From positions 18,793 to 82,792 of the forward strand of contig JBAZMZ010000002.1 of the NCBI GenBank assembly GCA_041649495.1: a stretch of DNA of 64,000 bases, read 5' to 3'. Below the pieces are notes generated by a model. That model had not been told where the DNA came from. It ran no database searches and was given only the letters and a program-made list of their open reading frames with translations. Shown piece after piece: positions 1-64,000 of the stretch. Source of the DNA: Minisyncoccota bacterium. Its GTDB lineage: Bacteria; Patescibacteriota; Minisyncoccia; Phycocordibacterales; XYD1-FULL-46-19. Numbering within the stretch: position 1 is the first letter of the stretch; every line of letters begins with the position of its first letter. Both the position numbers and the translations under genes were made by a program.

Positions 1-638
1 GCACACTTGAAGACTACTTAAAGGATCTGGAAGAAGTCAAAAAAGAAGACTTCGTCCTTAAAACCGGTAGTACTTCAAAAAGCCGAGGGGTATTTTTGCT
101 TAAGAATCTAAGGGAAAAAATAAAGATTGCCAAAGTCGCCTCAAGAACTTTTTCTCTAAAAAATCTTCAATACTTTATTGAGTGGATTAAGACGTGGAAA
201 AAACCGTTGTTAATATCGAATTATCGCCAAAAATTTATTTTACAACCCTATATCCAAGGGCTAAGTGGAGATTATCGAGTCGTTGTTTATAACAATAAGT
301 ACTATGTACTATACCGAGCTAACCGTTCTAATGATTTTAGAGCTAGCGGTAGTATGAAGTTTAAGAGTGATATTAACCTGCCTCCTGGCCTTTTAGATTA
401 TGCCAAAAGGGTTTTTGATAATTTTGATGCTCCATATATGGCGTTGGACATTGGTGTAAAAGATAACTCTTTCTTCTTGTTCGAATTCCAATTCTTGTCT
501 TTTGGTCAATACACTTTGGAGAAATCAAAATTTTACTACCAATTAAGAAGCGGTAATTGGGATAAAATTAATGAAGTCCCAGATCTTGAGAGAGAAATTG
601 CCGGTTCTGTCGTGGCACACATTAAAAGGCATCAATAA
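1..638 (+). CDS. ATP-grasp domain protein, 5'-truncated at window edge
   Basis: The reading frame is open from base 3 (no stop upstream of the TTG at 96). Translation shows ATP-grasp-like motifs (FVLKTGSTSKSRGVFLL, DYRVVVYNNKYYVLYR..ASGS). Confidence 0.55.
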   Translation, partial: TLEDYLKDLEEVKKEDFVLKTGSTSKSRGVFLLKNLREKIKIAKVASRTFSLKNLQYFIEWIKTWKKPLLISNYRQKFILQPYIQGLSGDYRVVVYNNKYYVLYRANRSNDFRASGSMKFKSDINLPPGLLDYAKRVFDNFDAPYMALDIGVKDNSFFLFEFQFLSFGQYTLEKSKFYYQLRSGNWDKINEVPDLEREIAGSVVAHIKRHQ

Positions 639-646
639 TAAATACT

Positions 647-2365
647 ATGTGTGGCATTGTTGGTTTTGTTGATAAAAAGAATCGATGGAGTAAGAAAGAG
701 AGAGAAGTGATCGCTAAAAAGATGCTCGGCTTGCTCAATCATCGAGGAGGTGAGGCAGAAGGGTTAATTTCCGCCGGAAGTGTTACTATTGGGCACACCC
801 GGTTATCAATAGTTGATACCTCTTCGCGAGCCGACCAACCTTTTACTGATGGCAATTCTATGCTCTCTTTTAACGGTGAAATCTATAACCATAAAGAGCT
901 TAGAAAGACTTACCTTGGTAAAAAGAAAATAAATTCCTCGTCTGATACCGCAACACTTTTTGAATTGCTTAATTTTGCTTCAATCAAAAAGGTCTTAAGG
1001 CTGATTAATGGGATGTATGCTTTTAGCTTTCTTGATATTAAGAAACAGACGCTGATACTGGCTTTAGATAAACTAGCGATAAAACCTCTTTACTATATTG
1101 ATTCGCCAGAATACTTTGCCTGGGCGTCAGAAGCCAAAGCATTTAAGGTATTACCAAATTTTAAATACCAATTTGAAGAAAAACTGCTTAGCGAATATCT
1201 AGCTTTTAGATACATCGTTGGAGAAAAAACTTTATTTAAGAATATCCGCAAAGTACTGCCAGGAGAGTTTATTACTTATTCTCTTAAGAGCCATAGCTTC
1301 AAAAAAGACCAATATTATCAGTTATCTAAAGGTAAGATCGAACTAGGGACACGGCTGGAAAAAACAATTAAAGATAGTGTAATCAGCCATTTAATGGGTG
1401 ACAATCCGATTGGTATTCAGTTAAGTGGGGGTATTGATTCGAGCCTTGTGGCCCTTTTTGCTCAGAGATCTTCTAAACAAAGGCTCCATTCTTTTTCTAT
1501 TGGTTTAAAAGATAAAAATTGGAACGAATTTTGTTATTCAGATTTTGTTGCAAAGACAATTGGATCTGATCATCACAAAATTATTTTCTCAGAAAAAGAT
1601 TTTGTTAAATTATTTCCCAAATTGATTTACCTTCTCGACGAACCAATGGTTCATCCTAATACCGTTCCAATGTTTTTGTTGGCAAAGGAGGCAAGAAAAT
1701 ATACTAAAGTTCTTCTTACCGGTGAAGGAGCCGATGAGTTGTTTTATGGTTACAATAGATATTTTTCAGACAGCATCAAGAGTAATTCTGAGATACTACT
1801 ATCCAACTCTTTTAGCCAGCCAGAAGAAATAACGAGAATAATTAAACGCAGAGACCCCGTTATCTCCATAGAAAGAGAAAACATTTTGAATAAAACAAGG
1901 GGCTTAAATAGAATTGATAAGATTAGTTTTTACGATATTTATACTTATTTACCGCATGTTTTACTTCGGCAAGATAAAGCGGGAATGGCGGCCAATGTTG
2001 AAAATAGAGTCCCGTTTCTTTACGAACCGGTGGTTGAGAAGGCTTTTAATTTAAAAACAAAGTCTGGGCAATTAGGTGGGAAGACCCCATTAAAAGAGAT
2101 TGCCTTGAAATATTTCCCAGCGGATTTGGTTTTAAGAAAGAAGTGTGGATTTGGTTTGCCAATTGCAGAGTGGTTAAAAGATAAACGCGTACTCCTACCT
2201 TTTGTCGACAAACTAAGTATTCACCCTCGAGTAAATAAGTATTTTGTTAAAAAGGAGGTTGTTGCACTTATCAAGGAACATCTGGAGGGGGTAAATGATC
2301 ATTCTGCAATACTATTCAGCATAATAAGCCTTATGGTTTGGTTTGATACTTTTATAGACGAATAA
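647..2365 (+). CDS. asnB: asparagine synthetase B (glutamine-hydrolysing)
   Basis: N-terminal MCGIVG with Cys2 nucleophile (class II amidotransferase), SGGIDSS PP-loop motif, about 570 aa. Confidence 0.9.
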   Translation: MCGIVGFVDKKNRWSKKEREVIAKKMLGLLNHRGGEAEGLISAGSVTIGHTRLSIVDTSSRADQPFTDGNSMLSFNGEIYNHKELRKTYLGKKKINSSSDTATLFELLNFASIKKVLRLINGMYAFSFLDIKKQTLILALDKLAIKPLYYIDSPEYFAWASEAKAFKVLPNFKYQFEEKLLSEYLAFRYIVGEKTLFKNIRKVLPGEFITYSLKSHSFKKDQYYQLSKGKIELGTRLEKTIKDSVISHLMGDNPIGIQLSGGIDSSLVALFAQRSSKQRLHSFSIGLKDKNWNEFCYSDFVAKTIGSDHHKIIFSEKDFVKLFPKLIYLLDEPMVHPNTVPMFLLAKEARKYTKVLLTGEGADELFYGYNRYFSDSIKSNSEILLSNSFSQPEEITRIIKRRDPVISIERENILNKTRGLNRIDKISFYDIYTYLPHVLLRQDKAGMAANVENRVPFLYEPVVEKAFNLKTKSGQLGGKTPLKEIALKYFPADLVLRKKCGFGLPIAEWLKDKRVLLPFVDKLSIHPRVNKYFVKKEVVALIKEHLEGVNDHSAILFSIISLMVWFDTFIDE

Positions 2366-2391
2366 TGATCATGATATGCTAAAATAAAGCT

Positions 2392-3180
2392 ATGACTTTA
2401 GTCAACATCATTTCAAATCTTAAGTTAAAAGACCAAGTATCAGCTCTCCTTTTGACTGGCTCCGGAGCTAGCTCAGACCTAAAAGACTATAGCGACTATG
2501 ATCTCATAGTTATTTTAGCCAATGACGAAACAGGTGTTAAATCGGTCTACACCTTTATTGATGATAAGTTTTCTGATATTTTCTTTTTTACCGAGCAGAC
2601 CATTAAAGAATTGACTGAAAAGACTGAGGTAAATCCAAATTCAATGGACGGAATTTTACTAAATTGGCTCAATAACGCCAAGATCGAGTTCGATAAGACA
2701 GGATCAATCTCAGAGCTTCAAAACAAGATTAAGAATGGCCACTTCAAAACCGTTATTCCCAAGGATGAAGTTACTAGTGTTTTGAATAAGGTTAATTATG
2801 GTTTTATTTGTAATCAGCGTTACTATCAATCTCAAGACGATCTTTATTTAAAGGCCCTAGATATTAAATTACTTTATAGCGTTGTTGAATTAGTTACGGC
2901 CTATTTTACTTTCCGTCAGATGCCCTGGCGAGGTGAAAAGCAGGCCATCAGCTATATTGAAACTAACGATCCTGCTTTTTATCGCCAGTTCCAAAATTTT
3001 CTGGCCTCTAAAGATATTGATGAGCGGATGCGATTTTATGGTAAGTTGTTTAACATCGCCCTCCCAGAATCTCTTAACCGTTGGGATAACAATATTGTTA
3101 TCGGTGAGCCTCACGATGGATCAAGCGAGGGAAGAGAAATGGCCAAAATCTTTTGGCAAGAGTTAATAAGAGCTTCCTAA
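2392..3180 (+). CDS. putative nucleotidyltransferase-fold protein
   Basis: N-terminal LLTGSGASSDLKDYSDYDLIVI resembles a minimal nucleotidyltransferase GS..D.D motif; rest unrecognised. Follows the ATP-grasp and asnB genes. Confidence 0.4.
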   Translation: MTLVNIISNLKLKDQVSALLLTGSGASSDLKDYSDYDLIVILANDETGVKSVYTFIDDKFSDIFFFTEQTIKELTEKTEVNPNSMDGILLNWLNNAKIEFDKTGSISELQNKIKNGHFKTVIPKDEVTSVLNKVNYGFICNQRYYQSQDDLYLKALDIKLLYSVVELVTAYFTFRQMPWRGEKQAISYIETNDPAFYRQFQNFLASKDIDERMRFYGKLFNIALPESLNRWDNNIVIGEPHDGSSEGREMAKIFWQELIRAS

Positions 3181-3305
3181 ATTTTCTATTTCACGTTTCT
3201 CTTGGTTCATTGTCAGATGAGCCATTTTTTGATATTCTAAAAGAACAATTGAATATGGTGGCCTAAACCTACGCTTTTTAACTAAGGCTGGGCATGGCTC
3301 AAAGT

Positions 3306-3450
3306 CCCATCCCTGACACTGAACCCCGCGTTCAGCAACTCAGGGATGGGCCGTGCACCGAAAGGTGTATGGGGTCGTAAGACCTAGCTAGCGCGGGGCT
3401 TAGTGTTTCTCGCAAACCCTAACACTGCCCCAGTCAGTGTTTTTATTTTC
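3306..3450 (+). promoter_or_regulatory. structured 5' leader: pseudoknotted hairpin, GAAA-tetraloop hairpin and intrinsic terminator just before the start codon
   Basis: 11-bp stem cccatccctga (3306-3316) / tcagggatggg (3340-3350) with 23-nt loop. Loop segment ccccgcg (3324-3330) is complementary to cgcgggg (3392-3398). gcacc-GAAA-ggtgt hairpin at 3355-3368. Terminator aacactg-ccccagt-cagtgtt plus T-run at 3421-3450. An alternative pairing agtgtt (3402-3407) / aacact (3421-3426) could act as antiterminator. Confidence 0.45.
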
Positions 3451-3458
3451 TAAAAAAT

Positions 3459-4061
3459 ATGAATGAAATAATTTACATATTAACCAATGAAGCCATGCCA
3501 GGATATATCAAAATCGGTATGACAAATAATTCTCTGGAAGAAAGAATTCGTCAACTAGACCGAACAAATATTCCACTACCTTTTGAGTGCTATTACGCTT
3601 GCGAAGTAGAAAATGCTCACGAGGAAGAGAAGTGGCTTCATTCAGTTTTTTCAGATAGGAGAGTTCGAGATGGTCGCGAGTTTTTTCAGATTGATCCAGA
3701 AAGAGTTGTTACCGCCATTCGAAAAGTTCAGAAGAGGGATATAACACCGAAGAATTTTATTAACACCACCAAAGAAGAAGAAAAAGAACTGGAAGAAGTG
3801 AAAAGCGTTAGAGCTAAATTTGATTTTACTCATTACGGGATACCCATAAATTCCACCCTAACTTTTTCTCGAGATCAGTCGACAAAAGCGGTGGTATTAG
3901 AAAATAACAAGATAGAAGTTGGCGGAAAAGTCACCAGTCTGTCGGCTTCTGCTCAAGAACTTTTAGGCTATAAGAGAGGCGTGGCGGGGACGCTTTATTG
4001 GCTCTATGAAGATGAGACTCTCGATGAGCGCCGGAGAAGGCTTGAAGGCAATGGTCTCTAA
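3459..4061 (+). CDS. GIY-YIG / T5orf172-domain protein
   Basis: N-terminal IYILTNEAMPGYIKIGMT and ..REFF.. pattern typical of the T5orf172 (GIY-YIG-like) domain. Confidence 0.55.
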   Translation: MNEIIYILTNEAMPGYIKIGMTNNSLEERIRQLDRTNIPLPFECYYACEVENAHEEEKWLHSVFSDRRVRDGREFFQIDPERVVTAIRKVQKRDITPKNFINTTKEEEKELEEVKSVRAKFDFTHYGIPINSTLTFSRDQSTKAVVLENNKIEVGGKVTSLSASAQELLGYKRGVAGTLYWLYEDETLDERRRRLEGNGL

Positions 4062-4195
4062 AAAATGATGACTAGACGACGAGAGTGCCAATCTGTCTAT
4101 AGTTGGTAACTAAGCTTCGCAAAGCGCCAGAACTAAGCTAGGGTACAAGCCAAGGTCGAGAAATATTACAAATTATTAATCATAATAAAATAATC

Positions 4196-4861
4196 ATGGA
4201 TAACGAAAATAAGTCTTCTGAGGTTAAGACTAAAAATATAACCTTGGGATTAGTCGCTAGCTGGGTCATTGGTTTCTGTCTCATTGTCTTTGGGGTTACG
4301 AGTTTAGGTTCCTCTCCCGTGGCCAGTCTCCTTTCCATATTAGTAGGTATTTTTATTCTCCCGTCGGCTAGTAACTTTATACAGAAAAAGTTCAAGTTTA
4401 CAATGTCTCGAGGGATAAAGATTTTGGTCGTTTGTATTGTCCTTGTCGTTATTGGATCTGCTGAATCAAATAATCCCAGCAAATTAATTAAGTCGTCAAA
4501 TTCTAAAAAGATAGCATCTTCCGCTAAAGAGGTGGTTAAGCCAGAAGCTATTAAGATAACGGCAACTGCCTTGGCTGAGGCTTATAAATCTAACGAGGTG
4601 GCCGCTGACGCCAAGTACAAAAATAAATTAGTCGAAGTCTCTGGTTTTGTTGATAGTATTGGGAAAGACATTTTAGATTCCCCATACATTACTCTCAGTA
4701 CCGGCCAATATTCAGTAACATTTATTCAGTGTTTCTTCAGCAAAGCTGATGAGCCAGTGCTTGCCAAGTTTTCCAAGGGCCAATCACTTCGTCTTGAGGG
4801 AGAGGTCTCTGGTTTGACCTTGATCAGCGTTGTTCTAAAGGGTTGTCGGGCTGTTGAGTAA
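4196..4861 (+). CDS. membrane protein with C-terminal OB-fold (tRNA_anti-like) domain; paralog of the 13469 gene by N-terminus
   Basis: N-terminus MDNENKSSEVKTK followed by TM helices matches MDNKNESPEVETK of the 13469 gene. The C-terminal part resembles membrane-anchored tRNA_anti-like OB-fold proteins. Confidence 0.55.
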   Translation: MDNENKSSEVKTKNITLGLVASWVIGFCLIVFGVTSLGSSPVASLLSILVGIFILPSASNFIQKKFKFTMSRGIKILVVCIVLVVIGSAESNNPSKLIKSSNSKKIASSAKEVVKPEAIKITATALAEAYKSNEVAADAKYKNKLVEVSGFVDSIGKDILDSPYITLSTGQYSVTFIQCFFSKADEPVLAKFSKGQSLRLEGEVSGLTLISVVLKGCRAVE

Positions 4862-4921
4862 AGGAGTGCTATACCTACAACAAATGACCTTCAAATTCTC
4901 CGCAAACCAGATATTGGTAAC

Positions 4922-6454
4922 TCAGTTTATTACTTCCAACTTTTTAAACTCGTTAGAATACATCTGCACGATATCGGCCGTGTCGGCCTCTTTCTTGAAG
5001 TCAAAAGCGAAACAACTCTCGTCAATGTCGAGGATGTATTGGAAAGACTCTTGAAAATACAGACGCTTAGTTGCTATATCTGCGAGTTTACTTGAGCTAA
5101 TGTTAAGCCAGTCTACTTCTTCCTGATACGAATTGATAAATTTTGCATACTTTTCTGTCATATCAATATTGAAGATAGACGATATTTTTTGGGCTAACTT
5201 TTTAAATTCACGGAGCGTTTTATGGTTCTTCGTCGGTGCGGCATATTTTTCGATAAAAAGAAAAACATTTCCTATCGGCAAAAGGACCTCAATTTGTTTT
5301 TTGTACTCCCTTACAAAATCAACATCCTCGGTACAGGTGTATAAGCTGGTCCCGGTTAATACCTCCATCGTTCTCGGCATTCCCAAGAATTCTTTTTCAA
5401 ACGTCTCCTTTCCTAGCTTCTTAGTGTTAAACAAATCCTGAAAGTACTGCCTAGATTTTTGTAGTTCTGTATACCAGGCCATAAATATCTCCTTGTGGCT
5501 CATCTTTGTGTTGCCATTCCAAGTGTTAGATTGCTCGCTCATAAAAAGTGGCGCGTGTTCATTGACGAATAATCCATCATTGAGCCATTGCGATAACTTT
5601 TCTTTGACAAGCCTTTCAATTCTCGTATTTTTGTTTCTTGCGCATTTTCCAACGAGTGACAGGAGTCCCTCTTCTGTATCAGCATCCGTTTTGTCGGAGG
5701 CAATATGTTCATCGTTAACCAATTTCTGAAATAGTTCTTTGATTTGCAGTTCAGCAAAAAATGGGTGAAGCAGAAAGCCATCTTTTTCCGCGGTGCTATT
5801 TTTAATTTTCTTAACTCCCTCATAATACATGCGAGAGTAGATACTGTTGATAATCAAATCTTTAGCCTGTTTGCTCAAGATGTTGCCACCGCCAAACCCC
5901 TCATAGAGAAAAACCTGATCTTCTAAATACCTTTCGTCACTTGCGATTTCTTCGTCCAGGAGAAGTAGGTCGCTCTGTATTTCTTTGGGAAGGTTATGAA
6001 AAGTAAATATGTGTAGCACCTTCTTATACTGTAAATGGGTATATTGTGTGAGAAATCGCACGCTCTCTTCAACGGGTAAGTCTTTAATAAACGGTTGGTC
6101 TGTCAAGTCATCAATCCTCCTTGCACGAGAGAGAAAGATATCCAACACCCTTTGGTTTCGTAGAATCGATATTTCTGATTGATAGAGGAACATCTGAGCA
6201 TCCATATGCATGGATCTTTCTAGCCGAGCAATATCGATGTATCTATTATATTCGATTACTTCTGGAGCATTTGCCTTCCATCCTTTTGTTAGCGCGTACA
6301 TGTCGGACTCTGACAGCATATCTTTGCCAGTTTTTTCTCTGTGGACATCGTTATGGACGATCGCCATTACACGCTCAAAAGGAGTTACATTTGATCTCCT
6401 TAAAATGTTACTGAGGCTTTTCATATTACTTGTTTCTTCGCAGTGCATTTTCAA
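4922..6454 (-). CDS. hypothetical protein (510 aa), first gene of a minus-strand mobile-element-like block
   Basis: Long ORF with no recognisable motif. Lies in a block of uniformly minus-strand genes that includes MTases. Confidence 0.55.
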   Translation of the reverse strand: MKMHCEETSNMKSLSNILRRSNVTPFERVMAIVHNDVHREKTGKDMLSESDMYALTKGWKANAPEVIEYNRYIDIARLERSMHMDAQMFLYQSEISILRNQRVLDIFLSRARRIDDLTDQPFIKDLPVEESVRFLTQYTHLQYKKVLHIFTFHNLPKEIQSDLLLLDEEIASDERYLEDQVFLYEGFGGGNILSKQAKDLIINSIYSRMYYEGVKKIKNSTAEKDGFLLHPFFAELQIKELFQKLVNDEHIASDKTDADTEEGLLSLVGKCARNKNTRIERLVKEKLSQWLNDGLFVNEHAPLFMSEQSNTWNGNTKMSHKEIFMAWYTELQKSRQYFQDLFNTKKLGKETFEKEFLGMPRTMEVLTGTSLYTCTEDVDFVREYKKQIEVLLPIGNVFLFIEKYAAPTKNHKTLREFKKLAQKISSIFNIDMTEKYAKFINSYQEEVDWLNISSSKLADIATKRLYFQESFQYILDIDESCFAFDFKKEADTADIVQMYSNEFKKLEVIN

Positions 6455-6620
6455 GGAACTCGACTCGTTCCTTCAATTCTGTATTCACGATGTTTTTGGA
6501 AAGAGTAGAAGCGAGCCGTGCAATCATGGACGCCTGCTTGTGCGATATCTCTTTGCTCAACACTTTGCGAAGAGTGTCCGAAAGGATGTTATTTATTTCT
6601 TCTAAATTAATCGGTTCCAT
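6426..6620 (-). CDS. small hypothetical protein (64 aa)
   Basis: Short helical ORF overlapping the start of the 510-aa gene by 29 nt, consistent with operon coupling. Confidence 0.35.
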   Translation of the reverse strand: MEPINLEEINNILSDTLRKVLSKEISHKQASMIARLASTLSKNIVNTELKERVEFLENALRRNK

Positions 6621-6621
6621 A

Positions 6622-6996
6622 TTAGTGGTTTTCTACGATCTCAAACCACGCACGTACCTCATGGGCTCGACCGCTCTTGATGATGTTCTTGTAGAGGGCG
6701 AAGATGACGTTTGGCGTGAGCTTGCGCGCCCATGCGTTCAAGTTCTTACTCAACCCGTCTTTCTCAAGTCGCTTGTTCCAGTCAGTGAGTGTTCCGACAT
6801 CGATCTCGTACTTCTTCGAGAAATCAAGCTGGGTCTTTATCAACAACAAGTCAAACACTGCCTCTTCCTCAATTCCGAACTTTTCAAGCGCTACTCTCGG
6901 TTGTCCCTTGAGGAATGAAGGAAGAGACTTCCAAAGAGCGTAGGTTTCGTAGACCTGCTTTTTATACGGATCCTTGGAAAAATCTTCTTCCTGCAT
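6622..6996 (-). CDS. hypothetical protein (124 aa)
   Basis: ORF between the small ORF and the MTase. No clear motif; I considered and did not support a small-terminase call. Confidence 0.45.
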   Translation of the reverse strand: MQEEDFSKDPYKKQVYETYALWKSLPSFLKGQPRVALEKFGIEEEAVFDLLLIKTQLDFSKKYEIDVGTLTDWNKRLEKDGLSKNLNAWARKLTPNVIFALYKNIIKSGRAHEVRAWFEIVENH

Positions 6997-7000
6997 ACGT

Positions 7001-7822
7001 TCATACCTTCACCGCCTTTGTTCCGGTGAGTTTCTCAAGTCGCCTGAGCGATGCTTCTACGTATGCCTCGTCAAGCTCGATTCCGATGCACTTTCGACCT
7101 AAGTGTTCGCAAGCGACGGCAATTGATCCGCTTCCAAGGAATGGATCATAGACAACATCGCCAACTTTTGTTGAGTTGGGAATAATTTTTCGCAAGAGTC
7201 CTACGGGCTTTTGTGTGGGGTGCAGTCTCGATCGTGCCGGACGAGGATGGTAGATCACATTCTTCGCTTTGGATCGTTCCATTTTGTGCTTATTAAACCA
7301 GCCGTAGGCGATGAGTTCATACATGGACAAGTAGTCCTTTCGGCTCATGACGGGCTGGTTTTTGAGCCAAATAATCATCTGGCTATAGTAGAAGCCTGCC
7401 GATTTCATGCCAGAGCGCAAACTCGGAAACATCAGGTCGGCATTGAAGATGTAGACCGCATTGTATTCCTCAAGGTAGGGTACGATAATCTCAAGATACC
7501 TGTGAGTGAATTCCTCGTATTCCTCGGCACTTTGTAGATGGTCGCCCACGATTACTTTTTCTTCTCTAACGCCAAGCTTCAAGAGTCCCTTCTTGTTCTC
7601 GACATAGGCAACACCGTAGGGCGGATCAGTCACGACCGCCCGTACCTTATGCGCCCCAATGACCTTACCGACAAACGTTCCATCGAGCGAGTCGCCACAG
7701 GCAATTACATGATCACCGATTTTGAATATATCTCCTCTAGTTATCTCCATAGATTTTCTTTGCTTTAAGGTTGGTAAATTTTTCCCATCGGTCGATGACG
7801 ATAGTTGCAAATATAGGATCAT
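7001..7822 (-). CDS. DNA methyltransferase, beta-class (N6-adenine or N4-cytosine)
   Basis: DPPYGVAY (motif IV) precedes C-terminal FLGSGSIAVAC (motif I). Order IV then I indicates a beta-class amino-MTase. Confidence 0.85.
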   Translation of the reverse strand: MILYLQLSSSTDGKNLPTLKQRKSMEITRGDIFKIGDHVIACGDSLDGTFVGKVIGAHKVRAVVTDPPYGVAYVENKKGLLKLGVREEKVIVGDHLQSAEEYEEFTHRYLEIIVPYLEEYNAVYIFNADLMFPSLRSGMKSAGFYYSQMIIWLKNQPVMSRKDYLSMYELIAYGWFNKHKMERSKAKNVIYHPRPARSRLHPTQKPVGLLRKIIPNSTKVGDVVYDPFLGSGSIAVACEHLGRKCIGIELDEAYVEASLRRLEKLTGTKAVKV

Positions 7823-9008
7823 TTTCTACCCCACGCCAGACACGATTCAATTCTTCACACGCAATCAAATCGCTTCCACTACCTGCAAACCCAGAGAAGA
7901 TAATATGTCCGGGTGCAGAACATCTTTTGAATGGTTTTTCATTTAAGGTGACTGGTTTTTGAGTGGGATGTAGATAGTTTTGGGTGTTGTCCCTTTTTAC
8001 TAACCAGAGGTCTATCATGTCTTGTAATTCGTCCAAGACTTGGTTGCCAGTGGTTACTTCTTGATTAAGAATTTCATTAGCATTTCTAAAGTTGGGGTTC
8101 AAATAGGGCTTATTTACTGTGCCGTATGAGCACGACTCGTACAATCTGTTCCAAGCAATTTTAGGTGTGCAATTCTGATTCGACTTAATCCAAAGACAAA
8201 CTCTTCTTTTTTTGATCCCATACTTGTCGTACATAGATTGTATTAATCCAATACTGTTAGGATCAGACCAGTAGAAGAAATGTGAATTCGGCTTTGCGAA
8301 TTTTTTAGATGTTTCTATGCTTTTATCAATAAATTCCTTGTACTCGTCTTCGCTCTTGTTATCTTTGTATTCTCCACCATACTTTCCTCCATATTCCCAG
8401 GAAATATTAAATGGCGGATCACAGAAAACAATGTCCGCTAGGTCATCTTTCATCAGTTCCTTTACCTGATTCTCATCAGTAGAATCTCCAACCAAAAGCC
8501 GATGCTTGCCAAGTTCATAAATTTCGCCAAGCTTTACCCTTGCAACAGGGGTTTCCTTCAGGGCTTTTCCTAAGTCAAAGTCATCCTCGATTGTATCAAC
8601 ATCATCGAACAAATTCTGAAGTTCTTCGTCACCGAAGCCGACATCAAGGAGAACGCTCATTTCGAATTCCTTGAGTAATTCTTCATTCCATGAACCCGTA
8701 TTTTTGTTGAGACGGAGGTTGAGTTCCTTTTCTTCTTCGAGTGTCAGCTCTCGGGAAGGCACCATACACTCAACATCCTCAATACCAAGTTCGGCGTACA
8801 CCTTGACCCGTTGTTCGCCCCCGATGATAGTGTTAGCTCGCGAACCGATGTTGAGGACGATGGGGACGACCGTCCCGAATTCTTTAACAGACTTTTCTAA
8901 GTCTCTTTTTTCGTTCTCGCTTAACTTACGCGGATTGTATCCGTTTTTGATCAGATCATTTAACTTGCGAGTAGAGGATGACCATGTGATCTTTTGTTGT
9001 CTAGACAT
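7737..9008 (-). CDS. ParB-like nuclease domain fused to DNA methyltransferase
   Basis: N-terminal ParB/Srx-like region (NPRKLSENEKRDLEKS..) plus DPPFNISWEY and FAGSGSDLIAC MTase motifs. Homologous to the 20741-22021 gene. Confidence 0.85.
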   Translation of the reverse strand: MSRQQKITWSSSTRKLNDLIKNGYNPRKLSENEKRDLEKSVKEFGTVVPIVLNIGSRANTIIGGEQRVKVYAELGIEDVECMVPSRELTLEEEKELNLRLNKNTGSWNEELLKEFEMSVLLDVGFGDEELQNLFDDVDTIEDDFDLGKALKETPVARVKLGEIYELGKHRLLVGDSTDENQVKELMKDDLADIVFCDPPFNISWEYGGKYGGEYKDNKSEDEYKEFIDKSIETSKKFAKPNSHFFYWSDPNSIGLIQSMYDKYGIKKRRVCLWIKSNQNCTPKIAWNRLYESCSYGTVNKPYLNPNFRNANEILNQEVTTGNQVLDELQDMIDLWLVKRDNTQNYLHPTQKPVTLNEKPFKRCSAPGHIIFSGFAGSGSDLIACEELNRVWRGVENDPIFATIVIDRWEKFTNLKAKKIYGDN

Positions 9009-9130
9009 AATAATTTGAGAAGAGGGTTTTATTAGACTCTTCTACCCTTATTCGTCATTGAATGACAAAATGACAATTTTCTTCTGACTCTCAGAAGCTG
9101 GAATCCAAAATATCCTTAATACAAAAGACC

Positions 9131-9172
9131 TTTCGCTGGAAACAGCGGAAGGTCTTTATTTCGTCATCTCAG
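9131..9172. terminator. bidirectional intrinsic terminator hairpin
   Basis: agacctttcgctg-gaaa-cagcggaaggtct stem-loop flanked by A/T runs, downstream of the minus-strand gene ending at 9182. Confidence 0.5.
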
Positions 9173-9181
9173 TTGAGATGA

Positions 9182-9907
9182 CTATTTGTCTCCTCTGAGC
9201 GTAAATCTCGCTCGATACCCATTCTTCTTGGTGTAGTGAGGGATCGGATTTTCTTTCATGCCAAAGAATTCCTTGAGCCGTTCGTTCAGATCGTACTTAA
9301 CGTTCCTGCTGAATCGCCTGTTCCACTTCTCGTTGGTCAACGCACCGCCGTTATCGGCCATTTCCCTGAGCAACTCCCACTTGCGGTCGGGACGGTTCGT
9401 CTTCGTGTTGATGAAGCCCATGTCTTTGAAGTCGAATTTCTTTGACTTCATTTTTGGGTACGATACTTTGACGAAATGTCCATCGATAAACTGGATGCCG
9501 AGTGATTCCCATGTCGCGTTTTGTGGAAGAAGGTACGAAGCAATTACGTATTCGCTTGTGTGCTTTGCCGAGGCGACGGCAATATCTTCAGGGTTTACAA
9601 TCCGTACCTCCTGAACCGGTCGTGTTAATGTAGGCATGAAATAGCTATCCTCCCCACCAAGAGTTTCAGGATATTTTGGCATTGTTATCTGTGATATTGA
9701 TGGGATAGACATTCTTGCCACAGCTTCCATTTGAGGTCTTACGGATTCAATAACTGAGCTTATGTTCTTGAGGGGTTCCCTCATATGTTCAAAAACTTTT
9801 TGGTACTCCTCCACCGCATTATTCAATGGCGAAATAAGCCCTTCTGCAAAAGTGGGGTTGTATCCGTTTTCTACTGCTTGCTTATATATCGATTCGCCAA
9901 CTGTCAT
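9182..9907 (-). CDS. hypothetical protein (241 aa)
   Basis: ORF with a terminator downstream; no recognisable motif. Confidence 0.5.
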   Translation of the reverse strand: MTVGESIYKQAVENGYNPTFAEGLISPLNNAVEEYQKVFEHMREPLKNISSVIESVRPQMEAVARMSIPSISQITMPKYPETLGGEDSYFMPTLTRPVQEVRIVNPEDIAVASAKHTSEYVIASYLLPQNATWESLGIQFIDGHFVKVSYPKMKSKKFDFKDMGFINTKTNRPDRKWELLREMADNGGALTNEKWNRRFSRNVKYDLNERLKEFFGMKENPIPHYTKKNGYRARFTLRGDK

Positions 9908-10498
9908 GTTTTCATTATATCAGAAATTGGCATTTGTTGGTATTTGAGACCATGACCCGAATGCCTAGTTTTGCCTAGTCAAAACGTGCTAGAATACCCT
10001 TATGTGGTCTAACCTTACTAGCACTTAACCCGAGTGTCCCGCCAATTAGAGCTAGCTCGAGATGCCTAGTTTGGGATAGTTTTTGTAATTGTTATTTTTG
10101 AAATTAGTGATAGTATGAGACCACTAGCTCTTAAGAGGTACCAGGACTTTGTTCCTGAAACGATCTTCTATCTTGCATTGGTCGTTCGATCTAGATGAGT
10201 TAGTCAAATTGTAGCTGGTTAATTGCAAGAGCTGTCCGTTAAGGACGCCCTTACAGTGGCCAAGTCGGTGTTTCGACCATAGGTTGAGCACCACCAAGAA
10301 TAGGAACTGAATCATAATTAATTTCATATTAGTATGGTTGATTGTGATTATCATTATTATTCTACCGACGTTGTTAGTTGACCCTAGCTTAGAAATAAGC
10401 AGGACGGCGAATGCAAGTTAGCTTTATAGTTATAATGACCTCTTCCTAGTATCGAACCATGTCAACGGTTTGCAGGAAGAGGTCTTTGCGTTTTTTGT

Positions 10499-11587
10499 AT
10501 GCTATATCAAGAATGGAAAAATCAAATCGGTCTCGAGAAAAAGGTTAGAAACTATCAACACATTGATGGCCGTCTTGATTTAAATAATGAGTTAAACTTT
10601 CTTAGGGTGGTTGACGTCCTTAAAAATATTAAGGGTCATCAGTTTTTACCTTTTATAAAAAAAGATAAAACGGAGATAAGATTTCGTAGAAGTAAAAACA
10701 ATCCAAAGGGAAGAGCCCAAAGAACCAAGAAAGTAAGGCCGATAATGTATGTCTCGCACATAGATGCCCACATTTACAGTTATTACAACTTTGCTCTCAT
10801 GGATAGATATGAACAATATTTAAACGAGATTGGATTGAGCGAAAATGTTATTGCTTATCGGAAAATAGAGATTGCTGGAACCCAAAAGGGTAAGAGTAAT
10901 ATTAATTTTGCCGGAGAGGTTTTTGATTACATAAAAACAAAAGATGAATGCGTGGTTATTACCCATGACATTGAACATTTCTTTGATGAAATAAATCATA
11001 AATTATTGAAAGATAATATCTGCAAAATACAGGGGATTGAAAAATTAGACGAGTCTTTTTACAAAGTATTTAGGTCCCTAACTGCTTACAAATATATTAC
11101 CCATGAAGATTTTTTGAATAAAAAGATCAAGAGAAAGTTGTCTCATGGTAAATATGCAATTTATCAAACTCTAAAAGGCATTGTAGAGGAAAATAGAACA
11201 AATATGGGAATTCCTCAGGGTAGTCCTATTAGTGGCCTACTTGCCAATATTTATTTAGTCAACTTTGATTCTGACATAAAAAAGCTTTTTCCTGATGTAT
11301 TTTATCGTCGATATAGTGACGATCTTGTTTTTGTCTGCAACAAGCTCCAAAAAGATGACCTACTAAAATTCGTAGATAAAAAAATCAAAGAATCCTTACT
11401 GAAGATTAATTCCAAAAAGTCCTTCGTATCTTATTTAAAGAGGGGCGAAAAAGGTATGGTTTGTGAAAAGGTAACAAATGGTTTAGGAGAAAAGCTTGGC
11501 CGAGATTATGTAGATTATCTAGGCTTTGAATTTAGTGGCAATAATATTTTTCTGAGAAAAAACACGATTCAAAAATTAAAGCATTGA
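10499..11587 (+). CDS. reverse transcriptase, stand-alone and unclassified (not the DGR RT); possibly truncated by an in-frame TGA
   Basis: RT motifs GIPQGSPISGLLANIYL and YRRYSDDLVFVC (YxDD), then ..YLGFEF. The ORF ends about 12 aa after motif 7 with no thumb domain and no maturase or endonuclease domains. Confidence 0.85.
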   Translation: MLYQEWKNQIGLEKKVRNYQHIDGRLDLNNELNFLRVVDVLKNIKGHQFLPFIKKDKTEIRFRRSKNNPKGRAQRTKKVRPIMYVSHIDAHIYSYYNFALMDRYEQYLNEIGLSENVIAYRKIEIAGTQKGKSNINFAGEVFDYIKTKDECVVITHDIEHFFDEINHKLLKDNICKIQGIEKLDESFYKVFRSLTAYKYITHEDFLNKKIKRKLSHGKYAIYQTLKGIVEENRTNMGIPQGSPISGLLANIYLVNFDSDIKKLFPDVFYRRYSDDLVFVCNKLQKDDLLKFVDKKIKESLLKINSKKSFVSYLKRGEKGMVCEKVTNGLGEKLGRDYVDYLGFEFSGNNIFLRKNTIQKLKH

Positions 11588-11590
11588 CAA

Positions 11591-11797
11591 ATGGAAAAGA
11601 CTAAAAAACAGTTGTCTAACACCCAACACCAGAAAAGAAGAAAGCTTAAAAAAATCAGAAGAAGGAATAAGGGTAAAACAAACTATTTTGAGAGAACACT
11701 TAAAATAATAAATAATCTCGGGATAAAGAAACAAATATTAAAAGTTACAAAGAAGAGGAATAGTATTAAAAGAGGGATTTTACCACCTCATCCTTAA
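11591..11797 (+). other. basic 68-aa ORF in the same frame as the RT, one codon past its TGA stop; possible displaced thumb/C-terminal tail
   Basis: Frame identity (10499 and 11591 are congruent mod 3). Very basic sequence (KRRKLKKIRRRNKGK..). The RT lacks a thumb-like segment. Confidence 0.35.
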
Positions 11798-13113
11798 ATG
11801 GCAGTTATAATTTTTTGTTTCAAGATAATTTTACTCTTTAGGCATGTCAGCAATTCTCTCTTTTCAATATTTGTCCCATCTCTCAAAATAAACTTGGCAT
11901 AATTTTTGATATCAATTTCGCCGACTTCAATTTTGTCTTTTAATCCAAGGATGACTCTTTGGAATTTCTTGAAACGCTCAACTTCGGTTTTGATTTTTTC
12001 CTTGATACTGATTTCGTTTAGATCTATTTTGTCGAGGAGCAGTTCGAATTGTTTAATCAAATCTTTTTCTTCAATATATCCGCATTTACAGTGGGCATCT
12101 TTGGCCTTAGTACAGCCATAATATACGTAACGATGAACATTGCCATTTTGCTGTTTCTTGAATTTCTCGTCAGCACAAATACCTGATCCGCATAAACCGC
12201 AAGTCATTAATTTGGTAAAAGCGAATTCCTGATTTTCGACTCTTAAAACATTGCTCTTAAGTTGAGCATGGGTTTGATCGAATAATTCTCGAGTGATAAT
12301 TGGCTCGTGTTTGCCTTGATACCAATTTCCACTATTTTTCGGATATTCAAAGGCCCCGTAATAAAAGGGGTTATAGAGAATACGAAAGATATTGCCTAGA
12401 CTTAAATGCTTTTTGCCTGCCGACGTTCTGAAATTTAATTCAAACCGTAACCACATATAAAGTTTCTTTCCACTCCATTTATCATAAGCCACTTTCTCAA
12501 ACACTTGTTTAATAACTGGTGCCCGTTCTGGATCAATAATTGCTTGGCACTTTCGATCCGATCTTTTTTCATTGAGATAGCCCGTCGGTGGAACTCCCGG
12601 TCTTAAACCCATTTCGCACCTAGTCCTTAGGCCACGTTTTACATTAACGCTCTTGTTGTCATTTTCGAGTTTGGCTTGAGAACATAAGATCATTAACAGG
12701 AATTTTTCATTTGGTGAATTTATAAATGTCTGGCCATAAGTTCTGATTTGCAGAAGCAATTTTTGATCCATTAAATCAACAACTGAACCAAGATCGCCAG
12801 CGTTTCTTGAAAGTCTGTCAGGTGCCCAAGTCAAAATTCCATTGAACCGACCCTGCCTAATATCCTCGAGTAATTCCTTAAAAATTGGCCGTTGTCCCGA
12901 GTCCTTAGCTGAATGAGCCTCACGTCTAATATCGACAATTTCTAAATTATCCCTTTCGGCCAATTGGAGCATCTCTTTGACTTGCGAATCGATCGACAAG
13001 ATTTGGCGCTCTTCTGATTCGGTCGACTTGCGTGCATATAGGACATACTTAATCGGCGTTGGTGGGGCAACGATTGATCTATCCATTATTTGACTATCCA
13101 GCTCTATTTTCAT
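11794..13113 (-). CDS. large serine recombinase
   Basis: N-terminal resolvase catalytic domain (YARKSTESEERQ..SIDSQ), recombinase domain, and Cys-rich zinc-ribbon region (CGLCGS..YYGC..CKC). Confidence 0.9.
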   Translation of the reverse strand: MKIELDSQIMDRSIVAPPTPIKYVLYARKSTESEERQILSIDSQVKEMLQLAERDNLEIVDIRREAHSAKDSGQRPIFKELLEDIRQGRFNGILTWAPDRLSRNAGDLGSVVDLMDQKLLLQIRTYGQTFINSPNEKFLLMILCSQAKLENDNKSVNVKRGLRTRCEMGLRPGVPPTGYLNEKRSDRKCQAIIDPERAPVIKQVFEKVAYDKWSGKKLYMWLRFELNFRTSAGKKHLSLGNIFRILYNPFYYGAFEYPKNSGNWYQGKHEPIITRELFDQTHAQLKSNVLRVENQEFAFTKLMTCGLCGSGICADEKFKKQQNGNVHRYVYYGCTKAKDAHCKCGYIEEKDLIKQFELLLDKIDLNEISIKEKIKTEVERFKKFQRVILGLKDKIEVGEIDIKNYAKFILRDGTNIEKRELLTCLKSKIILKQKIITAI

Positions 13114-13302
13114 CGTCGTCCATTAATGACAGACCAGAAAACCTTGTAAAGTCTATGCAGAATTGCCCGTTTATTACATAATCGTGGGCTAGCTTTACAA
13201 AAAATACTGTCTGCGATAGGGTTGGACGGATACAATTTTTGTTGTATTATTATCTTTGACAATACCTAAACCAAACTTTGCGTTTGGCATGGTAAATATA
13301 GG

Positions 13303-13468
13303 AAATCCCACGCGAGTAGAAACGGCCACATAAGCCGGCACTTACTCGCGTGGGTCCTCACCCGAAAGGGAGAGGGATAGTTCCGAAAGGAGCTATCGTC
13401 GGTCTTGTGTGGCCATTTGTGTCCCACAAAAATTATTAGCAATTATTATTAAATCCCACGCGAGGTAT
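13303..13468 (+). promoter_or_regulatory. structured 5' leader: pseudoknotted hairpin, two GAAA-tetraloop hairpins, and a triplicated segment allowing alternative pairing over the start region
   Basis: 12-bp stem cccacgcgagta (13307-13318) / tactcgcgtggg (13343-13354) with 24-nt loop. Loop segment ggccaca (13324-13330) is complementary to tgtggcc (13408-13414). GAAA hairpins at 13356-13375 and 13375-13396. aaatcccacgcgag occurs at 13303-13316 and again at 13451-13464, 4 nt before the ATG at 13469. Confidence 0.45.
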
Positions 13469-14119
13469 ATGGATAATAAAAACGAGTCTCCCGAGGTTGA
13501 GACTAAAAAGAAAAACCGAGTTCAAATAATTAGTTGGATTATTGGTGTACTAATTGGATTCACTGGAATCGTGCAGATTTTTTCAGAGCCAGCTTTGGGA
13601 ATTTTGTTCATTCTTCTTGCGGTCATCATTATCCCCGTCACTAGAGAAAAAATTACTCAAAAACTAAATAACCGCTTGTCGAAGAATATAATCATCGGCA
13701 TTGCAATTATTACCCTTGTTATCGTTGGGGTTGTCGTGAGTGATGACCTAGAAACAAACAAGCAAGTGGCAAAGATTAATAAGCCAAAACCCGTAGAAAC
13801 TGAAACGGTCCATGATTTTGTCAAAATTGGAGATATTGGATATTTGAGATTGCCAGGAACCAGGGATCCAGAGCAAATGATCTGTTTGGGCCCGACCAAA
13901 GAAGCTTATGATCAAGTAATGAGCTCCATAAGTGCTAAAGATCTTTTGGGCATTGTCGAAGCTGGTGGATTTTGCGTTGGTAATGGTACAAAAGTAAAAG
14001 TCATTGGTGGTAGTTTTTCTCTCAAACAAGTTAGAATTATAGAAGGAGTGAGAGAGATAGATAAAAATGTTGTCTTACGATCTGGCTGGGTGGCAACAGA
14101 ATGGGTGGTTAAAAATTAA
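13469..14119 (+). CDS. membrane protein, N-terminal paralog of the 4196 gene
   Basis: ATG at 13469 gives MDNKNESPEVETKKK plus TM helices, matching the N-terminus of the 4196 gene. The C-terminal domain is different and unrecognised. Confidence 0.6.
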   Translation: MDNKNESPEVETKKKNRVQIISWIIGVLIGFTGIVQIFSEPALGILFILLAVIIIPVTREKITQKLNNRLSKNIIIGIAIITLVIVGVVVSDDLETNKQVAKINKPKPVETETVHDFVKIGDIGYLRLPGTRDPEQMICLGPTKEAYDQVMSSISAKDLLGIVEAGGFCVGNGTKVKVIGGSFSLKQVRIIEGVREIDKNVVLRSGWVATEWVVKN

Positions 14120-15034
14120 TTGTTTATTATGAAAACTTTTCTTTTTAAAAAAATCCTGTTCGGCATAGGTGTGGTTTTTGTCCTCTTAATATTAATCGGT
14201 ATCATTTTCCCGACCTCTGATTCCGAAATAAGCAAAAGGGAAATTAAAAATGTTGAAGTTGACACTCGAGTGGCAATTTCAAATCTAAAAGAGCAAGAAG
14301 CCGTTGTCCCTAAAGTTCAGAACCTAAGTCCTAAAGTAGAGGCCACAAAAGAAACGGTTGCTCAAGTTAAGATTCCTCCGGCTGTCCCTACCTATACTTA
14401 TTACTCCGTAACGAGCGTTGTTGATGGTGATACTTTGAAAGTAAATATCAATGGAAATACCGAGACACTACGTCTAATTGGTATGGACACCCCAGAAACG
14501 GTTGATCCCCGAAAACCTGTTCAATGTTTTGGGAAAGAAGCTTCAAATAAAGCCAAAGAATTATTAACTGGCAAAAAAGTTCGAATTGAAAAAGATCCAA
14601 CTCAAGGCGAACGAGATAAATATAATCGCTTGCTTGCCTATATCTACCGTGAAGATGGATTATTCTATAACAAATATATGATTGAAATTGGTTATGCCCA
14701 TGAGTACACCTATGGCACTCCCTACAAGTATCAAGCAGAATTTAAAGTGGCTCAGAGGTCTGCTCAGGCTTCATTTGCTGGGTTATGGTCTCCGAATACC
14801 TGCAATGGGGATACAACTTCATCCGCGGGCACAACGACTGTCGCTCCCGTCACTCAGACAACGCAAACGGTGGGCAAGTTTTACACTTCTTCTTATTCAA
14901 CTTCAAAATACTATTACCCAGCAGAATGTGACGATTGGAAAAGTTTAAGTGTAACATACCTTAAATCTTTTGATTCACTCGACGCTCTTCTTTTAGCCTA
15001 TCCTTCAAAAGCTAAAAGTCCTCAGTGTGATTAG
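14120..15034 (+). CDS. membrane-anchored thermonuclease (staphylococcal nuclease-like)
   Basis: N-terminal TM helix then SNase-fold motifs VVDGDTLKV...RLIGMDTPE...YNRLLAYIY and a Thr/Ser-rich C-terminus. Confidence 0.85.
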   Translation: MFIMKTFLFKKILFGIGVVFVLLILIGIIFPTSDSEISKREIKNVEVDTRVAISNLKEQEAVVPKVQNLSPKVEATKETVAQVKIPPAVPTYTYYSVTSVVDGDTLKVNINGNTETLRLIGMDTPETVDPRKPVQCFGKEASNKAKELLTGKKVRIEKDPTQGERDKYNRLLAYIYREDGLFYNKYMIEIGYAHEYTYGTPYKYQAEFKVAQRSAQASFAGLWSPNTCNGDTTSSAGTTTVAPVTQTTQTVGKFYTSSYSTSKYYYPAECDDWKSLSVTYLKSFDSLDALLLAYPSKAKSPQCD

Positions 15035-15062
15035 ATTTTCCTAAACAACTTTTATTGGTTCT

Positions 15063-16115
15063 TTATTGTTCACAAAACCAAAATTCATTTCTAATCTTTT
15101 CACTTTGCTTATGAGTATTGGCATGGGATAAAACACCAAGATAAGAGTTAATTGTACCCTTGTAGCAATTGGGAGAGATCAACCCATTTTCATAATTTTT
15201 CTTGGACAGATCTATCTTTCGCCACATTCGCCGCTCGCTTCTTTTTCGCAAACGGCGGTGATAGGGTAAAAGCACGTAGCCAAGGAAATCGGTACCTTGG
15301 AATATTTTACCAATTCCCACCTTTTCCGGATGCAAAGACAGTCCCAGCTCCGTTTTTAAAAATTTAACCATTGGTTTAATTAAGCCGAGCAAATAATCAA
15401 TATTGTCTGATACAACAATAAAATCATCAGTGTATCGAACATAATTTTTAACCCTTAGCTCATGCTTCACGAATTGGTCAAACTCATTCATGTATACGTT
15501 GGCAAAGAGCTGGGAAGTGAGGTTGCCAATCGGGACACCGCGACGATTAAACAAATCTGAATATTCGCTCAAAAAACTTTCAATAATTTCTTCCAAAAGC
15601 CATATGGCGTTTTGGTCCGAGATCCTCCTTTTAATAATCGAAAGAAGAAACGAGTGATTAATGGTATCGAAGAATTTTTTAACGTCGCATTTTAAGGCAA
15701 AGCCGGGACGCGAATAATTATGGCTGACTTGCTGTTGCATTTGCTCCAAAACCGCCACGCCCTTGTGCGTGCCTTTGCCAAAACGGCAAGAAAAAGAACG
15801 CGGAATAAAAGTTGGTCCAAACACCCAATTCAACACTCGAAAAATAGCATGGTGTAAAACGCGATCACGGACCGTCGCCTTATGGATATGTCGCCGTTTG
15901 GGATCGTAAATATAGAAACTGCTATATGGACCATGCTTGTAAGTTCGGCTGGTTAAATCTCGGTGCAATTGAAAGATATTTTGTTCCAGATTCTTTTCGA
16001 AAGCCAATACGTCCGGCTTTTTCTGTTTGCCCCGCTTAAATTCTTCCCACGCCTGAAATAGGTTCTCCAAATTAACAATCTGATCAAATAAATTATTGTA
16101 AACCCTCATAACCAA
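15063..16115 (-). CDS. diversity-generating retroelement reverse transcriptase
   Basis: Close motif-by-motif resemblance to the Bordetella phage bRT: NLFQAWEEFKRGK, HGPYSSF, GKGTHKGV, IGNLTSQLFANVY, RYTDDFIVV, FLGYVL, SHANTH. Confidence 0.9.
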   Translation of the reverse strand: MVMRVYNNLFDQIVNLENLFQAWEEFKRGKQKKPDVLAFEKNLEQNIFQLHRDLTSRTYKHGPYSSFYIYDPKRRHIHKATVRDRVLHHAIFRVLNWVFGPTFIPRSFSCRFGKGTHKGVAVLEQMQQQVSHNYSRPGFALKCDVKKFFDTINHSFLLSIIKRRISDQNAIWLLEEIIESFLSEYSDLFNRRGVPIGNLTSQLFANVYMNEFDQFVKHELRVKNYVRYTDDFIVVSDNIDYLLGLIKPMVKFLKTELGLSLHPEKVGIGKIFQGTDFLGYVLLPYHRRLRKRSERRMWRKIDLSKKNYENGLISPNCYKGTINSYLGVLSHANTHKQSEKIRNEFWFCEQ

Positions 16116-16123
16116 ATAAAAAT

Positions 16124-16477
16124 ATGAATGATAATGATATTCCGATCCTTAAAAAAGCCTACGATCTTTACAAGACCTTTCACGATTATCGCCGAGTGAT
16201 TCCCAAGTGTGACCGCTTCACCATCTTTGAGCGGAGCGAAAATCTGATTTTGCAGATTATCGAACTTTTCCTTGAAGCTGGTTATTCGCAACATGGTAAC
16301 AAAGCGGTGTCGCTGGAAACGGCCAGTACAAAATTAAACCTGCTTCGTTTCCTTATTCGCTTAATGAAAGAAACAAAGAGCTTTGACACCAAGAAATATG
16401 TGGCGGTCCAAGCGATCATCGACGAAATCGGTCGTATGTTAGGTGGCTGGCTCCGTTCGACCAGTCCAACTCGTTAA
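16124..16477 (+). CDS. avd: DGR accessory variability determinant (Avd), on the strand opposite the RT
   Basis: 117-aa helical protein alignable with bAvd (KAYDLYKTFHDYRRVI ~ KCYDQMLIVERYERVI; LLRFLIRLM ~ MLRFWLRFL; IGRMLGGWL ~ VGRILGSWI). Confidence 0.8.
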   Translation: MNDNDIPILKKAYDLYKTFHDYRRVIPKCDRFTIFERSENLILQIIELFLEAGYSQHGNKAVSLETASTKLNLLRFLIRLMKETKSFDTKKYVAVQAIIDEIGRMLGGWLRSTSPTR

Positions 16478-16530
16478 ACTTAAAGAGGTAGCCAAAAAAG
16501 ATTGACTACCTCTTTAATGAGAAGGAGAGA

Positions 16531-16675
16531 CTTCGGGGAAACCATCGGAGGGAACACCGACGCCGAGCCATAGTTGTCGTTGGTATCGTCGACATCGTTC
16601 GTGTCGAACTTGACCTTGTCGCCGTTGAACTTGAAGTAGGGCGCCTTCGAGAAGTCGCCATCGCCATCCGGAGAT
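16531..16675 (-). repeat. DGR template repeat (TR)
   Basis: About 145 bp similar to 17098-17241. Most mismatches fall where this copy has A on the minus strand. The 16480-16773 ORF is its translation artefact. Confidence 0.75.
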
Positions 16676-16980
16676 TTGTTTTTGCCCATCCGTGGCACCA
16701 GAACTCTAAAATGACTCTTGTCGGCAACAAGACACCTTATCGCTCTTGAATTTAATCTGGCAACACCCGCCATATAGGCTTAGTGGTTTACCTTGAACAA
16801 AAACAAGCAGTTTCTCCTCACCACGGCACACTCTTGCAAACAATAGTCGGCAAAACTCTGGCCATTTCTCGTGAGAGAAAGAGTTGGGCGACGGTCATCA
16901 ATAGACGGCCGTACATTAGCTTAGACTCGTTTATAAGTATATCAAATATGTTTTTTATGTAAACGAAAATCAGGGTCACC

Positions 16981-17011
16981 CACACACCTCTGCCCAAGGC
17001 AGACAGGTGTG
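16981..17011 (-). repeat. GC-rich hairpin just downstream of the VR/target gene
   Basis: cacacctctgcc-caa-ggcagacaggtgtg imperfect inverted repeat about 80 bp 3' of the VR (on the minus strand), where DGR homing-enhancing hairpins are described. Confidence 0.5.
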
Positions 17012-17090
17012 GATAACCCTGAAAAAATTGCCGCGAAATCAAAAATCAAGAGAAAGAAATCAAAAGATTCAAGACTTCGAGAGCCGAGGA

Positions 17091-17981
17091 TCACTGTTGC
17101 GGGGAAACCACCGGAGGGAACACCGACGCCGAGCCAGAGTCGTCGCTGGTATCGACGACAACGAGCGTGCCGAACCAGACCTCGTCGTCGTCGAACCCGA
17201 AGCACGGGGACTCCGAGAAGTCGCCACCGCCGCCCGGATTGAATTCGTCGCCCGCGCAGTCGATCCAGAGATCGTCCACGTTTTCGAGGCGTTCCGGATG
17301 GGTCAGGAGCATGATGCCGATTTCGAAAGCTCCCAGACCACACTCACCGCCAAACATGACGACACGTGCCCGACGGACGGACTTGTCACGGTGGCGCAGA
17401 CCGAATTGGGCCGCGATGACGAGCAGGTTGTGTCCGCTTTGCATTTTACTGAGTTCGAGGAAGAATTCCTCCTTCTTGGCGTGCTGGCGCAGGTGTGCTT
17501 CGTCGATCTGGCCGTCGCGGTAGTTGTAAAGCGAACCGCGAACTTCCTTGATCTTGTCGAGCACCACCTGGACCGCTTCGGGGTAGGTCTTGGCGATCAA
17601 CCGCCAGTCCGGAATCAAGAAGCGACCTTCAGCGTTCGGCGGAAGCGCTTCGCCTTCGATCGTGGTGTCGAACGTGGTCTGGGCGAGTTCGGGGAACAGT
17701 TCCTTCAAGCGCGAGGCCTGTTCGGCGAGCGGCTTCGGCTGGCTGTAGCCCGAGAGGTACCCATATTGCGACTCGACTTCTTCGTCGGCGAACTGGTCGG
17801 GGTTCGTGAGCTGTTCGATCAGCACTTTCAAACCCTTCTGGAATTCGCCACCGTTCTCGTTGAGTCTCTGTGCCCGTTCTTCGTCTAAACCCAACTTGTT
17901 GTAGGTTGCACGAAAGAGGTCTACCGCTTGACGTCCCTTGGGATCGTCGGCCGTGATCAATGCTGTCTGTGGCATCGTCAT
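17091..17981 (-). CDS. DGR target (variable) protein; VR at the 3' end (about 17098-17241)
   Basis: The C-terminal roughly 48 codons match the TR with adenine-specific differences. The GC-rich IMH-like end ggctcggcgtcggtgttccctccggtggtttcccc lies at the VR 3' end. Whole-gene GC is well above the genome background. Confidence 0.75.
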   Translation of the reverse strand: MTMPQTALITADDPKGRQAVDLFRATYNKLGLDEERAQRLNENGGEFQKGLKVLIEQLTNPDQFADEEVESQYGYLSGYSQPKPLAEQASRLKELFPELAQTTFDTTIEGEALPPNAEGRFLIPDWRLIAKTYPEAVQVVLDKIKEVRGSLYNYRDGQIDEAHLRQHAKKEEFFLELSKMQSGHNLLVIAAQFGLRHRDKSVRRARVVMFGGECGLGAFEIGIMLLTHPERLENVDDLWIDCAGDEFNPGGGGDFSESPCFGFDDDEVWFGTLVVVDTSDDSGSASVFPPVVSPQQ

Positions 17982-18052
17982 CAGCTCCTTTCCTTGTTGG
18001 TCGTACTACAATTTACCGAAATCCTCGTCGGCGATCAGCTTCTCTCGCATGA

Positions 18053-18103
18053 GATGAGCCATTTATGGCCTAAATTAAGCCCCAAATGGCTCATCTCATT
18101 GCA
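18053..18103. repeat. perfect 16-bp inverted repeat (atgagatgagccattt / aaatggctcatctcat)
   Basis: Seen directly. Lies in the divergent intergenic region between the DGR target gene start and the 18226 gene. Confidence 0.6.
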
Positions 18104-18225
18104 GTGATTCTATTGTCAAAATCTGGGTATATTATATCAGATAGTGTCTGTTTGTCAAGGTCGCGTAATAATCCAATTTGAACAGTTTTTTTATCATAAT
18201 AAAGATCAAACGGTATTCTTAATAA

Positions 18226-18882
18226 ATGAACTTTAGACAGGCGATTAATATTCTAAAAAAGCAATTAAAGGAACAACAACCTCTAACTTTTAGTAGTTCT
18301 TGGATTTACCGTAATACACCAGCGTCTTATCGTTATTTCCGTCTTAATTATCGGACAGAAAATGATCAGATAGATTGGGATAAAGTTACTTATCAGCTAC
18401 CTCGTTCTTTCCAAAAACGCTGGATTCGTTATCGACATAAAACGGCAAAATGTTATGAAAATAAGAAAGAGATTGATTTGGTTCTTAATAAATATCGACG
18501 AAAACTCTATGTCGTAATCACCCCAATAACAGAGGTTGATAAACGACGAAGAGAAAGAATAATTATTGCACTTGTTCGGGTCGCTCAAAAAGGCAACACC
18601 CTAGCGGAGCAAGAACTTTCTCATTGGCTTAGTTACATTATCGACGATTGGGTTGATCGTTATTATGCCCTACGAGTTTGGCGAGGCTATACCGATATAA
18701 TTCAAATGAAAATTGCCGGTTGTATTCGAGGATATCGCTACACTGGCAGTTTTCTTGGTTATCTGTATCGCACGCTTGAGTATGCCGGCCGAGGTCTCTG
18801 CTCACTCCAAAAGTTTTCGTTTGATGATCCGATATTAGATGGGCAAAAAACTCGAATCGATTATTTTATTCATGATCCTTAA
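18226..18882 (+). CDS. hypothetical protein (218 aa), phage-like context
   Basis: ORF adjacent to the terminase genes. No confident motif; weak sigma-factor-like helical segment. Confidence 0.45.
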   Translation: MNFRQAINILKKQLKEQQPLTFSSSWIYRNTPASYRYFRLNYRTENDQIDWDKVTYQLPRSFQKRWIRYRHKTAKCYENKKEIDLVLNKYRRKLYVVITPITEVDKRRRERIIIALVRVAQKGNTLAEQELSHWLSYIIDDWVDRYYALRVWRGYTDIIQMKIAGCIRGYRYTGSFLGYLYRTLEYAGRGLCSLQKFSFDDPILDGQKTRIDYFIHDP

Positions 18883-18884
18883 CC

Positions 18885-20345
18885 TCAAAAGAAAAAAATC
18901 CTTTGGCCACCCGGTCGTTCTTCCATAACACTTAGCACCATGATTGAAAAGGCATCGGCTAGATCGTCGTGCTTTTCCACTCCGAAATTAATAATTTGAT
19001 TAAGGAGTTCTTCACAATTATCCCTTGGAAAGAGGATTTTGCCAGACTTTATCCAGTGAGCTGTCATAACGAGACGACTTCGTTTGTCGCCACAAGGACG
19101 AGATGTCATGATGTTGTAGATGTTTTCGGCTTCAAGTTGTTGTGGCAACGCTCGTTGGTAAGCGACGTCTTCGAAGACAAACTCCGGGATCGTATCATCA
19201 GCGTAATATGACTTGTAAATTGATTTACAAAGTTCGACCGTCTCTGGGAAGGTAATTTTTTTATTAACAATTTTGGGCAAGATATAAATTCGTAGTCCAT
19301 TATCATCTTCGTATGCACAGCCGATCACCATTGCCGTATAATCAGCTGAGTCTTTTTGTGAGATTGCTAAATCCACCCCAATTCGGATACCAAGATAACA
19401 GGAGTATCCGTAGCGTTTTTTCTTCTTTGAGGGTAGTTCGTCGTAATAGTGAATCCAGTCTCGGTGGATGGCCTGCTCTTCAGATGGGACGATGCGAAGC
19501 AGGTATTCTCGTTGCCAGGCATACTCGTTGGCCGATCGCCTTTTCTCTGTCTCAATATCCTCCATTGTCGGATATTTCCCCGGCCAAAGAATTTGGCCGT
19601 TTTGGACTAATGGATATTGTTTAAATACGCCATCTAGTTTTCCGGTCTCAATATTTTCTTTAATCCGCATTAAGAGTGAATCTTCGTGCAGAAGATTACC
19701 AACGATGACAATTCTGGTATCTCGATCACCAGCCGGGACCACCTCAGCTGTTAGCCACTGATATGTTTTATTGCGACTTTCGCGAGTTTTAGTTGAAGAG
19801 AGATCCTCTACGTCGTCACCGATTATTAGATCAGGACGATGTTGGTTGTGTCTTAAACCTCTGATACTTTGCTCGCTTGAGGCAACGGTAATACGAGCAT
19901 TTGAATTGGAGAAAACCAGTGACGAAGTTCCCCATTCATTGGATTCTTCGTTGAATGGTCCGAGGTCGTTTTTCAACACCGTGTTTTCTTCTAACTCTCG
20001 GCGAAGATTCATCATGTGCTGTTTAGCCTGAGCTTGAGTTTGACAGAGAATGAGAACAAATTTTTTCTGTTGTCTACCGAGAATAGCCCAGAGCGGATAG
20101 GAAGTGGTGATAATAGTTGATTTACCACAACCACGAAAAGCAACGACAAAGAAGTTCTTCACCGATTCGTCTTCTGTTAAGCCGATAATTTCTCGCTGGA
20201 AAGTGGCCGTCTGGTATTTAATGTAATGGGCGAAATAAAAATGAAAGAAATACCAGTGACTTTCCTTGGTAATGGAAATTCTAACTTTCTGGTCGCGGAT
20301 CATCGTTTCCGCTAGATCCACTGGGATCACATTTTTCGTTGTCAT
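18885..20345 (-). CDS. phage terminase large subunit
   Basis: Walker A FRGCGKST near the N-terminus, ATPase then RNaseH-like nuclease half with acidic residues (DDLADAF). Size about 486 aa. Confidence 0.85.
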   Translation of the reverse strand: MTTKNVIPVDLAETMIRDQKVRISITKESHWYFFHFYFAHYIKYQTATFQREIIGLTEDESVKNFFVVAFRGCGKSTIITTSYPLWAILGRQQKKFVLILCQTQAQAKQHMMNLRRELEENTVLKNDLGPFNEESNEWGTSSLVFSNSNARITVASSEQSIRGLRHNQHRPDLIIGDDVEDLSSTKTRESRNKTYQWLTAEVVPAGDRDTRIVIVGNLLHEDSLLMRIKENIETGKLDGVFKQYPLVQNGQILWPGKYPTMEDIETEKRRSANEYAWQREYLLRIVPSEEQAIHRDWIHYYDELPSKKKKRYGYSCYLGIRIGVDLAISQKDSADYTAMVIGCAYEDDNGLRIYILPKIVNKKITFPETVELCKSIYKSYYADDTIPEFVFEDVAYQRALPQQLEAENIYNIMTSRPCGDKRSRLVMTAHWIKSGKILFPRDNCEELLNQIINFGVEKHDDLADAFSIMVLSVMEERPGGQRIFFF

Positions 20346-20754
20346 GTTGGTTGTCGTTATCGCTATTAATTTCTGTTGGCTCAGGTATTTGAGCTAGTTT
20401 TAGGGCCTCACGAACAATAGCTTCCTGTTCGGGGGTTAATTCACCGTTGTTTTGGATTTTGGCTGTTACCTCCATCTTATCTTTGAATCTGGTATTACGA
20501 TGTCGTAACCAAAAACTAATTGCGGGGAAATTTCTTTCTTTAATCAGACTCAACAACTGGCTTTCACTCATATCATTAACTAACGCCTCACCCTCGGCTA
20601 AGGCCTCGTTCATTTCTTTCTTAAATTCCTTATCTTTATCGCACCAGCGATACACACTGGTGCGAGAGACATTCATCTTTTCACATGCGACTTGCACAAT
20701 GGGTACTTTTTTCAATTCCTCCAAAAAGGAATTTCTTACTTTAGCTTTTTTCAT
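20281..20754 (-). CDS. HTH protein, probable terminase small subunit
   Basis: N-terminal HTH (VACEKMNVSRTSVYRWC). Overlaps the start of the terminase large subunit gene, an arrangement typical of small/large terminase pairs. Confidence 0.5.
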   Translation of the reverse strand: MKKAKVRNSFLEELKKVPIVQVACEKMNVSRTSVYRWCDKDKEFKKEMNEALAEGEALVNDMSESQLLSLIKERNFPAISFWLRHRNTRFKDKMEVTAKIQNNGELTPEQEAIVREALKLAQIPEPTEINSDNDNQHDNEKCDPSGSSGNDDPRPES

Positions 20755-22021
20755 GGTTAATCTTTGCCTTACGGCCGGTTAATTTCTCATAATGTCGAAT
20801 TGCCAAATCACAAAAAACGGGTTCAAGCTCGACAGCGAAGACTCTTCGCTTGAGTTGCTCGCCTGCAATTAAAGTGCTGGACGACCCGGAGAAGCTATCT
20901 AAAATAATGTCGCCGGGCTTGGTGCAACGGCGAATCGCTTTTTCGTGCAATTTTGGTGGCTTGGAAGTGGCATGTTCATAATCTTTGCCGGATAGTCGTT
21001 TAACCGCCCAGACATCAATATTGTCTAAAGCTTCCTCGACCAGAGCGTTGCCTGTACCGATTTCTTTATTGAGTACCTCATTCAGATTTTTAATCTCCGG
21101 AGCGATATATGGTTTACCCCTAACGCCATAAGTACATGGCTCATAGCATTTATTGAAAGCTACACCCGGAGTCGGGTTCTGACCGTTCTTGAGCCAGAGA
21201 CAAATTCGTTTATTTTCAATTCCTAATTCGCGGTATAAATCTTGAACCAGCCCGACGTATATCTGGTCCGACCAATAGAAAACGTGGGTGTCAGGCTTGG
21301 CAACCATTAGGGCGTTAACCAGACTTTGGCGCAGAAAGTCTCGATATTCGACAAAAGTTCGTTTGTCGTTTACATTACCGCCATAATTTTTCTTGCCACC
21401 GATACCTTGGGAATAATCTAGGTTGATGTTGTAGGGAGGATCTGAGTAGATCATCGAAGCTCTATTGTTGCCAAATAGTCGCCTTAGGATGGCCGGGTCG
21501 CCAGAACTACCACAGATTAAGCGGTGTGGCCCAAGCTCGATTAGGTCGCCTAGCTTTGTCTTAGGTTCTTTAATTTTTTCTAATTCTTTTTCTTCGTCAA
21601 AATCATCATCCTTGGTTTCTAGGTTTTGATCCCAGATTTTGGCTAATTCGTCTTGATTAAATCCGATATCAGTGAGAAGATCTAGGTTAAATGATTTCAA
21701 TTTCTCAAAATCCCAGTCGCCAGTGACGGCATTGGAAGTGATGAGGTATTGATCATATTCCTGTTGTGTTAATTTACGGTTAGGAATTCTGACCTCGATT
21801 AATTCTTCACCTCGACCCAGCACCTGCAGAGCACGAATCCGTTGGTGCCCAGCAACGATTTTGCCATCAATATCCACGGCCGGTAGTTCAACAAGGTTGA
21901 ACTTTCTCAGACTCTTCTTCAAATCGCTCATTTGCTTGTCTGAAATCAAGCGCGGATTTTTAGCATAAGGCAGGAGGTCGTTGACCTTGCGTTTTTGAGT
22001 AGACCAAATTAATTTTTTCAT
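20741..22021 (-). CDS. ParB-like nuclease domain fused to DNA methyltransferase (second copy)
   Basis: Same architecture and motif set as the 7737-9008 gene (ParB-like N-terminus, DPPYNINLDY, FSGSSSTLIAGE). Confidence 0.85.
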   Translation of the reverse strand: MKKLIWSTQKRKVNDLLPYAKNPRLISDKQMSDLKKSLRKFNLVELPAVDIDGKIVAGHQRIRALQVLGRGEELIEVRIPNRKLTQQEYDQYLITSNAVTGDWDFEKLKSFNLDLLTDIGFNQDELAKIWDQNLETKDDDFDEEKELEKIKEPKTKLGDLIELGPHRLICGSSGDPAILRRLFGNNRASMIYSDPPYNINLDYSQGIGGKKNYGGNVNDKRTFVEYRDFLRQSLVNALMVAKPDTHVFYWSDQIYVGLVQDLYRELGIENKRICLWLKNGQNPTPGVAFNKCYEPCTYGVRGKPYIAPEIKNLNEVLNKEIGTGNALVEEALDNIDVWAVKRLSGKDYEHATSKPPKLHEKAIRRCTKPGDIILDSFSGSSSTLIAGEQLKRRVFAVELEPVFCDLAIRHYEKLTGRKAKINHEKS

Positions 22022-22106
22022 GTTTTTTATTTATTAAATTAATAATACTGTAGCATTCTTGAGCTACAGTATTATTGAAACAGGTCGAAAAAATATATCT
22101 GTAATT

Positions 22107-22949
22107 TTACGGGCTACTTTTTTCCAGATTTTTCTTAAATCGTTTTTGTCTTAGTTTTTTAAGCGAGCGTAAAATCTCATCGATTTCTCCTGTCTTAAAT
22201 TTTTTTCCGGTTTCTTCTTGAACAAATTCAATTATCTCTTCTCGACTAATTTTACCTTTGGTGTATTCTACCTCGTCGAAATAATTACGGTTATTATATG
22301 TTTTTTCTAAAACGATTCGTGCATCAATATCTTTAAGAGGATTGATGTTGGGGAGTCGATTCCCTAGGATGTCATTAACGTAATGTTTTATATATCTGAG
22401 GTCTTTCTCTGTAAGTTTTGCATAGATGGACAAAGTTACAGCTCTAGCCTTTAGGTTTTCTGGCGTGCCTGGTCTATTCCCAAATATGGTTACTGGAATC
22501 ATCCAAAAGTCATTTTGGACAATATAGCCCCATATACTGTTCTCACAATTTATTGGCAGATTAAAATCGTTAACAAGTAGTTTTATTTGCCGAGATAGAT
22601 AATTTATAGGTAGAGGGTCGTGGAGTTTATATCTCAAGTCATCATATTCTTTCCGACTGATTTTCTTAGCCTCGTACAAATTATAAAGTCGTCTAAGTTC
22701 TTGATTAAATTCCTTTGAGTTCATCATCTCCTCTGATTTATTACCCATTCCCTTTTCCCATTCTTCAAATTTTTTGCCGAAGTCTGGCGTCTTGGGATCG
22801 AAACCATTTTGGGGTATACCAAGATAGTGACGAATTTCGACGGCACGCCCTATAAAATCTGGGTCCGAGACCGCAAGTTTCAAGTTATCCTTGATTTTCT
22901 GAGAAGAAGGAAGTTGAGAGGGTTTTTGTTTGGGCTTTTCCTTAACCAT
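22107..22949 (-). CDS. hypothetical protein
   Basis: Probable start at MVKEKPKQ (22949); the N-terminal extension back to 23096 is hydrophobic junk. No recognisable motif. Confidence 0.45.
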   Translation of the reverse strand: MVKEKPKQKPSQLPSSQKIKDNLKLAVSDPDFIGRAVEIRHYLGIPQNGFDPKTPDFGKKFEEWEKGMGNKSEEMMNSKEFNQELRRLYNLYEAKKISRKEYDDLRYKLHDPLPINYLSRQIKLLVNDFNLPINCENSIWGYIVQNDFWMIPVTIFGNRPGTPENLKARAVTLSIYAKLTEKDLRYIKHYVNDILGNRLPNINPLKDIDARIVLEKTYNNRNYFDEVEYTKGKISREEIIEFVQEETGKKFKTGEIDEILRSLKKLRQKRFKKNLEKSSP

Positions 22950-23081
22950 GTGAATATTATACTCCCATTTAATTTTTAAAATAAGTCTAAATATGGTATA
23001 ATAAGGGAGATTTTCGCAAAATAAAGCAAAATTTAGCGGAAATATTCCCAAAAAGTTAAAAAATAACGATTTAAAACAAAA

Positions 23082-23327
23082 ATGTCTAATTATCACGTTA
23101 CAAATCCTAAAGGATCGGATATTTGGAAAGTCCTAAAAGAAGGAGCTGGTCGGTCTTCGGCAACAGCTCAAACCCAAAAACAAGCTGAGACTATCGCCAA
23201 ATTATTATCAGCTAATTCGGGTGGTGGCGAAGTCGCTATCCATCGGTCAAACGGTGGACCAATTCGAGACAAAGATACCGTTTGGCCAGGGCACGATCCA
23301 AATCCGCCAAAAGATAATAAACACTAA
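23082..23327 (+). CDS. DUF2188-like small protein; first gene of a tightly packed five-gene operon
   Basis: 81 aa with W..G.RS....TQKQA...AK.L....GGGE..IH..NG.I pattern ending in PPKD. A TATAAT-like box about 80 nt upstream. 2-3 nt gaps to the following genes. Confidence 0.5.
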   Translation: MSNYHVTNPKGSDIWKVLKEGAGRSSATAQTQKQAETIAKLLSANSGGGEVAIHRSNGGPIRDKDTVWPGHDPNPPKDNKH

Positions 23328-23329
23328 AT

Positions 23330-23497
23330 ATGAAATGTGAAAAATGTGATAAAGATATGAGACAGATTGGGCCTTTTGCTCAAACCAAGGCCGAGGGAGA
23401 GCCGGCTGGTAAATGGGATGGGGTTCTGGATTTTCAATGTGTAAATCCTGATTGCGAAAATTACAATAAGATTATAAGAAAAGAGACCCTTGGCTAG
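23330..23497 (+). CDS. zinc-ribbon protein (55 aa), not in the ORF track
   Basis: Direct translation MKCEKCDKDM...FQCVNPDCENYNKII gives two CxxC pairs. Starts 3 nt after the previous stop and ends 2 nt before the next start. Confidence 0.45.
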   Translation: MKCEKCDKDMRQIGPFAQTKAEGEPAGKWDGVLDFQCVNPDCENYNKIIRKETLG

Positions 23498-23499
23498 AT

Positions 23500-23892
23500 A
23501 TGGAGGCAAAATTAAAACATCTAGGATTTATACAGGATACGATTAATCGTATGGCAAAAAATTCCTTCCTGCTAAAGGGCTGGGCGCTGACTGTTATTGG
23601 GGGCTTACTGGCATTGAGCCTGAAAGAAATGATTTGCCAATATCTTTTTATCTCTTTGGCGGCTCTGATTTTCTTTTGGCTGTTGGACAGTTACTATTTG
23701 TGCCAAGAAAAGCTATTTATTAGACTTTATGATAAGACAAGAGACCTACCAGGGGATCAGATAAATTTTTCTATGAATACGGATTCTTTTAAAACGAAAA
23801 CGGGCTGGCTAAAATGTTGTTTTTCAAGAACCATCTCTTTATTTTATGGCGGACTTTTTTTAATGCACTTAATTATAATTTTAATTTCATAA
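23500..23892 (+). CDS. small membrane protein (2-3 TM)
   Basis: Hydrophobic segments. Translationally coupled to its neighbours. Confidence 0.5.
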   Translation: MEAKLKHLGFIQDTINRMAKNSFLLKGWALTVIGGLLALSLKEMICQYLFISLAALIFFWLLDSYYLCQEKLFIRLYDKTRDLPGDQINFSMNTDSFKTKTGWLKCCFSRTISLFYGGLFLMHLIIILIS

Positions 23893-23895
23893 ATT

Positions 23896-24492
23896 ATGGC
23901 AAGAAAAGTATTTTATAGTTTCCATTTTGAGCGAGATTCCCAAAGGGCGGCACAGGTTAGGAATAGCCATTCCCTTGCCGACGAAGACGAATATGGCGTA
24001 GTCGATTCTGTCGAGTGGGAGAAAATTGAACGCCAAGGAAAACAGGCTGTTGAAAATTGGATAAAAGATCAATTGAAATATACCTCGGTTACAGTTGTTC
24101 TTATCGGAGCAGAAACGGCTGACCGAGAGTGGGTTCAGTATGAAATCCGGCAAAGTTGGGATCGTGGTAACGGGTTAGTTGGCGTTAGTATACATAATGT
24201 GAAAAATTTAGATGGAAAGACAGATACCGCCGGTCCAAATCCATTTGAGCGTGTATTGTTAGCGGATGGTTCGCCTGTTTCATCAATTTGTAAAATTTAT
24301 GACTGGGTTACAGAAGACGGTATTGGCAATTTGGGTAAATGGGTTGAAGAGGCCTTCCAGACAAGGGTTAGTTATAAAGGAGAAAAAAATCTTAAGGCTA
24401 ACCATTTGGAAAAAACTAGCACCGATAACTCCTCAAGGTTATCTAGTGGTCCTGTGACTTTGAACAATCCTCCTCAGCCATGGACACCATAG
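23896..24492 (+). CDS. TIR-like domain protein (DUF1863 / ThsB-like)
   Basis: N-terminal RKVFYSFHFERD, later SVTVVLIGAETADREWVQYEI and GLVGVSIHNVKN match the bacterial TIR-like (MTH538/DUF1863) pattern. Confidence 0.5.
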   Translation: MARKVFYSFHFERDSQRAAQVRNSHSLADEDEYGVVDSVEWEKIERQGKQAVENWIKDQLKYTSVTVVLIGAETADREWVQYEIRQSWDRGNGLVGVSIHNVKNLDGKTDTAGPNPFERVLLADGSPVSSICKIYDWVTEDGIGNLGKWVEEAFQTRVSYKGEKNLKANHLEKTSTDNSSRLSSGPVTLNNPPQPWTP

Positions 24493-25211
24493 AAAAATAT
24501 GATTTTTCAGAAGATGAAATATCTGCTGTTAGAAATAGATTTCCAAAATTAACACTAAAAGAGCGCGGGGTTTGGGAAGGAGAAATTGAGATCAATGCTG
24601 TTTATAATGAGTATCTCATTCAGGACAGCTTTGAGATACAAATTATTGCCAATAATTTGTATCCTGATGAGATGCCGGTCTTGATGGAAATTGGTGGTCG
24701 GACAGAGGATATTGCTGACAAGTATCAGCTCAAAGACAAGCGATCCTTGCATTACAATTCAGTAACAAAAGTTGCTTGTCTTTGTGTTAAACCAAGAGAA
24801 AAACAATATTTCCCAACAGGCTCAAATCTCGTGATTTTTATTAATGACCTCGTAACCCCATACTTGTATGGGTTAAGCTATTTCGATAAAAATGGCCGGT
24901 GGCCGTGGGGAGAGTATGGTCATGGAATCATGGGGTTGTTAGAGTGTTATGCTGAGAATTCTATAGTTAAAGACTCAGCTAGTATAGAAAATTTGATAAA
25001 GACAATACGAAGAGAACCAAACTGGAAAGAATATAATATTCAACTGAGAAAGCCTAACAGTAAGAAAAATTGCCTATGTGGTTTAGGGGACAGATCATTT
25101 GAAAAATGCCATAGTCTAGCTTGGGAGGGGCTTAAAAAATTACAGCAAGATGTTCTGTCTTTGGGACTTAATCCGAATAAGCTATTTCAAATCGTCGGGG
25201 GTAAAAAGTGA
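24480..25211 (+). CDS. hypothetical protein with E2/UBC-like HxN...C signature and C-terminal SEC-C-like metal-binding motif
   Basis: HYNSVTKVACLCV resembles the E2 HPN...C catalytic signature. NCLCGLGDRSFEKCHS resembles the SEC-C motif CxCGSG..K.CH. Overlaps the TIR-like gene by 13 nt. Confidence 0.4.
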   Translation: MDTIEKYDFSEDEISAVRNRFPKLTLKERGVWEGEIEINAVYNEYLIQDSFEIQIIANNLYPDEMPVLMEIGGRTEDIADKYQLKDKRSLHYNSVTKVACLCVKPREKQYFPTGSNLVIFINDLVTPYLYGLSYFDKNGRWPWGEYGHGIMGLLECYAENSIVKDSASIENLIKTIRREPNWKEYNIQLRKPNSKKNCLCGLGDRSFEKCHSLAWEGLKKLQQDVLSLGLNPNKLFQIVGGKK

Positions 25212-25413
25212 CAGGCAAATGCAACTTTTACCCCTTACCCGTGTCACTTTTGTCACTTTGTGCTAAAATAGGGGTGCTCGAGATGCGTCGATTTGATATT
25301 ATGAATTTTAACCAAAAAACCTTACAGGGTTTGGCCGTGAAAGGTCCGAACTCGAAGTAGCCCGCCAATTTTCACTTGTTAGAGTTGATTAATTAACTCA
25401 TTATTTATTAATT

Positions 25414-25752
25414 ATGCGGATTTGGGATATCTAACCAAAGAATTTATGTCGAAAACATTTACTGGCCGAGCATCGGGAGCTTCATGGTCTCTGGAATATT
25501 TTGACGAAACATCAGGGTCGAGGTGGGTATTCAAAACATCCCGAAACTTTGCGTTGGGTCGGCAAACAAAAGGCGCTTTATGGTCGGCACGAAGCTTTGG
25601 TGAAAGAATTTTCTCGGCGGGGGTATTCTCATCAGACACCCCTTGATAAAAGATTGGCACTTGGAATTGGTCGGCAGAATTGTTTTATCAATACTGTTGG
25701 AGAGCAACGGATAATTCTTAAACAAAAACCTTGCGATTGTCTCCTGTCTTAA
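25414..25752 (+). pseudogene. pyrimidine dimer DNA glycosylase (T4 endonuclease V / DenV family), interrupted by an in-frame TAA
   Basis: ATG at 25414 gives MRIWDI, then TAA at 25432-25434. The same frame continues PKNLCRKHLLAEHRELHGLWNIL...YSKHPETLRW...RRGYSH, matching the family. ORF-track entries 25422 and 25501 are fragments of this gene. Confidence 0.6.
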
Positions 25753-25854
25753 TTTATCCCCACCCGAATCTAGCTAAGTAAGAATTGGAGGTGGTATAAT
25801 TATACTTAGGTCGAAAACTTCGTTTTGTTAATATTAATAACAAAATAATAATCA

Positions 25855-26046
25855 ATGAAAGTTCTAAATTGGATCGCGGTTATTCTCGCGATTGTCGGAT
25901 CGGTTAACTGGGGCTTGGTTGGCTTGTTCAACCTCGACTTGGTCAATTTGATCTTGGGTGGTATCCCGGTCTTGGCCCAATTAGTCTACATTTTAGTTGG
26001 GTTGTCTGGTCTTTACCTGATCGGTTTGGCCAAGAAATTGGCCTAG
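25855..26046 (+). CDS. DUF378-like small membrane protein
   Basis: 63 aa, two TM helices, WIAVILAIVGSVNWGLVG pattern. Confidence 0.6.
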   Translation: MKVLNWIAVILAIVGSVNWGLVGLFNLDLVNLILGGIPVLAQLVYILVGLSGLYLIGLAKKLA

Positions 26047-26114
26047 TTTTCTGGTTTTGCGAAACAAAGGGTCTTTCGTTTGAAAGGCCTTTTGTTTTTT
26101 GCTATTCTTAAGTC

Positions 26115-26753
26115 ATGATAACTAAGAAAAAAATTGTTAGTGGTTTAATTGTCGTGGCGATTATTTTTGTGGCGGGGGTGTTGATGATGAGACTGATTTT
26201 GCCAGAGGATAATTGGCTTTGTAATAAAATTGGTAATTGTTTAAAACCTAACCAGTCTCAATTGCCCAATCCGGCCTCGGTGCATTGCGAAGAAGTAGGG
26301 GGAACCTTGGAAATTCGGATTGGTGTGGATGGGGGTCAAACTGGCTATTGCACTTTGCCTGACGGCTCGGTTTGCGAAGAATGGGCTCTTTTGCGGAATG
26401 AATGTATTGATAATAGTGGGGATTTTCGCTATTTGAACGTTAAAGAGGGGGAGCAAATTACCAGTCCGTTAAAAATTACTGGTGAGGTTAAGGGCGCTTG
26501 GTTTTTTGAAGGTTCGTTTCCGATTAGTTTGGTTGACTGGGACGGGCGAATTATTGCGACGGGTCTGGCTCAAGCTAGTGGCGAATGGATGACCTCGGAT
26601 TATGTTGCTTTCTCGACAGAAATTAAATTTATCAAACCCTCTAATCCAACCAATCAAGCTTACGCTCAACGAGGCGCGATTATTTTTCAAAAAGATAACC
26701 CCTCGGGCTTATCGGCTAACGACAAAGCTTACGAATTGCCGATTATTTTTTAA
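26115..26753 (+). CDS. secreted/membrane-anchored DUF333 (putative hemolysin-like) plus Gmad2 Ig-like domain protein
   Basis: NPASVHCEEVGG...CTLPDGSVCEEWAL (DUF333). GEVKGAWFFEGSFPISLVD...GEWMT...KDNPSGL (Gmad2-like). Confidence 0.6.
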   Translation: MITKKKIVSGLIVVAIIFVAGVLMMRLILPEDNWLCNKIGNCLKPNQSQLPNPASVHCEEVGGTLEIRIGVDGGQTGYCTLPDGSVCEEWALLRNECIDNSGDFRYLNVKEGEQITSPLKITGEVKGAWFFEGSFPISLVDWDGRIIATGLAQASGEWMTSDYVAFSTEIKFIKPSNPTNQAYAQRGAIIFQKDNPSGLSANDKAYELPIIF

Positions 26754-26800
26754 CTTTTTGGTTACATTGAAAAACTCGCCAAAATTGCTAAAATATAGTT

Positions 26801-27298
26801 ATGGCTAAAATTGATAATAAAAAATATAAAAATGTCATTTTGTATTTTGCCGACCGAATTCAAAATGGGACTCTAGGAAAATTGAAGATGATGAAGTTGC
26901 TTTATTATCTCGACTTTGATTTTTTCGAAAAACATGGCCGTTCGATTACTGGTGATGAGTATCTGCGCTTTGAAAATGGACCGGTTCCGCGAATGGCCGA
27001 GAAATTACTCAAAGAAATGAATGGTCAAGAGATTAAAATTACCGCGAAAAAGGTTGGGGTTGGTCTTAATGACCAGCAACATATTCAAGCCTTGCGAGCT
27101 TACGACCTAAACGTTTTTTCCCGGGAAGAATTGGTGATGTTGGAGGAGGTGGCCGATAAATGGGAAAAGTTTTCTGGTTCGGAGATGAAGAGTGCTACTC
27201 ACGGCGAAGCGCCCTGGATTGCGACCAAACCAAACGAAGTGATTGATTATAATTTGGTCTATTATCGCAACAAATACGGCGAAATGTATGTTAATTGA
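26801..27298 (+). CDS. Panacea-domain (DUF4065) protein, candidate PanA-type antitoxin
   Basis: KLLYYLDFDFF..G..ITGDEY..FENGPVP pattern of DUF4065. Directly upstream of, and overlapping, a RelE/ParE-like toxin gene. Confidence 0.6.
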   Translation: MAKIDNKKYKNVILYFADRIQNGTLGKLKMMKLLYYLDFDFFEKHGRSITGDEYLRFENGPVPRMAEKLLKEMNGQEIKITAKKVGVGLNDQQHIQALRAYDLNVFSREELVMLEEVADKWEKFSGSEMKSATHGEAPWIATKPNEVIDYNLVYYRNKYGEMYVN

Positions 27299-27623
27299 TC
27301 GCCACGAGGATCTCGCTAAAGATTTTAAGAAACTGAAACGGTGGCCGGCGTCCATTGAATCTTTGGAAGCTTGGGAGCGCTATTTTTGTTTTAAAGGGCT
27401 TCTCGAAACGCCCGGGATTGTGTCGTACCCCGGTTTTGGTGATACCAAAATTTACAAAGCCCGAGTTGTTCCCCTTAAAGAAAAATGCGGAAAATCTCGT
27501 GGTTACCGGTTGATTTTCAAACTGGTGGCCAATAACGCGATTTTGTTGCTACTTTTTTCTCGCCATGGCGTGTATAATGACGAAAAAGAGTTGGCGGATA
27601 TTATTAAAAAGAGGATTAAATAA
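27288..27623 (+). CDS. RelE/ParE-family toxin
   Basis: Start at MLIDRHEDL (27288) overlaps the upstream stop by 11 nt. KIYKARV...GKSRGYRLIFKLV...LLLLFSRHG is the RelE/ParE signature. The upstream N-terminal extension in the ORF track is spurious. Confidence 0.6.
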   Translation: MLIDRHEDLAKDFKKLKRWPASIESLEAWERYFCFKGLLETPGIVSYPGFGDTKIYKARVVPLKEKCGKSRGYRLIFKLVANNAILLLLFSRHGVYNDEKELADIIKKRIK

Positions 27624-27627
27624 AGGC

Positions 27628-29283
27628 ATGACCCAGCAAGAAGCTTTGGCGATTTTGAAAATGGGGCACAACGCTTTTTTAACCGGCGCGGCCGGGAGCG
27701 GGAAGACTTTTGTGCTTAATGAATATGTGGATTGGCTGAAAAATCAAGGTGTGGAGGTGGGTGTGACGGCTTCCACCGGCATTGCCGCGACGCATATTGG
27801 GGGGATGACTATCCACGCGTGGTCGGGACTTGGCGTGCGCGACAAACTCTCGGCTTACGATCTCGAAGATTTAGAAAGCAAATCTTATTTGTGGAAACGA
27901 CTTGACCGGGCCAAGGTCTTGGTGATTGATGAGGTTTCGATGCTTCATCATTATCGCTTGGATTTAATCGAACAAGTTTTGCGCTCGTTTAAACGGAACA
28001 ACGAACCGTTCGGTGGCGTTCAGGTGATTTTGTGTGGCGACTTTTTTCAATTGCCACCCGTGGCGCGGATGGGCGAGAGACCCTCGCGTTTTGCTTACGA
28101 AGCGAAGTCTTGGCAAAATCTCGGTTTGAAAATTTGCTATCTCGAAGAACAACATCGGCAAAATGATGATAATTATCTCGCGATTCTCAACGCGATTCGT
28201 GATAACGAGATGAACGTAGATTTGGGCGAAAGTTTGCGGTCTCGTTTGAATCAAAAAACCAATTCGATCGAACCGACTAAATTATATTCGCACAATGTGG
28301 ATGTGGACGAAGAGAACGAACGCGAGCTGGCCAAATTGCCCGGCGAGGCAAGGGAGTATTATATGAACGACAAGGGTCGAGAAAAGGTGGTGACGACTCT
28401 GAAAAAAGGTTGTCTCGCGCCCGAAGTTTTGCGATTAAAAAAAGGGGCAAGGGTGATGTTTGTGAAAAATAATTACGAAGCCGGTTTTGCCAATGGCACC
28501 TTGGGTATTGTTTCGAGTTGTGATGCTTCAGGGATAACGGTGCGGACCGCCAAGGGCAAATTGGTTAATGTGACGTCGGCCAGTTGGCGCATTGAGGAGG
28601 AGGGAAAAATTAAGGCCGAAATTAATCAATATCCTCTGCGTTTAGCTTGGGCGATTACCGTGCACAAGAGTCAGGGCCTGTCGCTCGACGCGGCCGAAGT
28701 GGATTTGTCGCAATCGTTCGAACCGGGGATGGGCTATGTCGCCTTGTCGCGGGTGCGCTCGCTTGATGGCTTGTCGCTTAAGGGTTTGAACGCGCTGGCG
28801 CTCCAAGTGGATCCGGGCGTTTTGCAAAAAGATGGCGAGTGGCGTCGCGAATCGCAAAAACATTCCGCCGAGATGTCGGCGCTGGATAAGGCGGATTACG
28901 AAGCTAAACAAAAAAGATTTTTGAACAAAATTGGCGCGCTCTCGGCGAAAGAAGCCAAACTAAAAAATAAAAAAATTAGCACGATTGAGAAAACGCGGAT
29001 GCTCCTCGACGAAGGCAAAACTCTTCACGAAATGGCCAAGGAACGAAATTTGAAAACGGGCACGATTCTCGATCATTTGGAAAAGATCAAAGAGCAGGAC
29101 TCGACCGTAACCTTGCAATACTTGAGTGAGGGACTGATTGTTTCTCGGTCTAAAAAAATTCGTGAGGCCTTAAAAAAGGGGGGGATGACTGGTGGCCAAT
29201 ATCTGCTCGGTCCGGCCAAAAACCTCCTTGGTCCAAATTTTTCCTACGAAGAAATCCGGTTGGTCAGATTGTTGATGTCCTAA
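27628..29283 (+). CDS. RecD/Pif1-like ATP-dependent DNA helicase with C-terminal HTH
   Basis: Walker A LTGAAGSGKTF, DEVSM Walker B, helicase C-terminal motifs (VHKSQG). ATG at 27628. Confidence 0.85.
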   Translation: MTQQEALAILKMGHNAFLTGAAGSGKTFVLNEYVDWLKNQGVEVGVTASTGIAATHIGGMTIHAWSGLGVRDKLSAYDLEDLESKSYLWKRLDRAKVLVIDEVSMLHHYRLDLIEQVLRSFKRNNEPFGGVQVILCGDFFQLPPVARMGERPSRFAYEAKSWQNLGLKICYLEEQHRQNDDNYLAILNAIRDNEMNVDLGESLRSRLNQKTNSIEPTKLYSHNVDVDEENERELAKLPGEAREYYMNDKGREKVVTTLKKGCLAPEVLRLKKGARVMFVKNNYEAGFANGTLGIVSSCDASGITVRTAKGKLVNVTSASWRIEEEGKIKAEINQYPLRLAWAITVHKSQGLSLDAAEVDLSQSFEPGMGYVALSRVRSLDGLSLKGLNALALQVDPGVLQKDGEWRRESQKHSAEMSALDKADYEAKQKRFLNKIGALSAKEAKLKNKKISTIEKTRMLLDEGKTLHEMAKERNLKTGTILDHLEKIKEQDSTVTLQYLSEGLIVSRSKKIREALKKGGMTGGQYLLGPAKNLLGPNFSYEEIRLVRLLMS

Positions 29284-29326
29284 TGGAGGCGAGACCTCCA
29301 TCCGTCCTTATTTTAAGGGCTATTTT

Positions 29327-30172
29327 TTACCCATGGGCGACTACGAGGCCGTAGAGGTGGCGGGCGCCGAAGTGGTGGGCGAGAAGTTGGCGGATTTCGT
29401 TGATGGTGGCGCCGGTGGTGGAGACGTCGTCGATGATGACGAAAATTTGGTGGGCTAAGTGCGAAGTCGCATTTAGTTGCACAAAAAACGACTTCTCACT
29501 TTCGCATGAGGCAGTAATTTCAAAAGCTCCCTTGAGGTTGGCTAATCGTTGTTCGCGACTTTTGATTGAAACTTGAGTCGGGGTGTTTTTAACTTTTTTA
29601 ACCAGGTCGGCGCGAACAATAAATTGGGTTGGATTAAGGCGAGCGATTTGTTGAGCGAGGACTTTGGCTTGATTGTAACCCCGCGAGCGGAAGCGAGCGG
29701 GGGATAAGGGGGCGGGGATCAAGATTATTTGGGGCGACGGGCTAGAAGTCCAACTTCTGGGGTCCTCGAAGTTGGACTTCAGGCCAGTCGCTCTTGGGCC
29801 AGTCACAATTAATTCATCTTCTAGTTCTTCTAACAACAAATCGTGCATGGGTTTGGCCAAAGTTTCGGCCAACTCTAAACTTCGTTTGTATTTTAAACGC
29901 CAAATGACTTGTTTGACCACCGGCGAGCTATAATCGAAAACCGAGAAAATTTTATCTTCAATCGGAGCGTAACTGCGGGGTAAATAATCAAGACAGTCTG
30001 GGCAAAGCCAGGTTTTTTCGGCCCCACAATCTAAACAATGTCGAGGAAAGAACAAGTCTAAAACGGCACGCCATAACTGAGACGGGTTAGTGTGGATAAC
30101 TGACTGGAAAAAATTAGGGTAGTAATTCTTCACTATGCTATAATAATAGCAAAATAAGTGAAAAACACGCAT
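29327..30172 (-). CDS. comFC: ComF-family protein (phosphoribosyltransferase domain with N-terminal zinc finger)
   Basis: CLDCGAEKTWLCPDCL zinc finger and C-terminal IFVIIDDVSTTGATI PRTase motif. Start chosen at MRVFHLF. Confidence 0.75.
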   Translation of the reverse strand: MRVFHLFCYYYSIVKNYYPNFFQSVIHTNPSQLWRAVLDLFFPRHCLDCGAEKTWLCPDCLDYLPRSYAPIEDKIFSVFDYSSPVVKQVIWRLKYKRSLELAETLAKPMHDLLLEELEDELIVTGPRATGLKSNFEDPRSWTSSPSPQIILIPAPLSPARFRSRGYNQAKVLAQQIARLNPTQFIVRADLVKKVKNTPTQVSIKSREQRLANLKGAFEITASCESEKSFFVQLNATSHLAHQIFVIIDDVSTTGATINEIRQLLAHHFGARHLYGLVVAHG

Positions 30173-31340
30173 GGGATTTTTTGATGAATTAAAAAAAATA
30201 GCGAAAAGTGGTCTTGGTCCCAAACAAAAAAGTGTGGTCGCCATTGACCTAGGTATTTCGTCGGTTAAATTAGTTCAATTACGTAAAGAAAAGGGTCAAG
30301 CGGTACTCGAAACTTATGGCGAGTTGGCTTGCGGTCCATACAATGATTTATCGGTAGGCCAAGCGACCAATCTCCCGATTGAAAAAACGGTGGAGTTACT
30401 CAAAGATTTATTCAAAGAGGCCAATGTGACAACGCCGGTGGCTATTTTTTCGATTCCTCTGCGTGATAGTTTGATTGTCTCCATTGAAGTGCCCGAGCAA
30501 GCACGAAATAATTTGGCTGAAGTGATTCCGATTGAAGCGCGCAAATATGTGCCCGTGCCCATTTCGGAAGTGATGCTGGATTGGTGGGTTATTCCCGGTA
30601 GTTCAGCTGATCAGGCTAATCAAGCCGAGTCTTCAGAGGGTGAAGTTTCTGTCTCAACAACCGAAAATGATGCTTCAGCGAAACCGGCTCACGGACGCAA
30701 GATTGAGGTATTGGTCGCCTCAATTCACAAAGATTCGATTCATCAATATCAAGAAATCGCCAACCAATTAAAGTTGGACATTAATTCTTTTGAAATTGAA
30801 ACTTTCAGTTCAATTCGTTCGGTCATTCCCAACGATTTAGCGGCGACGGCAATTTTGGATTTGGGGGCGGGGAGTTCTAAAATTGCGATTGTTGATTATG
30901 GTATTGTTCGCTTGTCTCACACCATTGATAAAGGTGCGCAAGATATTACGATGGCCATTTCTAAATCATTAACTGTGCCTTTTGCTAAGGCCGAAGAGAT
31001 TAAACGACAGGTAGGTTTGGTTGGCGACATCGATAAGGGTGATTTGGTAGAGATGGTTAGCCCAATTATTGAATATATCTTTGCCGAAGCGAATAAGGTT
31101 ATGCTAAAATATCAGAAGGAACATCAGCGTTCGATTGATAAAATTGTTTTGATTGGCGGCGGCGCTCTACTCAAGGGAATTCTTGAGACCGCGAAAGCTA
31201 TTGTTGGTGTGCCCATTGTCGTTGGTTTACCTTTCGACAAGGTCGAAGCTCCCGCCTTTTTAAATGACATATTAAAAGAAGCTGGTCCCGAGTTCGCCGT
31301 TGCCATCGGTTTGGCCCTGCGCAAACTCGAAGACCTCTAG
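30171..31340 (+). CDS. pilM: type IV pilus assembly protein PilM (actin-like ATPase)
   Basis: VAIDLGISSVKLVQL and the actin-like fold pattern. First gene of a long pil operon, divergent from comF. Confidence 0.85.
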   Translation: MGFFDELKKIAKSGLGPKQKSVVAIDLGISSVKLVQLRKEKGQAVLETYGELACGPYNDLSVGQATNLPIEKTVELLKDLFKEANVTTPVAIFSIPLRDSLIVSIEVPEQARNNLAEVIPIEARKYVPVPISEVMLDWWVIPGSSADQANQAESSEGEVSVSTTENDASAKPAHGRKIEVLVASIHKDSIHQYQEIANQLKLDINSFEIETFSSIRSVIPNDLAATAILDLGAGSSKIAIVDYGIVRLSHTIDKGAQDITMAISKSLTVPFAKAEEIKRQVGLVGDIDKGDLVEMVSPIIEYIFAEANKVMLKYQKEHQRSIDKIVLIGGGALLKGILETAKAIVGVPIVVGLPFDKVEAPAFLNDILKEAGPEFAVAIGLALRKLEDL

Positions 31341-31365
31341 GTCGAAAATCTAATTTAATTATTAT

Positions 31366-31998
31366 ATGGATAGTAAAATCTCAACCTCATTTATTCCTAA
31401 GTCTACGATTACCCCGGGCAATTTGCGATCCCGACGCGAGCCAGTGGGGATCATCGTTCTTATTTCTCTGCTAATTCTCGCGGTTTCGGTGATCTATTTT
31501 GCCGGCATTTATGGTTATCGCTATATTGTCGATAATGAAATCAATTACGTGTGTCCGAGTACTGATACTAGCGGTGGCGATTGCAAACAGGGCCTGCAAA
31601 AGAGCTTTGACCTGGCCATGAATGATTTGCCCACCAACGAGCTCAATGATCTTAAACGACTCGATACCAAACTCAAAAATGGCGGGGCGGTGCTGGCCAG
31701 CCACATTACGCTTGTGCCCCTCTTTAATCTCTTGGGTCAATTAACCGCCCAAAATATTCAGTACACCAAGTTTCAATTTAGTAAAGACAATAGTTTTGAG
31801 CTTAGTGGTATTGCCAAAAGTTATGACGATATCGCTTATCAACAGAAGGTGTTCGCGGGTGATCAAGGTAGTAAATCTATTTCGAGTTTCGCTTTTTCTG
31901 ATTTTGATCTTGACCCTAAAGGTAACGTGATTTTCAAATTGGTTATGACGGTCGACAAGAAATTATTAGCTTATCAAGCCGACGATAATAATCAATAA
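31366..31998 (+). CDS. PilN-like pilus assembly protein
   Basis: Single N-terminal TM plus periplasmic domain, positioned after pilM. Confidence 0.45.
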   Translation: MDSKISTSFIPKSTITPGNLRSRREPVGIIVLISLLILAVSVIYFAGIYGYRYIVDNEINYVCPSTDTSGGDCKQGLQKSFDLAMNDLPTNELNDLKRLDTKLKNGGAVLASHITLVPLFNLLGQLTAQNIQYTKFQFSKDNSFELSGIAKSYDDIAYQQKVFAGDQGSKSISSFAFSDFDLDPKGNVIFKLVMTVDKKLLAYQADDNNQ

Positions 31999-32002
31999 TT
32001 AT

Positions 32003-32587
32003 ATGCCTAAATTAATTTTTGCCATTCTCTGTTTAATTATCTCGGCGATACTAGTTTTCTCAGCGGGGGGAGCTGTTCTCAATGGCGGGTCAAATTCGGT
32101 TTGGGCCTTCTTATTGGGGGACAACACGGTGGGCATCAAAGACCTTCTGGCTCAACGCACCAATCTTAACCAAACACTAGCGGATATTAACGGGATTAAG
32201 GCCAAAATTCTTGAACTTCAACAAATTAAAAATAGTATTAGTAAAACCGATCTCGATAAACTCGATAAATTTATCCCTAATCATGTTGATAATGTTAATT
32301 TGATTATTGATATTAACAATATCGCGGCCAAACAGGGGATGACGCTGAAAAATGTGCGGGTTCAGTCGACAGCTGGCTCGAGTGGTTCGAAGGTTACGAG
32401 CCCGAGCGGTATCCAACCAACCTTTATGTCTTTCTCGGTCACGGGCAATTATCAAACCCTGATGAAATTTCTTGATGGTTTAGCTAATAGTTTACGGGTG
32501 GTGGATCCAGCTTCTCTTTCTTTTGCGGTCGACGAGAAAGGGCTCAATCAATATAATTTCGAAATTAAGACCTATTGGGTTAAATAA
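32003..32587 (+). CDS. PilO-like pilus assembly protein
   Basis: N-terminal TM, coiled-coil segment, positioned after pilN. Confidence 0.45.
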   Translation: MPKLIFAILCLIISAILVFSAGGAVLNGGSNSVWAFLLGDNTVGIKDLLAQRTNLNQTLADINGIKAKILELQQIKNSISKTDLDKLDKFIPNHVDNVNLIIDINNIAAKQGMTLKNVRVQSTAGSSGSKVTSPSGIQPTFMSFSVTGNYQTLMKFLDGLANSLRVVDPASLSFAVDEKGLNQYNFEIKTYWVK

Positions 32588-32608
32588 TTCGATAAACTCA
32601 AAATAATT

Positions 32609-33025
32609 ATGACTAAATCAAAAATCATTACTTACGTGGCGGTCGCCGTTCTCATTTTGGTCGGTCTCTATTGGGCTTATCACCTGATGACGCAAACACC
32701 TGAGCCAGCGATGGGGGGCGTGGTCGCCGTGTCGGGGGCAGGATTAGGTCTTTCTCCTGATAGCCAATCGGCCCAATTGATGAGTCTGCTTAATGATATT
32801 AAGAAAATTGATTTGAAAGATCATCAAATTCTTAACAATAAAATTTTTACGACTCTCCAAGACTTTGGCAAGACGATTGATGATCGAGTAATTGGCCGGT
32901 CCAATCCTTTTGCTTCTTTGACTGAAGGCTCGGGGATTATCCGGAGCGGTAATGGGGGCACCGTCACCAGCTCCACCACTCAAACTACCAGTTCGACTAC
33001 CGACGACGAATTGCTTTTCGAGTAG
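32609..33025 (+). CDS. hypothetical pilus-associated membrane protein (PilP-like position)
   Basis: N-terminal TM and Ser/Thr-rich C-terminus. Position in the operon only. Confidence 0.35.
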   Translation: MTKSKIITYVAVAVLILVGLYWAYHLMTQTPEPAMGGVVAVSGAGLGLSPDSQSAQLMSLLNDIKKIDLKDHQILNNKIFTTLQDFGKTIDDRVIGRSNPFASLTEGSGIIRSGNGGTVTSSTTQTTSSTTDDELLFE

Positions 33026-33039
33026 CCGGGCCCAGTGTT

Positions 33040-34617
33040 ATGGACGATAATACCTACGCTATCCCAACCAAAAAGCTCGGGAATGTTAAAATTCCCTTTG
33101 AGGTTTTGAAATATGTGCCCGCCGAGTCGGCGAACACCTATCAGTTCGTGCCTTTCGCCTTAACCGATGGTGTGCTTGAAGTGGGGATGGTGGATCCTGA
33201 CAATTCCGAGGCACGCGATGCTCTGCAATTTATCACTAGTCGCACGGGGGTGCCTTTCAAAATTTATTTAATTTCCAAAAAAGATTTCGATATCGCCGCC
33301 AAAAGTTACGAAGGTTTCTCGGGTGAGGCCGGAGTAATGATTGGCGATATTCAAAGCGAAATTCGAGCCGCCGAAGAGTCGGTGGCCGAATTTAAGGCGG
33401 GCAATGAAGGTAACCAACCGCCTTCGGCGAATATCGTTGAAGATGCGCCGATTACTAAAATTGTTTCGGTTATTATCCAAAACGCTCTTTCGGGTGGCGC
33501 CTCCGATATTCACATTGAGCCCACGACCCATAATATTAAGGTACGCTTTCGGGTGGACGGGGTGTTGTTTACCAGTTTGACTCCGCCCAGCTCGGTGCAT
33601 GAAGCAATGGTGGCGCGGATCAAAATTTTGTGCAATATGAAATTGGATGAGAAACGCAAACCGCAAGACGGTCGTTTCTCTTATCAATTCGAAGGCCGGA
33701 AGGCTGATTTTCGAGTTTCAACCCTGCCGACTTATTGGGGCGAGAAGATTGTGATGCGGATTCTTGATCCGACCAAGCGTGATGTTAATTTAACAACCGT
33801 GGGCTTGTCGCCTGAACAGCAGGAACAAGTTAAAGAGGCGCTCAATAAACCTTATGGCTTGATTTTACTAACGGGGCCGACTGGTTCGGGTAAAACGACG
33901 ACTTTGTACGCGATGCTCAATTATCTGGATCGGGAAAAATATAATGTGGTCAGTTTGGAAGATCCAATCGAGTATGATATCCCCGGTGTTTCTCAGTCAC
34001 AGGTTAGGCCCGAAATTGATTATACTTTTGCTAATGGTTTACGCAGTATTCTTCGTCAGGACCCCGATATCGTGATGGTTGGCGAAATGCGCGATCGCGA
34101 AACGGCCAAATTGGCGATCCAGGCGGCCTTGACTGGCCACTTAGTGTTATCGACTTTGCATACAAATAATTCGATTGGGGTTATCCCGCGTTTGATTGAT
34201 ATGGGGATTGAGTCTTATCTCATCCCGCCGACCTTGGTTTTGGCGATTGCTCAACGCTTGGTGCCGGTGATGTGCGAGGAATCTAAGCAGGCGATTCCGG
34301 TTGAGGATAGTATTAAATTAATGGTAGAGAAACAATTTGCCGACTTACCTGAAGAATATCGCCATCGCATCCCTGACATCAAAACCCTTTATCGTACCGA
34401 ACGAACGCCGTCTTGCCCCTCGGGGACCAAGGGCCGAACGGCGGTCTTCGAATTTTTGCCGATGGATAAAGAATTGGAGCGCTTAATCTTGAAAAATCCC
34501 GGCGAAAACGAACTTTATAAATATGCTCGCAGTCGCGGTTATATTTCGATGAAGGAGGATGCCATGATAAAATCATTCCAAGGGGTTATTCCCTTTGAAG
34601 AAGTTAACAAATTATAA
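33040..34617 (+). CDS. pilB: type IV pilus assembly ATPase PilB (GspE family)
   Basis: GspE N-terminal domain, Walker A LLTGPTGSGKTTT, Asp/His boxes, Cys-rich C-terminus. Confidence 0.9.
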   Translation: MDDNTYAIPTKKLGNVKIPFEVLKYVPAESANTYQFVPFALTDGVLEVGMVDPDNSEARDALQFITSRTGVPFKIYLISKKDFDIAAKSYEGFSGEAGVMIGDIQSEIRAAEESVAEFKAGNEGNQPPSANIVEDAPITKIVSVIIQNALSGGASDIHIEPTTHNIKVRFRVDGVLFTSLTPPSSVHEAMVARIKILCNMKLDEKRKPQDGRFSYQFEGRKADFRVSTLPTYWGEKIVMRILDPTKRDVNLTTVGLSPEQQEQVKEALNKPYGLILLTGPTGSGKTTTLYAMLNYLDREKYNVVSLEDPIEYDIPGVSQSQVRPEIDYTFANGLRSILRQDPDIVMVGEMRDRETAKLAIQAALTGHLVLSTLHTNNSIGVIPRLIDMGIESYLIPPTLVLAIAQRLVPVMCEESKQAIPVEDSIKLMVEKQFADLPEEYRHRIPDIKTLYRTERTPSCPSGTKGRTAVFEFLPMDKELERLILKNPGENELYKYARSRGYISMKEDAMIKSFQGVIPFEEVNKL

Positions 34618-34639
34618 TATAATTAACTAATACATTATT

Positions 34640-35077
34640 ATGGACAAAAAATACTCAATTCTCATTGTTGACGATGATAAATTTTTGCTTGATATGTATA
34701 CCCTTAAGTTTACCGAGAAGGGTTTTGCTGTCGATCGAGCCATGAATGGTCCCGAAGCCTTACAAAAAGTTGACGGTGGTTTGACGCCCGATATTTTTTT
34801 AGTTGATATCGTGATGCCCGAGATGGATGGCTTCGAGTTAATCCAGCACTTAGTCCAACGCCAAAAGGAGAGGCGAAGCACCATTATCGTGTTGTCCAAT
34901 TTGGGCCAGAAAGAAGATGTCGAGAAAGGTCTGTCTCTTGGGGCCGATGGCTATATTGTTAAAGCCAGCGCCACGCCCAGTGAAGTGGTCGAGAAAGTGG
35001 TTGAAATTGTCTCGCACCGCCCCGCTTCCTCCGGCCAGACCTCAAGTGAGCCCGAGGTGTGGCCGGCAAAAAAATAA
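34640..35077 (+). CDS. response regulator receiver domain protein (CheY-like)
   Basis: ILIVDDD...DIFLVDIVMPEMDGFEL...LSNLGQKED..GADGYIVKA. Confidence 0.8.
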   Translation: MDKKYSILIVDDDKFLLDMYTLKFTEKGFAVDRAMNGPEALQKVDGGLTPDIFLVDIVMPEMDGFELIQHLVQRQKERRSTIIVLSNLGQKEDVEKGLSLGADGYIVKASATPSEVVEKVVEIVSHRPASSGQTSSEPEVWPAKK

Positions 35078-35081
35078 AACC

Positions 35082-36146
35082 ATGAAAGATTTTCGTCAAG
35101 AAATAGAAGAACTCATAATGATCGTCGCCAAAGAGGGCGCGTCGGATTTACACTTAACGGTGGGTCGTCACCCCACGATTCGGGTTTCGGGCGACTTGAT
35201 CCCGATTGTTAAAAAACCGGTTCTCACCCCCGAGGATACTTTGGGTCTAACGATGGAGATTCTGAACGACGAAAACAAAAAGATTTTCTTGGAGCAACGC
35301 GAAGTCGATTTCTCCTATAACCCCACCGCTGATGTTCGTTTTCGTGGTAACGCCTTCTTTCAGCGGGGTTTGGTCGGGGTGGCTCTTCGACTAATCCCAA
35401 TGAAGATTCGCACGCCCAAGGAGCTTAATTTGCCTGATCGCTTAACCGATTTCATCAATAAAAAGCAAGGTTTCTTCTTGGTGGTTGGGCCGGTCGGGGT
35501 GGGTAAGTCTACCACTCTGGCTTCGCTCATTGATCAAATCAATCACCAACGTGCCGAGCATATCATTACCATTGAGGACCCGGTCGAATATCTTTATCAG
35601 AGTGACCGCTCAATTATTGATCAGCGTGAAGTGCGTTTTGATACGCGTAATTTTTATACCGCTCTCCGCTCAATGTTTCGTCAGGATGTGAATGTGGCGA
35701 TGGTGGGCGAAATGCGCAATCCCGAAACGATTAGTATGGCGGTGACGGCCGCTGAAACGGGGCACTTGGTGCTCTCGACTCTCCACACTAATAGCGCGTC
35801 GCAAACGATTGATCGCATTATTGACTCTTTTCCGGGCAATCAACAACATCAAATTCGTATCCAATTGGCGGGTTCGCTCATTGGCATTTTCTCCCAACGC
35901 TTGATTCCGCGTTTGTCGGGCGGGCAAATTCCGGCCTATGAACTTTTGGTTAATAATGACGCGGTTGCCAACCTGATTCGCGAAGGGCGCACGGCCGAAA
36001 TTGATGTCGTGATCGAGACCGGGATGCAAGAAGGGATGGTTGACCTTAATCGTTCGCTCGCTGAGTTGGTGCGTGATGGCGAAATTACCGCCGATAGCGC
36101 CTTTCGCTACTCGCTTAATCCCGATAGTTTAACCAAGTTAATCTAA
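35082..36146 (+). CDS. pilT: twitching motility ATPase PilT
   Basis: ATG at 35082 (MKDFRQEIEEL). Walker A GPVGVGKSTT. PilT family size and motifs. Confidence 0.9.
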   Translation: MKDFRQEIEELIMIVAKEGASDLHLTVGRHPTIRVSGDLIPIVKKPVLTPEDTLGLTMEILNDENKKIFLEQREVDFSYNPTADVRFRGNAFFQRGLVGVALRLIPMKIRTPKELNLPDRLTDFINKKQGFFLVVGPVGVGKSTTLASLIDQINHQRAEHIITIEDPVEYLYQSDRSIIDQREVRFDTRNFYTALRSMFRQDVNVAMVGEMRNPETISMAVTAAETGHLVLSTLHTNSASQTIDRIIDSFPGNQQHQIRIQLAGSLIGIFSQRLIPRLSGGQIPAYELLVNNDAVANLIREGRTAEIDVVIETGMQEGMVDLNRSLAELVRDGEITADSAFRYSLNPDSLTKLI

Positions 36147-36191
36147 CTTTTATCCCTATATACCACATACTAAATACTATATACTAAGTCT

Positions 36192-37400
36192 ATGTTATTC
36201 ATTTATAAAACAGTTGACAAAAATGGTGCCGAACAGGCGGGGAGTATTGAAGCGCCGAGTGTTGATTTAGCTATTAGTGCCCTTCAGCGTCGGGGCCAGA
36301 TTATTGTCTCGATTAAACCAGAAGAAGTGGTCAAAGGTTTTGCCTCTTTCAATTTGCCCTTTTTCCGGCGGGTTAAGACTAAGGAGATTGTGATGTTGTC
36401 GCGCCAGATTGCTACTTTGTTTGAGGCGAAAGTTTCGGTCTTGTCCACTTTTCGGCTTCTCTCGAGTGAAGTTGATAATCCTTTTTTGCGGAGTGCTTTG
36501 GTTGAAGTAACGGATGACATCAAGGGCGGTATCCCCATTTCGGCCGCTATGGCCAAACATCCCAAAGTTTTCTCCAATTTTTATGTCAATATGGTGCGGT
36601 CGGGTGAGGAGTCGGGCAAATTGTCTGAGGCCTTTACCTATTTGGCTGATTATATGGATCGCACTTACGCTCTCACTTCGCGCGCGACCAACGCTTTGAT
36701 TTATCCAGCTTTTGTGGTGATTTCCTTTGTGGTGGTAATGATTTTGATGGTCGTTTTCGTGATTCCGCGTTTGTCCGATATTTTACTCGAAACGGGTCAA
36801 GAATTGCCAATTTATACTAAAATTGTTATCGGTTTCAGCGATTTTGCTACCATGTTCGCAATTCCGATTATTGTCTTGCTCGGTCTCCTTTTTGCCTATC
36901 TCTCTCGTTATGTCAAAACCGCTAAGGGTCAATTGGCTTGGTCGCGCTTCAAAATTTCCATCCCTTATGTGGGCACGCTTTATCGTAAACTTTATTTAGC
37001 GCGGATTGCCGACAATATGAATACCATGCTTTCTTCCGGTATTGCGATGGTGCGGGCGCTGGAGATTACGGGCGAAGTAGTTGGTAACGAAGTTTATCAC
37101 CAAATTTTGGTTGAGGCCGCCGATGCGGTCAAGGCGGGGAGCTCGATTTCGGATATTTTCTCTCGTTACGACGAGGTGCCAGGCGTGATGGTCCAGATGA
37201 TCAAAGTTGGTGAAGAATCGGGTCGGCTTGGTTTCGTGCTTGATAAATTGTCTAAATTCTACGAACGCGAAGTCAATAACGAGGTGGACACTTTGGTTGG
37301 CCTGATCGAACCCGCGATGATTGTGGTGCTGGGTATTGGTGTGGGTGTTCTCCTCACCTCGGTGCTCGTCCCAATCTACAATATGGCGGAAGGTCTTTAG
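36192..37400 (+). CDS. pilC: type IV pilus inner-membrane platform protein PilC (GspF family)
   Basis: Two GspF-type repeats and three TM segments, about 400 aa. Confidence 0.9.
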   Translation: MLFIYKTVDKNGAEQAGSIEAPSVDLAISALQRRGQIIVSIKPEEVVKGFASFNLPFFRRVKTKEIVMLSRQIATLFEAKVSVLSTFRLLSSEVDNPFLRSALVEVTDDIKGGIPISAAMAKHPKVFSNFYVNMVRSGEESGKLSEAFTYLADYMDRTYALTSRATNALIYPAFVVISFVVVMILMVVFVIPRLSDILLETGQELPIYTKIVIGFSDFATMFAIPIIVLLGLLFAYLSRYVKTAKGQLAWSRFKISIPYVGTLYRKLYLARIADNMNTMLSSGIAMVRALEITGEVVGNEVYHQILVEAADAVKAGSSISDIFSRYDEVPGVMVQMIKVGEESGRLGFVLDKLSKFYEREVNNEVDTLVGLIEPAMIVVLGIGVGVLLTSVLVPIYNMAEGL

Positions 37401-37507
37401 TCTCACCTCGCCCAGACCTCTAGGTTCGGCGTTCGAGGTGTGGGCGGTGTCGCTTTTCAACTTTTTAATAGACTTGCCCTTGTTTCCTGCCGGTGTAAAA
37501 TGGGTTT

Positions 37508-37822
37508 ATGAAAAAGGAGACAAAAAAGGTTACTTTAGAAAGTATCGCTAAGACAATTGAAAAATTAGCGTCTAGTACTGCTCGTGGTTTTGAAGATGGC
37601 GAAAAAGAGAGTAAAAAAAGATTTGAGGCTCTCAATAATCGTTTTCAAGAAGTTTTTAGCGAATTGAGTAGTATTCGCGCGGATGTTAGAGATGTCAAAG
37701 GCACGCTCGGGCCGTTAACCAGAGCGGTTTCTATCCAAAACGAAGAAATTATCGACCTACATTTACGGGTTGCTATTATTGAGCGAAAAGTTGGGATCGA
37801 AAGAAAAAAGGTCTCTTTTTAG
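37508..37822 (+). CDS. hypothetical coiled-coil protein
   Basis: ORF only. Confidence 0.4.
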   Translation: MKKETKKVTLESIAKTIEKLASSTARGFEDGEKESKKRFEALNNRFQEVFSELSSIRADVRDVKGTLGPLTRAVSIQNEEIIDLHLRVAIIERKVGIERKKVSF

Positions 37823-37942
37823 CCTTCCCCTTCGATGTCTCCCAGTTTTTCCCTTGCCTTGACCTTAGGCTTTTGTGTATAATATAAGTATAAACAAGTC
37901 GAAAAATTATCAATTTAGTTATTAATAATTAACTTTAATAAA

Positions 37943-38389
37943 ATGAAAAAAAGTTTAAGTAAAAAAGGTCTTGCCCTGAGCTTGTCGAAGGGTTTCACCC
38001 TTATCGAACTCCTAGTCGTCATTGCGATTATCGGTATCTTAGCGGGAATTGTGTTGACATCTCTTGGTTCGGCACGAGTAAAAGCCAAAAATGCTTCAGC
38101 TCAGGCGAGCATGTCAGCCATGAGAGCAGAGGCAGAGATCAATCTGACTTCTGATGGCAATTATCCAAGCGATCTCTGTATCGCTAAGCTGTCAAAACTG
38201 ATTGGTGCCGTGGAAGCCCAAGTTGAAGATACTGTTAGATGTGCTGTCTCTGATACAGCGTGGGGAGCAGAAGTTGAACTTGATGACGATGCGGGATTCT
38301 TTTGCGTTGACAGCTCTGGTTTTAGTGGGGCAATTGATGCGACAAGGATTGTTGGTAGTGGGACGATTTACACTTGTGTTGCTTCGTAA
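37943..38389 (+). CDS. type IV pilin (major pilin candidate)
   Basis: Prepilin leader ending G | FTLIELLVVIAIIGILAG. Followed by a strong terminator. Confidence 0.85.
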   Translation: MKKSLSKKGLALSLSKGFTLIELLVVIAIIGILAGIVLTSLGSARVKAKNASAQASMSAMRAEAEINLTSDGNYPSDLCIAKLSKLIGAVEAQVEDTVRCAVSDTAWGAEVELDDDAGFFCVDSSGFSGAIDATRIVGSGTIYTCVAS

Positions 38390-38431
38390 TAATCTTAAAA
38401 CAATGGTCCCAAGGTGACACCTTGCCACTCA

Positions 38432-38466
38432 AGAAAAACCCTTTCGACAGGGTTTTTCTTTTTGGG
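38432..38466 (+). terminator. intrinsic terminator after the first pilin gene
   Basis: aaaaaccctttcgacagggtttttcttttt: stem, loop and T-run. Confidence 0.6.
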
Positions 38467-38507
38467 GATTGCGGGGGATTGTTTTGGGATTGGCTTGGCG
38501 GTATAAT

Positions 38508-39095
38508 ATGAGCATGAAAGACAATAGAGGTCTTGCCCTAAGCAAGCGAAGCGAGTCGAAGGGTTTTACCCTGATCGAACTCTTAGTCGTGATTGCGATT
38601 ATCGGTATCTTAGCGGGGATTGTGTTGACGAGTTTAGGCGCCGCTAAAATGAAGGCCAAAGATGTGGCCCTAAAAGAGCAAATGTCCGACTTGCGAAACG
38701 CGATTGAGACCTACGCCACAATTAATGGCTCGTATGCGGAAGCTCTTCCTTATTATGGCTTAAACGATAACTATCATCGGTGTAGCAATTATGCCATTGA
38801 GACATATGTTACCGACACAAATATTAAGACTTCTCTCAAAGAGATTTCTAATTTAACGGGCTGTTCTAATTCTGGTACTAACTACAACAATCTTTGTATC
38901 TATTGTAAAAGTGATATCAATAGATATCTTGTCGTAGCAAAACTTCCATCATCTCCTATCCCGTCAGATCCTAATTCTGCGATTGCGGGCTCATGGTGCC
39001 TTGACTCAACTGGTTTTTCAAAAAAGACAGGTTATTTTGCTATTAATAAGAATGATTGTTACTCTTGTGATTACACTGGCCAGGGTTGTCAATAA
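38508..39095 (+). CDS. type IV pilin (second copy)
   Basis: Start MSMKDN. Class III signal KGFTLIELLVVIAIIGILAG nearly identical to the first pilin. Confidence 0.8.
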   Translation: MSMKDNRGLALSKRSESKGFTLIELLVVIAIIGILAGIVLTSLGAAKMKAKDVALKEQMSDLRNAIETYATINGSYAEALPYYGLNDNYHRCSNYAIETYVTDTNIKTSLKEISNLTGCSNSGTNYNNLCIYCKSDINRYLVVAKLPSSPIPSDPNSAIAGSWCLDSTGFSKKTGYFAINKNDCYSCDYTGQGCQ

Positions 39096-39303
39096 AATCC
39101 CGTTATTCTAAAATATTAAAATCCAATAGTGGATAAAACCTTGTCCCAAAGAACCAATTTTGTGGTATGATGAGACAAAAGGGTTGATCTTGTTAGAGGT
39201 CGCGATCGCTAGGAATCTTAAAAAATATTATGAATATCGCATTATTAAGAAAATAAGATGATGGTGGGTGGTGATTTATTAATCGCGATCTACCTCTAAC
39301 GGG

Positions 39304-40632
39304 ATGAATAAAAAGTCCATTATTTTTTCAGTTATTGTCGGCTTAGGGCTGGCCTTGGTTTTATTTGTCTTGCCGGTCCTGCCGGAAAAAGTGGAGGCGC
39401 AGACAGAGGGGATTACCGGCCCAGTCCTTGGTTGGCTATGGAGCGATAATATCGGTTGGATTAAGCTGGGTGATGACAAAGATAACTCTATGGTTGAAAT
39501 TAATAATGATATTTTTTCTGGTTATGCTTGGAGCTCTGGTGTTGGTTGGATTAATTTTAATCCAGAAGAACCTTACCCAACCGATGAAAGAGGAGGGGAA
39601 ACTTCAAATGAATTTGCTCACGGTGTTAAAATTATAGATGAGGAGTTTGTCAGGGGTTGGGCCCGGGCTTGTTCAGTTTTTGAAAATGGTTGCTCTGGCC
39701 CCTTGAAACCTGACACGGCTCGGGGTAGTTGGGACGGCTGGATTAGGATGGTTAGCGTTATCTATCATCCCGATGCTCGAATGTTTTCTGGTTACGCTTG
39801 GGGAGGCCTTAATGTTGGCTGGATTGATTTTCATTATCCAACAGGCGAACCAACTCCTCCTAATCCTCCCGGTCCGCCTTATGTCCCGCCGGATGGTGGT
39901 GGTGTGACGGTGAGTTGTAAAGTTACAGTCGATGGGTCAGAATCTAATTCTTCTGTTAGTGTTGAAGCTGACACTAGTGTCACTTATACCGCTACTGTTA
40001 ATAGTGATGGAGGATCCGCCGATTCTTATGAGTGGAAAGATGATGAAGGCGGTGATGTGTTGCAGAGTGGGACAGAGGCGATTTATACTATTAGTTATTC
40101 TGATGCTGGCACACACACTATTAATGTTCGAGCTTTTAACGGTGTAACCTATCTCGGTTCGGCGGATTGTCCTACTGTGACCGTTACTGGTGATGACGAA
40201 GAAGAGGGGGATATAAAAGATTGCGAGATAGAGTTTTCAAACGACAAGAATAAGATTCGATATACCGAAGGACAACCTCAATTGCCTGGTTATAGCGCTC
40301 TTAATGCAGAATTTACAATTACAAAATGTTCGAATTTAAACGGTATTAAACTTGAGCAAAATGGTTTACCTAGGAGTGGGAAAATCATTCTAGTCTGTAA
40401 ACAGGGGTCAGATTCTTGGAAAGTTTGTTCTGGTAATTCGGCTAATTTCTCTTCTGGTTCTCAAATCTCATTAGGAGTTTATGTTAAATATGGCAATGCT
40501 TCCGAGAGAGAGTACGATATTACTGAAAGCACGCTCTATGACTTGATCTTAACCTTATCTAAAGATAGCAAACGAAATAGTCCCGAGACTTTCTCTGGTC
40601 TCTTCAATTACGTTATCCCATCCGGTAATTAG
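39304..40632 (+). CDS. secreted repeat protein with PKD-like domain, inside the pilus operon
   Basis: Signal peptide. Repeated [SG]YAW..G.GWI.F motifs. PKD-like segment (TVDGSE..VTYTATVNSDGG..Y.W). Pro-rich linker. Confidence 0.55.
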   Translation: MNKKSIIFSVIVGLGLALVLFVLPVLPEKVEAQTEGITGPVLGWLWSDNIGWIKLGDDKDNSMVEINNDIFSGYAWSSGVGWINFNPEEPYPTDERGGETSNEFAHGVKIIDEEFVRGWARACSVFENGCSGPLKPDTARGSWDGWIRMVSVIYHPDARMFSGYAWGGLNVGWIDFHYPTGEPTPPNPPGPPYVPPDGGGVTVSCKVTVDGSESNSSVSVEADTSVTYTATVNSDGGSADSYEWKDDEGGDVLQSGTEAIYTISYSDAGTHTINVRAFNGVTYLGSADCPTVTVTGDDEEEGDIKDCEIEFSNDKNKIRYTEGQPQLPGYSALNAEFTITKCSNLNGIKLEQNGLPRSGKIILVCKQGSDSWKVCSGNSANFSSGSQISLGVYVKYGNASEREYDITESTLYDLILTLSKDSKRNSPETFSGLFNYVIPSGN

Positions 40633-40636
40633 TTTA

Positions 40637-41446
40637 ATGTCAATTTATTACCACCTTTTTTCTCTAGGGCTAGGCCTCATTATTGGTAGTTTTTTGAATG
40701 TCGTGATTTTGCGATATAACACCGGCCGGACTCTGTCCGGCCGGTCTGGTTGTTTTTCTTGCGGGCGAAAATTGAGGTGGTATGAATTAGTGCCCGTTTT
40801 GGGTTTTGTTGGTTTGCGCGGTCGGTGTCGAAATTGTCACAGCCAGATTTCGTGGCAATATCCGTTGGTGGAATTATTAACCGGCTTTTTGTTTGCCCTA
40901 ATTTATTGGCGTTTGGGTGGCGGGTGGCTCGGAGTTATTTTTTATTGGCTCATCGCTTCGCTCCTAATAATTATCACGGTTTATGACTTGAAGCACAAAA
41001 TTATTCCCGATTGTTTTGTTCTGGCCCTTATTTTGCTCGGCTTATTGAAACCTCTTTTCTTTAATCAATTACTTACTTCTGCCGGCTCATTTAATTTTGC
41101 GCTGGTTAAGGCGTTTGGTTGGGGGCTAGTTGGCGGTTTAGCCGTGGCTTTACCGTTGTTTATTTTATGGGTCATTTCCAAAGGGCGCTGGCTGGGTTTT
41201 GGCGATGTTAAATTAGCGCTGGGTCTCGGTTTGCTCTTGGGTTGGCCGGCCGGTTTATCGGCGCTTATCCTCGCTTTCTGGCTTGGGGCGATTATTGGTC
41301 TATTATTGATTGGCTGGGGGAAAACTCAATTGTGGCGAAAAGGAAAAAGTTATACAATGAAGAGTGAGATACCCTTTGCCCCGTTTCTCGTTTTGGGGTT
41401 TTGGCTGGTATTTCTTTTCTCAATCAATGTTCTCATCTTTTTTTAA
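40637..41446 (+). CDS. pilD: prepilin peptidase PilD (A24 family)
   Basis: N-terminal CxxC...CxxC zinc motif and multiple TM helices with the A24 pattern. Confidence 0.85.
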   Translation: MSIYYHLFSLGLGLIIGSFLNVVILRYNTGRTLSGRSGCFSCGRKLRWYELVPVLGFVGLRGRCRNCHSQISWQYPLVELLTGFLFALIYWRLGGGWLGVIFYWLIASLLIIITVYDLKHKIIPDCFVLALILLGLLKPLFFNQLLTSAGSFNFALVKAFGWGLVGGLAVALPLFILWVISKGRWLGFGDVKLALGLGLLLGWPAGLSALILAFWLGAIIGLLLIGWGKTQLWRKGKSYTMKSEIPFAPFLVLGFWLVFLFSINVLIFF

Positions 41447-42041
41447 AAAATTTCTAAAAACTAAAAATCGCAAGCCAAAAGCTAGTGAGGGATTTACCCA
41501 GTGGAATACAGCGAATTATTCCATAGGGTTTACTTTGCTGGAATTAATCGTGGTTATTGCGATTTTCTTGATTATTACGGCAGTAGTGATGACCGATATT
41601 CCCAATTTCCGTGAAAAAAGCTCACTGGATTTAACTGTCAGCGAGGTGGCGACTTATATCCGCGGGGCACAGGTTTATGGGACGGCAAAACTTGTCGGCA
41701 CGGGGGGGGGCTATGGTGTTCGCTTATCAAGCGGTAGCCCCAGTTTTTATTTGTTCCAGGGGTCTAATCCTGATACTTCTTTCGAATCTTACGAATTGAA
41801 AGGTTTTAAAATTGGCCAACTGAATGATGACGATTGTTCTAGTGTCGACATCGTTTACCCTGGTGGGGACTATCGGACTAGTTTTGAGTCCAATTTAATT
41901 CCGCAGTTTAGTGGGGAGGGTACATCTTGTCGCCTTACCGATTTCGTAAAAATTGAAATTGTCTCGCAACGGGGTTCTGGTAGTAGTAAATGTGTTTTTG
42001 TTTACAAAAATGGTCAGATTACGATTGGTGCTTGCGATTAA
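41427..42041 (+). CDS. minor pilin / pseudopilin
   Basis: GFTLLELIVVIAIFLIITAVV prepilin N-terminus. Start inferred at MFSSFFKK. Confidence 0.6.
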   Translation: MFSSFFKKFLKTKNRKPKASEGFTQWNTANYSIGFTLLELIVVIAIFLIITAVVMTDIPNFREKSSLDLTVSEVATYIRGAQVYGTAKLVGTGGGYGVRLSSGSPSFYLFQGSNPDTSFESYELKGFKIGQLNDDDCSSVDIVYPGGDYRTSFESNLIPQFSGEGTSCRLTDFVKIEIVSQRGSGSSKCVFVYKNGQITIGACD

Positions 42042-42053
42042 GGAATTTAAGAA

Positions 42054-42629
42054 ATGTTTTCTTCTACTAATAAAAAAAATAAAAAAGAATCAAAGGGCTT
42101 CACCTTAATTGAGATGATGGTAGCCGTGTCTTTATTTGTGATTGTTGCTTTTATGGTTACGAGTATGATGTTGACGATGTCGGCTGCTTATAAAAAGGCC
42201 CAAAGAATTCGACTTTTGATTGACAATCTCAATTTCTCTGTTCAGAACTTATCGCTTGGTCTTCGAGAAGGGAAGGATTATTCTTGTAGTGGGGAAGCTT
42301 GCTCCTTTAAATCGATGAGTTCTTGGCTGTCAGATAACTCCCTATCAAAACCTTATGTCTGTTATGTTAGATATAGCCGAGACGCTGGGGCTAGTAGTGG
42401 GATAAAAAGATGTGAAGTGGATAATCAGAGTAGCTGTGCTGGTTCTTGTTCGGGTGATGATATCGTTTCTTCTGATATTGATATCACTGACCTAATTTTT
42501 TTATCGACGTCGCCGGTTAGTGGACACAAAAGAATAACATTGTTGATTAAAGGTGTGGCGGGCAAAACAGACAAGGAAAGGACAGAGTTCATTATTCAAA
42601 CCAGTGTTAGCCAAAGAAATGATGATTAA
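42054..42629 (+). CDS. minor pilin
   Basis: KGFTLIEMMVAVSLFVIVAF prepilin N-terminus. Confidence 0.7.
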   Translation: MFSSTNKKNKKESKGFTLIEMMVAVSLFVIVAFMVTSMMLTMSAAYKKAQRIRLLIDNLNFSVQNLSLGLREGKDYSCSGEACSFKSMSSWLSDNSLSKPYVCYVRYSRDAGASSGIKRCEVDNQSSCAGSCSGDDIVSSDIDITDLIFLSTSPVSGHKRITLLIKGVAGKTDKERTEFIIQTSVSQRNDD

Positions 42630-43155
42630 ACCTAAAAAAGAACAAGGCTTTACTCTAATTGAGACTTTTGTGGCGATTACGGTCTTGCTAATTGCTGTTT
42701 TGGGCCCGATGTCCCTACTTTCTAGCGCTTTGCGCGAGGCCAATTATGTCAAAAATGAAGTTTTGGCTAGCCATCTTGCTCAAGAGGGGGCGGAGGTTGT
42801 TTTGTCAATGAATCCCAAAGGCTTTGCTTGTTCTTCGTGGAATGTTAATGTTTCAAAAAACTATAAAATTTCTTACAATAGCGAGGATTTCGGTGAGGGT
42901 TGTCCGGCTGGATGTCCTCTTGTTCTTAATAGTGATGGTTATTATGAATCACAAGACAGCGGTAGTTCAATTTTTACTCGGCAAGTATCGATCAAAAAAG
43001 TGGCAGACATTACTAATGGAGCTATGTATCAGGTTGAATCAATTGTTCGCTGGCAAGATCTATTCGTGGCTCGTCAAAAAAAAATTCCCGTTATTACTAA
43101 TTTGTTTGTTAACAATAATGTTTGCGAGTCGGCCCCTGAGGGTGATGACGAGTAA
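42622..43155 (+). CDS. minor pilin
   Basis: QGFTLIETFVAITVLLIAVLG prepilin N-terminus. Start inferred at MMIKPKK. Confidence 0.65.
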   Translation: MIKPKKEQGFTLIETFVAITVLLIAVLGPMSLLSSALREANYVKNEVLASHLAQEGAEVVLSMNPKGFACSSWNVNVSKNYKISYNSEDFGEGCPAGCPLVLNSDGYYESQDSGSSIFTRQVSIKKVADITNGAMYQVESIVRWQDLFVARQKKIPVITNLFVNNNVCESAPEGDDE

Positions 43156-43164
43156 AAAATATTT

Positions 43165-43653
43165 ATGCTAATTAAAAATTATAAAAACAAAAAGTCTGGT
43201 TTTGCCCTACTCTACGCCCTCTTAATTACTGGCGCCCTTGTCTCGGTTGGGGTAATTTTGATGAACATCATTACGAAGCAACTCGTTTTTTCTTCTGTTG
43301 GCCGCGGATCCGAAACCTCTTATTATTATTTAGCCAGTTCTGGGCGAGAATGTTTGAAGTATTATGACAGTATTGGAGTATTTGATAGCGCGGGGAATAA
43401 GTCTGTCCAATGTTTTGATGACCAAGAGATTTCTCTTACCTCTAGCTCTGGTAGGGATATTACCACTTTTACGACGGAGGGGGATACTGTTGATGACCAA
43501 GGGAGGCCAGTTGTCTTGACTGTCTCTAAAAATTCAAATGCCCCCAATAATGGGACTGATTTAATAGATCGATTTAAGACTGTTATTACTGTTGAGGGTC
43601 TAAGCGGGACTTCGGGACGAATTGTTCGACGCACGGCGGTTACAGTTTACTAG
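43165..43653 (+). CDS. minor pilin-like protein (PilX-like)
   Basis: SGFALLYALLITGALVSVGVIL hydrophobic N-terminus of the pilin type. Confidence 0.55.
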   Translation: MLIKNYKNKKSGFALLYALLITGALVSVGVILMNIITKQLVFSSVGRGSETSYYYLASSGRECLKYYDSIGVFDSAGNKSVQCFDDQEISLTSSSGRDITTFTTEGDTVDDQGRPVVLTVSKNSNAPNNGTDLIDRFKTVITVEGLSGTSGRIVRRTAVTVY

Positions 43654-43704
43654 GGGAGTTTATTTTCGCTATTTCCCCTTTTTTCCCATTTTCTCTATAA
43701 TTAG

Positions 43705-45837
<2,133 letters not shown>

Positions 45838-45892
45838 TTTGTTAACATTCCTAACGGTCGTCAGCGATGTTAACAAATTTTAAATTAAAATT

Positions 45893-46624
45893 ATGTCTGA
45901 AGAAATAAAATTTCCCATTCGTATTAACCGCTATCTTGAGTTACAAGGGGTGGCGACGCGAAAAGGGGCCGATGTGTTAATTGAGCAAGGTTTGGTTTGG
46001 GTTAATGGTCAAAAGGCGGTTTTGGGTTATAAGGTGAGAAAAGGGGACAGGGTCGAAGTTAGCCCCGTCGCCTCCGGCGGCAGGAAAAAATTTGTTTACT
46101 TCGCTTATCATAAGCCGAGAGGTTTGGCGACGGAAGATATAAAAAATAAATTACCCGTTTCGGCTGGCGACGTCTTCCCCCTTGGTCGGCTCGATAAAGA
46201 ATCTGAAGGTTTGATTTTACTGACTAATGATGGTCGCGTGACTGATCGTTTGCTTAATCCCAAATATGCTCATGAGAAAATTTACGAAGTGGAAGTGCGC
46301 GAAAAAGTTTCGCCGATGCATAAAAAAATTCTCGAAGGGGGAGTTACTTACCACGAGGCTAATCCTCATGGTCTTTACCGGCAAACTAAAAGTTTAAAAT
46401 TAAAGGCTAAAGGTGTAGAGATTCTTGACTCTCACCGCCTAGCTATTACTCTCACTGAAGGCAAAAAGCACGAAATCCGTCGAATGTTGGCTGGGGCTCA
46501 TCTGACCGTGGTTAGCCTCAAACGGGTGCAAATTATGAATATCAAATTAGGCTCCCTTGCCTCTAGTAAGACCCGCGAACTCAAAGGTCAAGAATTGAAA
46601 GAATTTTTAGCAATGCTATACTAG
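45893..46624 (+). CDS. pseudouridine synthase, RsuA/RluB family, with S4 domain
   Basis: N-terminal S4-like RINRYL...GVATRK, and catalytic GRLDKESEGLILLTNDG. Confidence 0.8.
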   Translation: MSEEIKFPIRINRYLELQGVATRKGADVLIEQGLVWVNGQKAVLGYKVRKGDRVEVSPVASGGRKKFVYFAYHKPRGLATEDIKNKLPVSAGDVFPLGRLDKESEGLILLTNDGRVTDRLLNPKYAHEKIYEVEVREKVSPMHKKILEGGVTYHEANPHGLYRQTKSLKLKAKGVEILDSHRLAITLTEGKKHEIRRMLAGAHLTVVSLKRVQIMNIKLGSLASSKTRELKGQELKEFLAMLY

Positions 46625-46628
46625 GTCA

Positions 46629-46943
46629 ATGTTAGACCGAAAAGATATTGATAATCTGGCGAATTTGGCCAGGATTGCCTTAAGTGAGGAGGAGAAGACG
46701 AAACTCCAAAAAGATATGGAATCGATTTTGGGTTATGTGTCAGAATTACAGAAAGCCCCTACTCCGACTGATAGTGAGGCTGAGCGACAAAAGCCCGAAG
46801 GGTATTATTTGAAAAATGTGATGCGTGAAGATGGGGATTCGTTTGAACCCGGGCTGAATACCGAGACAATTTTGTCGCAAGCGCCGAAGCGAAAAGATAA
46901 TTTTTTTGTCACCAAGAAGATTTTAGGGGACTCAATATCATAA
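46629..46943 (+). CDS. gatC: aspartyl/glutamyl-tRNA amidotransferase subunit C
   Basis: About 100 aa, LARIALSEEEK...ILGYV pattern. Immediately upstream of gatA. Confidence 0.85.
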   Translation: MLDRKDIDNLANLARIALSEEEKTKLQKDMESILGYVSELQKAPTPTDSEAERQKPEGYYLKNVMREDGDSFEPGLNTETILSQAPKRKDNFFVTKKILGDSIS

Positions 46944-46986
46944 AAAGGAAAGTATTTAGGGATTAGTATGTAGGTAGAAATAAAAA

Positions 46987-48483
46987 ATGAAATTAGATTC
47001 AGAATTTTTAAAAAAATTGTCAATCAAATCGGCTCATGCCGGTTTGGTTAAAGGTGATTTTACCGCGGTTGAATTAGCTGAAGCTTATTTGGTGGAAATC
47101 GAAAAAAAGAATCCGGAGCTAAACGCTTATCTCGAAGTTTTTGCCGATGTTAAAGAACAGGCCGAAGGGGTGGACAAAAAAATTGCTGAAGCCAGAAAGG
47201 CTGGGCAAGAAGGGCTATTAGATATTTTGATCGGCCTCCCGATGGCGATCAAAGATAATATTTTGATCAAGGGCCGTCAATGTTCCTCGGCTTCGAAGAT
47301 GCTTGAGGATTATGTCTCCACTTATGACGCTACGGTTATTGAGAAATTAAAAGAGAGAGGCGTGGTTTTTCTGGGGCGAACTAATATGGACGAATTTGCG
47401 ATGGGCGGTTCGACCGAAAATTCGGCTTTTGGTGTGACGAAAAATCCTCACGATTTGACGCGCGTGTCAGGTGGTTCGTCGGGCGGTTCGGCCTCGGCGG
47501 TAGGCGGTAATTTATGTTTGGTGGCCTTGGGTTCGGACACGGGTGGCTCGATTCGTCAGCCCTCGGCTTTTTGTGGGACGGTTGGCCTCAAGCCAACTTA
47601 TGGCACGGTGAGTCGTTATGGCGTGATGGCGATGGCCTCGTCGCTGGATCAGATTGGTCCGATCGCGAAAACAGTGGAAGACGCAGAGATTATTTATGAC
47701 GCGATTCGCGGTTGGGACAAATACGACGCTACTAGTTATGGCTTGCCCAAAATTTCGAAGACAGAAAATAACCCTTCGACCAGCTCAGGGCAAGAAAAGG
47801 GAATTCGAATTGGTGTGCCAGAATCTTTTTTGAATCAAGGGGGGATTGATGAGGTCGTTCTCAAAAATTTTCGCGAAACTTTGCAAAAATTAGAAAAAGC
47901 TGGCTGTGAGGTCAAGACAATAGAAATGCCCAATCTTCATTATTCTTTGGCCTCTTATTATATTACGGTTTTCTCTGAAGTGTCGGCCAACATGGCGCGC
48001 TTTGACGGGGTGCGTTATGGGGCCTCGGTTGAAGGTCAGAATTTGCTGGCAGATTATATGAAGACGCGGGGCGAGAAATTAGGTCGCGAAGTGCGTCGGC
48101 GAATTATGCTGGGCACTTATGTTTTGTCGGCGGGTTATTACGATGCTTATTACAACAAAGCGGCGCAGGTGCGCGAATTGATTCGGCGCGATTACGCTAA
48201 GGCTTTTGAAAATGTGGACGTCGTGGCGACACCGGTGGCGCCGTCGCCCGCTTTTGAAATTGGTAAAAATACGAGCGATCCGCTTCAAATGTATCTCGAA
48301 GACATTTTTACCGTGCCGATTAATATGGCCGGCGTGCCCGGGATGAGTGTGCCAACCGGTTTCACTTCGCCGTCCGCGACGGCTCCCAATGGCTTACCCT
48401 TGGCTCTCCAGATTGTCGCGCCGTGGCGAAGGGATGACATTTTGTTCGAACTTGGTAAAATAATAGAGTTATGTCAAATGTAG
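46987..48483 (+). CDS. gatA: aspartyl/glutamyl-tRNA amidotransferase subunit A (amidase)
   Basis: Amidase signature GGSSGGSASAV and the Ser-cisSer-Lys family pattern. About 498 aa. Confidence 0.95.
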   Translation: MKLDSEFLKKLSIKSAHAGLVKGDFTAVELAEAYLVEIEKKNPELNAYLEVFADVKEQAEGVDKKIAEARKAGQEGLLDILIGLPMAIKDNILIKGRQCSSASKMLEDYVSTYDATVIEKLKERGVVFLGRTNMDEFAMGGSTENSAFGVTKNPHDLTRVSGGSSGGSASAVGGNLCLVALGSDTGGSIRQPSAFCGTVGLKPTYGTVSRYGVMAMASSLDQIGPIAKTVEDAEIIYDAIRGWDKYDATSYGLPKISKTENNPSTSSGQEKGIRIGVPESFLNQGGIDEVVLKNFRETLQKLEKAGCEVKTIEMPNLHYSLASYYITVFSEVSANMARFDGVRYGASVEGQNLLADYMKTRGEKLGREVRRRIMLGTYVLSAGYYDAYYNKAAQVRELIRRDYAKAFENVDVVATPVAPSPAFEIGKNTSDPLQMYLEDIFTVPINMAGVPGMSVPTGFTSPSATAPNGLPLALQIVAPWRRDDILFELGKIIELCQM

Positions 48484-49064
48484 ACAATTCTCTCTACCCC
48501 TTCTTTAAACAAATTTTGTTGAATACGCTTTCGGCTTGGGGGATTAATTTATCAGCCATCGATGAGCGGTTAACCCACTGGCTGGCGATTTATTGGTATG
48601 TAGCCATTTTCCTGTCAGCCATCTTTTTTGCCGGGATAATTTATTTTATTAATAAGATTATCGAAATTCGTCGTTGGGAAAGTGAGCGAGTTTATGGTCA
48701 GTCCGGCCTGATCACTGAGCTTAAAGAAAATTTGGCGGTTGTCCCGCCAGTGAAGAATCAAGATTGGAAAAAAATTATGAAGTTAATTGGCTCGGATAAT
48801 CCTAACGATTGGCAAAAAGCAATTATTGATGCCGATAAAATGTTAGAAATTGTGGTCGACACTTTTTCCGTCCCCGGTGACAATATTGGCGACAAATTAA
48901 AAAACATTGAACGAAGCGATTTTAACACGTTGGATGAGGCTTGGCAGGCGCATAAAATTCGTAATCGGATTGCGCACGAACATAATTTCCATTTGAGTCA
49001 ACGTGACGCGCGTTTGACCATTGATAATTTCGAAAAAGTCTTTCGCGAATTTGACTTTATTTAA
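48471..49064 (+). CDS. hypothetical membrane protein
   Basis: ORF with an N-terminal TM segment; no motif. Confidence 0.45.
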   Translation: MSNVDNSLYPFFKQILLNTLSAWGINLSAIDERLTHWLAIYWYVAIFLSAIFFAGIIYFINKIIEIRRWESERVYGQSGLITELKENLAVVPPVKNQDWKKIMKLIGSDNPNDWQKAIIDADKMLEIVVDTFSVPGDNIGDKLKNIERSDFNTLDEAWQAHKIRNRIAHEHNFHLSQRDARLTIDNFEKVFREFDFI

Positions 49065-50655
49065 GGTAATAGTATAATAAGAGCGCGGGGTAGAGTAACG
49101 GTAATTCGCAAGGCTCATAACCTTGAGACGCCGGTTCGAATCCGGCCTCCGCAACATGTCCAGACGGCATCGTCTGAAAATCCTCATTTAGCTTGAAGAT
49201 ACAAGACAAAATCGCGGTTCCAAATGTCCCAGTGGTTTTTTGATAGGTGATGCCTTGACTTAGAACCATTTTTTGGAACCTCACCTTTTGCGCGGATTCC
49301 ATTAACCACCACTGATTAGCAGTGTCAGCAATTAGCTGGTTCGTTCCAGTGATGGCCTCCTCGAGATCAAGTTCTTCAATTTCGGCCTCGTTTCTTGAGA
49401 CCCGAAGACTAGCCATTTGATTATCAAGTGAGTCTTTTAACTCTCGATATTCATCTTTGGAGATTTCTTGTTCAACTCTCATCCCCAGTAGCTCCCGCTT
49501 CTTTTTTTCAAGTTTTGAGATCTCCTGTTGATAAAAATCTTTCTCTTGTTGAGCTGTCGAATGTCTTGTTTGATAGACCTCAATAACCGTTTGTTTAAAT
49601 AGGGCCAAGAATTCCTCGGACGGGGTGACTTTTTGGAGAAAATTATAGAATTCACCCTCCAGAACATCTCTAGCGATACCCCGATTACAATGAACGCAGG
49701 CTGGATTGTAGCAATTATAGTAGGCGTATTTTTTACCCCGGCCCGTGTTCCAAGAGCCCGTTAGCCCACGATGGCATTCGCAAGAGACAAAACGTCGGAG
49801 AGGGAAGTCGGGGTTATCAGAGGCTCTTGGCCGGGTGGCCCCACTTGATTTTTGGGTTTTGACCATTTGAATTTTTTGGTATTCATCAATCGTGATCATC
49901 GGTTGGTGTTGCCCTCGGTGTTCTTCTTTTGTCCAAGGATTGACTAAAATTCCGGCGTAGAATTTATTGACCAAAATAATCTCCCAAAGTTGCTTTCGCA
50001 TCAGTTTCCCCGTTCTTGTTCTTAATCCCCAGCTATTACTTTCTTCAGCCAATCGAGTGATTGTGTGGTTTCCCTTGAGATAAAGTCTTAAGCCTTTCTG
50101 GATTAGATAAAAACGCTTGTCGTCGGGAATGTCTGGTAGATTTTTCCGACGATCGGTTCGCAACTTTGAATTTGTGTAGCCAATCGGAGGCGACCAACAC
50201 CAGATACCCTCTCTCAATTTCGCTTTCATTCCGCCGGTGCAACGTTGTTTTCTGACTTCATTCTCGAACTCGGCATAGCCCGCCAAAAAGGTTTCCATTA
50301 ATTTGCCGATATGATCTTGCGTAATTGGCTCAGTTACCGATTGGAGTGTGATGCCGTATTGGGTTAATTTAGCACGCACCGCAAAGTGGTCGGTAGTGTT
50401 GCGGGCGAAGCGGTCAATTTTCCAAACAATAAAATAATCAAGATCTTCTTTGTTTAAGCGGCAGAATTCAAGCGCTTTTAAAAATTCAGTCCGATTGGTG
50501 GCGGTGGCCGACTCTCCTCGTTCTACAAAAACCTTAACCACTTCAATATTATTTTTGGTGGCATAATCAAGACAGGCCCGTTCTTGAGAATCAAGGCTAG
50601 TCCCTTGAACCTGCTCGTTTGATGATACTCGACAATAGATGATTCCTTTTTTCAT
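49057..50655 (-). CDS. large serine recombinase (second copy), tRNA-adjacent
   Basis: N-terminal IYCRVSSNEQ...SLDSQ resolvase domain, recombinase domain, Cys-rich zinc ribbon. The 3' end of the ORF runs antisense across the tRNA-Met gene (tail ..AGFEPAS..). Confidence 0.85.
   Translation of the reverse strand: MKKGIIYCRVSSNEQVQGTSLDSQERACLDYATKNNIEVVKVFVERGESATATNRTEFLKALEFCRLNKEDLDYFIVWKIDRFARNTTDHFAVRAKLTQYGITLQSVTEPITQDHIGKLMETFLAGYAEFENEVRKQRCTGGMKAKLREGIWCWSPPIGYTNSKLRTDRRKNLPDIPDDKRFYLIQKGLRLYLKGNHTITRLAEESNSWGLRTRTGKLMRKQLWEIILVNKFYAGILVNPWTKEEHRGQHQPMITIDEYQKIQMVKTQKSSGATRPRASDNPDFPLRRFVSCECHRGLTGSWNTGRGKKYAYYNCYNPACVHCNRGIARDVLEGEFYNFLQKVTPSEEFLALFKQTVIEVYQTRHSTAQQEKDFYQQEISKLEKKKRELLGMRVEQEISKDEYRELKDSLDNQMASLRVSRNEAEIEELDLEEAITGTNQLIADTANQWWLMESAQKVRFQKMVLSQGITYQKTTGTFGTAILSCIFKLNEDFQTMPSGHVAEAGFEPASQGYEPCELPLLYPALLLYYYLK
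49084..49154 (+). tRNA. tRNA-Met (CAT anticodon), initiator-like
   Basis: Hand-folded cloverleaf: acceptor cgcgggg/ctccgca with C1:A72 mismatch, D-stem gagt/attc with A11:U24, anticodon arm caagg-ctCATaa-ccttg, T-arm gccgg-ttcgaat-ccggc, discriminator A. CCA not encoded. Confidence 0.85.
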
Positions 50656-50665
50656 AATATTTTTT

Positions 50666-50986
50666 TTAGAAACAGAAAAGGGGCAACAGATGGCACTCCA
50701 AGTTACGACACAAGAAGTTCTGTTGCCCCTTTTCTGGGTTCAAAATGAGCGCCGTGTTTAACCTCTTGTGTCGTAACCTAATATTAACATAATTGAAAGG
50801 ATCAATAAAGAAGCAGGAGGCTGATTTGTTTGGGCCCTCGCCATTTTTATGTTTTTGTTCGACGATATCTAACGCCAACTCGGCAAGATCATTAAGGGCA
50901 TCACGGACCTTGAGGATCTCCTCGTCGCTTAATCTTTTAAGGGTCTCGGGGCTTAAATATTTTTTACATTGTTCCAAGCTAAGCAT
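50666..50986 (-). CDS. small hypothetical protein (N-terminal about 55 aa probably real; C-terminal half doubtful)
   Basis: The N-terminal ..DEEILKVRDALNDLAELALDIV.. resembles the neighbouring small acidic ORF. Confidence 0.35.
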   Translation of the reverse strand: MLSLEQCKKYLSPETLKRLSDEEILKVRDALNDLAELALDIVEQKHKNGEGPNKSASCFFIDPFNYVNIRLRHKRLNTALILNPEKGQQNFLCRNLECHLLPLFCF

Positions 50987-51032
50987 TGTAGTTTAATTTT
51001 ATGAAGGTTAAAAGGGGATATCGTCGACAGTG

Positions 51033-51206
51033 ATTTCATTTGAAGGGCGAGGGGATCATTTCCGCTTCAAGTTCCTCTTCCAGTATTTGGTCAATTATCA
51101 AATCAGCCAAAGCCTCCTCAAGTCTCTTGATTTTCACAATCTCCTCGTCGGTGTAATTGTTGGCATCAGTACCTGGCGCTTCTTTAAATTCGGCAAAAGA
51201 AATCAT
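51033..51206 (-). CDS. small acidic protein (57 aa), not in the ORF track
   Basis: Hand translation of the minus strand: MISFAEFKEAPGTDANNYTDEEIVKIKRLEEALADLIIDQILEEELEAEMIPSPFK. Paralogous to the N-terminus of the 50666-50986 ORF. Confidence 0.3.
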
Positions 51207-51492
51207 AGTGGTAGTAGGTTTGCCTTACTTTCTAATTTTGGGAGCCTCCACGCGTAAGTTACCCCCGATTTTATACCCGCCTCAGGCTCTTTATTAATCT
51301 CTTCGAGCCATGCCATTAGCTCTTTTTTATCCTTTCTGGAGTAATCGTCAGGATCAACCAATTTATTGAACCAATAAGCGATAACTTTACTGGCAAAATT
51401 CTGTCCCCGAACCGCTCGGCCAAAATTGATAATGGTGCTATGAAATGGATTCTTCTTTTCCATCCCCTTAAATCGTCGTTCTAAGCTCTTCA
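51203..51492 (-). CDS. putative toxin partner of the RHH antitoxin
   Basis: Probable start MKSLERRFKG at 51492, overlapping the RHH gene end. Toxin family not identified. Confidence 0.4.
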
Positions 51493-51707
51493 TGATTGTT
51501 GATATCGTTAAGTTCGCTGTTCTCAACATCCAACTTGCGCAGAAAGCCAAAATGTTCGATTACCGCTCTAGTTAATAATTTTAGCACCGTAGTTTCCTGC
51601 GATGCGGCTTCAATTTTTAGCAAGCGATGGAGGTCGTCAGGTAAACGGACCGGTTTGGTGATCCGCCGTCCTTTAGCCACCCCTATTTCAAGACTAGTTT
51701 GTGACAT
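51468..51707 (-). CDS. ribbon-helix-helix (CopG/Arc-like) antitoxin
   Basis: RITKPVRLPDDLHRLLKIEAASQETTVLKLLTRAVIEH is a classic RHH N-terminus. Confidence 0.6.
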   Translation of the reverse strand: MSQTSLEIGVAKGRRITKPVRLPDDLHRLLKIEAASQETTVLKLLTRAVIEHFGFLRKLDVENSELNDINNHEELRTTI

Positions 51708-52590
51708 AAGTTACTTTTTTAATTATGTGCCCGACCCTTCCTTTCAATTCCCCCCGTAGCCCTTGAAGCTTTTGTAGCTGTGCCCCTTAGAGCCTAGGGT
51801 GTAAAGGCGCGAAATGACCAAATTGAGGCATTTTGACACCTTTTCAATTGAAAAGACTAATTAATAATCTCTAGTCAGTAGTAGCCACCTAATTGACGAT
51901 CCCTTTGGGTGAAGACCCTCATCGTGGGGAGTCATTCTTCACCGACATAACCTCAACTTATGGCCTGAGAGACTCTGAGCCCGATTGAAAGGCTGGGGGC
52001 TAGTCGTACCGCCTTTTTCCCAGTCCCTTAATATCGACCCCCGAATTCTCTCTTCAGTGTTCAACCTAAACACTGTTTTTTGCCTGCCCCGTGTTCCCGG
52101 CACATAGACAGGTTTTGTTGGAGCCGTTTTACTTGCAGACCCCAAAACCAAGGTTTTACCGACATTGTCAAAAAAACTAACGATTTTGATCGCTAAAATA
52201 GGCTGATTCAGTTAAGACCCAACAAGAAAAAACCAAGAATAGAGTTCTTGTTTCGAGTTTGAGAGTGGTTTAGCTTAGCTGGACCACTTAATTAGCAAAT
52301 CAGAGAACAGTTTCAAATTTTTGCATAAATATATGGGCAATTGTCGATGTCTTTAAGTGGCCGGTGATAAATTTCCAATAATTGGAATCGGTTCTAGTGC
52401 CTTGGTGACAAAAATTAACAATTGCTAAGGTAATAATATCATAAGTCCTAATTATTGGCAAATGGTTGGTGAGGAATAAAAAGCCCTTGGTAGTTAATGT
52501 TGTGGCTTAACATTAATTATACTAAGCGCTTTTTATTAAGGCGGACTATTTACCAAGACTTGGGACATCTGATCATTGGTTAGTTAGGGT

Positions 52591-53058
52591 CTAGCTTGCC
52601 GAGAGGCAGGGGTGTCTAGACGCTTCGTTGTAGATTCTGACGTACTCCATTTTGCCAAGTGGGATATCTTGGAAAGTGGTGAGGTCAAAGGCGGCTAATT
52701 GTTTAGCCACCATGGCTTTTTCGAGGGTGTCGGCTGATTTCTCGCCAACGGTGCTAATATCAAGATAAACTTTTTCACCAGTCGTCCACATCCCAAGGTG
52801 GTTTCTTTCTTGGGCTAATCGATCGTGATGTCTGATCAAATAATCGTTAATAATTTGAGGCGTCAGATTTTCTTTGGGAAGAGTCAGTTCGGCATCTTTG
52901 AAGGGCGAGAAGGCGATGCCGGCTGAAGGTCGATTGCCGTTAAGAGAAATTGTGACGCCACCATTTTCAACTGTCGCTTTGTAGGCTTCAGCCGAAACGC
53001 TAGTAAATTTATCTTCGATCAAGGTGGTCATTGTTGAGGTCTTTATTTTTGTGGTCAT
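52591..53058 (-). CDS. hypothetical protein
   Basis: ORF only. Confidence 0.45.
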   Translation of the reverse strand: MTTKIKTSTMTTLIEDKFTSVSAEAYKATVENGGVTISLNGNRPSAGIAFSPFKDAELTLPKENLTPQIINDYLIRHHDRLAQERNHLGMWTTGEKVYLDISTVGEKSADTLEKAMVAKQLAAFDLTTFQDIPLGKMEYVRIYNEASRHPCLSAS

Positions 53059-53232
53059 ATTTTTTAATTTTTTATTAACTAATTTGTAATTTTGCTTAAT
53101 AATTGTTTCGACCTTTACCCTTAATGGCGAAAAATCATCGTGAAAAAATAAACAAAAGAAAAACCCCTTGATTTAAGGGGGTTTTTCTTTATTTTCCTAT
53201 ATTAAATTTTTGGGTGAATTCACCGGCGGTCT

Positions 53233-55188
53233 TTAGAGATACACCCAATCATCACGAGAGGGATCATCTCCATCATCATTTTCTTCTAGATTATCGCTAG
53301 AAAATTCTCGATGCGACAAGTCGTCATCAGTTCCGTTGTTTTGTTCAGTGGCCTCCGGTTCAAGATTAATCCTTATTTTATAACAGCCCTCTTTCCTATA
53401 TCCTAAGAATGGATCGCCCTCTACCCCATGGAAATAGGCTCTTAGTGTCTCAGATAATAATTGTTTTCGCTTTTTCATGTTGACCTGGTCTTTTCTGGCA
53501 AATTCACTATTATTTTCCCAGTCTAAGAACCCGCCCTTTCTGGCAAAAATTTTTAATAAGGTCCATCGAATATTAGGTCGCTTGGTTTTTTCACTCTGAA
53601 AGCCCATCAATTTGTAATCCGTTTGGTAAATATCTGTTTTGGCCTCGATTCGAACCTCTTCGCCATTTAAAAATTTTATGGTGATATCTTCCCAAGTCAA
53701 ATCTTTTGGGAATTCTCGCAATTCTACCGTCTTTTTATTTGACTTTTGAATGATCGGTTTATTATTAAGCCCAGTATCGCTTTTTACCCCAAGCCGGTCT
53801 TCCATGTATTCTTTTATGAAATCTTCAGAAAAATCATAAAAATAGAAACTGTCATCTCCTATTTTTACTGGCGGTCCGTTAACGAGCTTAAAATGTGGTT
53901 TATAGTCATACATGCCGTGTCTTCTGTAGAAGTCCTTATCTCCCTGGATTATATAAATAAATGGGTAAAGCTCTTCATAAATATCATCAAAAAAATAAGG
54001 CTCAACCATTAAATTTCTTACCCTGATTATCATATCTGAACTATTTTCTATCCCGCGGTACCCTTTTTCCCTTAAGGTTTTTAAAAACCAAATGAATCTC
54101 TCTTTGTCGGATATCTTACTACTTTTTTCTTGAAATTTTGCGTGGTGACTGGGAAAGGAAAATGGGAGTACTTTCAATTTCTCACCTGGATATAGCTCCG
54201 ATGTCTCATGGAGTGGGTCGTCCAGACTTCTGATCCCGTTCTTATTTTTGTTTTTTAAATATTCTGCATCAGCCATATCTCTCAAGGGAAATTCTTTTGG
54301 TTGTTCGTTTTTGATAAATTTTGTATATTTTAATGCAAAATCCTGACCAATGCTAGCTACTCGGCCTGTCCAGTCCATGTATTCATAATTTTCCTCATCA
54401 AGACCCATATCGGGTATGATAAATTTCCGCCAGTCCTTATCGTCTTTATTATATTTAGTTTCTTTTTTAAGAAATTCATAAAAATTTAGGGCCGATTGAT
54501 TGAATTCTTGCCGAAGCTTTTCCCACTTGGGGTCTGAAAGGTAGGAAGAACTCTTGCTACTATGGCGGTTGTACTTTTTTAGGCTAATAAAAAGCTTTTG
54601 GCTATATTTTGGGTAGCCACACCAAAGACGATCAGCTTCCTCTGTCATCGTCCTTGTTATTATCTTTTTTACAGAATCGAGTTTCTCTTGGTCATTTTTT
54701 AAATGTGGGTTATTAACCGTGTCGCCAGTGGAATCTTTAAGAGATGAGTTCCAAACCTTTTCCGCATTATCTTTTAGCCTTTTATATTTGGAATAGAAAT
54801 CGTAAGTTATTTTTTCGATTCTTGTATATTTATCAATATCTGACTCTCCTGGTAAATTCTTTATTTTTTTAAAATCGTCAAAATAATAATCAGAATCAGA
54901 TGCTATTGGTTCGTCCTCTATTATCTCAAAGAGATTTAACGCTGACTTGTTAAATTTCTGCCTAACTTCTTCCAATTTTTTATTAGAAAAACGGGAGGAA
55001 ATTTTACTACAATAATATTTATATTCTCTTAGTCGATGAAAGAAATCTAGGGAGTATGTTGTAATAGCATTGCCATCAACACCTTCGTTTGAAGTACAAC
55101 TATACCACATGTAATCAATAACGGGTTCAAACTTCGCTATAATAAATTCGAGTTTCTCCTCGTCACTTTTTAGAGAGTCATCAGCCAT
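53233..55188 (-). CDS. large hypothetical protein (651 aa) with internal repeats and acidic C-terminal tail
   Basis: Internal duplication (..RFSNKKLEEVRQKFNKSALNLFEII.. versus ..SDPKWEKLRQEFNQSALNFYEFL..). C-terminal DDGDDPSRDD. Confidence 0.55.
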   Translation of the reverse strand: MADDSLKSDEEKLEFIIAKFEPVIDYMWYSCTSNEGVDGNAITTYSLDFFHRLREYKYYCSKISSRFSNKKLEEVRQKFNKSALNLFEIIEDEPIASDSDYYFDDFKKIKNLPGESDIDKYTRIEKITYDFYSKYKRLKDNAEKVWNSSLKDSTGDTVNNPHLKNDQEKLDSVKKIITRTMTEEADRLWCGYPKYSQKLFISLKKYNRHSSKSSSYLSDPKWEKLRQEFNQSALNFYEFLKKETKYNKDDKDWRKFIIPDMGLDEENYEYMDWTGRVASIGQDFALKYTKFIKNEQPKEFPLRDMADAEYLKNKNKNGIRSLDDPLHETSELYPGEKLKVLPFSFPSHHAKFQEKSSKISDKERFIWFLKTLREKGYRGIENSSDMIIRVRNLMVEPYFFDDIYEELYPFIYIIQGDKDFYRRHGMYDYKPHFKLVNGPPVKIGDDSFYFYDFSEDFIKEYMEDRLGVKSDTGLNNKPIIQKSNKKTVELREFPKDLTWEDITIKFLNGEEVRIEAKTDIYQTDYKLMGFQSEKTKRPNIRWTLLKIFARKGGFLDWENNSEFARKDQVNMKKRKQLLSETLRAYFHGVEGDPFLGYRKEGCYKIRINLEPEATEQNNGTDDDLSHREFSSDNLEENDDGDDPSRDDWVYL

Positions 55189-55333
55189 ATTTATAAGATA
55201 ATAATATAACTTTTAGGACCAAGATTAAAGGGTTAGACAGCTTTATTTTTAATTGGTTTGGTGCTACTCTATACTTAACAACTAAATAAGGAGACCTAAC
55301 CCAATAATCTCGATTGTTGGCATGGTCAAAAAG

Positions 55334-55433
55334 CCACTGCTGGCTACTAAACCCGTCGTTTAGGAGCGCCAGCAGTGGTTACCACCCGAAAGGATGGTAG
55401 GTGGCCTCGGCCATCGCCTAGCGACGGGTTTAG
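55334..55433 (+). promoter_or_regulatory. structured 5' leader: pseudoknotted hairpin plus GAAA-tetraloop hairpin (third copy of the architecture)
   Basis: 11-bp stem ccactgctggc (55334-55344) / gccagcagtgg (55368-55378) with 23-nt loop. Loop segment ctaaacccgtcg (55347-55358) is complementary to cgacgggtttag (55422-55433). ttaccaccc-GAAA-ggatggtag hairpin at 55380-55403. Confidence 0.45.
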
Positions 55434-55469
55434 TGGTTGACAAATAAATTATCAATTAAAAATAAAATC

Positions 55470-57251
55470 ATGAAAAAATATCTATTTATCGCTCTGGTTC
55501 TCTCTCTGATCATCTTGCCTAAAATCAGTTCGGCTGATTCTTTGGGCGTTACCAGTATTACGGCGGTTAAAACCTCGGCTCTTGCTAACAATTCTTTTAC
55601 TGATGGTTGGCAATGGCTATTTAATATCACGGTGCCCTCTGGTGAAGATAATCTGCAAATGAAATTCCTTGATTGGACTAATGGCGCCTTAACGATTCCC
55701 ACTGGTGGCAATATGCGTTTCTACTCGGCTCAATCATTAAACGCGACTGATGCTAATAGCGCCATTGCCGTTAACTCGGCCAATACTTATGGCGATAATT
55801 TAATTCTTGATCCAACAAAGGGCCAGCAAGTTCAAGTGATGGTAGAGGTTAAAATTCCTACGGGAACCACTGGTGGATCATATTCAACGAGTTATGGGAT
55901 TCAGACGACTGGGACTACTACACCCAGTGCTCCGATTCTTAGCCTCAAATTAAGTGATGATTCTCCGGCAACTGGGACTTCCTCTGCGGTAAGCAATCTC
56001 GGTGTCTTTGGAATCAAAACTAAAGATAATACTGTTAGTTGGATTACCGATTTGAGTTTCAATCTCAATATTAAGGAGGGTTATAGTCCCGAATCCCTCT
56101 TATCCCAAAATGGTGGCGAGTGGACGAGCAATGACACTCTAACCTTTCACAATCTCAATACTCGATTAAGCCAGGATTGGCATTATTTTACTTTGAATAA
56201 CCTCAGCGTCCTCCACCCCAAAACAGCCCCCACCTTTACAATTTCGGCAACTTTAGATGCCAGCGAAATCAAGGCCGAGGATAATTCTGGCAATAGTCTT
56301 GATGTTTCTAGTCTGGATGATATTACGAGTAATGAGATGACTTTTATTCCACCTCCACCAGAAGAAATAGGAACTCTTAGGGTCTCACTAAATTCTAGTA
56401 ACCCGATGGCTTCAACGGTTTTTGCTTCTAATAATGGTAAAGTGGAGAATGTTTCGTTGCTTGCCTTCGATGTTAAGGCTGAGAATTTGGACATTTCTGT
56501 CACTGATCTAGATGTTTTGATTCAAAAGACGGACGAAGGTACGGCGATAGCGACAACCGCGTTTTTGTGTGAAGGCCAAACGGTCTTGGGTTCGGCTACT
56601 GTCAATCCCACTAATGGCACTGCGACTTTTTCAAATCTAAATTTTTCTATTCCTCAAGACACAACCAAAACCTTAACTTTGTTGGTTGATATTACAAGTG
56701 CTAATAGCGCCCCCTCTGTTTTTACAGCCTCCCTTGATGGCGCCGAGATGACGGCGATAGATTCAAATTATAATACTGTTGTGCCAACTGGTTCTGCGAC
56801 GGGGAACGATATAGCTATCCAAAGTGCTGGGGCCGTGATCAATTTAGTTAGTTCGAGTATTGGTATCCCCGTGGTTAATCCTGGAACTGGTTCGACAACG
56901 GCCTTGTCAGGGACATTTAATTTAAATTTTACGGCTGTCGGCGGTGACTTGGAAGAACCCGTCGCTAGCGACTTCGTTGTTAAAGCGACAAATAATCCCG
57001 CTCACACTGAGGCAATCACAATAACTAACCTTGGCATTAGTGTATCTTCACCAACTCCTTCGTTAATTGCCGATGGCTCTTCTGCCTCAATCACTTTGAC
57101 TCCAATATTAGAAAATTCTCAAGTTACTGAAAGTGGCGACTATTTCTTTTATGTCGAATCAATAAAATCTACCATTTCTGGTCAGTCTTCAATTACTAAG
57201 ACGACAGGTTTAGAAAGTTATATAACGGCTCCTGCCCCTTTTACCAAATAA
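55470..57251 (+). CDS. large secreted Ser/Thr-rich surface protein
   Basis: Start MKKYLFIALVLSLIILPKISSA (signal peptide). Long low-complexity T/S/N-rich body. Confidence 0.6.
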   Translation: MKKYLFIALVLSLIILPKISSADSLGVTSITAVKTSALANNSFTDGWQWLFNITVPSGEDNLQMKFLDWTNGALTIPTGGNMRFYSAQSLNATDANSAIAVNSANTYGDNLILDPTKGQQVQVMVEVKIPTGTTGGSYSTSYGIQTTGTTTPSAPILSLKLSDDSPATGTSSAVSNLGVFGIKTKDNTVSWITDLSFNLNIKEGYSPESLLSQNGGEWTSNDTLTFHNLNTRLSQDWHYFTLNNLSVLHPKTAPTFTISATLDASEIKAEDNSGNSLDVSSLDDITSNEMTFIPPPPEEIGTLRVSLNSSNPMASTVFASNNGKVENVSLLAFDVKAENLDISVTDLDVLIQKTDEGTAIATTAFLCEGQTVLGSATVNPTNGTATFSNLNFSIPQDTTKTLTLLVDITSANSAPSVFTASLDGAEMTAIDSNYNTVVPTGSATGNDIAIQSAGAVINLVSSSIGIPVVNPGTGSTTALSGTFNLNFTAVGGDLEEPVASDFVVKATNNPAHTEAITITNLGISVSSPTPSLIADGSSASITLTPILENSQVTESGDYFFYVESIKSTISGQSSITKTTGLESYITAPAPFTK

Positions 57252-57255
57252 TAAT

Positions 57256-57834
57256 ATGAAAACAAAACTAATAATTATCAGCTTAACTTTAATCTTGGCC
57301 GGACACGCTAATTCTGTCTTGGCTTCAGAAATCACCGGCGTTCTCTCAACCGGCTTAACTGGTACAGTTAACGAAACGCTCACTGGGATCGTCGTTACTC
57401 CTCCTGCTCCTGTGGTTGTTCCTCCAGTTAGTTCTGGTGGCGGAGGTGGTGGCTATTATAGCCCTATTCTGGCTTCTGCCGTTCCCCCTACTGCGACCTC
57501 AACTCTTTTGGCCATCCCTCAAGTTCTCGGGGCCTCCACCTATCGCTTTACCAAGACGCTAAGATTGGGCTCAAGCGGTAATGATGTTAAAGAACTTCAA
57601 GAGAAACTTCGAACTGAAGGATTCTTTACTCATCCTGTTTCAACTGGTTACTTTGGGACGATCACTGAGAAAGCCGTTAAAGATTTTCAGAAAGCTCGAT
57701 TCTTGAAAGTTTCTGGTCTTGTTAATGCTTCTACTCGTAAGATTCTTAATTTCTCAACGGCTGATTATGAAACCTATAGGGGTTTAATTCTCAAGTTGCT
57801 TGAATTACAGTTAGAGATTGCCAAATTAGCTTAA
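57256..57834 (+). CDS. secreted protein with peptidoglycan-binding domain
   Basis: Signal peptide, Pro/Gly linker, then PG_binding_1-like LRLGSSGNDVKELQEKL...GYFGTITEKAVKDFQ. Confidence 0.7.
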   Translation: MKTKLIIISLTLILAGHANSVLASEITGVLSTGLTGTVNETLTGIVVTPPAPVVVPPVSSGGGGGGYYSPILASAVPPTATSTLLAIPQVLGASTYRFTKTLRLGSSGNDVKELQEKLRTEGFFTHPVSTGYFGTITEKAVKDFQKARFLKVSGLVNASTRKILNFSTADYETYRGLILKLLELQLEIAKLA

Positions 57835-57852
57835 TTTCAAATAGGACACAAA

Positions 57853-57890
57853 AAATAGCACCGCTCAGTTAAGAACGGTGCTATTTTCGT
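57853..57890. terminator. intrinsic terminator hairpin
   Basis: atagcaccg-ctcagttaagaa-cggtgctat followed by a T-run. Confidence 0.5.
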
Positions 57891-58050
57891 CTTCGTCGCT
57901 ATTAAGCACGTTGAAGTAGGGCCAAAGATTTGGCAGTGGCTATTCTCGCATATTCTTAGGCTAACCAGCCGTGATATCTTAGAATATGCCCCAGCTATAT
58001 ATTAGCATCTCTACACCAACGCACTCGATAGCGACGAAAAAGTGGTTCTT

Positions 58051-58746
58051 CTATCTCACCCCCACCAGCCCAGCAATCATTTGACTCGCATCATAACGAG
58101 TAGCCGTCTGAAGCGAGTTTAAGGCCTCTTCTCGGGCGTTTTCATCAGTGATCTGATCATAGATTAACGACTCAAGATAGCTTTTTTGTCTCTCGGTGGC
58201 CATTAGTGGCTCGTCTAGGGGCTTCACCGACTCGACTGCCTCTGTTTGGACCACTTGATTGCGAAACTCGGGCTTTTCGTCTAGATCCATGGTGAAGTAA
58301 GCGGAGATATTAGCCGAGCGGATGATGGCTGATAAAAAAGCCGATTTCTCAGCCAGCTTAATCGTTTTGTTCTCATCATTGCCGTTTTTAGCCAACGAAG
58401 CACAACCTCGACCTTCACCGGCCACACTCCCATCAGGCCGATACAAGACGCATTTTAGAGCCACTAGATTCTTGGCGTCACTAAATGAGGATAAGGTCTC
58501 TCGATCTAACTCAAAACGACTAGTGAAGCCATAGATTTGAGCAATGCGTTCGCCTCCACCCTTGCTTAGAACTTTCTTGCCCATAATTACATAATAATCA
58601 TGACCTTCTTGGAGAATGGGTAAGACTTTGTCGATGAAGTAACGACGTTTGAGCAACATTAGGTTAACCCCCTGTTTGAAGTAATCGAGAGTGTTTAAGA
58701 CCTCACTGATCTTAATTGGGCCAGTGGCCAGCGTATTAGTTTCCAT
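58051..58746 (-). CDS. hypothetical protein
   Basis: Probable start METNTL. No motif. Confidence 0.5.
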   Translation of the reverse strand: METNTLATGPIKISEVLNTLDYFKQGVNLMLLKRRYFIDKVLPILQEGHDYYVIMGKKVLSKGGGERIAQIYGFTSRFELDRETLSSFSDAKNLVALKCVLYRPDGSVAGEGRGCASLAKNGNDENKTIKLAEKSAFLSAIIRSANISAYFTMDLDEKPEFRNQVVQTEAVESVKPLDEPLMATERQKSYLESLIYDQITDENAREEALNSLQTATRYDASQMIAGLVGVR

Positions 58747-59044
58747 AATTCGGTAGCTTCTTAACTTGGGGATAATAGAAAAGGTGGATGGTCTTAGGGT
58801 AAGAACTAACGACTTCGCCATGCTCGTCTTTCTTCTCGATCATTACGATGGAACGCAATGATTTCTGACCGGGCTTGACACGATAACCTCGTGAGGCCCA
58901 TTGCGGTAAGGTCATCGTGTTTAAATAGGGGTCATAGTCTTTGGCTAACTCGGGACCAAAGCGCTCAAGGATCTGACGATGGACATCATCTCTGGTATGT
59001 TCAGAACCAGAATAATTTGTCTTGATGGTTAGAGTATCACTCAT
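58736..59044 (-). CDS. hypothetical protein (102 aa)
   Basis: ORF only; overlaps the next gene's start. Confidence 0.4.
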   Translation of the reverse strand: MSDTLTIKTNYSGSEHTRDDVHRQILERFGPELAKDYDPYLNTMTLPQWASRGYRVKPGQKSLRSIVMIEKKDEHGEVVSSYPKTIHLFYYPQVKKLPNYGN

Positions 59045-59384
59045 GTTTTTTATTTAACGATTAATGATTAAAGACCTCGCTGGACTAGAGCGAGGCAAAG
59101 AGTGAAGCAATTATCGACCAATAAAATTAATTATTAATTACTTCAAAAATTTAGTAATGGGGTTTATTGCTTAAGGGGGTAGGGGGGAGTGGTTTGGTTT
59201 AACATCCACTATTCTAGCTGGTACCATAGAGTAACCTAATCGTTCGCTCTCGTGGCCACTATTGAAATTCCCGGAAAAATGGCCGAAATTAACCACCCCT
59301 AGGCTGGAGAAAAATTTTTGTAAAAAATTGCTAAAAGTGCTAAACTCTTGTCAAGTGTGAAGTAATAGCAAACTAATTTTTATT

Positions 59385-60557
59385 ATGAAATCTTTTAGTT
59401 TTCCCCAAAATCCTATTTATATACCAAAGGTTCAAGATAGTAGCATTAGTAAGTGGAAGTTAAACTTACCAGTTGTCTGTGTTAATGCTTTTACTTTGGC
59501 GCGGTGGCCAACTGTTAATTCAATAAGGGACCACGCGGATATTCTTATCGTTGATCCGGTGACCGACAGAATTCTTTATGGTGTATCACAAAAAAAGAAA
59601 AATTTTAAGAAATTAAATTACCCTGACGCCGAACCTGAAGATATTTATAGCAACAAGGATATTCGGCAAGTCTTAATTGAACAATCAATAAAAAACCAAC
59701 TACAGGCTAGGGCCGACATCTTGATTGCTCCTTACCTTTTTGCCGAGGATACGGATGATACAAAATTTACAATAAATCTTACACTCCTTTCGGAAACAGT
59801 TAGATATTTAGAAAAGATAAAGGAGAAAAAATCCTTATTTGCAATGATTTGTATCGGTAACACTGTATTCAATCGGCCTATTATTTTAAATCACATTATT
59901 GATCGATACAATGACGACTTTGCTGATCATCTTAGCGGATTCTTTTTGTCCATTAATGATCTCAATGGCCGGAGCACGACCGACGAAACAAAACTTCTGA
60001 ATCTTGCATATTTTGTTTTTCGACTTTCTGAATATAAACCAGTGATTATAAAAAGGCTTGATGCCTTTGGAGAAATTCTCTCGGCAATCGGGGCTTCTGG
60101 CTACAGTAGTGGGTTGGCAATGAGTGAAACATTTTTGGCAAACCAAAAAGATGACACCCCCCGCAAACCCCTTAAGAGAATTTATGCTCCTGAAATTTTT
60201 GATTATCTCAACGATGAAGAGGCGAAAGAGATAAAATATGAATGCCATCCAGCATCTAATTCTTCGGGTTCTCATCCAGAAGGTCGCCATATAAAAGCCC
60301 AACACTATTTACACCACCACCTTGATCGGATGGGGAAAATGCAATCATTAAGTCGAGAGCAGAAAATTAGTTATATGTTAAAAGAGATAGGCAAAGCAAA
60401 AAAGAAGGCGGTAGAGTGGAGTGACCAGTTTGGTATCCTACCTAAATTTTTACATGCCTCTCGTTGGACCTCGGTTCTTGAAAAAGCGAAGGACTGGAAG
60501 CCGAGTAAACAAAATGATGAAGAATTATCAATGTTATTAGCAGAGTTAGAAAAATGA
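59385..60557 (+). CDS. hypothetical protein (390 aa)
   Basis: ORF with a His-rich segment (HYLHHHLD). Overlaps the downstream PIN gene start by 4 nt. Confidence 0.5.
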   Translation: MKSFSFPQNPIYIPKVQDSSISKWKLNLPVVCVNAFTLARWPTVNSIRDHADILIVDPVTDRILYGVSQKKKNFKKLNYPDAEPEDIYSNKDIRQVLIEQSIKNQLQARADILIAPYLFAEDTDDTKFTINLTLLSETVRYLEKIKEKKSLFAMICIGNTVFNRPIILNHIIDRYNDDFADHLSGFFLSINDLNGRSTTDETKLLNLAYFVFRLSEYKPVIIKRLDAFGEILSAIGASGYSSGLAMSETFLANQKDDTPRKPLKRIYAPEIFDYLNDEEAKEIKYECHPASNSSGSHPEGRHIKAQHYLHHHLDRMGKMQSLSREQKISYMLKEIGKAKKKAVEWSDQFGILPKFLHASRWTSVLEKAKDWKPSKQNDEELSMLLAELEK

Positions 60558-60997
60558 TTAAGGTTGTCCCCGATGCCAATATAATCCTGTCGAGCATCTT
60601 GAGTTCTAGTGGAGCTCCTCGAAAATTGATCAATCTTGCTCTTGCTAAAAAAATCGTTATGTTTGGGAGTGCTGAGACTTACGCGGAATTTAAAAGGAAG
60701 ATAGAAATGCCTAAATTTAAAAAATATTTAGAGAAGCAGATATTTACCCCTGAGAAATTAGAGTTTGACTATCGTTCTTTTATAAGTGCTGTTGAGCCCT
60801 TCGATATTTTGAAGGACGAGAAAATTGTTAAAGAAGACCCTGACGATGATATGTATTTTCGAGTCGCCAAGGCGGCTGGTTCAAAAATTATAATTACCGG
60901 CGATAAAGCCGTTCTTGGCGTTAAAAAGTATGATGAGATAATAGTTGTCGGACCAAGTAAGTTTGTTGAGAAGTTTTCACTTCTAAACACAAGTTAA
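60554..60997 (+). CDS. PIN-domain protein
   Basis: VVPDANIIL N-terminus with the conserved acidic positions; ..IIITGDK.. near the C-terminus. Confidence 0.7.
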   Translation: MIKVVPDANIILSSILSSSGAPRKLINLALAKKIVMFGSAETYAEFKRKIEMPKFKKYLEKQIFTPEKLEFDYRSFISAVEPFDILKDEKIVKEDPDDDMYFRVAKAAGSKIIITGDKAVLGVKKYDEIIVVGPSKFVEKFSLLNTS

Positions 60998-61663
60998 ACT
61001 CTTTATTAACGATCTATTCCAGAAGAACTCGGTGGCAAAATTCCTTTTAGATTCGCTGAGAGCTTTTTTAACCTCTGCTTTTACTAATATTTTTTTCTTG
61101 CCCGTCTCGGCGTCAAAGGAAATCAAGCCAACCCCCTGTTTTATTAAAAGGGAATGGTCCACAAGCTTCGCGGTGTTTGGAGGAACAGCTAGATAGGTCT
61201 GATCGGCAAAAGTTTTATACCTGTTAGCCTGGTAAAATCCTCTTTTCCAATCCTTAAGCTTGGCCTCAATAGCGATGAGTTCCTTTCCTACCGGTAACCA
61301 GCCATTAACTTTAAAATAATAACCATCACTCGTTTCTTTTACGTATCTTGCCTTTTTAAGGTTTTTAATTAGCTGATATTTTAGAAACGAAGAAGAATAA
61401 TCGGTCTGTTCTTTTAATTCTTTAAAACTCATGGGCATTTTATATTTATCGGCATCTGGCAATAAATTAAAAACACAAAAATAAGCTTCATTAAGAAGAG
61501 GTTTAAACTGTTTATGGGCTAGTCTCTTTAGACAATTACCAAAATCAGGACGAAACAAAACCAGATCAGCCACGCCGTAACCAACCCCTAATTCTTTTTT
61601 GGTAAAAAACCCTTCAGAGATGTAAGATTCTTCCAACTTTTTTACGAAAGATTTTTCTGTCAT
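60983..61663 (-). CDS. hypothetical protein, possible PD-(D/E)xK nuclease fold
   Basis: GVADLVLF and IAIEAKLKDWK are compatible with D..(D/E)xK. Weak. Confidence 0.4.
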   Translation of the reverse strand: MTEKSFVKKLEESYISEGFFTKKELGVGYGVADLVLFRPDFGNCLKRLAHKQFKPLLNEAYFCVFNLLPDADKYKMPMSFKELKEQTDYSSSFLKYQLIKNLKKARYVKETSDGYYFKVNGWLPVGKELIAIEAKLKDWKRGFYQANRYKTFADQTYLAVPPNTAKLVDHSLLIKQGVGLISFDAETGKKKILVKAEVKKALSESKRNFATEFFWNRSLIKSLTCV

Positions 61664-61807
61664 GGGGAGCTTAATAAGTACTATATTAATTATAGATCAA
61701 ATAACTTTTAAAAAGAAATTAAAGGTGGGGAAAAGTAAAAATCAAACGCTTTTGCCTTAGGACTCATGCTAAGATTTAAAGATGACCAGGCCATCTTTAA
61801 TTGAGGA

Positions 61808-62272
61808 GTGCTACCAACTATCAACCCCAGCTTAAAACGCTCAATAGCACGCTGTACAGGGGCAAATCGCGATGCTAGTAGTGATCGTCTAACCCTTTTA
61901 AGTGGCAAAAAGGCCCTTTATCTGGATTATTGGCTTGAGCGATTCGACGATGAAATATCCTTAACGCTTAATTGGGCTAATGGTGAAACCCAAACGATGA
62001 GAGTGACCACCGCTTACCCTTTGGTGGTGAACGATTCTATTTTGACTGTCCTGATTGTGGCCGTCGTTGTGAGAAGCTCTACTTAGCCCCTGATGGCCAA
62101 ACTTTTAAATGCCACAAGCATTTTATTTATGAAGCCACCACCATTAACCGCCAAGCGATCAATGGTCAATTCTTCTACCAGCAAAATCGTTTAATCAAAT
62201 TAGCTAATCAAAGAACTGATATTAATCGCATCTGGTATAACGGCACCTATACTAAACGTTTCTGTCGCTGAC
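61808..62272 (+). pseudogene. possible frameshifted gene for a zinc-ribbon protein
   Basis: ORF 61808-62086 ends, but the +1 frame continues without any start codon as ..FYFDCPDCGRRCEKLYLAPDGQTFKCHKHF...FCR. Confidence 0.3.
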
Positions 62273-62598
62273 TTAAGATGTGTGCCAGAGCCGACCTGCC
62301 CAATGAAGCCGAAAGTGCTTTGAAACTTTGGGAAGAGATTCAGGCACTTAAAGTTTCTTAATTACTTAGTTCTTCGACGAAGTTAAAATATTTTGTGGTT
62401 AAACGGGGTGGTGGTTGCGGATGGATCCGTTACTGGTTTAGAAGGTGTCGTAAAGGCATTAAAACATTACGAAGGTTGGACACCCCTCTATTTTTGTGCT
62501 AATACTAGCATGGAATTAAACAGTTGTTTGTCATGGAAAGTAGGAAAAAGTGGCTCAAACTAAGACCCCAACGGGGCAAAGAGAAGGAGGTATACAAG

Positions 62599-63878
62599 CC
62601 ATGATGCCACAAGCGTTTCAGGATCGGCTCTTTCCCTATCTGACGGAGATAGGGGAACACTACAAAACGCCTTTCCACCTCTACGATGAGGCGGGAATCA
62701 GGCAAACCTGCCGAGAGATGAAAGAAAGGCTCGGCCAAGTCTCGGAGTATCGCAATTTCTTTGCGGTCAAAGCCTTGCCCAATCCATCAATCATGAAGAT
62801 CATGCTTGATGAGGGTTTTGGCTTCGACTGCTCGAGCATGCCCGAACTGGACTTGTCGCGACTCGTCGAGGCCAAACCGCAAGACATTATGTTCACATCG
62901 AACAACACTTCGTCCATGGAGTATTACTGGGCCTCAATGCAGGGCGGTTGTATTTTGAACTTGGACGACGTTTCGTTTGTTGCCAAGGTTTCGAGAATGC
63001 CCGAACGCATTTGCTTCCGGTACAATCCCGGACCCTTGCGCGACGGTAACGAAATTCTCGGCAATCCGACGGAAGCCAAGTACGGCGTACGAGATGATCA
63101 AATCGTTGAAGCCTACCGATTGGCCCGCGAACGTGGCGCCAAGACATTCGGTCTGCACACGATGATCTGCTCCAACCAGCGCGACTATCGCTATATGGTG
63201 GAGACGGTCAAGATGATCCTCAAGGTCGCCGAACGGCTCAAGGAAGAGCTGAACATCGAAGTCGAGTTCGTAAACATTGGCGGGGGCTTCGGCATCCCGT
63301 ACAAACCGACGGATGAGACTTTCAATCTGGCCGCCTTCGCCTTGGAAGCGAAGAAGTTGTTCGATGAGTTCGAACAGTATCAGGGCTGGCGTCCGAAACT
63401 CTACACGGAGTGTGGGCGTTATGTCACGGGACCGCACGGCGTCCTCGTCACCTCGGTAATCAATGAGATGGAGAAGTATCGGCATTATGTGGGCGTGGAT
63501 GCCTGCATGTCGGCGCTTATGCGTCCGGCAATGTACGACGCTTACCATCAAATCTATGTGCCAGGGGCTGAAGATCGTCCTCAAGAAACGGTGGATGTTG
63601 TCGGCTCGCTCTGCGAGAACTGCGACAAATTCGCCAAAGAACGGAAGTTGCCGGAAACACACGAGGGCGACTTGCTCGTCATTGCCAACACCGGTGCACA
63701 CGGCATTGCCATGGGCTTCAACTACAACGGACGTCTGCGTCCGAAAGAGTTGTTGCTTCGGAGTGACGGTTCGGTCGTACTGATCCGTCGTGAAGAAACG
63801 ACGGAGGATCACTTCCAGACCTTGAGTTTTGGGACCAACGTATTCAGACCGGCGCTTGTCGAGAACTCGCGCCAGTAG
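62599..63878 (+). CDS. lysA: PLP-dependent decarboxylase, diaminopimelate decarboxylase-like
   Basis: FAVKALPNP (PLP lysine), GGGFGIPY, ECGRYV, CENCD motifs. Strong AAGGAGG box 8 nt before ATG 62599. GC clearly above background. Confidence 0.75.
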
Positions 63879-63894
63879 GGAGGAGTAACGTTAG

Positions 63895-64000
63895 ATGATT
63901 ACACCACACCGAGATAGATCGTGGTTACCGCCTGGAGGAGTAAACGTCTTCCAGCAAGTGAAGGAAATGTGTCGAATTGCTGAAGCGGGGGGCAAGATGC
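63895..64000 (+). CDS. partial CDS running off the window end
   Basis: GGAGGAG box then ATG at 63895, open to the end (MITPHRDRSWLPPGGVNVFQ..). Confidence 0.3.
   Translation, partial: MITPHRDRSWLPPGGVNVFQQVKEMCRIAEAGGKM

Follow-up and report, generated by a model that had tools for sequence, protein, structure and literature searches.

The thiM TPP riboswitch of E. coli acts through a translational platform with anti-SD and anti-anti-SD strands. In the hok mRNA, with its fold-back and activator elements, and at the start of the phage MS2 maturation gene, leader refolding depends on processing or on kinetics. Modules of a GAAA tetraloop and its 11-nt receptor are found in group I and group II introns, RNase P and c-di-GMP-I riboswitches. 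For the Patescibacteria radiation very few regulatory mechanisms are known to us.

The element described here belongs to the LOOT RNAs. LOOT is a metagenome-derived motif of the Weinberg/Breaker collection from ultra-small "candidate phyla" bacteria (cited in PMC7779021 and PMC11701678), and its Rfam type is 'Gene; sRNA'. The papers searched contained no function for LOOT and no functional work on structured leaders in these bacteria. In contrast to the Rfam type, an sRNA gene, LOOT behaved in our analysis as a 5' leader, and about a quarter of the copies carry a putative device for masking the start. The Rfam model, which ends at P5, places an inner helix inside the P3 loop, whereas here the loop pairs 3' of the model, over about 15 bp and with covariation.

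The likeness to thiM-type platforms lies in a strand of the sensor helix that could pair with the ribosome-loading region and is kept masked by the other strand within the folded domain. Unlike in thiM-type platforms, the masking helix of LOOT is 12 bp long and very stable, the target, 0-6 nt from the ATG, is a literal copy of a helix strand, the downstream genes share no pathway, and the RNA, described here from sequence alone, has no known ligand or pocket. As in hok and MS2, long-range alternative pairings would govern the exposure of the start codon, and the presence or prior folding of a part of the RNA, and not a metabolite, would fix the state. Unlike these systems, LOOT lacks an antisense partner and a known processing event, its gene set is not restricted to toxins, and its intact 5' domain predicts an ON and not an OFF state.

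Family membership and core fold

Coordinates are positions in the 64-kb window, the whole stretch of DNA that was analysed, and the comparison set comprised about 110 LOOT loci from Patescibacteria genomes. The Rfam LOOT model (RF03000) matched 13263-13397 at 68.7 bits, above its gathering score of 46.4, and over model positions 1-121 of 121. An earlier note on this DNA had let the element begin at 13303 and had not recognised the LOOT family. The element of that note proved to be the 3' two-thirds of a LOOT RNA, and the conserved 5' domain P1 had been left out. The other Rfam matches in the window, at 3260 and 55293, corresponded to copies 1 and 3 of the three 'architecture copies' in that note, the present locus being copy 2, and all three are true homologues. 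Their primary sequences had been called unrelated; in fact CCUAAMCC...GGCAUGG and CCGAAAGG are common to all of them. The pattern CCTAAMCC N6-30 GGCATGG matched 13265-13292 and was found three times in the window and never in 100 shuffles. Our own extended LOOT model, R1, gave 100-110 bits for each of the three copies and no further match in the window. The full-model score, the P1 internal loop with the A-rich linker, and P3 followed by two GNRA hairpins identify the element as a further member of the LOOT family, with features apparently not described before. A phage or mobile-element origin of LOOT was rejected because 2.9 million viral contigs contained only six pattern matches.

The core fold consists of P1, an A-rich linker, a long P3, the GNRA hairpins P4 and P5, and a pseudoknot of about 15 bp joining the P3 loop to a strand 3' of P5 (Table 1). 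P1 is made up of a closing helix (uaCC/GGua), a conserved internal loop (CCUAAA/CAUGG) and an inner hairpin (CCAAAC-uuugc-GUUUGG). The internal loop is one base pair off the canonical CCUAAG/UAUGG (A.C for G.U), and we take this resemblance to the 11-nt GAAA tetraloop receptor as a likeness of sequence only. A GAAA loop may dock into this receptor-like loop of P1. The GAAA loop is conserved on P4 and frequent on P5 in the LOOT family, and the P5 loop was a GNRA loop in 83 of 91 homologues. The 12-bp stem with its 24-nt loop and the two GAAA-tetraloop hairpins downstream of it, between the loop segment and its partner, were found where the earlier note had placed them. P3 was 100% complementary; its assignment follows the Rfam consensus, the arms being out of register in alignment A2, whose model paired the pseudoknot instead. 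The fold of the leader had a z-score of -6.7 against shuffles.

Table 1. Features of the LOOT leader preceding the gene at 13469, and the other LOOT copies of the window
Feature	Position	Strand	Basis or remark
Promoter-like site (TGGACG, 16-nt spacer, TATTAT)	13223..13250	+	-10 box 13245-13250; consensus scan only
P1	13263..13294	+	Rfam LOOT alignment, pattern match, model R1
A-rich single-stranded linker P1-P3, aaauauaggaaau	13295..13306	+	family consensus also A-rich here
P3 5' arm, CCCACGCGAGUA	13307..13318	+	proposed 'anti-anti-start' strand; P3 in Rfam consensus
Pseudoknot 5' strand in P3 loop, AAACGGCCACAUAAG	13320..13334	+	overlaps P3a
P3a inner hairpin, CGGC/GCCG	13323-13326 / 13334-13337	+	as drawn in the Rfam model
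P3 3' arm, UACUCGCGUGGG	13343..13354	+	13345-13354 = proposed anti-start strand
P4 hairpin, CCUCACCC-GAAA-GGGAGAGG	13356..13375	+	GAAA at 13364-13367
P5 hairpin, GAUAGUUCC-GAAA-GGAGCUAUC	13376..13397	+	GAAA at 13385-13388; 3' end of Rfam model
Pseudoknot 3' strand, CUUGUGUGGCCAUUU	13404..13418	+	beyond the Rfam LOOT model; complementarity, family pair counts
Weak 'anti-pseudoknot' segment, CCCACAA	13423..13429	+	could pair with UUGUGUGG of the pseudoknot 3' strand
Second copy of linker end and P3 5' arm, AAAUCCCACGCGAG	13451..13464	+	ends 4 nt before ATG 13469
Predicted membrane protein gene (216 aa, no Pfam family)	13469..14119	+	ORF and orthologue comparison
LOOT copy 1	3260..3413	+	P3 3306-3316/3340-3350; pseudoknot 3317-3332/3390-3405
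LOOT copy 3	55293..55443	+	P3 55332-55344/55368-55380; pseudoknot 55345-55360/55420-55435

The loop segment ggccaca (13324-13330) has its complement in tgtggcc, at 13408-13414, which begins 54 nt past the hairpin. The pseudoknot proposed earlier on this basis was borne out, with covariation in about 100 homologues, but it is about 15 bp long and not 7. The extended match of AAACGGCCACATAAG with CTTGTGTGGCCATTT holds 13 standard pairs out of 15 (87%), or 14 of 15 with one G.U. Complementarity of the loop to the downstream region exceeded that of loop shuffles (p<=0.05) in 95% of the 109 homologues; the median z was 4.5, and there were 101 distinct loop sequences. In the 103-sequence alignment, which was fitted with a model already containing the pseudoknot, 14 of its 15 pairs varied on both sides and 87-97% of the cells were paired. 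For the whole structure of 38 pairs, 92.5% of the cells paired, compared to 40-48% with the partners slid by one to three columns. The many G.U pairs indicate a strand-specific RNA structure. The pseudoknot is conserved and covarying, and it competes with the inner helix of the Rfam model. This helix, P3a, could form only the 4 bp of Table 1 in copy 2, and cmscan flagged several non-canonical pairs. Family-wide P3a was significant in 68 of the 109 loops, and it excludes the covarying pseudoknot because of the shared nucleotides. A helix of 15-16 bp within a loop of 22-24 nt closed by P3 is sterically tight, and the full pseudoknot may not form together with P3.

The weak anti-pseudoknot segment of copy 2 repeats the pseudoknot 5' strand only in part (ccacaTaa versus cccacaa) and, taken alone, was not significant. 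The segment was obvious in orthologues (GAGTCTT/AAGACTC in L126, CTGGCTAG/CTAGCCAG in L128), and its pairing with the pseudoknot 3' strand was enriched across the family (39 of 109 at p<=0.05). In the leaders that carry a copy of the P3 arm before the ATG, it lies 2-5 nt upstream of that copy. The earlier note had spoken of a triplicated segment; its third copy amounts only to tcccac (13422-13427), is not conserved, and is better described as this weak anti-pseudoknot segment.

The second arm copy in front of the ATG

The 14-nt sequence AAATCCCACGCGAG, to which the last four linker nucleotides (AAAU) belong, was found exactly twice, at 13303-13316 and 13451-13464, and the second copy overlaps the SD-like GAGGU at 13462-13466. 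Both the exact repeat and the possible pairing of the P3 3' arm with either copy of the 5' arm had been pointed out before and were reproduced here; CTCGCGTGGG (13345-13354) can pair with 13307-13316 or with 13455-13464, of which it is the perfect complement. No other exact direct repeat of at least 14 nt within 200 nt was present in the window, and any such repeat was seen in 9 of 200 composition-matched shuffles. It is unlikely that the repeat arose by chance.

Copies of the arm were also found in other LOOT leaders. The 5' arm was exactly repeated downstream over 8-16 nt in 27 of 109 leaders, with a maximum of 8 nt in the controls. The complementarity of the 3' arm to the region from -30 to +6 of the ATG was bimodal, 25 of 107 leaders being strong (7-13 bp) and the others at background, and ORF-internal control windows gave no member of the strong class. 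The arm copy of all 25 strong leaders terminated 0-6 nt ahead of the ATG, and the stems of these leaders had about 20 different sequences. At four loci (L069, L095, L110 and L040) the copy deviated from the 5' arm where pairing with the 3' arm was kept or even improved, for example from G.U to A-U. Since the deviations preserve this pairing, they favour RNA pairing over mere sequence identity. Copying of the linker nucleotides beyond their A-richness was rejected (permutation p = 0.30), and the exactness of the 14-mer past the 10 paired nucleotides therefore has no extra meaning.

Orthologues with 58-78% identity to the window protein all carried a LOOT element. Their stem sequences differed (CCCACGCGAG, CCCGCTAGAG, CCCACCACG), and the pre-ATG copy followed the stem. 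The stem was CCCACGCGAG in the window, CCCGCTAGAG in L126 and L130, and CCCACCAC(G) in L127, L128 and L129. The earlier note would have abandoned its proposal if the repeat were absent at orthologous loci; it was present there and covaried with the stem. Thus the complementarity of the 3' arm to the pre-ATG region is both conserved and covarying. Identity between the orthologues was 61% in the LOOT core, 72% upstream and 83% in the ORF.

A pre-ATG copy was lacking in 77% of the LOOT leaders, copies 1 and 3 of the window among them, and the proposed start-masking device is therefore an add-on and not the core function of LOOT. Copy 1 precedes a gene at 3459 with a T5orf172 domain and has a terminator-like hairpin (3421-3441) with a T-run to 3449. 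The 5' arm of this hairpin, AACACU, has a second possible partner in AGUGUU, the tail of the pseudoknot. The gene following copy 3, at 55470, encodes a secreted protein of 593 aa.

Leader position and downstream genes

LOOT is the 5' leader of an mRNA. A same-strand ORF followed in 107 of 109 copies, and its ATG, set in the homologues by a simple first-ATG rule, was at a median of 82 nt past the P4 (GAAA) hairpin and typically about 15-60 nt past the pseudoknot 3' strand. In copy 2 transcription is predicted to start at about 13258-13259 (gACAAU), a few nucleotides 5' of P1. The upstream promoter-like block was also kept at the orthologous loci L126 and L128, and an ACAAYTNA motif was present about 12 nt 5' of LOOT in 73 of 109 loci. 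No terminator-like site was found on the plus strand in 13050-13600. A transcription attenuator with a terminator platform was ruled out for copy 2 because there was no plus-strand terminator between LOOT and the ATG. Long spacers between LOOT and the gene contained no second Rfam family. A leader peptide starting at the conserved AUG of GGCAUGG was also considered and rejected; the ORF from this AUG had 2-69 codons in nearly all leaders, with a median length similar to that of the other two frames, and its stops were scattered over all elements.

The start codon at 13469 was confirmed by the conservation of the N-terminus MDNKNES in the orthologues. The 106 proteins encoded downstream of LOOT gave matches to 49 unrelated Pfam families, of which the largest, the zinc-ribbon proteins, had seven members. 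DNA methylases, restriction subunits, and membrane and secreted proteins were also found. This gene set is heterogeneous and so gives no hint of the signal. Directly upstream of the leader lies a divergent gene for a large serine recombinase (11794-13113), which was also observed at the orthologous locus L128.

Proposed start masking and alternative explanations

Nearest-neighbour folding gave -84.2 for the P3 fold and -75.3 for the forced alternative, a difference of 8.9 kcal/mol in favour of P3. The duplex energies were -24.8 kcal/mol for P3 and -21.8 kcal/mol for the 3' arm with the pre-ATG copy. With the hairpin favoured by about 9 kcal/mol, the platform cannot flip by simple equilibrium. 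P3 is not only more stable but also transcribed first, and the alternative pairing is therefore not expected unless the 5' arm is removed or occupied. When the 5' part was removed, the start region of the arm-copy class was predicted to be unpaired with a probability of 0.32 instead of 0.52, compared to 0.52 instead of 0.53 in the remaining leaders. The translational platform of the earlier note thus stands in part: the arm copy covaries in orthologues and recurs in 25 of 107 leaders, whereas the energies favour the hairpin and 77% of the leaders do not have the copy. We consider it reasonably probable that a LOOT body with a three-segment translational platform forms the leader of the membrane-protein mRNA at 13469.

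In such a platform, the 3' arm of P3 (13345-13354) would serve as anti-start strand in copy 2 and in about a quarter of the LOOT leaders, and would normally be masked by the 5' arm (13307-13316). The pre-ATG copy (13455-13464), overlapping the SD-like GAGGU, would be the target of masking. As long as P3 is closed, the start region would be single-stranded and translation could begin. Removal, sequestration or displacement of the 5' arm by a competitor would allow the 3' arm to pair with the pre-ATG copy, and positions -5 to -14 would then be buried and loading of the 30S subunit blocked. As a trigger, the leader could be processed or decay from its 5' end, a factor or ligand could bind, or the finished transcript could refold slowly. 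We infer that the 3'-arm/pre-ATG pairing forms in vivo and represses translation.

A more far-reaching explanation, possible rather than probable, is that LOOT is a Patescibacteria-wide 5'-leader riboregulator and not an sRNA. LOOT would be a multi-state switch of 'original and copy' strands (P3a and pseudoknot, pseudoknot 3' strand and anti-pseudoknot, P3 5' arm and pre-ATG copy). It would read a global signal, for example a factor or ligand, or whether the 5' end is intact, and its interchangeable platforms, start masking or a terminator, would control accessory genes, those for surface and membrane proteins and for restriction-modification. In this multi-state switch the pseudoknot, unusually long with 15-19 bp in a loop of 22-24 nt, and P3 may exclude each other, and formation of the pseudoknot would then push the 3' arm onto the start region.

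Two more specific versions of the three-segment platform, each of them rather doubtful, differ in the trigger. LOOT could be a riboswitch-like sensor of a ligand or protein, with modular platforms and the mutually exclusive pairings as moving parts. The competition of P3a (68 of 109 loops) and the covarying pseudoknot for the same nucleotides and the enriched third pairing (39 of 109) of the pseudoknot 3' strand with a downstream partner copy fit this narrower version. The platforms also differ by copy as in riboswitch classes: copy 2 would mask the start, and copy 1 has a terminator-like hairpin. An alternative pairing of the 3' arm that would link the sensor to the RBS was found in 25 of 107 leaders, and copy 1 holds a candidate of the terminator type. 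However, 106 proteins with matches to 49 Pfam families do not form a coherent regulon, few conserved unpaired nucleotides are left for a pocket when the tetraloops and the receptor-like loop are excluded, the 12-bp P3 is too stable for ligand dependence, and the majority of leaders are without a recognisable platform. In a processing-triggered version, LOOT would be a stable protector or insulator at the 5' terminus of the mRNA, and the pre-ATG copy a fail-safe that silences the decapitated mRNA. LOOT begins at or near the predicted transcription start; folding predicts its own structure as the ground state, and the alternative wins only without the 5' part. The alternative fold is a nested, self-contained junction independent of the 5' 60 nt, formed by the 3' arm and the copy and enclosing P4, P5 and the anti-pseudoknot hairpin, and a general-purpose leader suits a heterogeneous gene set. 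On the other hand, the processing sites and RNases that it supposes at the leader are hypothetical, the joint conservation of P3a and the pseudoknot is left unexplained, and there is little obvious gain from silencing an mRNA that is already under degradation.

The remaining two explanations deny LOOT a role in the leader or the repeat a role in RNA. As a free-standing, trans-acting sRNA, LOOT would end with the pseudoknot and a U-rich tail, and both its proximity to genes and the repeat would be incidental. The Rfam type agrees with this, and a U-rich tract (CUUUGUGU or CCUUUUUU), which usually follows the G/C-rich pseudoknot 3' strand, could end a fraction of the transcripts in a terminator-like manner. 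The co-oriented ORF at a short and narrow distance in 107 of 109 copies, the arm copy fixed to the start codon and covarying in orthologues, and the lack of a conventional terminator downstream of copy 2 make a free-standing sRNA improbable. The 14-nt repeat could also be a feature of the DNA without RNA function, such as a duplication, a target-site duplication or a serine recombinase site. The adjoining recombinase gene, the exactness of the repeat, which extends to four linker nucleotides outside the pairing with the 3' arm, and a LOOT core that diverges faster than its flanks, hinting at module replacement, could be taken as signs of this. Long direct repeats, however, are not known to arise from serine recombinases, and the linker identity is accounted for by A-richness. 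No insertion model fits, because the left copy is part of a conserved RNA helix and the conserved P1 lies outside the repeat. The right copy lies in every case 0-6 nt away from an ATG, and some copies deviate from the 5' arm only where pairing with the 3' arm is preserved. On this geometry and these pairing-preserving differences a DNA-level repeat or target duplication was rejected as very improbable.

LOOT has been an orphan, a widespread and ornate RNA of a huge and almost uncultured bacterial radiation. Three handles on it are provided by its position as a leader at the 5' end of mRNAs, the long covarying pseudoknot beyond the reference model, and the co-evolving anti-start device in about a quarter of the leaders. 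These handles turn an 'unknown sRNA' into an experimentally testable hypothesis, and a revision of the Rfam LOOT model and type is suggested. Were a trigger to be found, the accessory genes of these episymbionts, for surface and defence, would have their first regulatory signal.

LOOT copies in the window and architecture of copy 2

The Rfam scan of the window gave three matches to one family, LOOT (RF03000). These matches, all on the plus strand, coincide with the three copies of a common architecture described in the earlier note, and the copy-2 element is a further member of this already known family. LOOT belongs to the metagenome-derived motifs of the Weinberg/Breaker collection, and is typed in Rfam as an sRNA gene (PMC7779021, PMC11701678); no function was assigned to it in the literature found. 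The element as first delimited comprised the 3' two-thirds of LOOT copy 2 and the spacer ahead of the gene, but omitted the conserved 5' domain P1.

The perfect 12-bp stem of the long hairpin P3, enclosing a 24-nt loop, and the two GAAA-capped hairpins (P4 and P5) were found as described. The repeat of the P3 5' arm was likewise exact: AAATCCCACGCGAG occurs in the arm and again 4 nt before the ATG of the 216-aa membrane-protein gene (pre-ATG copy), and nowhere else. Nowhere else in the window does an exact direct repeat this long occur within 200 nt, and only 9 of 200 composition-matched shuffles yielded any comparable repeat. The copy-2 leader folded 6.7 standard deviations better than shuffles. 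Complementarity between the P3 loop and a downstream strand, beginning 54 nt past the hairpin, was also present, although at twice the length reported: it spans 15 nt and is 87% complementary, with 14 of 15 pairs when one G.U is counted. The order of recombinase, LOOT and gene seen at copy 2 recurs in the orthologous locus L128, and the unit may therefore lie at the border of an integrated element.

Features of the window
Feature	Position	Strand	Remarks
LOOT copy 1	3260-3385	+	70.9 bits (gathering score 46.4); followed by T5orf172-domain protein gene
LOOT copy 2	13263-13397	+	68.7 bits (gathering score 46.4); followed by membrane-protein gene, then staphylococcal-type nuclease gene
LOOT copy 3	55293-55415	+	85.5 bits (gathering score 46.4); followed by genes for large secreted protein, then peptidoglycan-binding protein
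P1, conserved 5' domain	13263-13294	+	Internal loop CCUAAAC...GCAUGG
P3 stem	13307-13318 / 13343-13354	+
GAAA-capped hairpins	13356-13375, 13376-13397	+
Pseudoknot	13320-13334 / 13404-13418	+
Exact repeat	13303-13316, 13451-13464	+	5' arm and pre-ATG copy
SD-like GAGGU	13462-13466	+
Membrane-protein gene, ATG	13469	+
Promoter-like site	13223-13250		TGGACG-16-TATTAT, copy 2
ACAAYTNA motif	13259-13263, 3243-3250, 55274-55281
Large serine recombinase gene	11794-13113	-	Resolvase, Recombinase and zinc-ribbon domains; divergent, just upstream of copy 2
Staphylococcal-nuclease-domain gene	14120-15034	+	After membrane-protein gene
tRNA-Met (CAT) gene	49084-49155	+	Only tRNA of the window

The pseudoknot and competing pairings of the loop

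Homologues were collected by scanning a genome collection with a pattern made from three conserved blocks, which gave at least 119 loci. Nearly all sources among the matches listed were Patescibacteria/CPR metagenome-assembled genomes, and all eight re-scanned loci passed the Rfam LOOT threshold. Only six matches were obtained among 2.9 million viral contigs. The locus L109, of a Paceibacterota genome, was near-identical to the window around copy 2.

In the 109 listed homologues that were parsed, whose P3 loops comprise 101 different sequences, the loop showed complementarity to the strand immediately 3' of P5. In 95% of them it was above that of shuffled loops (p<=0.05), and the median z was 4.5. 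A covariance model of our own, comprising P1, the pseudoknot, P4 and P5, scored 100-110 bits for the three LOOT copies of the window, found nothing else there, and gave 103 copies from 100 sources. In the alignment of the latter, changes on both sides were seen at 14 of the 15 pseudoknot pairs, with 87-97% of cells paired. Over all 38 structure pairs 92.5% of cells were paired, against 40-48% when partners were slid by one to three columns; these counts lean towards the model, since the alignment was fitted to a model containing the pseudoknot. The frequency of G.U pairs shows that it is the plus-strand RNA that adopts this structure.

The pseudoknot is a genuine, conserved element of LOOT and is absent from the reference model. 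The Rfam model ends at P5 and draws a small inner hairpin, P3a, on the same loop nucleotides. P3a was itself non-random in 68 of the 109 listed loops, so that LOOT holds two mutually exclusive conserved pairings. A helix of 15-16 bp in a loop of 22-24 nt, with linkers of 0 and about 7 nt, is sterically tight and may not coexist with a closed P3. In the family alignment (the window's copy 2 included) the pseudoknot has 15-19 bp and linkers of 0 nt and 3-8 nt; it exceeds one helical turn, and is thus topologically awkward while P3 is closed.

The "triplication" of the earlier note was a wrong description: the third "copy" is a weak anti-pseudoknot. This term denotes a partial copy of the loop, lying a few nucleotides past the pseudoknot 3' strand and often pairing with it. 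Such segments were enriched family-wide (39 of 109 listed homologues at p<=0.05, 17 at p<=0.01); the one in copy 2 is bulged (UUGUGUGG/CCCACAA). In leaders with an arm copy, the anti-pseudoknot hairpin lies 2-5 nt ahead of an A-rich tract and the copy. Together they would permit a fully nested alternative fold, in which 3' arm and copy form a helix around P4, P5 and the anti-pseudoknot hairpin.

The arm copy before the start codon

Exact repeats of the P3 5' arm, 8-16 nt long, occurred downstream in 27 of the 109 listed leaders, while controls reached at most 8 nt with the reversed arm and 7 nt with the 3' arm. When the 3' arm was scored for complementarity with positions -30 to +6 of the ATG, G.U allowed, the distribution was bimodal: 25 of 107 listed leaders paired over 7-13 bp and the remainder stayed at background. 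Windows inside the ORF never reached the strong class. The paired segment ended 0-6 nt before the ATG in all 25 strong leaders, which carry 20 different arm sequences. In four loci (L069, L095, L110, L040) the copy and the 5' arm differ precisely at positions where the substitution maintains or strengthens pairing to the 3' arm, as predicted by RNA pairing and not by a DNA repeat.

Orthologues of the 216-aa protein (78%, 63%, 63% and 58% identity) were retrieved with their contigs, and LOOT lay upstream in all of the retrieved loci. Absence of the repeat from these loci, named earlier as a refuting result, was not observed; the stem varies and the pre-ATG segment changes with it. The proposed alternative pairing is conserved and covarying, both in the 25 of 107 leaders and among the orthologues, whose pseudoknot strands were likewise changed and compensated.

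P3 5' arms and pre-ATG segments at orthologous loci
Locus	P3 5' arm	Pre-ATG segment
Window (and L109)	CCCACGCGAG	aaauCCCACGCGAGguauAUG
L126	CCCGCTAGAG	aaaaCCCCGCTAGAGuuuuAUG
L130	Grouped with L126 (CCCGCTAGAG); own arm lost at contig end	aaaaCCCGCTAGAGuuuuAUG
L128	CCCACCACGG	aaaaCCCACCACGcaaAUG
L129	Grouped with L128 (CCCACCACGG); own arm lost at contig end	aaaaCCCACCACGcaaAUG
L127	CCCACCACGG	CCCACCACaaaaaAUG

Identity between the window and L126 was 61% in the LOOT core, 72% in the upstream/promoter region and 83% in the ORF, so that the core has diverged further than its flanks. The spacer, at 52% between orthologous loci, has likewise diverged further. The stems and pseudoknots of L126, L128 and the window (13180-13770) are similar to the ones in LOOT copies from unrelated loci. 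The divergence together with this likeness suggests fast turnover or an exchange of LOOT modules between paralogous copies.

Leader position and proposed mode of action

A same-strand ORF followed LOOT in 107 of the 109 listed homologues, its ATG lying at a median of 82 nt past the P4 (GAAA) hairpin and typically 15-60 nt beyond the pseudoknot 3' strand. LOOT is a 5' leader rather than a free-standing gene. In 73 of the 109 listed loci the conserved motif ACAAYTNA, preceded by an AT-rich -10-like box, lies some 12 nt ahead of P1. It probably represents the transcription start and first transcribed bases, and the RNA would then begin a few nucleotides before P1; alternatively, it could be an unrecognised 5' extension of LOOT. 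The genes behind LOOT are highly mixed, and encode zinc-ribbon proteins, DNA methylases, restriction-enzyme subunits, bacterial PH domains and many small membrane or secreted proteins. At copy 2, two mechanically called ORFs that overlap LOOT were unsupported, as orthologues conserve the protein only from the ATG: a minus-strand ORF of 58 aa (13266-13442) and one that extends the membrane-protein gene in frame to a GTG (13409-14119, +). In four loci (L038, 5005-5295; L048, L078, L080) LOOT is separated from a portal-like gene by a conserved spacer some 300 nt long. This spacer is hairpin-rich, ends in a terminator-like stem and T-run, matched no Rfam family, and may be another structured RNA.

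Copy 2 most likely works by three-segment start-masking. The P3 3' arm would act as an anti-start strand, the 5' arm as its mask, and the pre-ATG copy, which in copy 2 overlaps the SD-like sequence, as the target. A closed P3 would leave the start region open, whereas loss or occupation of the 5' arm would allow the 3' arm to shut on positions -5 to -14 and block ribosome loading. In the arm-copy class the start region's predicted accessibility fell from 0.52 to 0.32 on removal of the 5' part; other leaders gave about 0.53 with or without it. By nearest-neighbour energies the P3 fold lies 8.9 kcal/mol below the forced alternative, and P3 is made first. The trigger could be a factor or ligand shifting a multi-state switch, removal of the mask by 5' processing or decay, or slow refolding after transcription. 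A leader-peptide mechanism was excluded, and copy 2 has no terminator platform. After copy 1, within 3390-3449, lies a terminator-like hairpin, AACACUG-ccccagu-CAGUGUU, followed by UUUAUUUU; its 5' arm can pair alternatively with the tail AGUGUU of the pseudoknot 3' strand (3402-3407), and the hairpin may be a candidate transcriptional platform on the same RNA family.

The earlier interpretation of copy 2 was largely right yet incomplete, having missed the LOOT identity, P1 and the full length of the pseudoknot. For LOOT, no earlier description appears to exist of the long pseudoknot, of its position as a leader or of the start-masking device with its covariation, and these three features make the function of an orphan RNA from a poorly understood bacterial radiation directly testable.

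Follow-up and report, generated by a model that had tools for sequence, protein, structure and literature searches.

The question raised by this locus, which lies within a 64,000-nucleotide stretch of bacterial DNA (‘the window’), is whether it represents a genuine diversity-generating retroelement (DGR), and whether its two most conspicuous features, an inverted avd gene and a target gene far richer in GC than its surroundings, record local events or belong to a whole class of elements. A large fraction of the DGRs known so far belongs to the Patescibacteria (CPR), and to our knowledge this class has no experimental model. All of the parts of a DGR are present and intact (Table 1), each at nearly the coordinates proposed in an earlier reading of the sequence alone, and we conclude with high confidence that the locus is a genuine CPR DGR of architecture B3 (target - TR - (avd) - RT), situated on a Candidatus Paceibacterota chromosome, within a defence/mobile island (the host being assigned by a 100% identical LigA). 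Taken alone, it is one more DGR of the Patescibacteria; the interesting part is the covarying RNA of the wider family.

Table 1. Features of the DGR locus (positions in the window)
Feature	Position	Strand	Description
DGR reverse transcriptase (RT)	15063-16115	-	350 aa from TTG 16115; Pfam RVT_1 4e-22
avd accessory gene	16124-16477	+	117 aa, head-to-head with RT; Pfam bAvd 66 bits (cut-off 40)
Hairpin 3' of TR	16480-16517	-	Between TR and avd stop codon; 16-nt arms, 94% complementary; z = -5.1
Spacer motif AAGUCUCUCC	16524-16533	-	Immediately 3' of TR; conserved family-wide
TR	16534-16672	-	139 nt, 30 adenines
Structured RNA domain 5' of TR	16675-16928	-	~255 nt; covariation, 32 loci
P1 of 5' domain	16921-16903/16900-16887	-	Helix
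P2 of 5' domain	16864-16845/16842-16824	-	Helix
P3 of 5' domain	16806-16795/16687-16676	-	Helix closing at TR 5' edge
P4 of 5' domain	16791-16785/16767-16760	-	Helix
P5 of 5' domain	16746-16738/16708-16700	-	Helix
GGAGAAACU (family consensus GGAGAUACU)	16809-16817	-	Single-stranded between P2 and P3
Promoter-like site, TR RNA	16936-16963	-	TTTACA-16-TATACT, extended -10 TG; consensus match
Hairpin 3' of target	16970-17022	-	Strong hairpin then T-tract, 70 nt past target stop codon; z = -6.9
CTTGA motif array	17025-17090	-	Core CTTGA[AG]TCTTTTGA; sense strand, stop codon to hairpin
DGR target gene	17091-17981	-	296 aa; GC 0.59, GC3 0.74; VR at 3' end
VR	17100-17238	-	Encodes aa 248-294 of target
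Hairpin, target 5' UTR	18049-18099	-	25 bp; z = -5.3
Promoter-like site, target gene	18131-18158	-	TTGACA-16-TATAAT, 12/12, extended -10; consensus match

The repeat and its adenine signature

The TR and VR form an ungapped direct repeat (offset 566, 83% identical; BLAST E = 5e-31 within the window), and a BLAST search within the window found no third copy. Exact alignment on the minus strand gives 24 mismatches, of which 19 coincide with TR adenines and the other 5 do not, in close agreement with the roughly 20 of about 25 counted previously by hand; with A at 30 of the 139 TR positions, the probability of 19 or more in 24 is 3e-9. The adenine-site changes from TR to VR comprise 13 A>G, four A>T and two A>C. 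All 30 TR adenines occupy codon positions 1 or 2 (P = 5e-6), every one of the 19 adenine changes falls at a non-synonymous position, and three of the five remaining changes are at third codon positions. These differences are the adenine-specific, codon-position-1/2 signature of mutagenic retrohoming; across 42 related loci, 93.4% of 800 TR/VR mismatches likewise lie at TR adenines. The near-identity of the GC-rich 3' ends, previously described as IMH-like, is borne out by a 24-nt stretch without adenine (71% GC) that is identical in the two copies. The homology stops at CCCCG, beyond which the VR continues with CAA and the TR with AAG. A 12-nt 3'-terminal duplication common to TR and VR contains one A-to-G difference, from which it follows that in this lineage sequence transfer has spanned the entire repeat.

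An origin of the repeat by ordinary duplication and divergence (for example of a paralogous gene fragment) beside an unrelated RT has nothing in its favour but the bare presence of a repeat. The adenine bias and codon-position pattern, the resemblance of the RT to bRT, the presence of Avd and the recurrence of the same organisation in ~43 loci (where adenines account for 93% of mismatches) together make such an origin of TR and VR vanishingly improbable, and it was ruled out on the adenine bias here and in related loci.

The best solved relative of the RT is the Bordetella phage enzyme bRT (8ub7_A, E = 5.6e-45, compared with 1.9e-21 for group II intron RTs). The protein carries the catalytic YTDD, together with the DGR motif PIGNLTSQLFANVY, which aligns with PIGSLTSQLFANVY of bRT and follows the pattern [ILV]GxxxSQ (here IGxxxSQ). 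Its true start is probably ATG 16109, giving 348 aa; the gap to the start of avd, previously put at about 8 bp, is 8 nt from the TTG codon and 14 nt from the ATG. The avd product scores 79.4 bits against NCBIfam DivGenRetAVD (0.6 under the cut-off of 80) and matches Avd/Bbp7 in the PDB (4dwl, 1.5e-4).

Architecture, host range and target fold

The arrangement of the TR, the oppositely directed avd and the RT corresponds to architecture B3, defined (in the legend of Figure 5 of Wu et al. 2018, NAR 46:11, PMC5758913) as TR-(avd)-RT with avd reversed and no further accessory gene, and accounting for 90% of CPR DGRs. The sequence-only reading had correctly placed avd on the strand opposite the RT, TR and target, but had called this unusual. 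The two genes stand head-to-head in all of the ~43 related loci that have both, where the TR-(avd)-RT module follows the target or, in inverted form, precedes it; the inverted avd is a trait of the whole class, and not a local event. The published CPR B3 DGRs also share with this locus the same host phylum, component order and strands, a chromosomal rather than viral location and a target without a recognisable sequence domain, and the lack of any architectural difference makes the locus a member.

The family comparison covered about 80 related loci. Relatives of the target number 317 in genomes, almost all named as Patescibacteria, and only 3 among 2.9 million IMG/VR contigs. Judged by host and cellular relatives, the locus probably falls in DGR clade 2 of Roux et al. 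2021 (PMC8144416), which is restricted to Patescibacteria and encoded by cells rather than viruses.

The target ORF is a member of a conserved protein family, with a helical N-terminal region of ~110 residues that has no match, and a conserved scaffold (…DCAGDEF…F.F…V.F…GSAS…). Its C-terminus had been judged not to be an obvious C-type lectin. At the level of sequence that judgement stands: no match was found in Pfam, NCBIfam or PADLOC, nor between the family profile and PDB sequences, and the sequence was not found to belong to the known CLec, FGE-sulfatase or DUF1566 families. At the level of structure it does not, as the AlphaFold model (pLDDT 88) matches C-type-lectin/FGE folds, including those of the DGR variable proteins TvpA, Mtd and TaqVP, and a C-type-lectin fold is predicted for the VR-bearing C-terminus. 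From Mtd (1yu0), TvpA (2y3c), TaqVP (5vf4) and FGE-sulfatase-like domains, to which Pfam, NCBIfam and PDB profile searches detected no sequence similarity, the target differs by its unmatched N-terminal region and its scaffold. The protein is probably a cytoplasmic binding protein.

A GC-rich target as a family trait

The observation that the target is GC-richer than the RT, avd and surrounding genes is confirmed: its GC3 is the highest among the 58 ORFs in the window, against 0.28-0.49 in neighbouring genes and a median of 0.41. The accompanying suggestion, that the target was acquired separately, did not survive comparison with other loci. Such an acquisition would amount to a recent horizontal transfer of a GC-rich target/VR/TR cassette into an AT-rich genome that already held RT and avd, and the strong local contrast is what it would predict. 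However, a like contrast is found in 81 of 81 Patescibacteria loci (0.58 in the target, 0.42 in the flanks), and in the compared loci the GC of RT and avd matches that of the host. The excess begins and ends in sharp steps exactly at the CDS boundaries, target GC follows host GC with a constant offset (r = 0.53), and neither the intergenic DNA between target and TR nor the 5' RNA domain is GC-rich. Since members of the target family share only 45-70% protein identity, their synonymous sites are saturated, and the excess therefore reflects a maintained, gene-specific bias rather than a recent import. Moreover, the one recent exchange that is visible (described below) replaced the TR-avd-RT core and left the target and 10 kb beyond it 100% identical. 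The recent import of a target cassette, largely refuted by the family-wide excess and by this core swap, is very unlikely; the GC-rich target is a trait of the whole class. Transfer hardly explains the excess, which suggests that selection or biased gene conversion acts on DGR targets.

Core exchange and activity

Over 11 kb that include the target, the near-identical strain L002 matches the window at 100% identity, whereas its TR-avd-RT differs by 10-29%. In this, the only recent exchange visible, the core was swapped and the target kept, which corrects the imported-target story (the exchangeable part is the TR-avd-RT core) and is direct evidence of DGR cores being exchanged between closely related strains, leading to mismatched TR/VR pairs. 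The locus was found in at least 4 independent assemblies (source metagenomes 3300037067, 3300035208, ERZ27247363 and SRR6484787), and is therefore not a chimera.

All public assemblies with the gene (at least 6 contigs, from no fewer than 4 samples, L002 among them) carry one version of the VR, and the window's target belongs to a 2-member protein cluster in which the VR is identical. At 4 of the 5 non-adenine mismatch positions the VR has the base found in the diverged L002 TR, suggesting that the TR of the window has drifted after the last homing. The presence in the TR of four AAG codons able to mutate to TAG likewise counts against activity at this locus. It is possible, though less likely than not, that the locus is a structurally intact DGR now inactive or very rarely active, its VR written in the past and since frozen, with its TR drifting and its core replaced by recombination. 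The VR shared by every assembly (even by L002, with its non-cognate TR) and the five non-adenine differences, four of them resembling TR changes made after the last homing, speak for this. Against it, the ORFs and cis elements are all intact, and the assemblies are consensus sequences that hide minority variants and may stem from one population (0-5 nt differences over 18 kb); close relatives, in other clusters of at least 90% identity, are clearly active, being hypervariable at positions confined to the VR. An inactive state is compatible with the assignment of the locus as a genuine B3 DGR, and not exclusive of it.

A structured RNA next to the TR

The TR is preceded by a five-helix domain whose pairing is conserved in an alignment of 32 loci. 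Compensatory changes occur in 38 of its 53 pairs; 96.2% of cells are paired (81.3% when shuffled, 34-54% when the alignment is slid), and both-side changes are found in 294 cells versus 85 in shuffled alignments, with none of 500 shuffles as high. The domain was found in every locus with RT and avd, and no other full-length match was found in the 1.33 Mb searched. The RT-associated motifs RT-1 to RT-19 (of which RT-10 is the BPP-1 spacer; Weinberg et al. 2017, PMC5737381) are likewise conserved structured RNAs adjoining a DGR template and RT, but no Rfam family matches the RNA of this locus: the 5' domain gave no hit, and neither RT-10 nor any other family was matched, even at E <= 10 on a short stretch. 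In the CPR DGR literature examined, no mention was found of an RNA 5' of the TR, of the target GC excess or of cis elements around the target; no description of a conserved folded RNA before the TR was found in the literature, and Paul et al. 2017 may already cover some features of the family.

The region might be independent of the DGR RNA, whether as a riboswitch or regulatory leader, as an sRNA in its own right or as the 5' portion of a gene for a small protein. Some annotation pipelines call ORFs of 69-97 aa in this stretch, the transcript structure is itself deduced from sequence, and BPP-1 requires only 20 nt upstream of its TR. Nevertheless, the domain lies on the TR strand, always 1-11 nt before the TR, in every locus, and is carried along where the TR-(avd)-RT module is inverted; it varies by compensatory base-pairing with many G-U pairs and not in a codon-like manner; the 97-aa ORF (16480-16773), which spans the TR, is merely the open TR frame; and helix P3 closes exactly at the TR boundary. 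An independent element is accordingly regarded as unlikely, and the domain is treated here as part of the DGR RNA.

On the other side of the TR, only ~55 nt precede the avd stop codon, and these hold one conserved motif and one hairpin. The motif is tentatively considered a candidate priming region and the 3' strand of a duplex that would bracket the TR, for which GGAGAAACU is the candidate 5' strand. This pairing (16524-16533/16809-16817) shows modest covariation, with 84% of cells paired and both-side changes in 5 pairs versus 1.3 when shuffled (0 of 500 shuffles as high), and the duplex remains tentative. The stem of the hairpin is kept in 35 loci, with compensatory changes in 11 of 11 pairs. 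Avd-binding stem-loops just 3' of the TR have been described in 207 of 278 DGRs (Handa et al., bioRxiv 10.1101/2023.10.23.563531), and the hairpin is probably both a stem-loop of that type and a bidirectional terminator.

Comparison with BPP-1 and a proposed mechanism

The DGR of BPP-1, for which cryo-EM structures of bRT, Avd and RNA are available (PDB 8ub7 ff.), is ordered mtd-avd-TR-Sp-brt, and its RNA comprises a 140-nt spacer and needs 20 nt upstream of the TR (Handa et al.). The present locus resembles it in its RT family and Avd, in the TR/VR logic, adenine mutagenesis and GC-rich IMH-like end, in the hairpin downstream of the VR and the stem-loop just 3' of the TR, and in a target of C-type-lectin fold (here predicted). 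It differs in that no structured TR-RT spacer of ~140 nt, with priming, stop, RT-binding and Avd-binding elements, was found at the locus, the TR being followed by ~55 nt and preceded by the ~255-nt structured domain. Here TR and RT could share a transcript only if avd were read in antisense; the hairpin near the VR stands ~70 nt away from it (after the CTTGA array) rather than adjacent, and the target is small and probably cytoplasmic instead of being a phage tail fibre.

By analogy with the Bordetella phage DGR, and from the anatomy of the locus, a non-coding RNA of ~450 nt would be transcribed from its own promoter, comprising the 5' domain, the TR, the spacer and a hairpin that would also end the convergent avd transcript. 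The promoters of RT and avd would face away from each other, each embedded in the 5' end of the other gene, and the two proteins would bind this RNA; cDNA synthesis would be primed in the spacer and the TR copied with misincorporation opposite adenines; and the cDNA would replace the VR, rewriting ~20 surface residues of the lectin-fold domain. Because the distance from TR to avd is so much shorter than the BPP-1 spacer, the RT-binding and stop functions of that spacer are proposed to have moved into the 5' domain, with helix P3 and the tentative GGAGAUACU:AGUCUCUCC duplex bracketing the TR. The covarying RNA, fused to its template, offers a concrete construct (~16929 to 16480) for reconstituting a CPR DGR and for testing whether the RNA-controlled priming and stop of the Bordetella phage hold with an inverted avd and a ~55-nt spacer. 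The extension of this model to patescibacterial B3 DGRs in general, as elements with a rearranged RNA (most protein-binding and stop functions residing in the five-helix domain) and a differently marked target, is put forward as a speculative proposal.

Elements around the target gene

Common to the whole family are the structured 5' RNA, the hairpin 3' of the TR and conserved elements on either side of the target gene. The transcription map is predicted from consensus matches only; the start expected from the TR RNA promoter falls on the 5' domain's first conserved nucleotide, and the alignment also shows conservation of the -10 region. Target marking in the class would consist of a 5'-UTR hairpin, a CDS with GC3 ~0.3 above the genome, the sense-strand CTTGA array and a terminator hairpin with a DnaA-box 9-mer in one arm. 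If these features guide cDNA integration, recognition in this class would differ from the IMH-plus-cruciform model and might be coupled to replication; the conserved cis elements around the VR are candidates for target recognition.

The CTTGA array reaches 2.25 copies per 78 nt (background 0.11), with essentially none on the antisense strand, and is absent after the TR. The hairpin that follows is found in 80 loci, a median of 56 nt after the stop codon, and is probably the target's terminator and possibly also a DGR target-recognition hairpin. Its 5' arm contains the DnaA-box 9-mer TTATCCACA (17008-17016), which is exact in 19 of 80 loci and within one mismatch in 35 of 80, against backgrounds of 0.0045 and 0.055 per 170 nt. 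Upstream of the gene, the outer stem of the 5'-UTR hairpin (ATGAGAyGAGC...GCTCrTCTCAT) is kept in the family, and a hairpin with dG <= -20 kcal/mol lies ~50-70 nt before the target start in 46 of 81 loci.

Template, variable repeat and architecture

A repeat finder run over 14.5-18.5 kb returned a sole long direct repeat, whose two copies of 139 nt align without gaps at 83% identity; in a BLAST search against the whole window, the copy at 16.5 kb found the other as its only second copy (E = 5e-31). Read on the minus strand, the copies differ at 24 positions, 19 of which carry adenine in the 16.5-kb copy (13 A>G, 4 A>T and 2 A>C) and five of which do not; given that adenine occupies 30 of the 139 positions, the probability of 19 or more such mismatches is 3e-9. 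In the frame of the 296-aa ORF ending at 17091, all 30 adenines sit at codon positions 1 or 2 (P = 5e-6), as do all 19 of the adenine changes, while three of the five other changes fall at third positions. This combined adenine and codon-position pattern identifies the 16.5-kb copy as the template repeat (TR) and the other as the variable repeat (VR), so that the assignment made in the sequence-only reading stands after exact alignment.

The reverse transcriptase (RT) ORF matches Pfam RVT_1, and its best solved relative is bRT, the RT of the Bordetella phage BPP-1 diversity-generating retroelement (DGR) (8ub7_A, 5.6e-45; group II intron RTs, 1.9e-21), with which it has the diagnostic PIGxLTSQLFANVY segment in common. 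The 117-aa plus-strand ORF matches bAvd above the Pfam threshold, and scores 79.4 bits against the NCBIfam DGR-Avd equivalog (cut-off 80). In all related loci with both genes (about 43), RT and avd lie head-to-head with abutting starts, and the TR lies beyond avd on the strand of the RT. About 11 loci have the TR-(avd)-RT unit upstream of the target gene and in the opposite orientation; in the others it lies downstream, on the target's own strand. The arrangement corresponds exactly to architecture B3 (Wu et al., PMC5758913); the inverted avd, which had been called unusual, is the norm of its class. The window locus is thus a genuine DGR that belongs to the known Patescibacteria B3 class, and its interest lies at the level of the family: a structured RNA, apparently undescribed, that is joined to the template, a GC excess maintained in the target gene, conserved cis elements on the VR side and strain-level swapping of the DGR core.

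A 97-aa ORF across the TR (16480-16773, minus strand) was considered as a gene and rejected, being the open TR frame running into the spacer. Some pipelines call a 69-97-aa gene across the TR in two near-identical loci (L001, 8601-8810; L003, 11209-11502), which is an annotation artefact.

Features of the DGR, its flanking elements and selected genes of the window
Feature	Position	Strand	Remark
Target gene	17091-17981	-	
VR	17100-17238	-	
TR	16534-16672	-	
avd	16124-16477	+	
RT	15063-16115	-	
Promoter-like site, target	18158-18131	-	perfect sigma-70 consensus match
Promoter-like site, TR	16963-16936	-	good consensus match
Promoter-like site, avd	16072-16099	+	weaker consensus match, face-away, inside RT 5' end
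Promoter-like site, RT	16213-16185	-	weaker consensus match, face-away, inside avd 5' end
5'-UTR hairpin of target	18049-18099	-	20-25 bp family-wide, z = -5.3
CTTGA motif array	17025-17090	- (sense)	between stop codon and terminator, family-wide
Terminator hairpin downstream of VR	16970-17022	-	family-wide; DnaA-box-like arm TTATCCACA at 17008-17016
Structured RNA 5' of TR	16928-16675	-	about 255 nt, predicted transcription start to TR
TR-3' hairpin	16480-16517		z = -5.1
DRT2-like RT	10499-11587	+	
Large serine recombinase	11794-13113		
Defence-type gene	14120-15034	+	
Defence-type gene	23500-25211	+	
Defence-type gene	26801-27298	+	
Orn/DAP/Arg decarboxylase	62550-63878	+	GC3 0.67, at the window's end

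The target protein family

A scan of one genome per species yielded 317 relatives of the target protein, and the locus comparison rests on the closest of these; the best 80 of the 317 come nearly all from Patescibacteria MAGs. It is a sizeable family, with 1868 word-indexed matches and 2030 clusters at 50% identity, 1019 of these at E <= 1e-30. No match was found in Pfam, NCBIfam or PADLOC, and the family profile returned nothing among PDB sequences. The alignment displays a fixed scaffold (…HPERL…DDLWIDCAGDEF…F.F…V.F…GSAS…), the variability being limited to the C-terminal ~50 residues. The protein has no N-terminal hydrophobic segment, and is therefore probably cytoplasmic. A role as a phage tail fibre found no support, BFVD giving no structural match and IMG/VR only three relatives. 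A plus-strand ORF of 293 aa (17007-17888) and other antisense ORFs within the target are by-products of its high GC3; it is the minus frame that shows the family alignment, the GC3 pattern and a Shine-Dalgarno (SD) sequence.

Five loci (L012, L014, L068, L071 and L076) are multi-target DGRs, with two target genes of this family in tandem, upstream of a single module of 5' domain (the structured RNA preceding the TR), TR, avd and RT; in these, the true TR was located by the 5'-domain profile, apart from the second target's VR. Another relative, P0003 (320 aa, 68% identical to the target), has a C-terminus (…PPKSLLLIKEV…) that corresponds to the translated 3' spacer and hairpin of the TR, which suggests that VR and TR recombined with loss of the ~420 nt between them, joining the target to the end of the TR.

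GC excess of the target and exchange of the core

The GC contrast described in the sequence-only reading is real: the target has a GC content of 0.59 and a GC3 of 0.74, the highest among the window's 58 ORFs (median 0.41). In 81 of 81 loci the target is richer in GC than its flanks (means 0.581 and 0.418), whereas RT (0.390) and avd (0.392) lie at or slightly below the flanks, and the GC meta-profile steps at the boundaries of the coding sequence, from 0.63 just inside the stop codon to 0.40 just after it. Third positions in the target are occupied by C, G, T and A at 0.40, 0.31, 0.17 and 0.12, as against 0.23, 0.22, 0.30 and 0.26 in flanking ORFs, and in 69 of 80 loci the target has a higher GC3 than any flanking ORF. 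Target GC also follows host GC (r = 0.53). Since family members are only 45-70% identical in protein sequence, their synonymous sites should be at equilibrium, and from a constant offset over host composition we infer a gene-specific force, either selection or biased gene conversion. No mention of this excess was found in Wu et al. (PMC5758913) or Roux et al. (PMC8144416).

Outside the VR, the target showed no depletion specific to adenine of the kind that might be a side-effect of the DGR (coding-strand A 0.24, T 0.20 overall; A3 and T3 both depleted). An assembly chimera was rejected as the source of the GC island, because the same junctions recur in at least four independent assemblies: the exact target protein occurs on at least six contigs from at least four samples, where its neighbours and the inversion of avd are unchanged, and the sequences of L001 and L003 depart from the window's at 0-5 nt over 12-18 kb. 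Apart from the target, only the decarboxylase at the window's end is strongly GC-rich, and the 63-64 kb stretch has a GC content of 0.55.

The contrast had been taken earlier as a sign that the target cassette was acquired separately, a reading that is not supported by an excess present in every locus, nor by the pattern of exchange among strains. One 98-kb ENA contig (L002, k141_297881) is 100% identical to window positions 16960-27981, target gene included, and all 228 of its differences from the window lie in 15079-16960 (RT 123, avd 37, TR 40 and TR leader 26); its TR-avd-RT module is thus 10-29% diverged inside an otherwise identical 11-kb background, with a breakpoint at the TR promoter. 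A further locus, L004, carries a separate patch of 22 differences inside the RT only. From these mosaics it follows that strains exchange the TR-avd-RT core by recombination and keep the target in place, the opposite of separate acquisition of the target.

RNA structure flanking the template

Directly 5' of the TR lies a structured RNA, the 5' domain, which in an alignment of 32 loci comprises 53 pairs in five helices (P1-P5), with compensatory changes in 38 pairs. Its cells are paired in 96.2% of cases, where column shuffles give 81.3% and sliding of the partners gives 34-54%, and cells changed on both sides number 294 versus 85 in shuffles; none of 500 shuffles reaches any of these measures. 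The strand is fixed by many conserved G-U pairs, and P3 is a long-range helix closing 3 nt before the TR. A profile search recovered full-length copies of the domain in all loci that have both RT and avd, their ends lying 1-11 nt before the TR, and none elsewhere in the 1.33 Mb searched. No match was found in Rfam 15, including a search of a short stretch at E <= 10, and the RT-10 motif (Weinberg, PMC5737381) corresponds to the BPP-1 spacer, on the other side of the TR. This fusion of a structured RNA to the template is apparently undescribed.

The motif CCGAAGUCUCUCC occurs on the 3' side of the TR in all loci, and after it comes a 10-16-bp hairpin between A-runs and U-runs, with compensatory changes in 11 of 11 consensus pairs. 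Because it lies between the convergent TR and avd transcripts, this hairpin probably terminates both. It also matches in position, just downstream of the TR, the Avd-binding stem-loop predicted in 207 of 278 DGRs (Handa et al., bioRxiv 10.1101/2023.10.23.563531).

Between P2 and P3 lies a conserved single-stranded stretch, GGAGAUACU, that may form a duplex with AGUCUCUCC immediately 3' of the TR (the GGAGAAACU:AGUCUCUCC pair) and so bracket the template. This tentative duplex, whose pairing is derived from the consensus, is paired in 84% of cells, with five pairs changed on both sides versus 1.3 in shuffles (0 of 500 as high), and it resembles the upstream:downstream ‘cPRT Stop’ duplex of BPP-1 (Handa et al., bioRxiv 10.1101/2023.10.23.563531). 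The BPP-1 RNA requires 20 nt upstream of the TR and a 140-nt spacer (same study), whereas only ~55 nt follow the TR here; on that difference, much of the spacer's role would have moved upstream of the TR in this class.

A second duplex, between the 5' domain's most conserved single-stranded stretch CGCCGAAC and the TR 3' end GUUCGGCG, looked perfect in the consensus and was rejected, because on the TR side synonymous third positions are free to vary and no compensation is seen. A start of cDNA synthesis at a duplex of this type is also opposed by the 3' ends of TR and VR (16534-16546 and 17100-17112), which carry a 12-nt tandem duplication (the target protein ends in …FPPVVSPQQ, the family in …F(L)PQ). 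The duplication is common only to the closest relatives (P0003 and P0005). The window's TR and VR both have it, with one A>G difference between them inside it; this shows that sequence was transferred over the whole repeat to its 3' end in the window's lineage, and argues for a cDNA start 3' of the duplication.

Elements around the target

The outer stem of the target's 5'-UTR hairpin (ATGAGAyGAGC…GCTCrTCTCAT) is conserved, lying ~50-70 nt upstream of the target start in related loci, and may act as an operator, stabilise the mRNA or control translation. Downstream of the stop codon, CTTGA reaches 2.25 per 78 nt versus a background of 0.11, and a strong hairpin with T-tract lies at a median of 56 nt after the stop. 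The latter folds on the sense strand only (G-U wobbles), and its 5' arm is often GGGTTATCCACA, containing a DnaA-box 9-mer that is exact in 19 of 80 loci (background 0.0045 per 170 nt) and within one mismatch in 35 of 80 (background 0.055); the loci being homologous, these target-side counts measure conservation and not independent origin. As none of the three elements follows the TR, one could speculate that they distinguish recipient from donor.

Activity

The true TR/VR pairs of 42 related loci have 800 mismatches, of which 747 (93.4%) fall at TR adenines, and in two clusters of relatives at >=90% identity the members differ massively at ~20 specific VR positions and hardly elsewhere. By these comparisons of sequence, the DGR class is active in nature. 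At the window's own locus no such variation was seen: its cluster consists of two members that are one sequence with different start calls, and the VR is the same in every assembly. The TR of L002 mismatches the VR at 25 non-adenine positions and lacks the 12-nt duplication, and is therefore non-cognate; it agrees with the VR at four of the five non-adenine mismatches of the window TR, which suggests that the latter has changed since the last homing event.

Genomic setting

Asparagine synthase, type IV pilus genes, NAD-ligase and a tRNA mark the window as cellular, and a Candidatus Paceibacterota MAG encodes a protein 100% identical to its LigA. A mobile/defence island at ~7-29 kb contains the DGR, together with a large terminase, ParB-methyltransferases, a serine recombinase, a DRT2-like RT, PDC-M50 (TIR), E2-like and Panacea-domain proteins and a PIF1 helicase. 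Within 10 kb of DGRs of this class (L008-L079), ParB-methyltransferase homologs occur in 18 other loci, a serine recombinase in 14 and a large terminase in five. DGRs of this class may often be carried on integrative, phage-like elements of Patescibacteria genomes.

The DRT2-like RT, a second RT outside the DGR, scores 336 bits against PADLOC Drt2 and 309 bits against NCBIfam Drt2 (below the cut-off of 390), and adjoins the large serine recombinase. The island's further defence-type genes are named as PDC-M50 A and B (ThsB-like TIR), an E2-like protein and a SocA/Panacea-domain protein. Also among them, directly downstream of the DGR's RT, is a secreted-type SNase (PADLOC SNc+LTD), homologs of which adjoin the DGR in L023 and L044 too.

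Follow-up and report, generated by a model that had tools for sequence, protein, structure and literature searches.

Which genes of a tightly packed five-gene operon in a Minisyncoccota bacterium belong together, and do they make up a known or a new kind of defence system? The operon lies in a window of 64,000 nt (contig JBAZMZ010000002.1, positions 18,793-82,792 of the forward strand, assembly GCA_041649495.1), which is the whole stretch of DNA analysed here, and it was originally predicted to encode a defence system with a TIR-like and an E2-like protein. Its defence-type character was borne out by matches to Pfam ThsB_TIR and to the PADLOC models of ThsB/PDC-M50B and E2. In our reading, to which we assign a probability of roughly 0.7, the core of the operon acts in abortive infection as a Thoeris system of type V that is controlled by an E2 of the CBASS type.

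Organization of the operon and its conserved core

The five tightly packed genes p1 to p5 (23082-25211, plus strand) are real, and the same block is found in identical arrangement in six contigs; these are near-identical and represent one lineage, so they are not independent observations. The genes lie close enough together to be translationally coupled, p3 for instance ending 3 nt before p4. The original domain calls (DUF2188, TIR-like, E2-like) proved right by Pfam and PADLOC matches, and the TIR indeed lacks a SIR2, SLOG or Macro partner. None of the five proteins had a match in NCBIfam, and a search of Rfam returned no RNA family within the operon. A promoter-like site about 80 nt upstream of p1 (TTTAAA-16 nt-TG-TATAAT, 22975-23002, plus strand) is the top-scoring promoter match of the region (10 of 12 positions and an extended -10 TG), but the region as a whole holds no more of these sites than expected from shuffling, and we regard it as a weak candidate for the operon promoter. 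A terminator scan gave no convincing end of the operon.

The view of the five genes as one unit had to be revised. Judged by conservation across loci, the core comprises three genes (p3-p4-p5), not five, with DUF2188 as an optional member and the zinc ribbon confined to this lineage. The 81-aa DUF2188 protein p1 (23082-23327, plus strand; Pfam DUF2188 1.3e-15) also matches the PADLOC candidate PDC-S16 (2e-15) and PHROG 3220. The 55-aa zinc-ribbon-like protein p2 (23330-23497, plus strand; C3/C6/C37/C42) had no match in Pfam, PADLOC, NCBIfam or PHROGs, and an HMM derived from it, run against 92 sequences (91 loci and the window), matched in the window only, although p2 is present in all six near-identical contigs. 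If all five genes formed one obligate system, it could do without neither DUF2188 nor the zinc ribbon, which might be, e.g., a second effector and a sensor. This would agree with the tight spacing, the identical block in six contigs and the position of DUF2188 directly upstream of ThsF (and after an S24 gene wherever one occurs) in 8 of the 27 ThsF-ThsB-E2 loci. DUF2188 is moreover a PADLOC candidate and has been named a putative Thoeris effector (bioRxiv 10.64898/2025.12.03.692087). However, it is missing from the other 19 of these 27 loci and occurs in none of the CBASS-E2 loci, the zinc ribbon is found at no other locus, and the six contigs are a single lineage, which makes an obligate five-gene system unlikely. 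By their distribution, p1 is best described as an optional accessory of the cassette and p2 as a lineage-specific add-on.

A ThsB-type TIR next to a ThsF-family membrane protein

The 198-aa protein p4 (23896-24492, plus strand) is a ThsB-type TIR (Pfam ThsB_TIR 6.4e-24) with PADLOC matches to ThsB1 (5e-61) and PDC-M50B (3e-59) and, among PDB sequences, to 8wcf_A (6e-29) and B. cereus ThsB (6lhy/9b7d, 2e-24). Its TIR core (aa 1-157) is followed by a linker of low complexity (aa 158-184), and the protein ends in a tail (aa 185-198). The predicted catalytic Glu, E83 (codon 24142-24144, plus strand), aligns with E85 of B. cereus ThsB, which, from the Thoeris literature, we take to be the catalytic residue, and is present in all 25 sequences of the alignment (24 full-length E2-linked TIRs and the B. 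cereus ThsB reference). We predict p4 to be a signal synthase. A 377-aa "long TIR" at two loci (L006/L007) is not a clean fusion, since the ThsF gene is frameshifted there and reads into ThsB.

The small membrane protein p3 (130 aa, 23500-23892, plus strand), which had been treated as an anonymous extra, turned out to be a 3-TM protein of the ThsF family (PADLOC PDC-M50A 4e-44). It shares 44% identity (E 3e-33) with P0297, the product of the gene that directly follows the published type V ThsB in Bacillus sp. 1NLA3E; that locus (L179) encodes the published ThsB TIR-domain sequence as an exact match, and the type V Thoeris system of this strain has been validated against phage (Table S2, bioRxiv 10.64898/2025.12.03.692087). 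The assignment of p3 to ThsF rests on this direct homology. Linking the two by TIR orthology alone was judged insufficient, given a counterexample on a B. cereus plasmid (L172), where a ThsB sharing 53% identity with the validated ThsB of B. thuringiensis sits in a type I Thoeris island with no ThsF adjoining, so that TIRs of about 50% identity can partner different effectors. Three transmembrane segments are predicted for p3 (about 23-41, 45-65 and 110-130), and its AF2 model is all-helical (pLDDT 91.7). The family is large (5502 representatives at the 50%-identity level), and its genes adjoin TIR genes across many phyla and also on plasmids. By homology, p3 is a predicted membrane-disrupting effector.

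Type V Thoeris has been defined as ThsB together with the 3-TM "DUF2270" effector ThsF (Yirmiya et al., bioRxiv 10.64898/2025.12.03.692087). The Pfam model DUF2270 (PF10028; gathering threshold 25 bits) did not match p3 at E <= 10; sub-threshold matches were seen in 13 of 35 relatives (best E 0.0027), the ThsF-like protein of locus L162 scored 15.3 bits (E 0.016), and one relative (P0323) carries a precomputed PF10028 match. The relationship of the family to the Pfam model is remote or peripheral at best.

Type V Thoeris is equivalent to the PADLOC candidate PDC-M50, whose components A and B are matched by the adjacent p3 and p4. With the validated systems the operon shares the gene pair and its order, a small 3-TM effector beside a ThsB TIR, and the catalytic Glu. 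Among the marks of a Thoeris system, the operon has a ThsB-type TIR with this residue and, beside it, an effector gene, a pairing conserved in dozens of loci; an ADPR-derived signal made on infection, its activation of the effector and protection against phage are predicted. Whereas the validated systems consist of two genes, here ThsB is extended by a linker and tail of about 40 aa, an E2 gene comes next, the genes for DUF2188 and the zinc ribbon lie ahead of the pair, and the host is a CPR bacterium. The TIR itself belongs to the B. cereus ThsB/DUF1863 subtype, unlike those of the two validated type V systems. Relative to type I Thoeris of B. cereus MSX-D12, p4 is homologous to ThsB (E 2e-24) with the same catalytic Glu, but there is no ThsA/SIR2/SLOG gene, and the effector is a membrane protein.

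Many bacterial TIRs are NAD+-depleting effectors (bioRxiv 10.64898/2025.12.03.692087), and the operon adjoins prophage packaging genes, with p3 also matching a PHROG family. The TIR could then be the effector itself, and the small membrane protein a sensor, an anchor or a holin-like prophage gene. We consider this very improbable, because p4 is of the ThsB type and closest to the signal-producing B. cereus ThsB, and p3 has a validated Thoeris effector as a homologue. Furthermore, in some relatives (P0175) the ThsF-like module is fused to a SLOG domain, a ligand sensor, as one would expect of an effector that is switched on by a signal, and the E2 partner in sister cassettes is always a signal synthase.

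An E2-only protein shared between Thoeris and CBASS

The product of the last gene (p5; 24480-25211, plus strand) is an E2-only protein of 243 aa that falls into the type II-short family of CBASS. A UBC-fold core (about aa 1-160) is followed by a C-terminal helical extension bearing a zinc site. As is typical of the UBC/E2 superfamily, p5 combines the UBC fold with a Cys about 9-10 residues after the HxN motif, and like the enzymes of E2-CBASS it is a stand-alone E2 with a Cys and a His of the catalytic type; no E1 (ThiF) or JAB domain was found in p5 or the neighbouring genes. Both H91 and C100 of the predicted active-site stretch H91-Y-N...C100 (24750-24779, plus strand) show no variation among 27 TIR-linked and 37 CD-NTase-linked E2s, and their layout parallels the catalytic H87/C101 of the Serratia marcescens E2 (SmE2). 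A second His (H148, codons of H148-G149 at 24921-24926, plus strand), invariant in 64 of 64 E2s, is a possible counterpart of SmE2 H152, the correspondence being by analogy and not by residue-by-residue alignment. Equally invariant (64 of 64) is the zinc motif CxC-x9-CH (C198/C200/C210/H211; 25071-25112, plus strand), which resembles SEC-C. Searched against the PDB, the p5 family profile hit SecA C-terminal zinc-binding peptides only, and weakly (E 0.1-0.15); Pfam SEC-C (PF02810) gave no score for p5 at E <= 1, and a PDB search with the single p5 sequence found nothing.

The E2 family of p5 alternates between two cassettes, namely effector-CD-NTase-E2 (type II-short E2-CBASS) and ThsF-ThsB-E2, an exchange of partners that is observed directly. 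We counted 27 ThsF>ThsB>E2 and 16 further ThsB>E2 loci versus 50 CD-NTase>E2 loci, with related loci counted as independent; several of the ThsF-ThsB-E2 loci come from non-CPR phyla, with homologs in Acidobacteriaceae, Rhizomicrobium and Desulfobulbaceae (L093-L117). The original prediction had named as speaking against it a p4 outside the TIR/DUF1863 clan, a p5 in a housekeeping family and a lack of synteny elsewhere. None of these outcomes was seen: the core genes are syntenic in the 27 loci, p4 is a ThsB-type TIR, and p5 belongs to the E2-only CBASS family. In a neighbour-joining tree, TIR-linked and CD-NTase-linked E2s interleave and the outgroups are CD-NTase-only. The membrane protein p3 and the effector of the sister CBASS cassette (177 aa, 1 TM) are unrelated, implying that effectors were exchanged along with the synthases. 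Taken as sequence patterns, these data suggest that the E2 and its cognate tail (see below) are a regulator module that can be swapped between Thoeris and CBASS.

A characterised E2-CBASS (type II-short) is CdnG-E2 of S. marcescens (PDB 8hsb; bioRxiv 10.1101/2022.05.25.493364; mLife PMC12948482). No SMODS/CD-NTase was found in the p1-p5 cassette, in which a TIR gene precedes that of the E2, and therefore the cassette is not a CBASS member, yet by analogy it probably works like CBASS at the E2 step. With 243 aa, p5 is also longer than the E2 of such systems (about 160 aa) and has an extra Zn-binding C-terminal module.

A common C-terminal tail on TIRs and CD-NTases

The C-terminus of p4 (GPVTLNNPPQPW-T-P, aa 185-198; 24448-24489, plus strand) is an instance of the motif GPTxIxNPxxPW-[A/S/G/T]-x, which forms the C-terminus of 28 distinct TIRs and of 42 distinct CD-NTases whose genes directly precede a member of the p5-type E2 family. 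Of 40 TIRs without an E2, none has it (Fisher p = 9e-16, with related loci treated as independent), and this co-occurrence of tail and E2 is likewise a direct observation. TIRs with an E2 have a median length of 199 aa versus 165 aa for those without, a difference of about 35 aa. The residue after the invariant Trp is A, S, T or G, with Ala in 21 of the 28 TIRs and Thr in p4, while the tail of E2-CBASS has a conserved penultimate Gly. First and second codon positions of the tail are fixed and third positions are saturated, hence it is selected at the peptide level and not at the DNA level. A nucleotide artefact of the overlapping E2 start (CCATGG) was dismissed for the same reason and because the motif persists in non-overlapping loci. 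We predict the p4 tail to be the recognition and acyl-donor tail for the E2.

These patterns bear on the question of whether the E2 matters for the TIR at all. ThsF-ThsB pairs work and are widespread without an E2, which about 65 of the 80 genome loci lack, and the validated type V systems consist of two genes, so the E2 might be a passenger, or modify other (phage or host) substrates as a defence activity of its own, next to an ordinary two-gene type V Thoeris. This is an unlikely explanation, given that the TIR tail occurs only where the E2 follows, that CD-NTases with the same E2 family share it, that the genes of p4 and p5 touch or overlap at nearly all loci, and that the homologous CBASS E2 acts on the adjacent signal synthase.

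Proposed mode of action

Our preferred reading, a type V Thoeris under E2 control, would operate as follows. ThsB (p4) would sense the phage, and its TIR site with E83 would turn NAD+ into an ADP-ribose-derived signal, as expected from the family. This would most likely be 3'cADPR, since the ThsB closest to p4 is that of B. cereus and 3'cADPR serves as the signal in one validated type V system; adding this molecule was not toxic with the type V system of 1NLA3E (bioRxiv 10.64898/2025.12.03.692087), which leaves the signal uncertain even within type V. Following the ThsF model of the same preprint, the signal would activate ThsF (p3), leading to its oligomerisation and to membrane damage, which would halt the infected cell before phage release.

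For the chemistry and the direction of regulation, as for the signal molecule, we infer the steps from characterised relatives, and by this analogy the best reading is that ThsB is covalently processed or primed by the CBASS-type E2. In S. marcescens, C101/H87 of the E2 cleave the cyclase after the penultimate G406 of its tail (...Y405-G406-E407), thioester and isopeptide links are formed, H152 is needed for the isopeptide-to-thioester conversion, and defence needs the E2 (bioRxiv 10.1101/2022.05.25.493364). Likewise, p5 would recognise the ThsB tail (...NPPQPW-T-P), clip off the last residue by C100/H91, form a ThsB~E2 thioester and then pass ThsB on to lysines of the E2 itself, of another ThsB or of other proteins. 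Such conjugation would restrain ThsB, prime it, or both. The p4-type tail (W-A/S/T/G-x) and the S. marcescens cyclase have an aromatic-small-x ending in common; the acyl donor would here usually be Ala, Ser or Thr in place of the Gly described as critical for characterised systems, which may entail a different chemistry.

A further-reaching proposal, which we put forward only tentatively, is that the E2 and the NPxxPW-small-x tail are a portable, E1-independent plug-in that moved repeatedly between CD-NTases and TIRs, and that covalent ThsB~E2 or poly-ThsB, formed via a non-glycine C-terminus, gates the TIR by induced proximity. If true, this would be a mode of TIR control known in no kingdom and an E2 chemistry without a Gly acyl donor.

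Relation to other systems and implications

Thoeris operons with Cap2 and Cap3 have been noted bioinformatically (Fig. 6F/S10A, bioRxiv 10.64898/2025.12.03.692087). As in our cassette, an ancillary ubiquitin-like module of CBASS is found with a TIR that has a C-terminal conjugation tail, predicted in both cases. These operons combine the E1-E2 fusion Cap2 and the JAB protease Cap3 with a conserved-glycine tail, whereas the cassette described here has an E2 only, no E1 or JAB, and a PW-[A/S/T]-x tail. The original statement that the gene set corresponds to no described system thus holds in part: the components are known (the TM and TIR pair of PDC-M50, ThsF, E2-only CBASS), while their combination and the non-glycine tail appear to be undescribed. 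A literature search on PDC-M50, 8WCF and Thoeris with E2-CBASS found nothing on it; an older bioinformatic mention of a TIR-E2 linkage is possible, Burroughs et al. 2015 being outside the scope of this search. In the searched literature, the combination of ThsF-ThsB with an E2-only protein and a shared non-glycine tail appears undescribed.

The cassette links Thoeris and CBASS, two major nucleotide-signalling immune families, via a shared post-translational regulator and provides a natural experiment on what a minimal E2-only machinery recognises, i.e. a short peptide tail and not the enzyme body. If the E2 conjugates the TIR via a Trp-Ala/Ser/Thr-x terminus, bacterial E2 chemistry reaches beyond glycine, and such conjugation would constitute a new on/off switch for TIR enzymes of relevance to TIR signalling in plants and animals. 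Type V Thoeris and E2-type regulation are also extended to CPR/Patescibacteria, whose defence repertoire is poorly known, and the tail motif together with an HMM of the E2 gives a simple rule that defence-annotation tools could use.

With respect to mobility, no relatives of the p5 E2 were found on IMG/VR viral contigs, so carriage by recognised phages is unsupported. A gene for a LexA/S24-type repressor precedes the cassette in most relatives and is absent in the window. The mobile element on which the cassette resides also carries a DRT2 reverse transcriptase.

Operon structure and relation to known defence systems

The five genes p1 to p5 at 23082-25211 (+) encode a DUF2188 protein, a zinc ribbon, a three-TM protein, a ThsB-type TIR and an E2 (81, 55, 130, 198 and 243 aa), all on the plus strand and at the coordinates of the original prediction, with gaps of 2, 2 and 3 nt between p1, p2, p3 and p4 and a 13-nt overlap of p4 and p5. 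The description of the operon was confirmed with a single correction in the cysteine spacing of p2, whose supposed double-CxxC ribbon has one CxxC pair while the second is Cx4C. The same five-gene block occurs in six contigs from several samples, and the source is a Candidatus Paceibacterota (CPR) genome, as judged from homologs. The claim that no described system corresponds to this gene set was overstated, given that effector and TIR are those of type V Thoeris and the E2 is the regulator of E2-CBASS. By effector and TIR the locus belongs to type V Thoeris; it is not CBASS because it has no CD-NTase, and it shares its regulator with E2-CBASS, although the tail is non-glycine and the E2 longer and zinc-bearing. 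On this evidence from sequence, the locus joins two known kinds of system and is not categorically new.

The membrane effector p3, with three TM helices, matches PADLOC PDC-M50A (4e-44), and since p4 matches PDC-M50B, the pair corresponds to a previously catalogued candidate system. Type V Thoeris was described in a December 2025 preprint as ThsB plus a three-TM effector annotated DUF2270 and renamed ThsF; the systems of B. thuringiensis DAR 81934 and Bacillus sp. 1NLA3E were validated there (bioRxiv 10.64898/2025.12.03.692087). The exact TIR-domain sequence of Table S1 of that preprint is contained in the gene at 1912-2499 of the locus from 1NLA3E (L179), and the next gene encodes a 132-aa protein (P0297) with 44% identity to p3 (E 3e-33). 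Because this relative lies beside the published ThsB, p3 is, by homology, a ThsF-family effector. It scores below the Pfam DUF2270 threshold and its relatives match that family weakly, so that p3 is a homolog of a validated effector without being a Pfam DUF2270 member. The p3 family has 5502 representatives at 50% identity, from many phyla and plasmids; a TIR recognised by HMM adjoins it in about 49 of 80 genome loci, and in all seven “orphan” loci scanned with Pfam the neighbour was a TIR of another subfamily. One relative (P0175) has a SLOG domain (LD_cluster2) fused to the ThsF-like module, which ties this module to a predicted nucleotide-signal sensor and would fit a signal-activated membrane effector. 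Another protein (P0189) is an “8xMP” octameric membrane protein fused to a ThsF-like module. On plasmids of Klebsiella (42 records) and Escherichia (36 records), it is common for a ThsF-family gene to be paired with a type V-like TIR; Klebsiella pneumoniae plasmid pCuAs (L174) and about 80 other enterobacterial plasmids carry such pairs, annotated merely as hypothetical protein and TIR.

The ThsB-type TIR p4 (Pfam ThsB_TIR 6e-24, PADLOC ThsB1 5e-61) is clearly similar to the solved B. cereus ThsB structure, and its Glu83 aligns with B. cereus Glu85, conserved in 25/25 aligned sequences. No Pfam match was obtained for p5; it matches seven PADLOC E2 or E1-E2 models (best 3e-36), and its AF2 model is a confident UBC fold (pLDDT 88). 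Whichever the partner, 64 of 64 E2s retain H91, C100, H148 and G149 as well as the four zinc ligands (C198, C200, C210, H211). Of the upstream genes, p1 additionally hits PDC-S16, a single-gene candidate of PADLOC, and p2 found no match in Pfam, PADLOC, NCBIfam or PHROGs.

Partner exchange and a shared C-terminal tail

The 24 close homologs of p5 all come from CPR-type metagenomes and occur in two contexts, ThsF-ThsB-E2 and effector-SMODS(CD-NTase)-E2, the latter being type II-short “E2-CBASS”, for which PADLOC confirms the 1TM effector, cyclase and E2. We collected 80 metagenomic loci by E2 profile and classified neighbours with HMMs built from seed loci; together with earlier loci and genome loci, these gave ThsF>ThsB>E2 in 27 loci, ThsB>E2 in 16 (short contigs or rearranged) and CD-NTase>E2 in 50, where the upstream effector was of 1-TM or SAVED type or none was called. 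ThsF-ThsB-E2 extends beyond CPR to Lentisphaeria, Desulfobulbaceae, Gemmatimonadaceae, Acidobacteriaceae and Rhizomicrobium. By neighbour joining, TIR-linked E2s fall among CD-NTase-linked ones and every deeper branch has a CD-NTase partner, suggesting that the E2 derived from CBASS and changed partner more than once; a simple distance tree of this type gives no reliable count of the switches. In one lineage (L006/L007/L056/L057, ~3831-4994) the ThsF gene is frameshifted and its N-terminal part runs into ThsB as a 377-aa ORF, reflecting either decay of the effector or an assembly error common to two samples.

Synthases encoded just 5' of this E2 family, 28 distinct TIRs and 42 distinct CD-NTases, carry a common C-terminal peptide with the consensus GPT[VI]IxNPxxPW plus two residues, the first one small (in TIRs Ala in 21/28, otherwise Ser, Thr, Gly or Val); in p4 it reads GPVTLNNPPQPW-T-P. 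A low-complexity linker of about 25 aa separates the tail of the TIRs from their core, and median TIR length is 199 aa when E2-linked versus 165 aa when ThsF-linked without E2. The motif was absent from 40/40 of the latter, which end right after the core (Fisher p = 9e-16 for tail-E2 co-occurrence, counting loci as independent despite kinship). The Pro-Trp codons share nucleotides with the start of the E2 gene in many loci, and the tail might be a by-product of this overlap. Codon analysis ruled this out: third positions come close to saturation (1.6-2.0 bits) while the first two positions are almost fixed for P, I, N, P, P and W, also in loci without overlap. What is conserved is therefore the peptide. 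Five E2-linked TIRs miss the strict pattern (three PW-C plus extension, one QW-G-Y, one diverged). The variant tails (L099 and L106 from Acidobacteriaceae; L104) read ...P[RK][SA]PW-C plus 8-10 residues or ...TPGQW-G-Y; should the E2 act as a C-terminal protease, it would remove the longer PW-C extensions, and these tails are useful natural variants for cleavage-site mapping.

In S. marcescens E2-CBASS, whose cyclase ends in ...Y405-G406-E407, the E2 alone, via C101 and H87, takes off the last residue, forms a G406~C101 thioester and then isopeptide links that yield cyclase chains; defence requires E2, Cys, His and Gly (bioRxiv 10.1101/2022.05.25.493364; mLife PMC12948482). Given the likewise aromatic-small-x ending here and the matching Cys/His/His set of p5, we propose by analogy that p5 acts on the ThsB tail, processing it and capturing it covalently, and in this way controls ThsB. 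Control could run in either direction, activating or restraining ThsB. As in type V Thoeris, ThsB would signal to ThsF, which would then disrupt the membrane; the signal is probably 3'cADPR, given the resemblance of p4 to B. cereus ThsB and what was found for the type V system of B. thuringiensis (bioRxiv 10.64898/2025.12.03.692087).

On the basis of genome context alone, the same preprint also reports Thoeris operons that include Cap2 and Cap3, where the tail contains glycine, as well as operons carrying Cap9-11. No E2-only form is described there, and the preprint's supplementary tables, as far as accessible, hold no “Cap2” or “ubiquitin” entries. A full-text literature search for Thoeris and E2-CBASS together found none, although older comparative-genomics work might mention a TIR-E2 linkage. 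For the specialist, the tail common to both synthase classes and the connection of Thoeris with a lone E2 would be useful and mildly surprising, with the related Cap2/Cap3-Thoeris idea already in the preprint.

Genomic setting and mobile element

Most E2 cassettes, Thoeris and CBASS alike, have a LexA/S24-type gene directly 5' (L001-L003, L004, L008, L009 and many more), which in L001 is fused to a DNA methylase beside an MvaI/BcnI restriction gene. This suggests transcriptional control of DNA-damage or repressor type in the relatives, an idea like CapH/CapP. The window cassette has no such gene, and DUF2188 and the zinc ribbon stand in its place.

Mobile-element backbone genes span 7001-13113 and 18885-22021. 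They include methylases at 7001-7822 and 7737-9008 (ParB-methylase type, ParB_N and N6_N4_Mtase matches), a serine recombinase (11794-13113) and, 5' of the operon on the opposite strand, terminase small and large subunit genes (within 18885-22021) and a ParB-type methylase (20741-22021). The latter scores N6_N4_Mtase only, while its L009 counterpart, like the 7737-9008 paralog, matches ParB_N. A 329-aa ORF without assigned function also lies 5' on the opposite strand. Since other CPR contigs (L004, L008, L009) have this backbone around cassettes of either type, Thoeris-E2 or CBASS-E2, the position looks like a defence-cargo hotspot. About 11.5 kb 5' of the operon, the element carries a DRT2-type defence reverse transcriptase (10499-11587, +; PADLOC Drt2 1.5e-100, Pfam RVT_1). 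A second reverse transcriptase (15063-16115, -; PADLOC generic RT 1e-48, UG17-like 6e-37) lies beside a GC-rich kilobase (16942-17981; GC 0.57 vs ~0.40 nearby) with long overlapping ORFs on both strands, which might represent a non-coding RNA or template region associated with the RT.

A secreted-nuclease-type SNase gene (14120-15034, +; PADLOC C3a212 “SNc+LTD” 4e-47) may be associated with the cassette non-accidentally, since in L006/L007 an SNase gene (L006 1864-2877) lies directly 5' of an S24-ThsB-E2 cassette. Three plus-strand LOOT RNA motifs (3260-3385, 13263-13397 and 55293-55415; Rfam RF03000, 69-86 bits, gathering score 46) were found, one directly 5' of the pair formed by a 236-aa ORF and the SNase gene. 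On the 3' side, a denV-type Pyr_excise (pyrimidine-dimer glycosylase) remnant (25422-25752, +) in two overlapping frames matches about half of the domain, and no gene is called there in sister contigs. Further 3' lies a possible toxin-antitoxin pair (26801-27623, +), in which a SocA/Panacea-domain antitoxin-like gene (1.7e-19) overlaps a 126-aa ORF that had no matches, and then a PIF1-family helicase (27565-29283).
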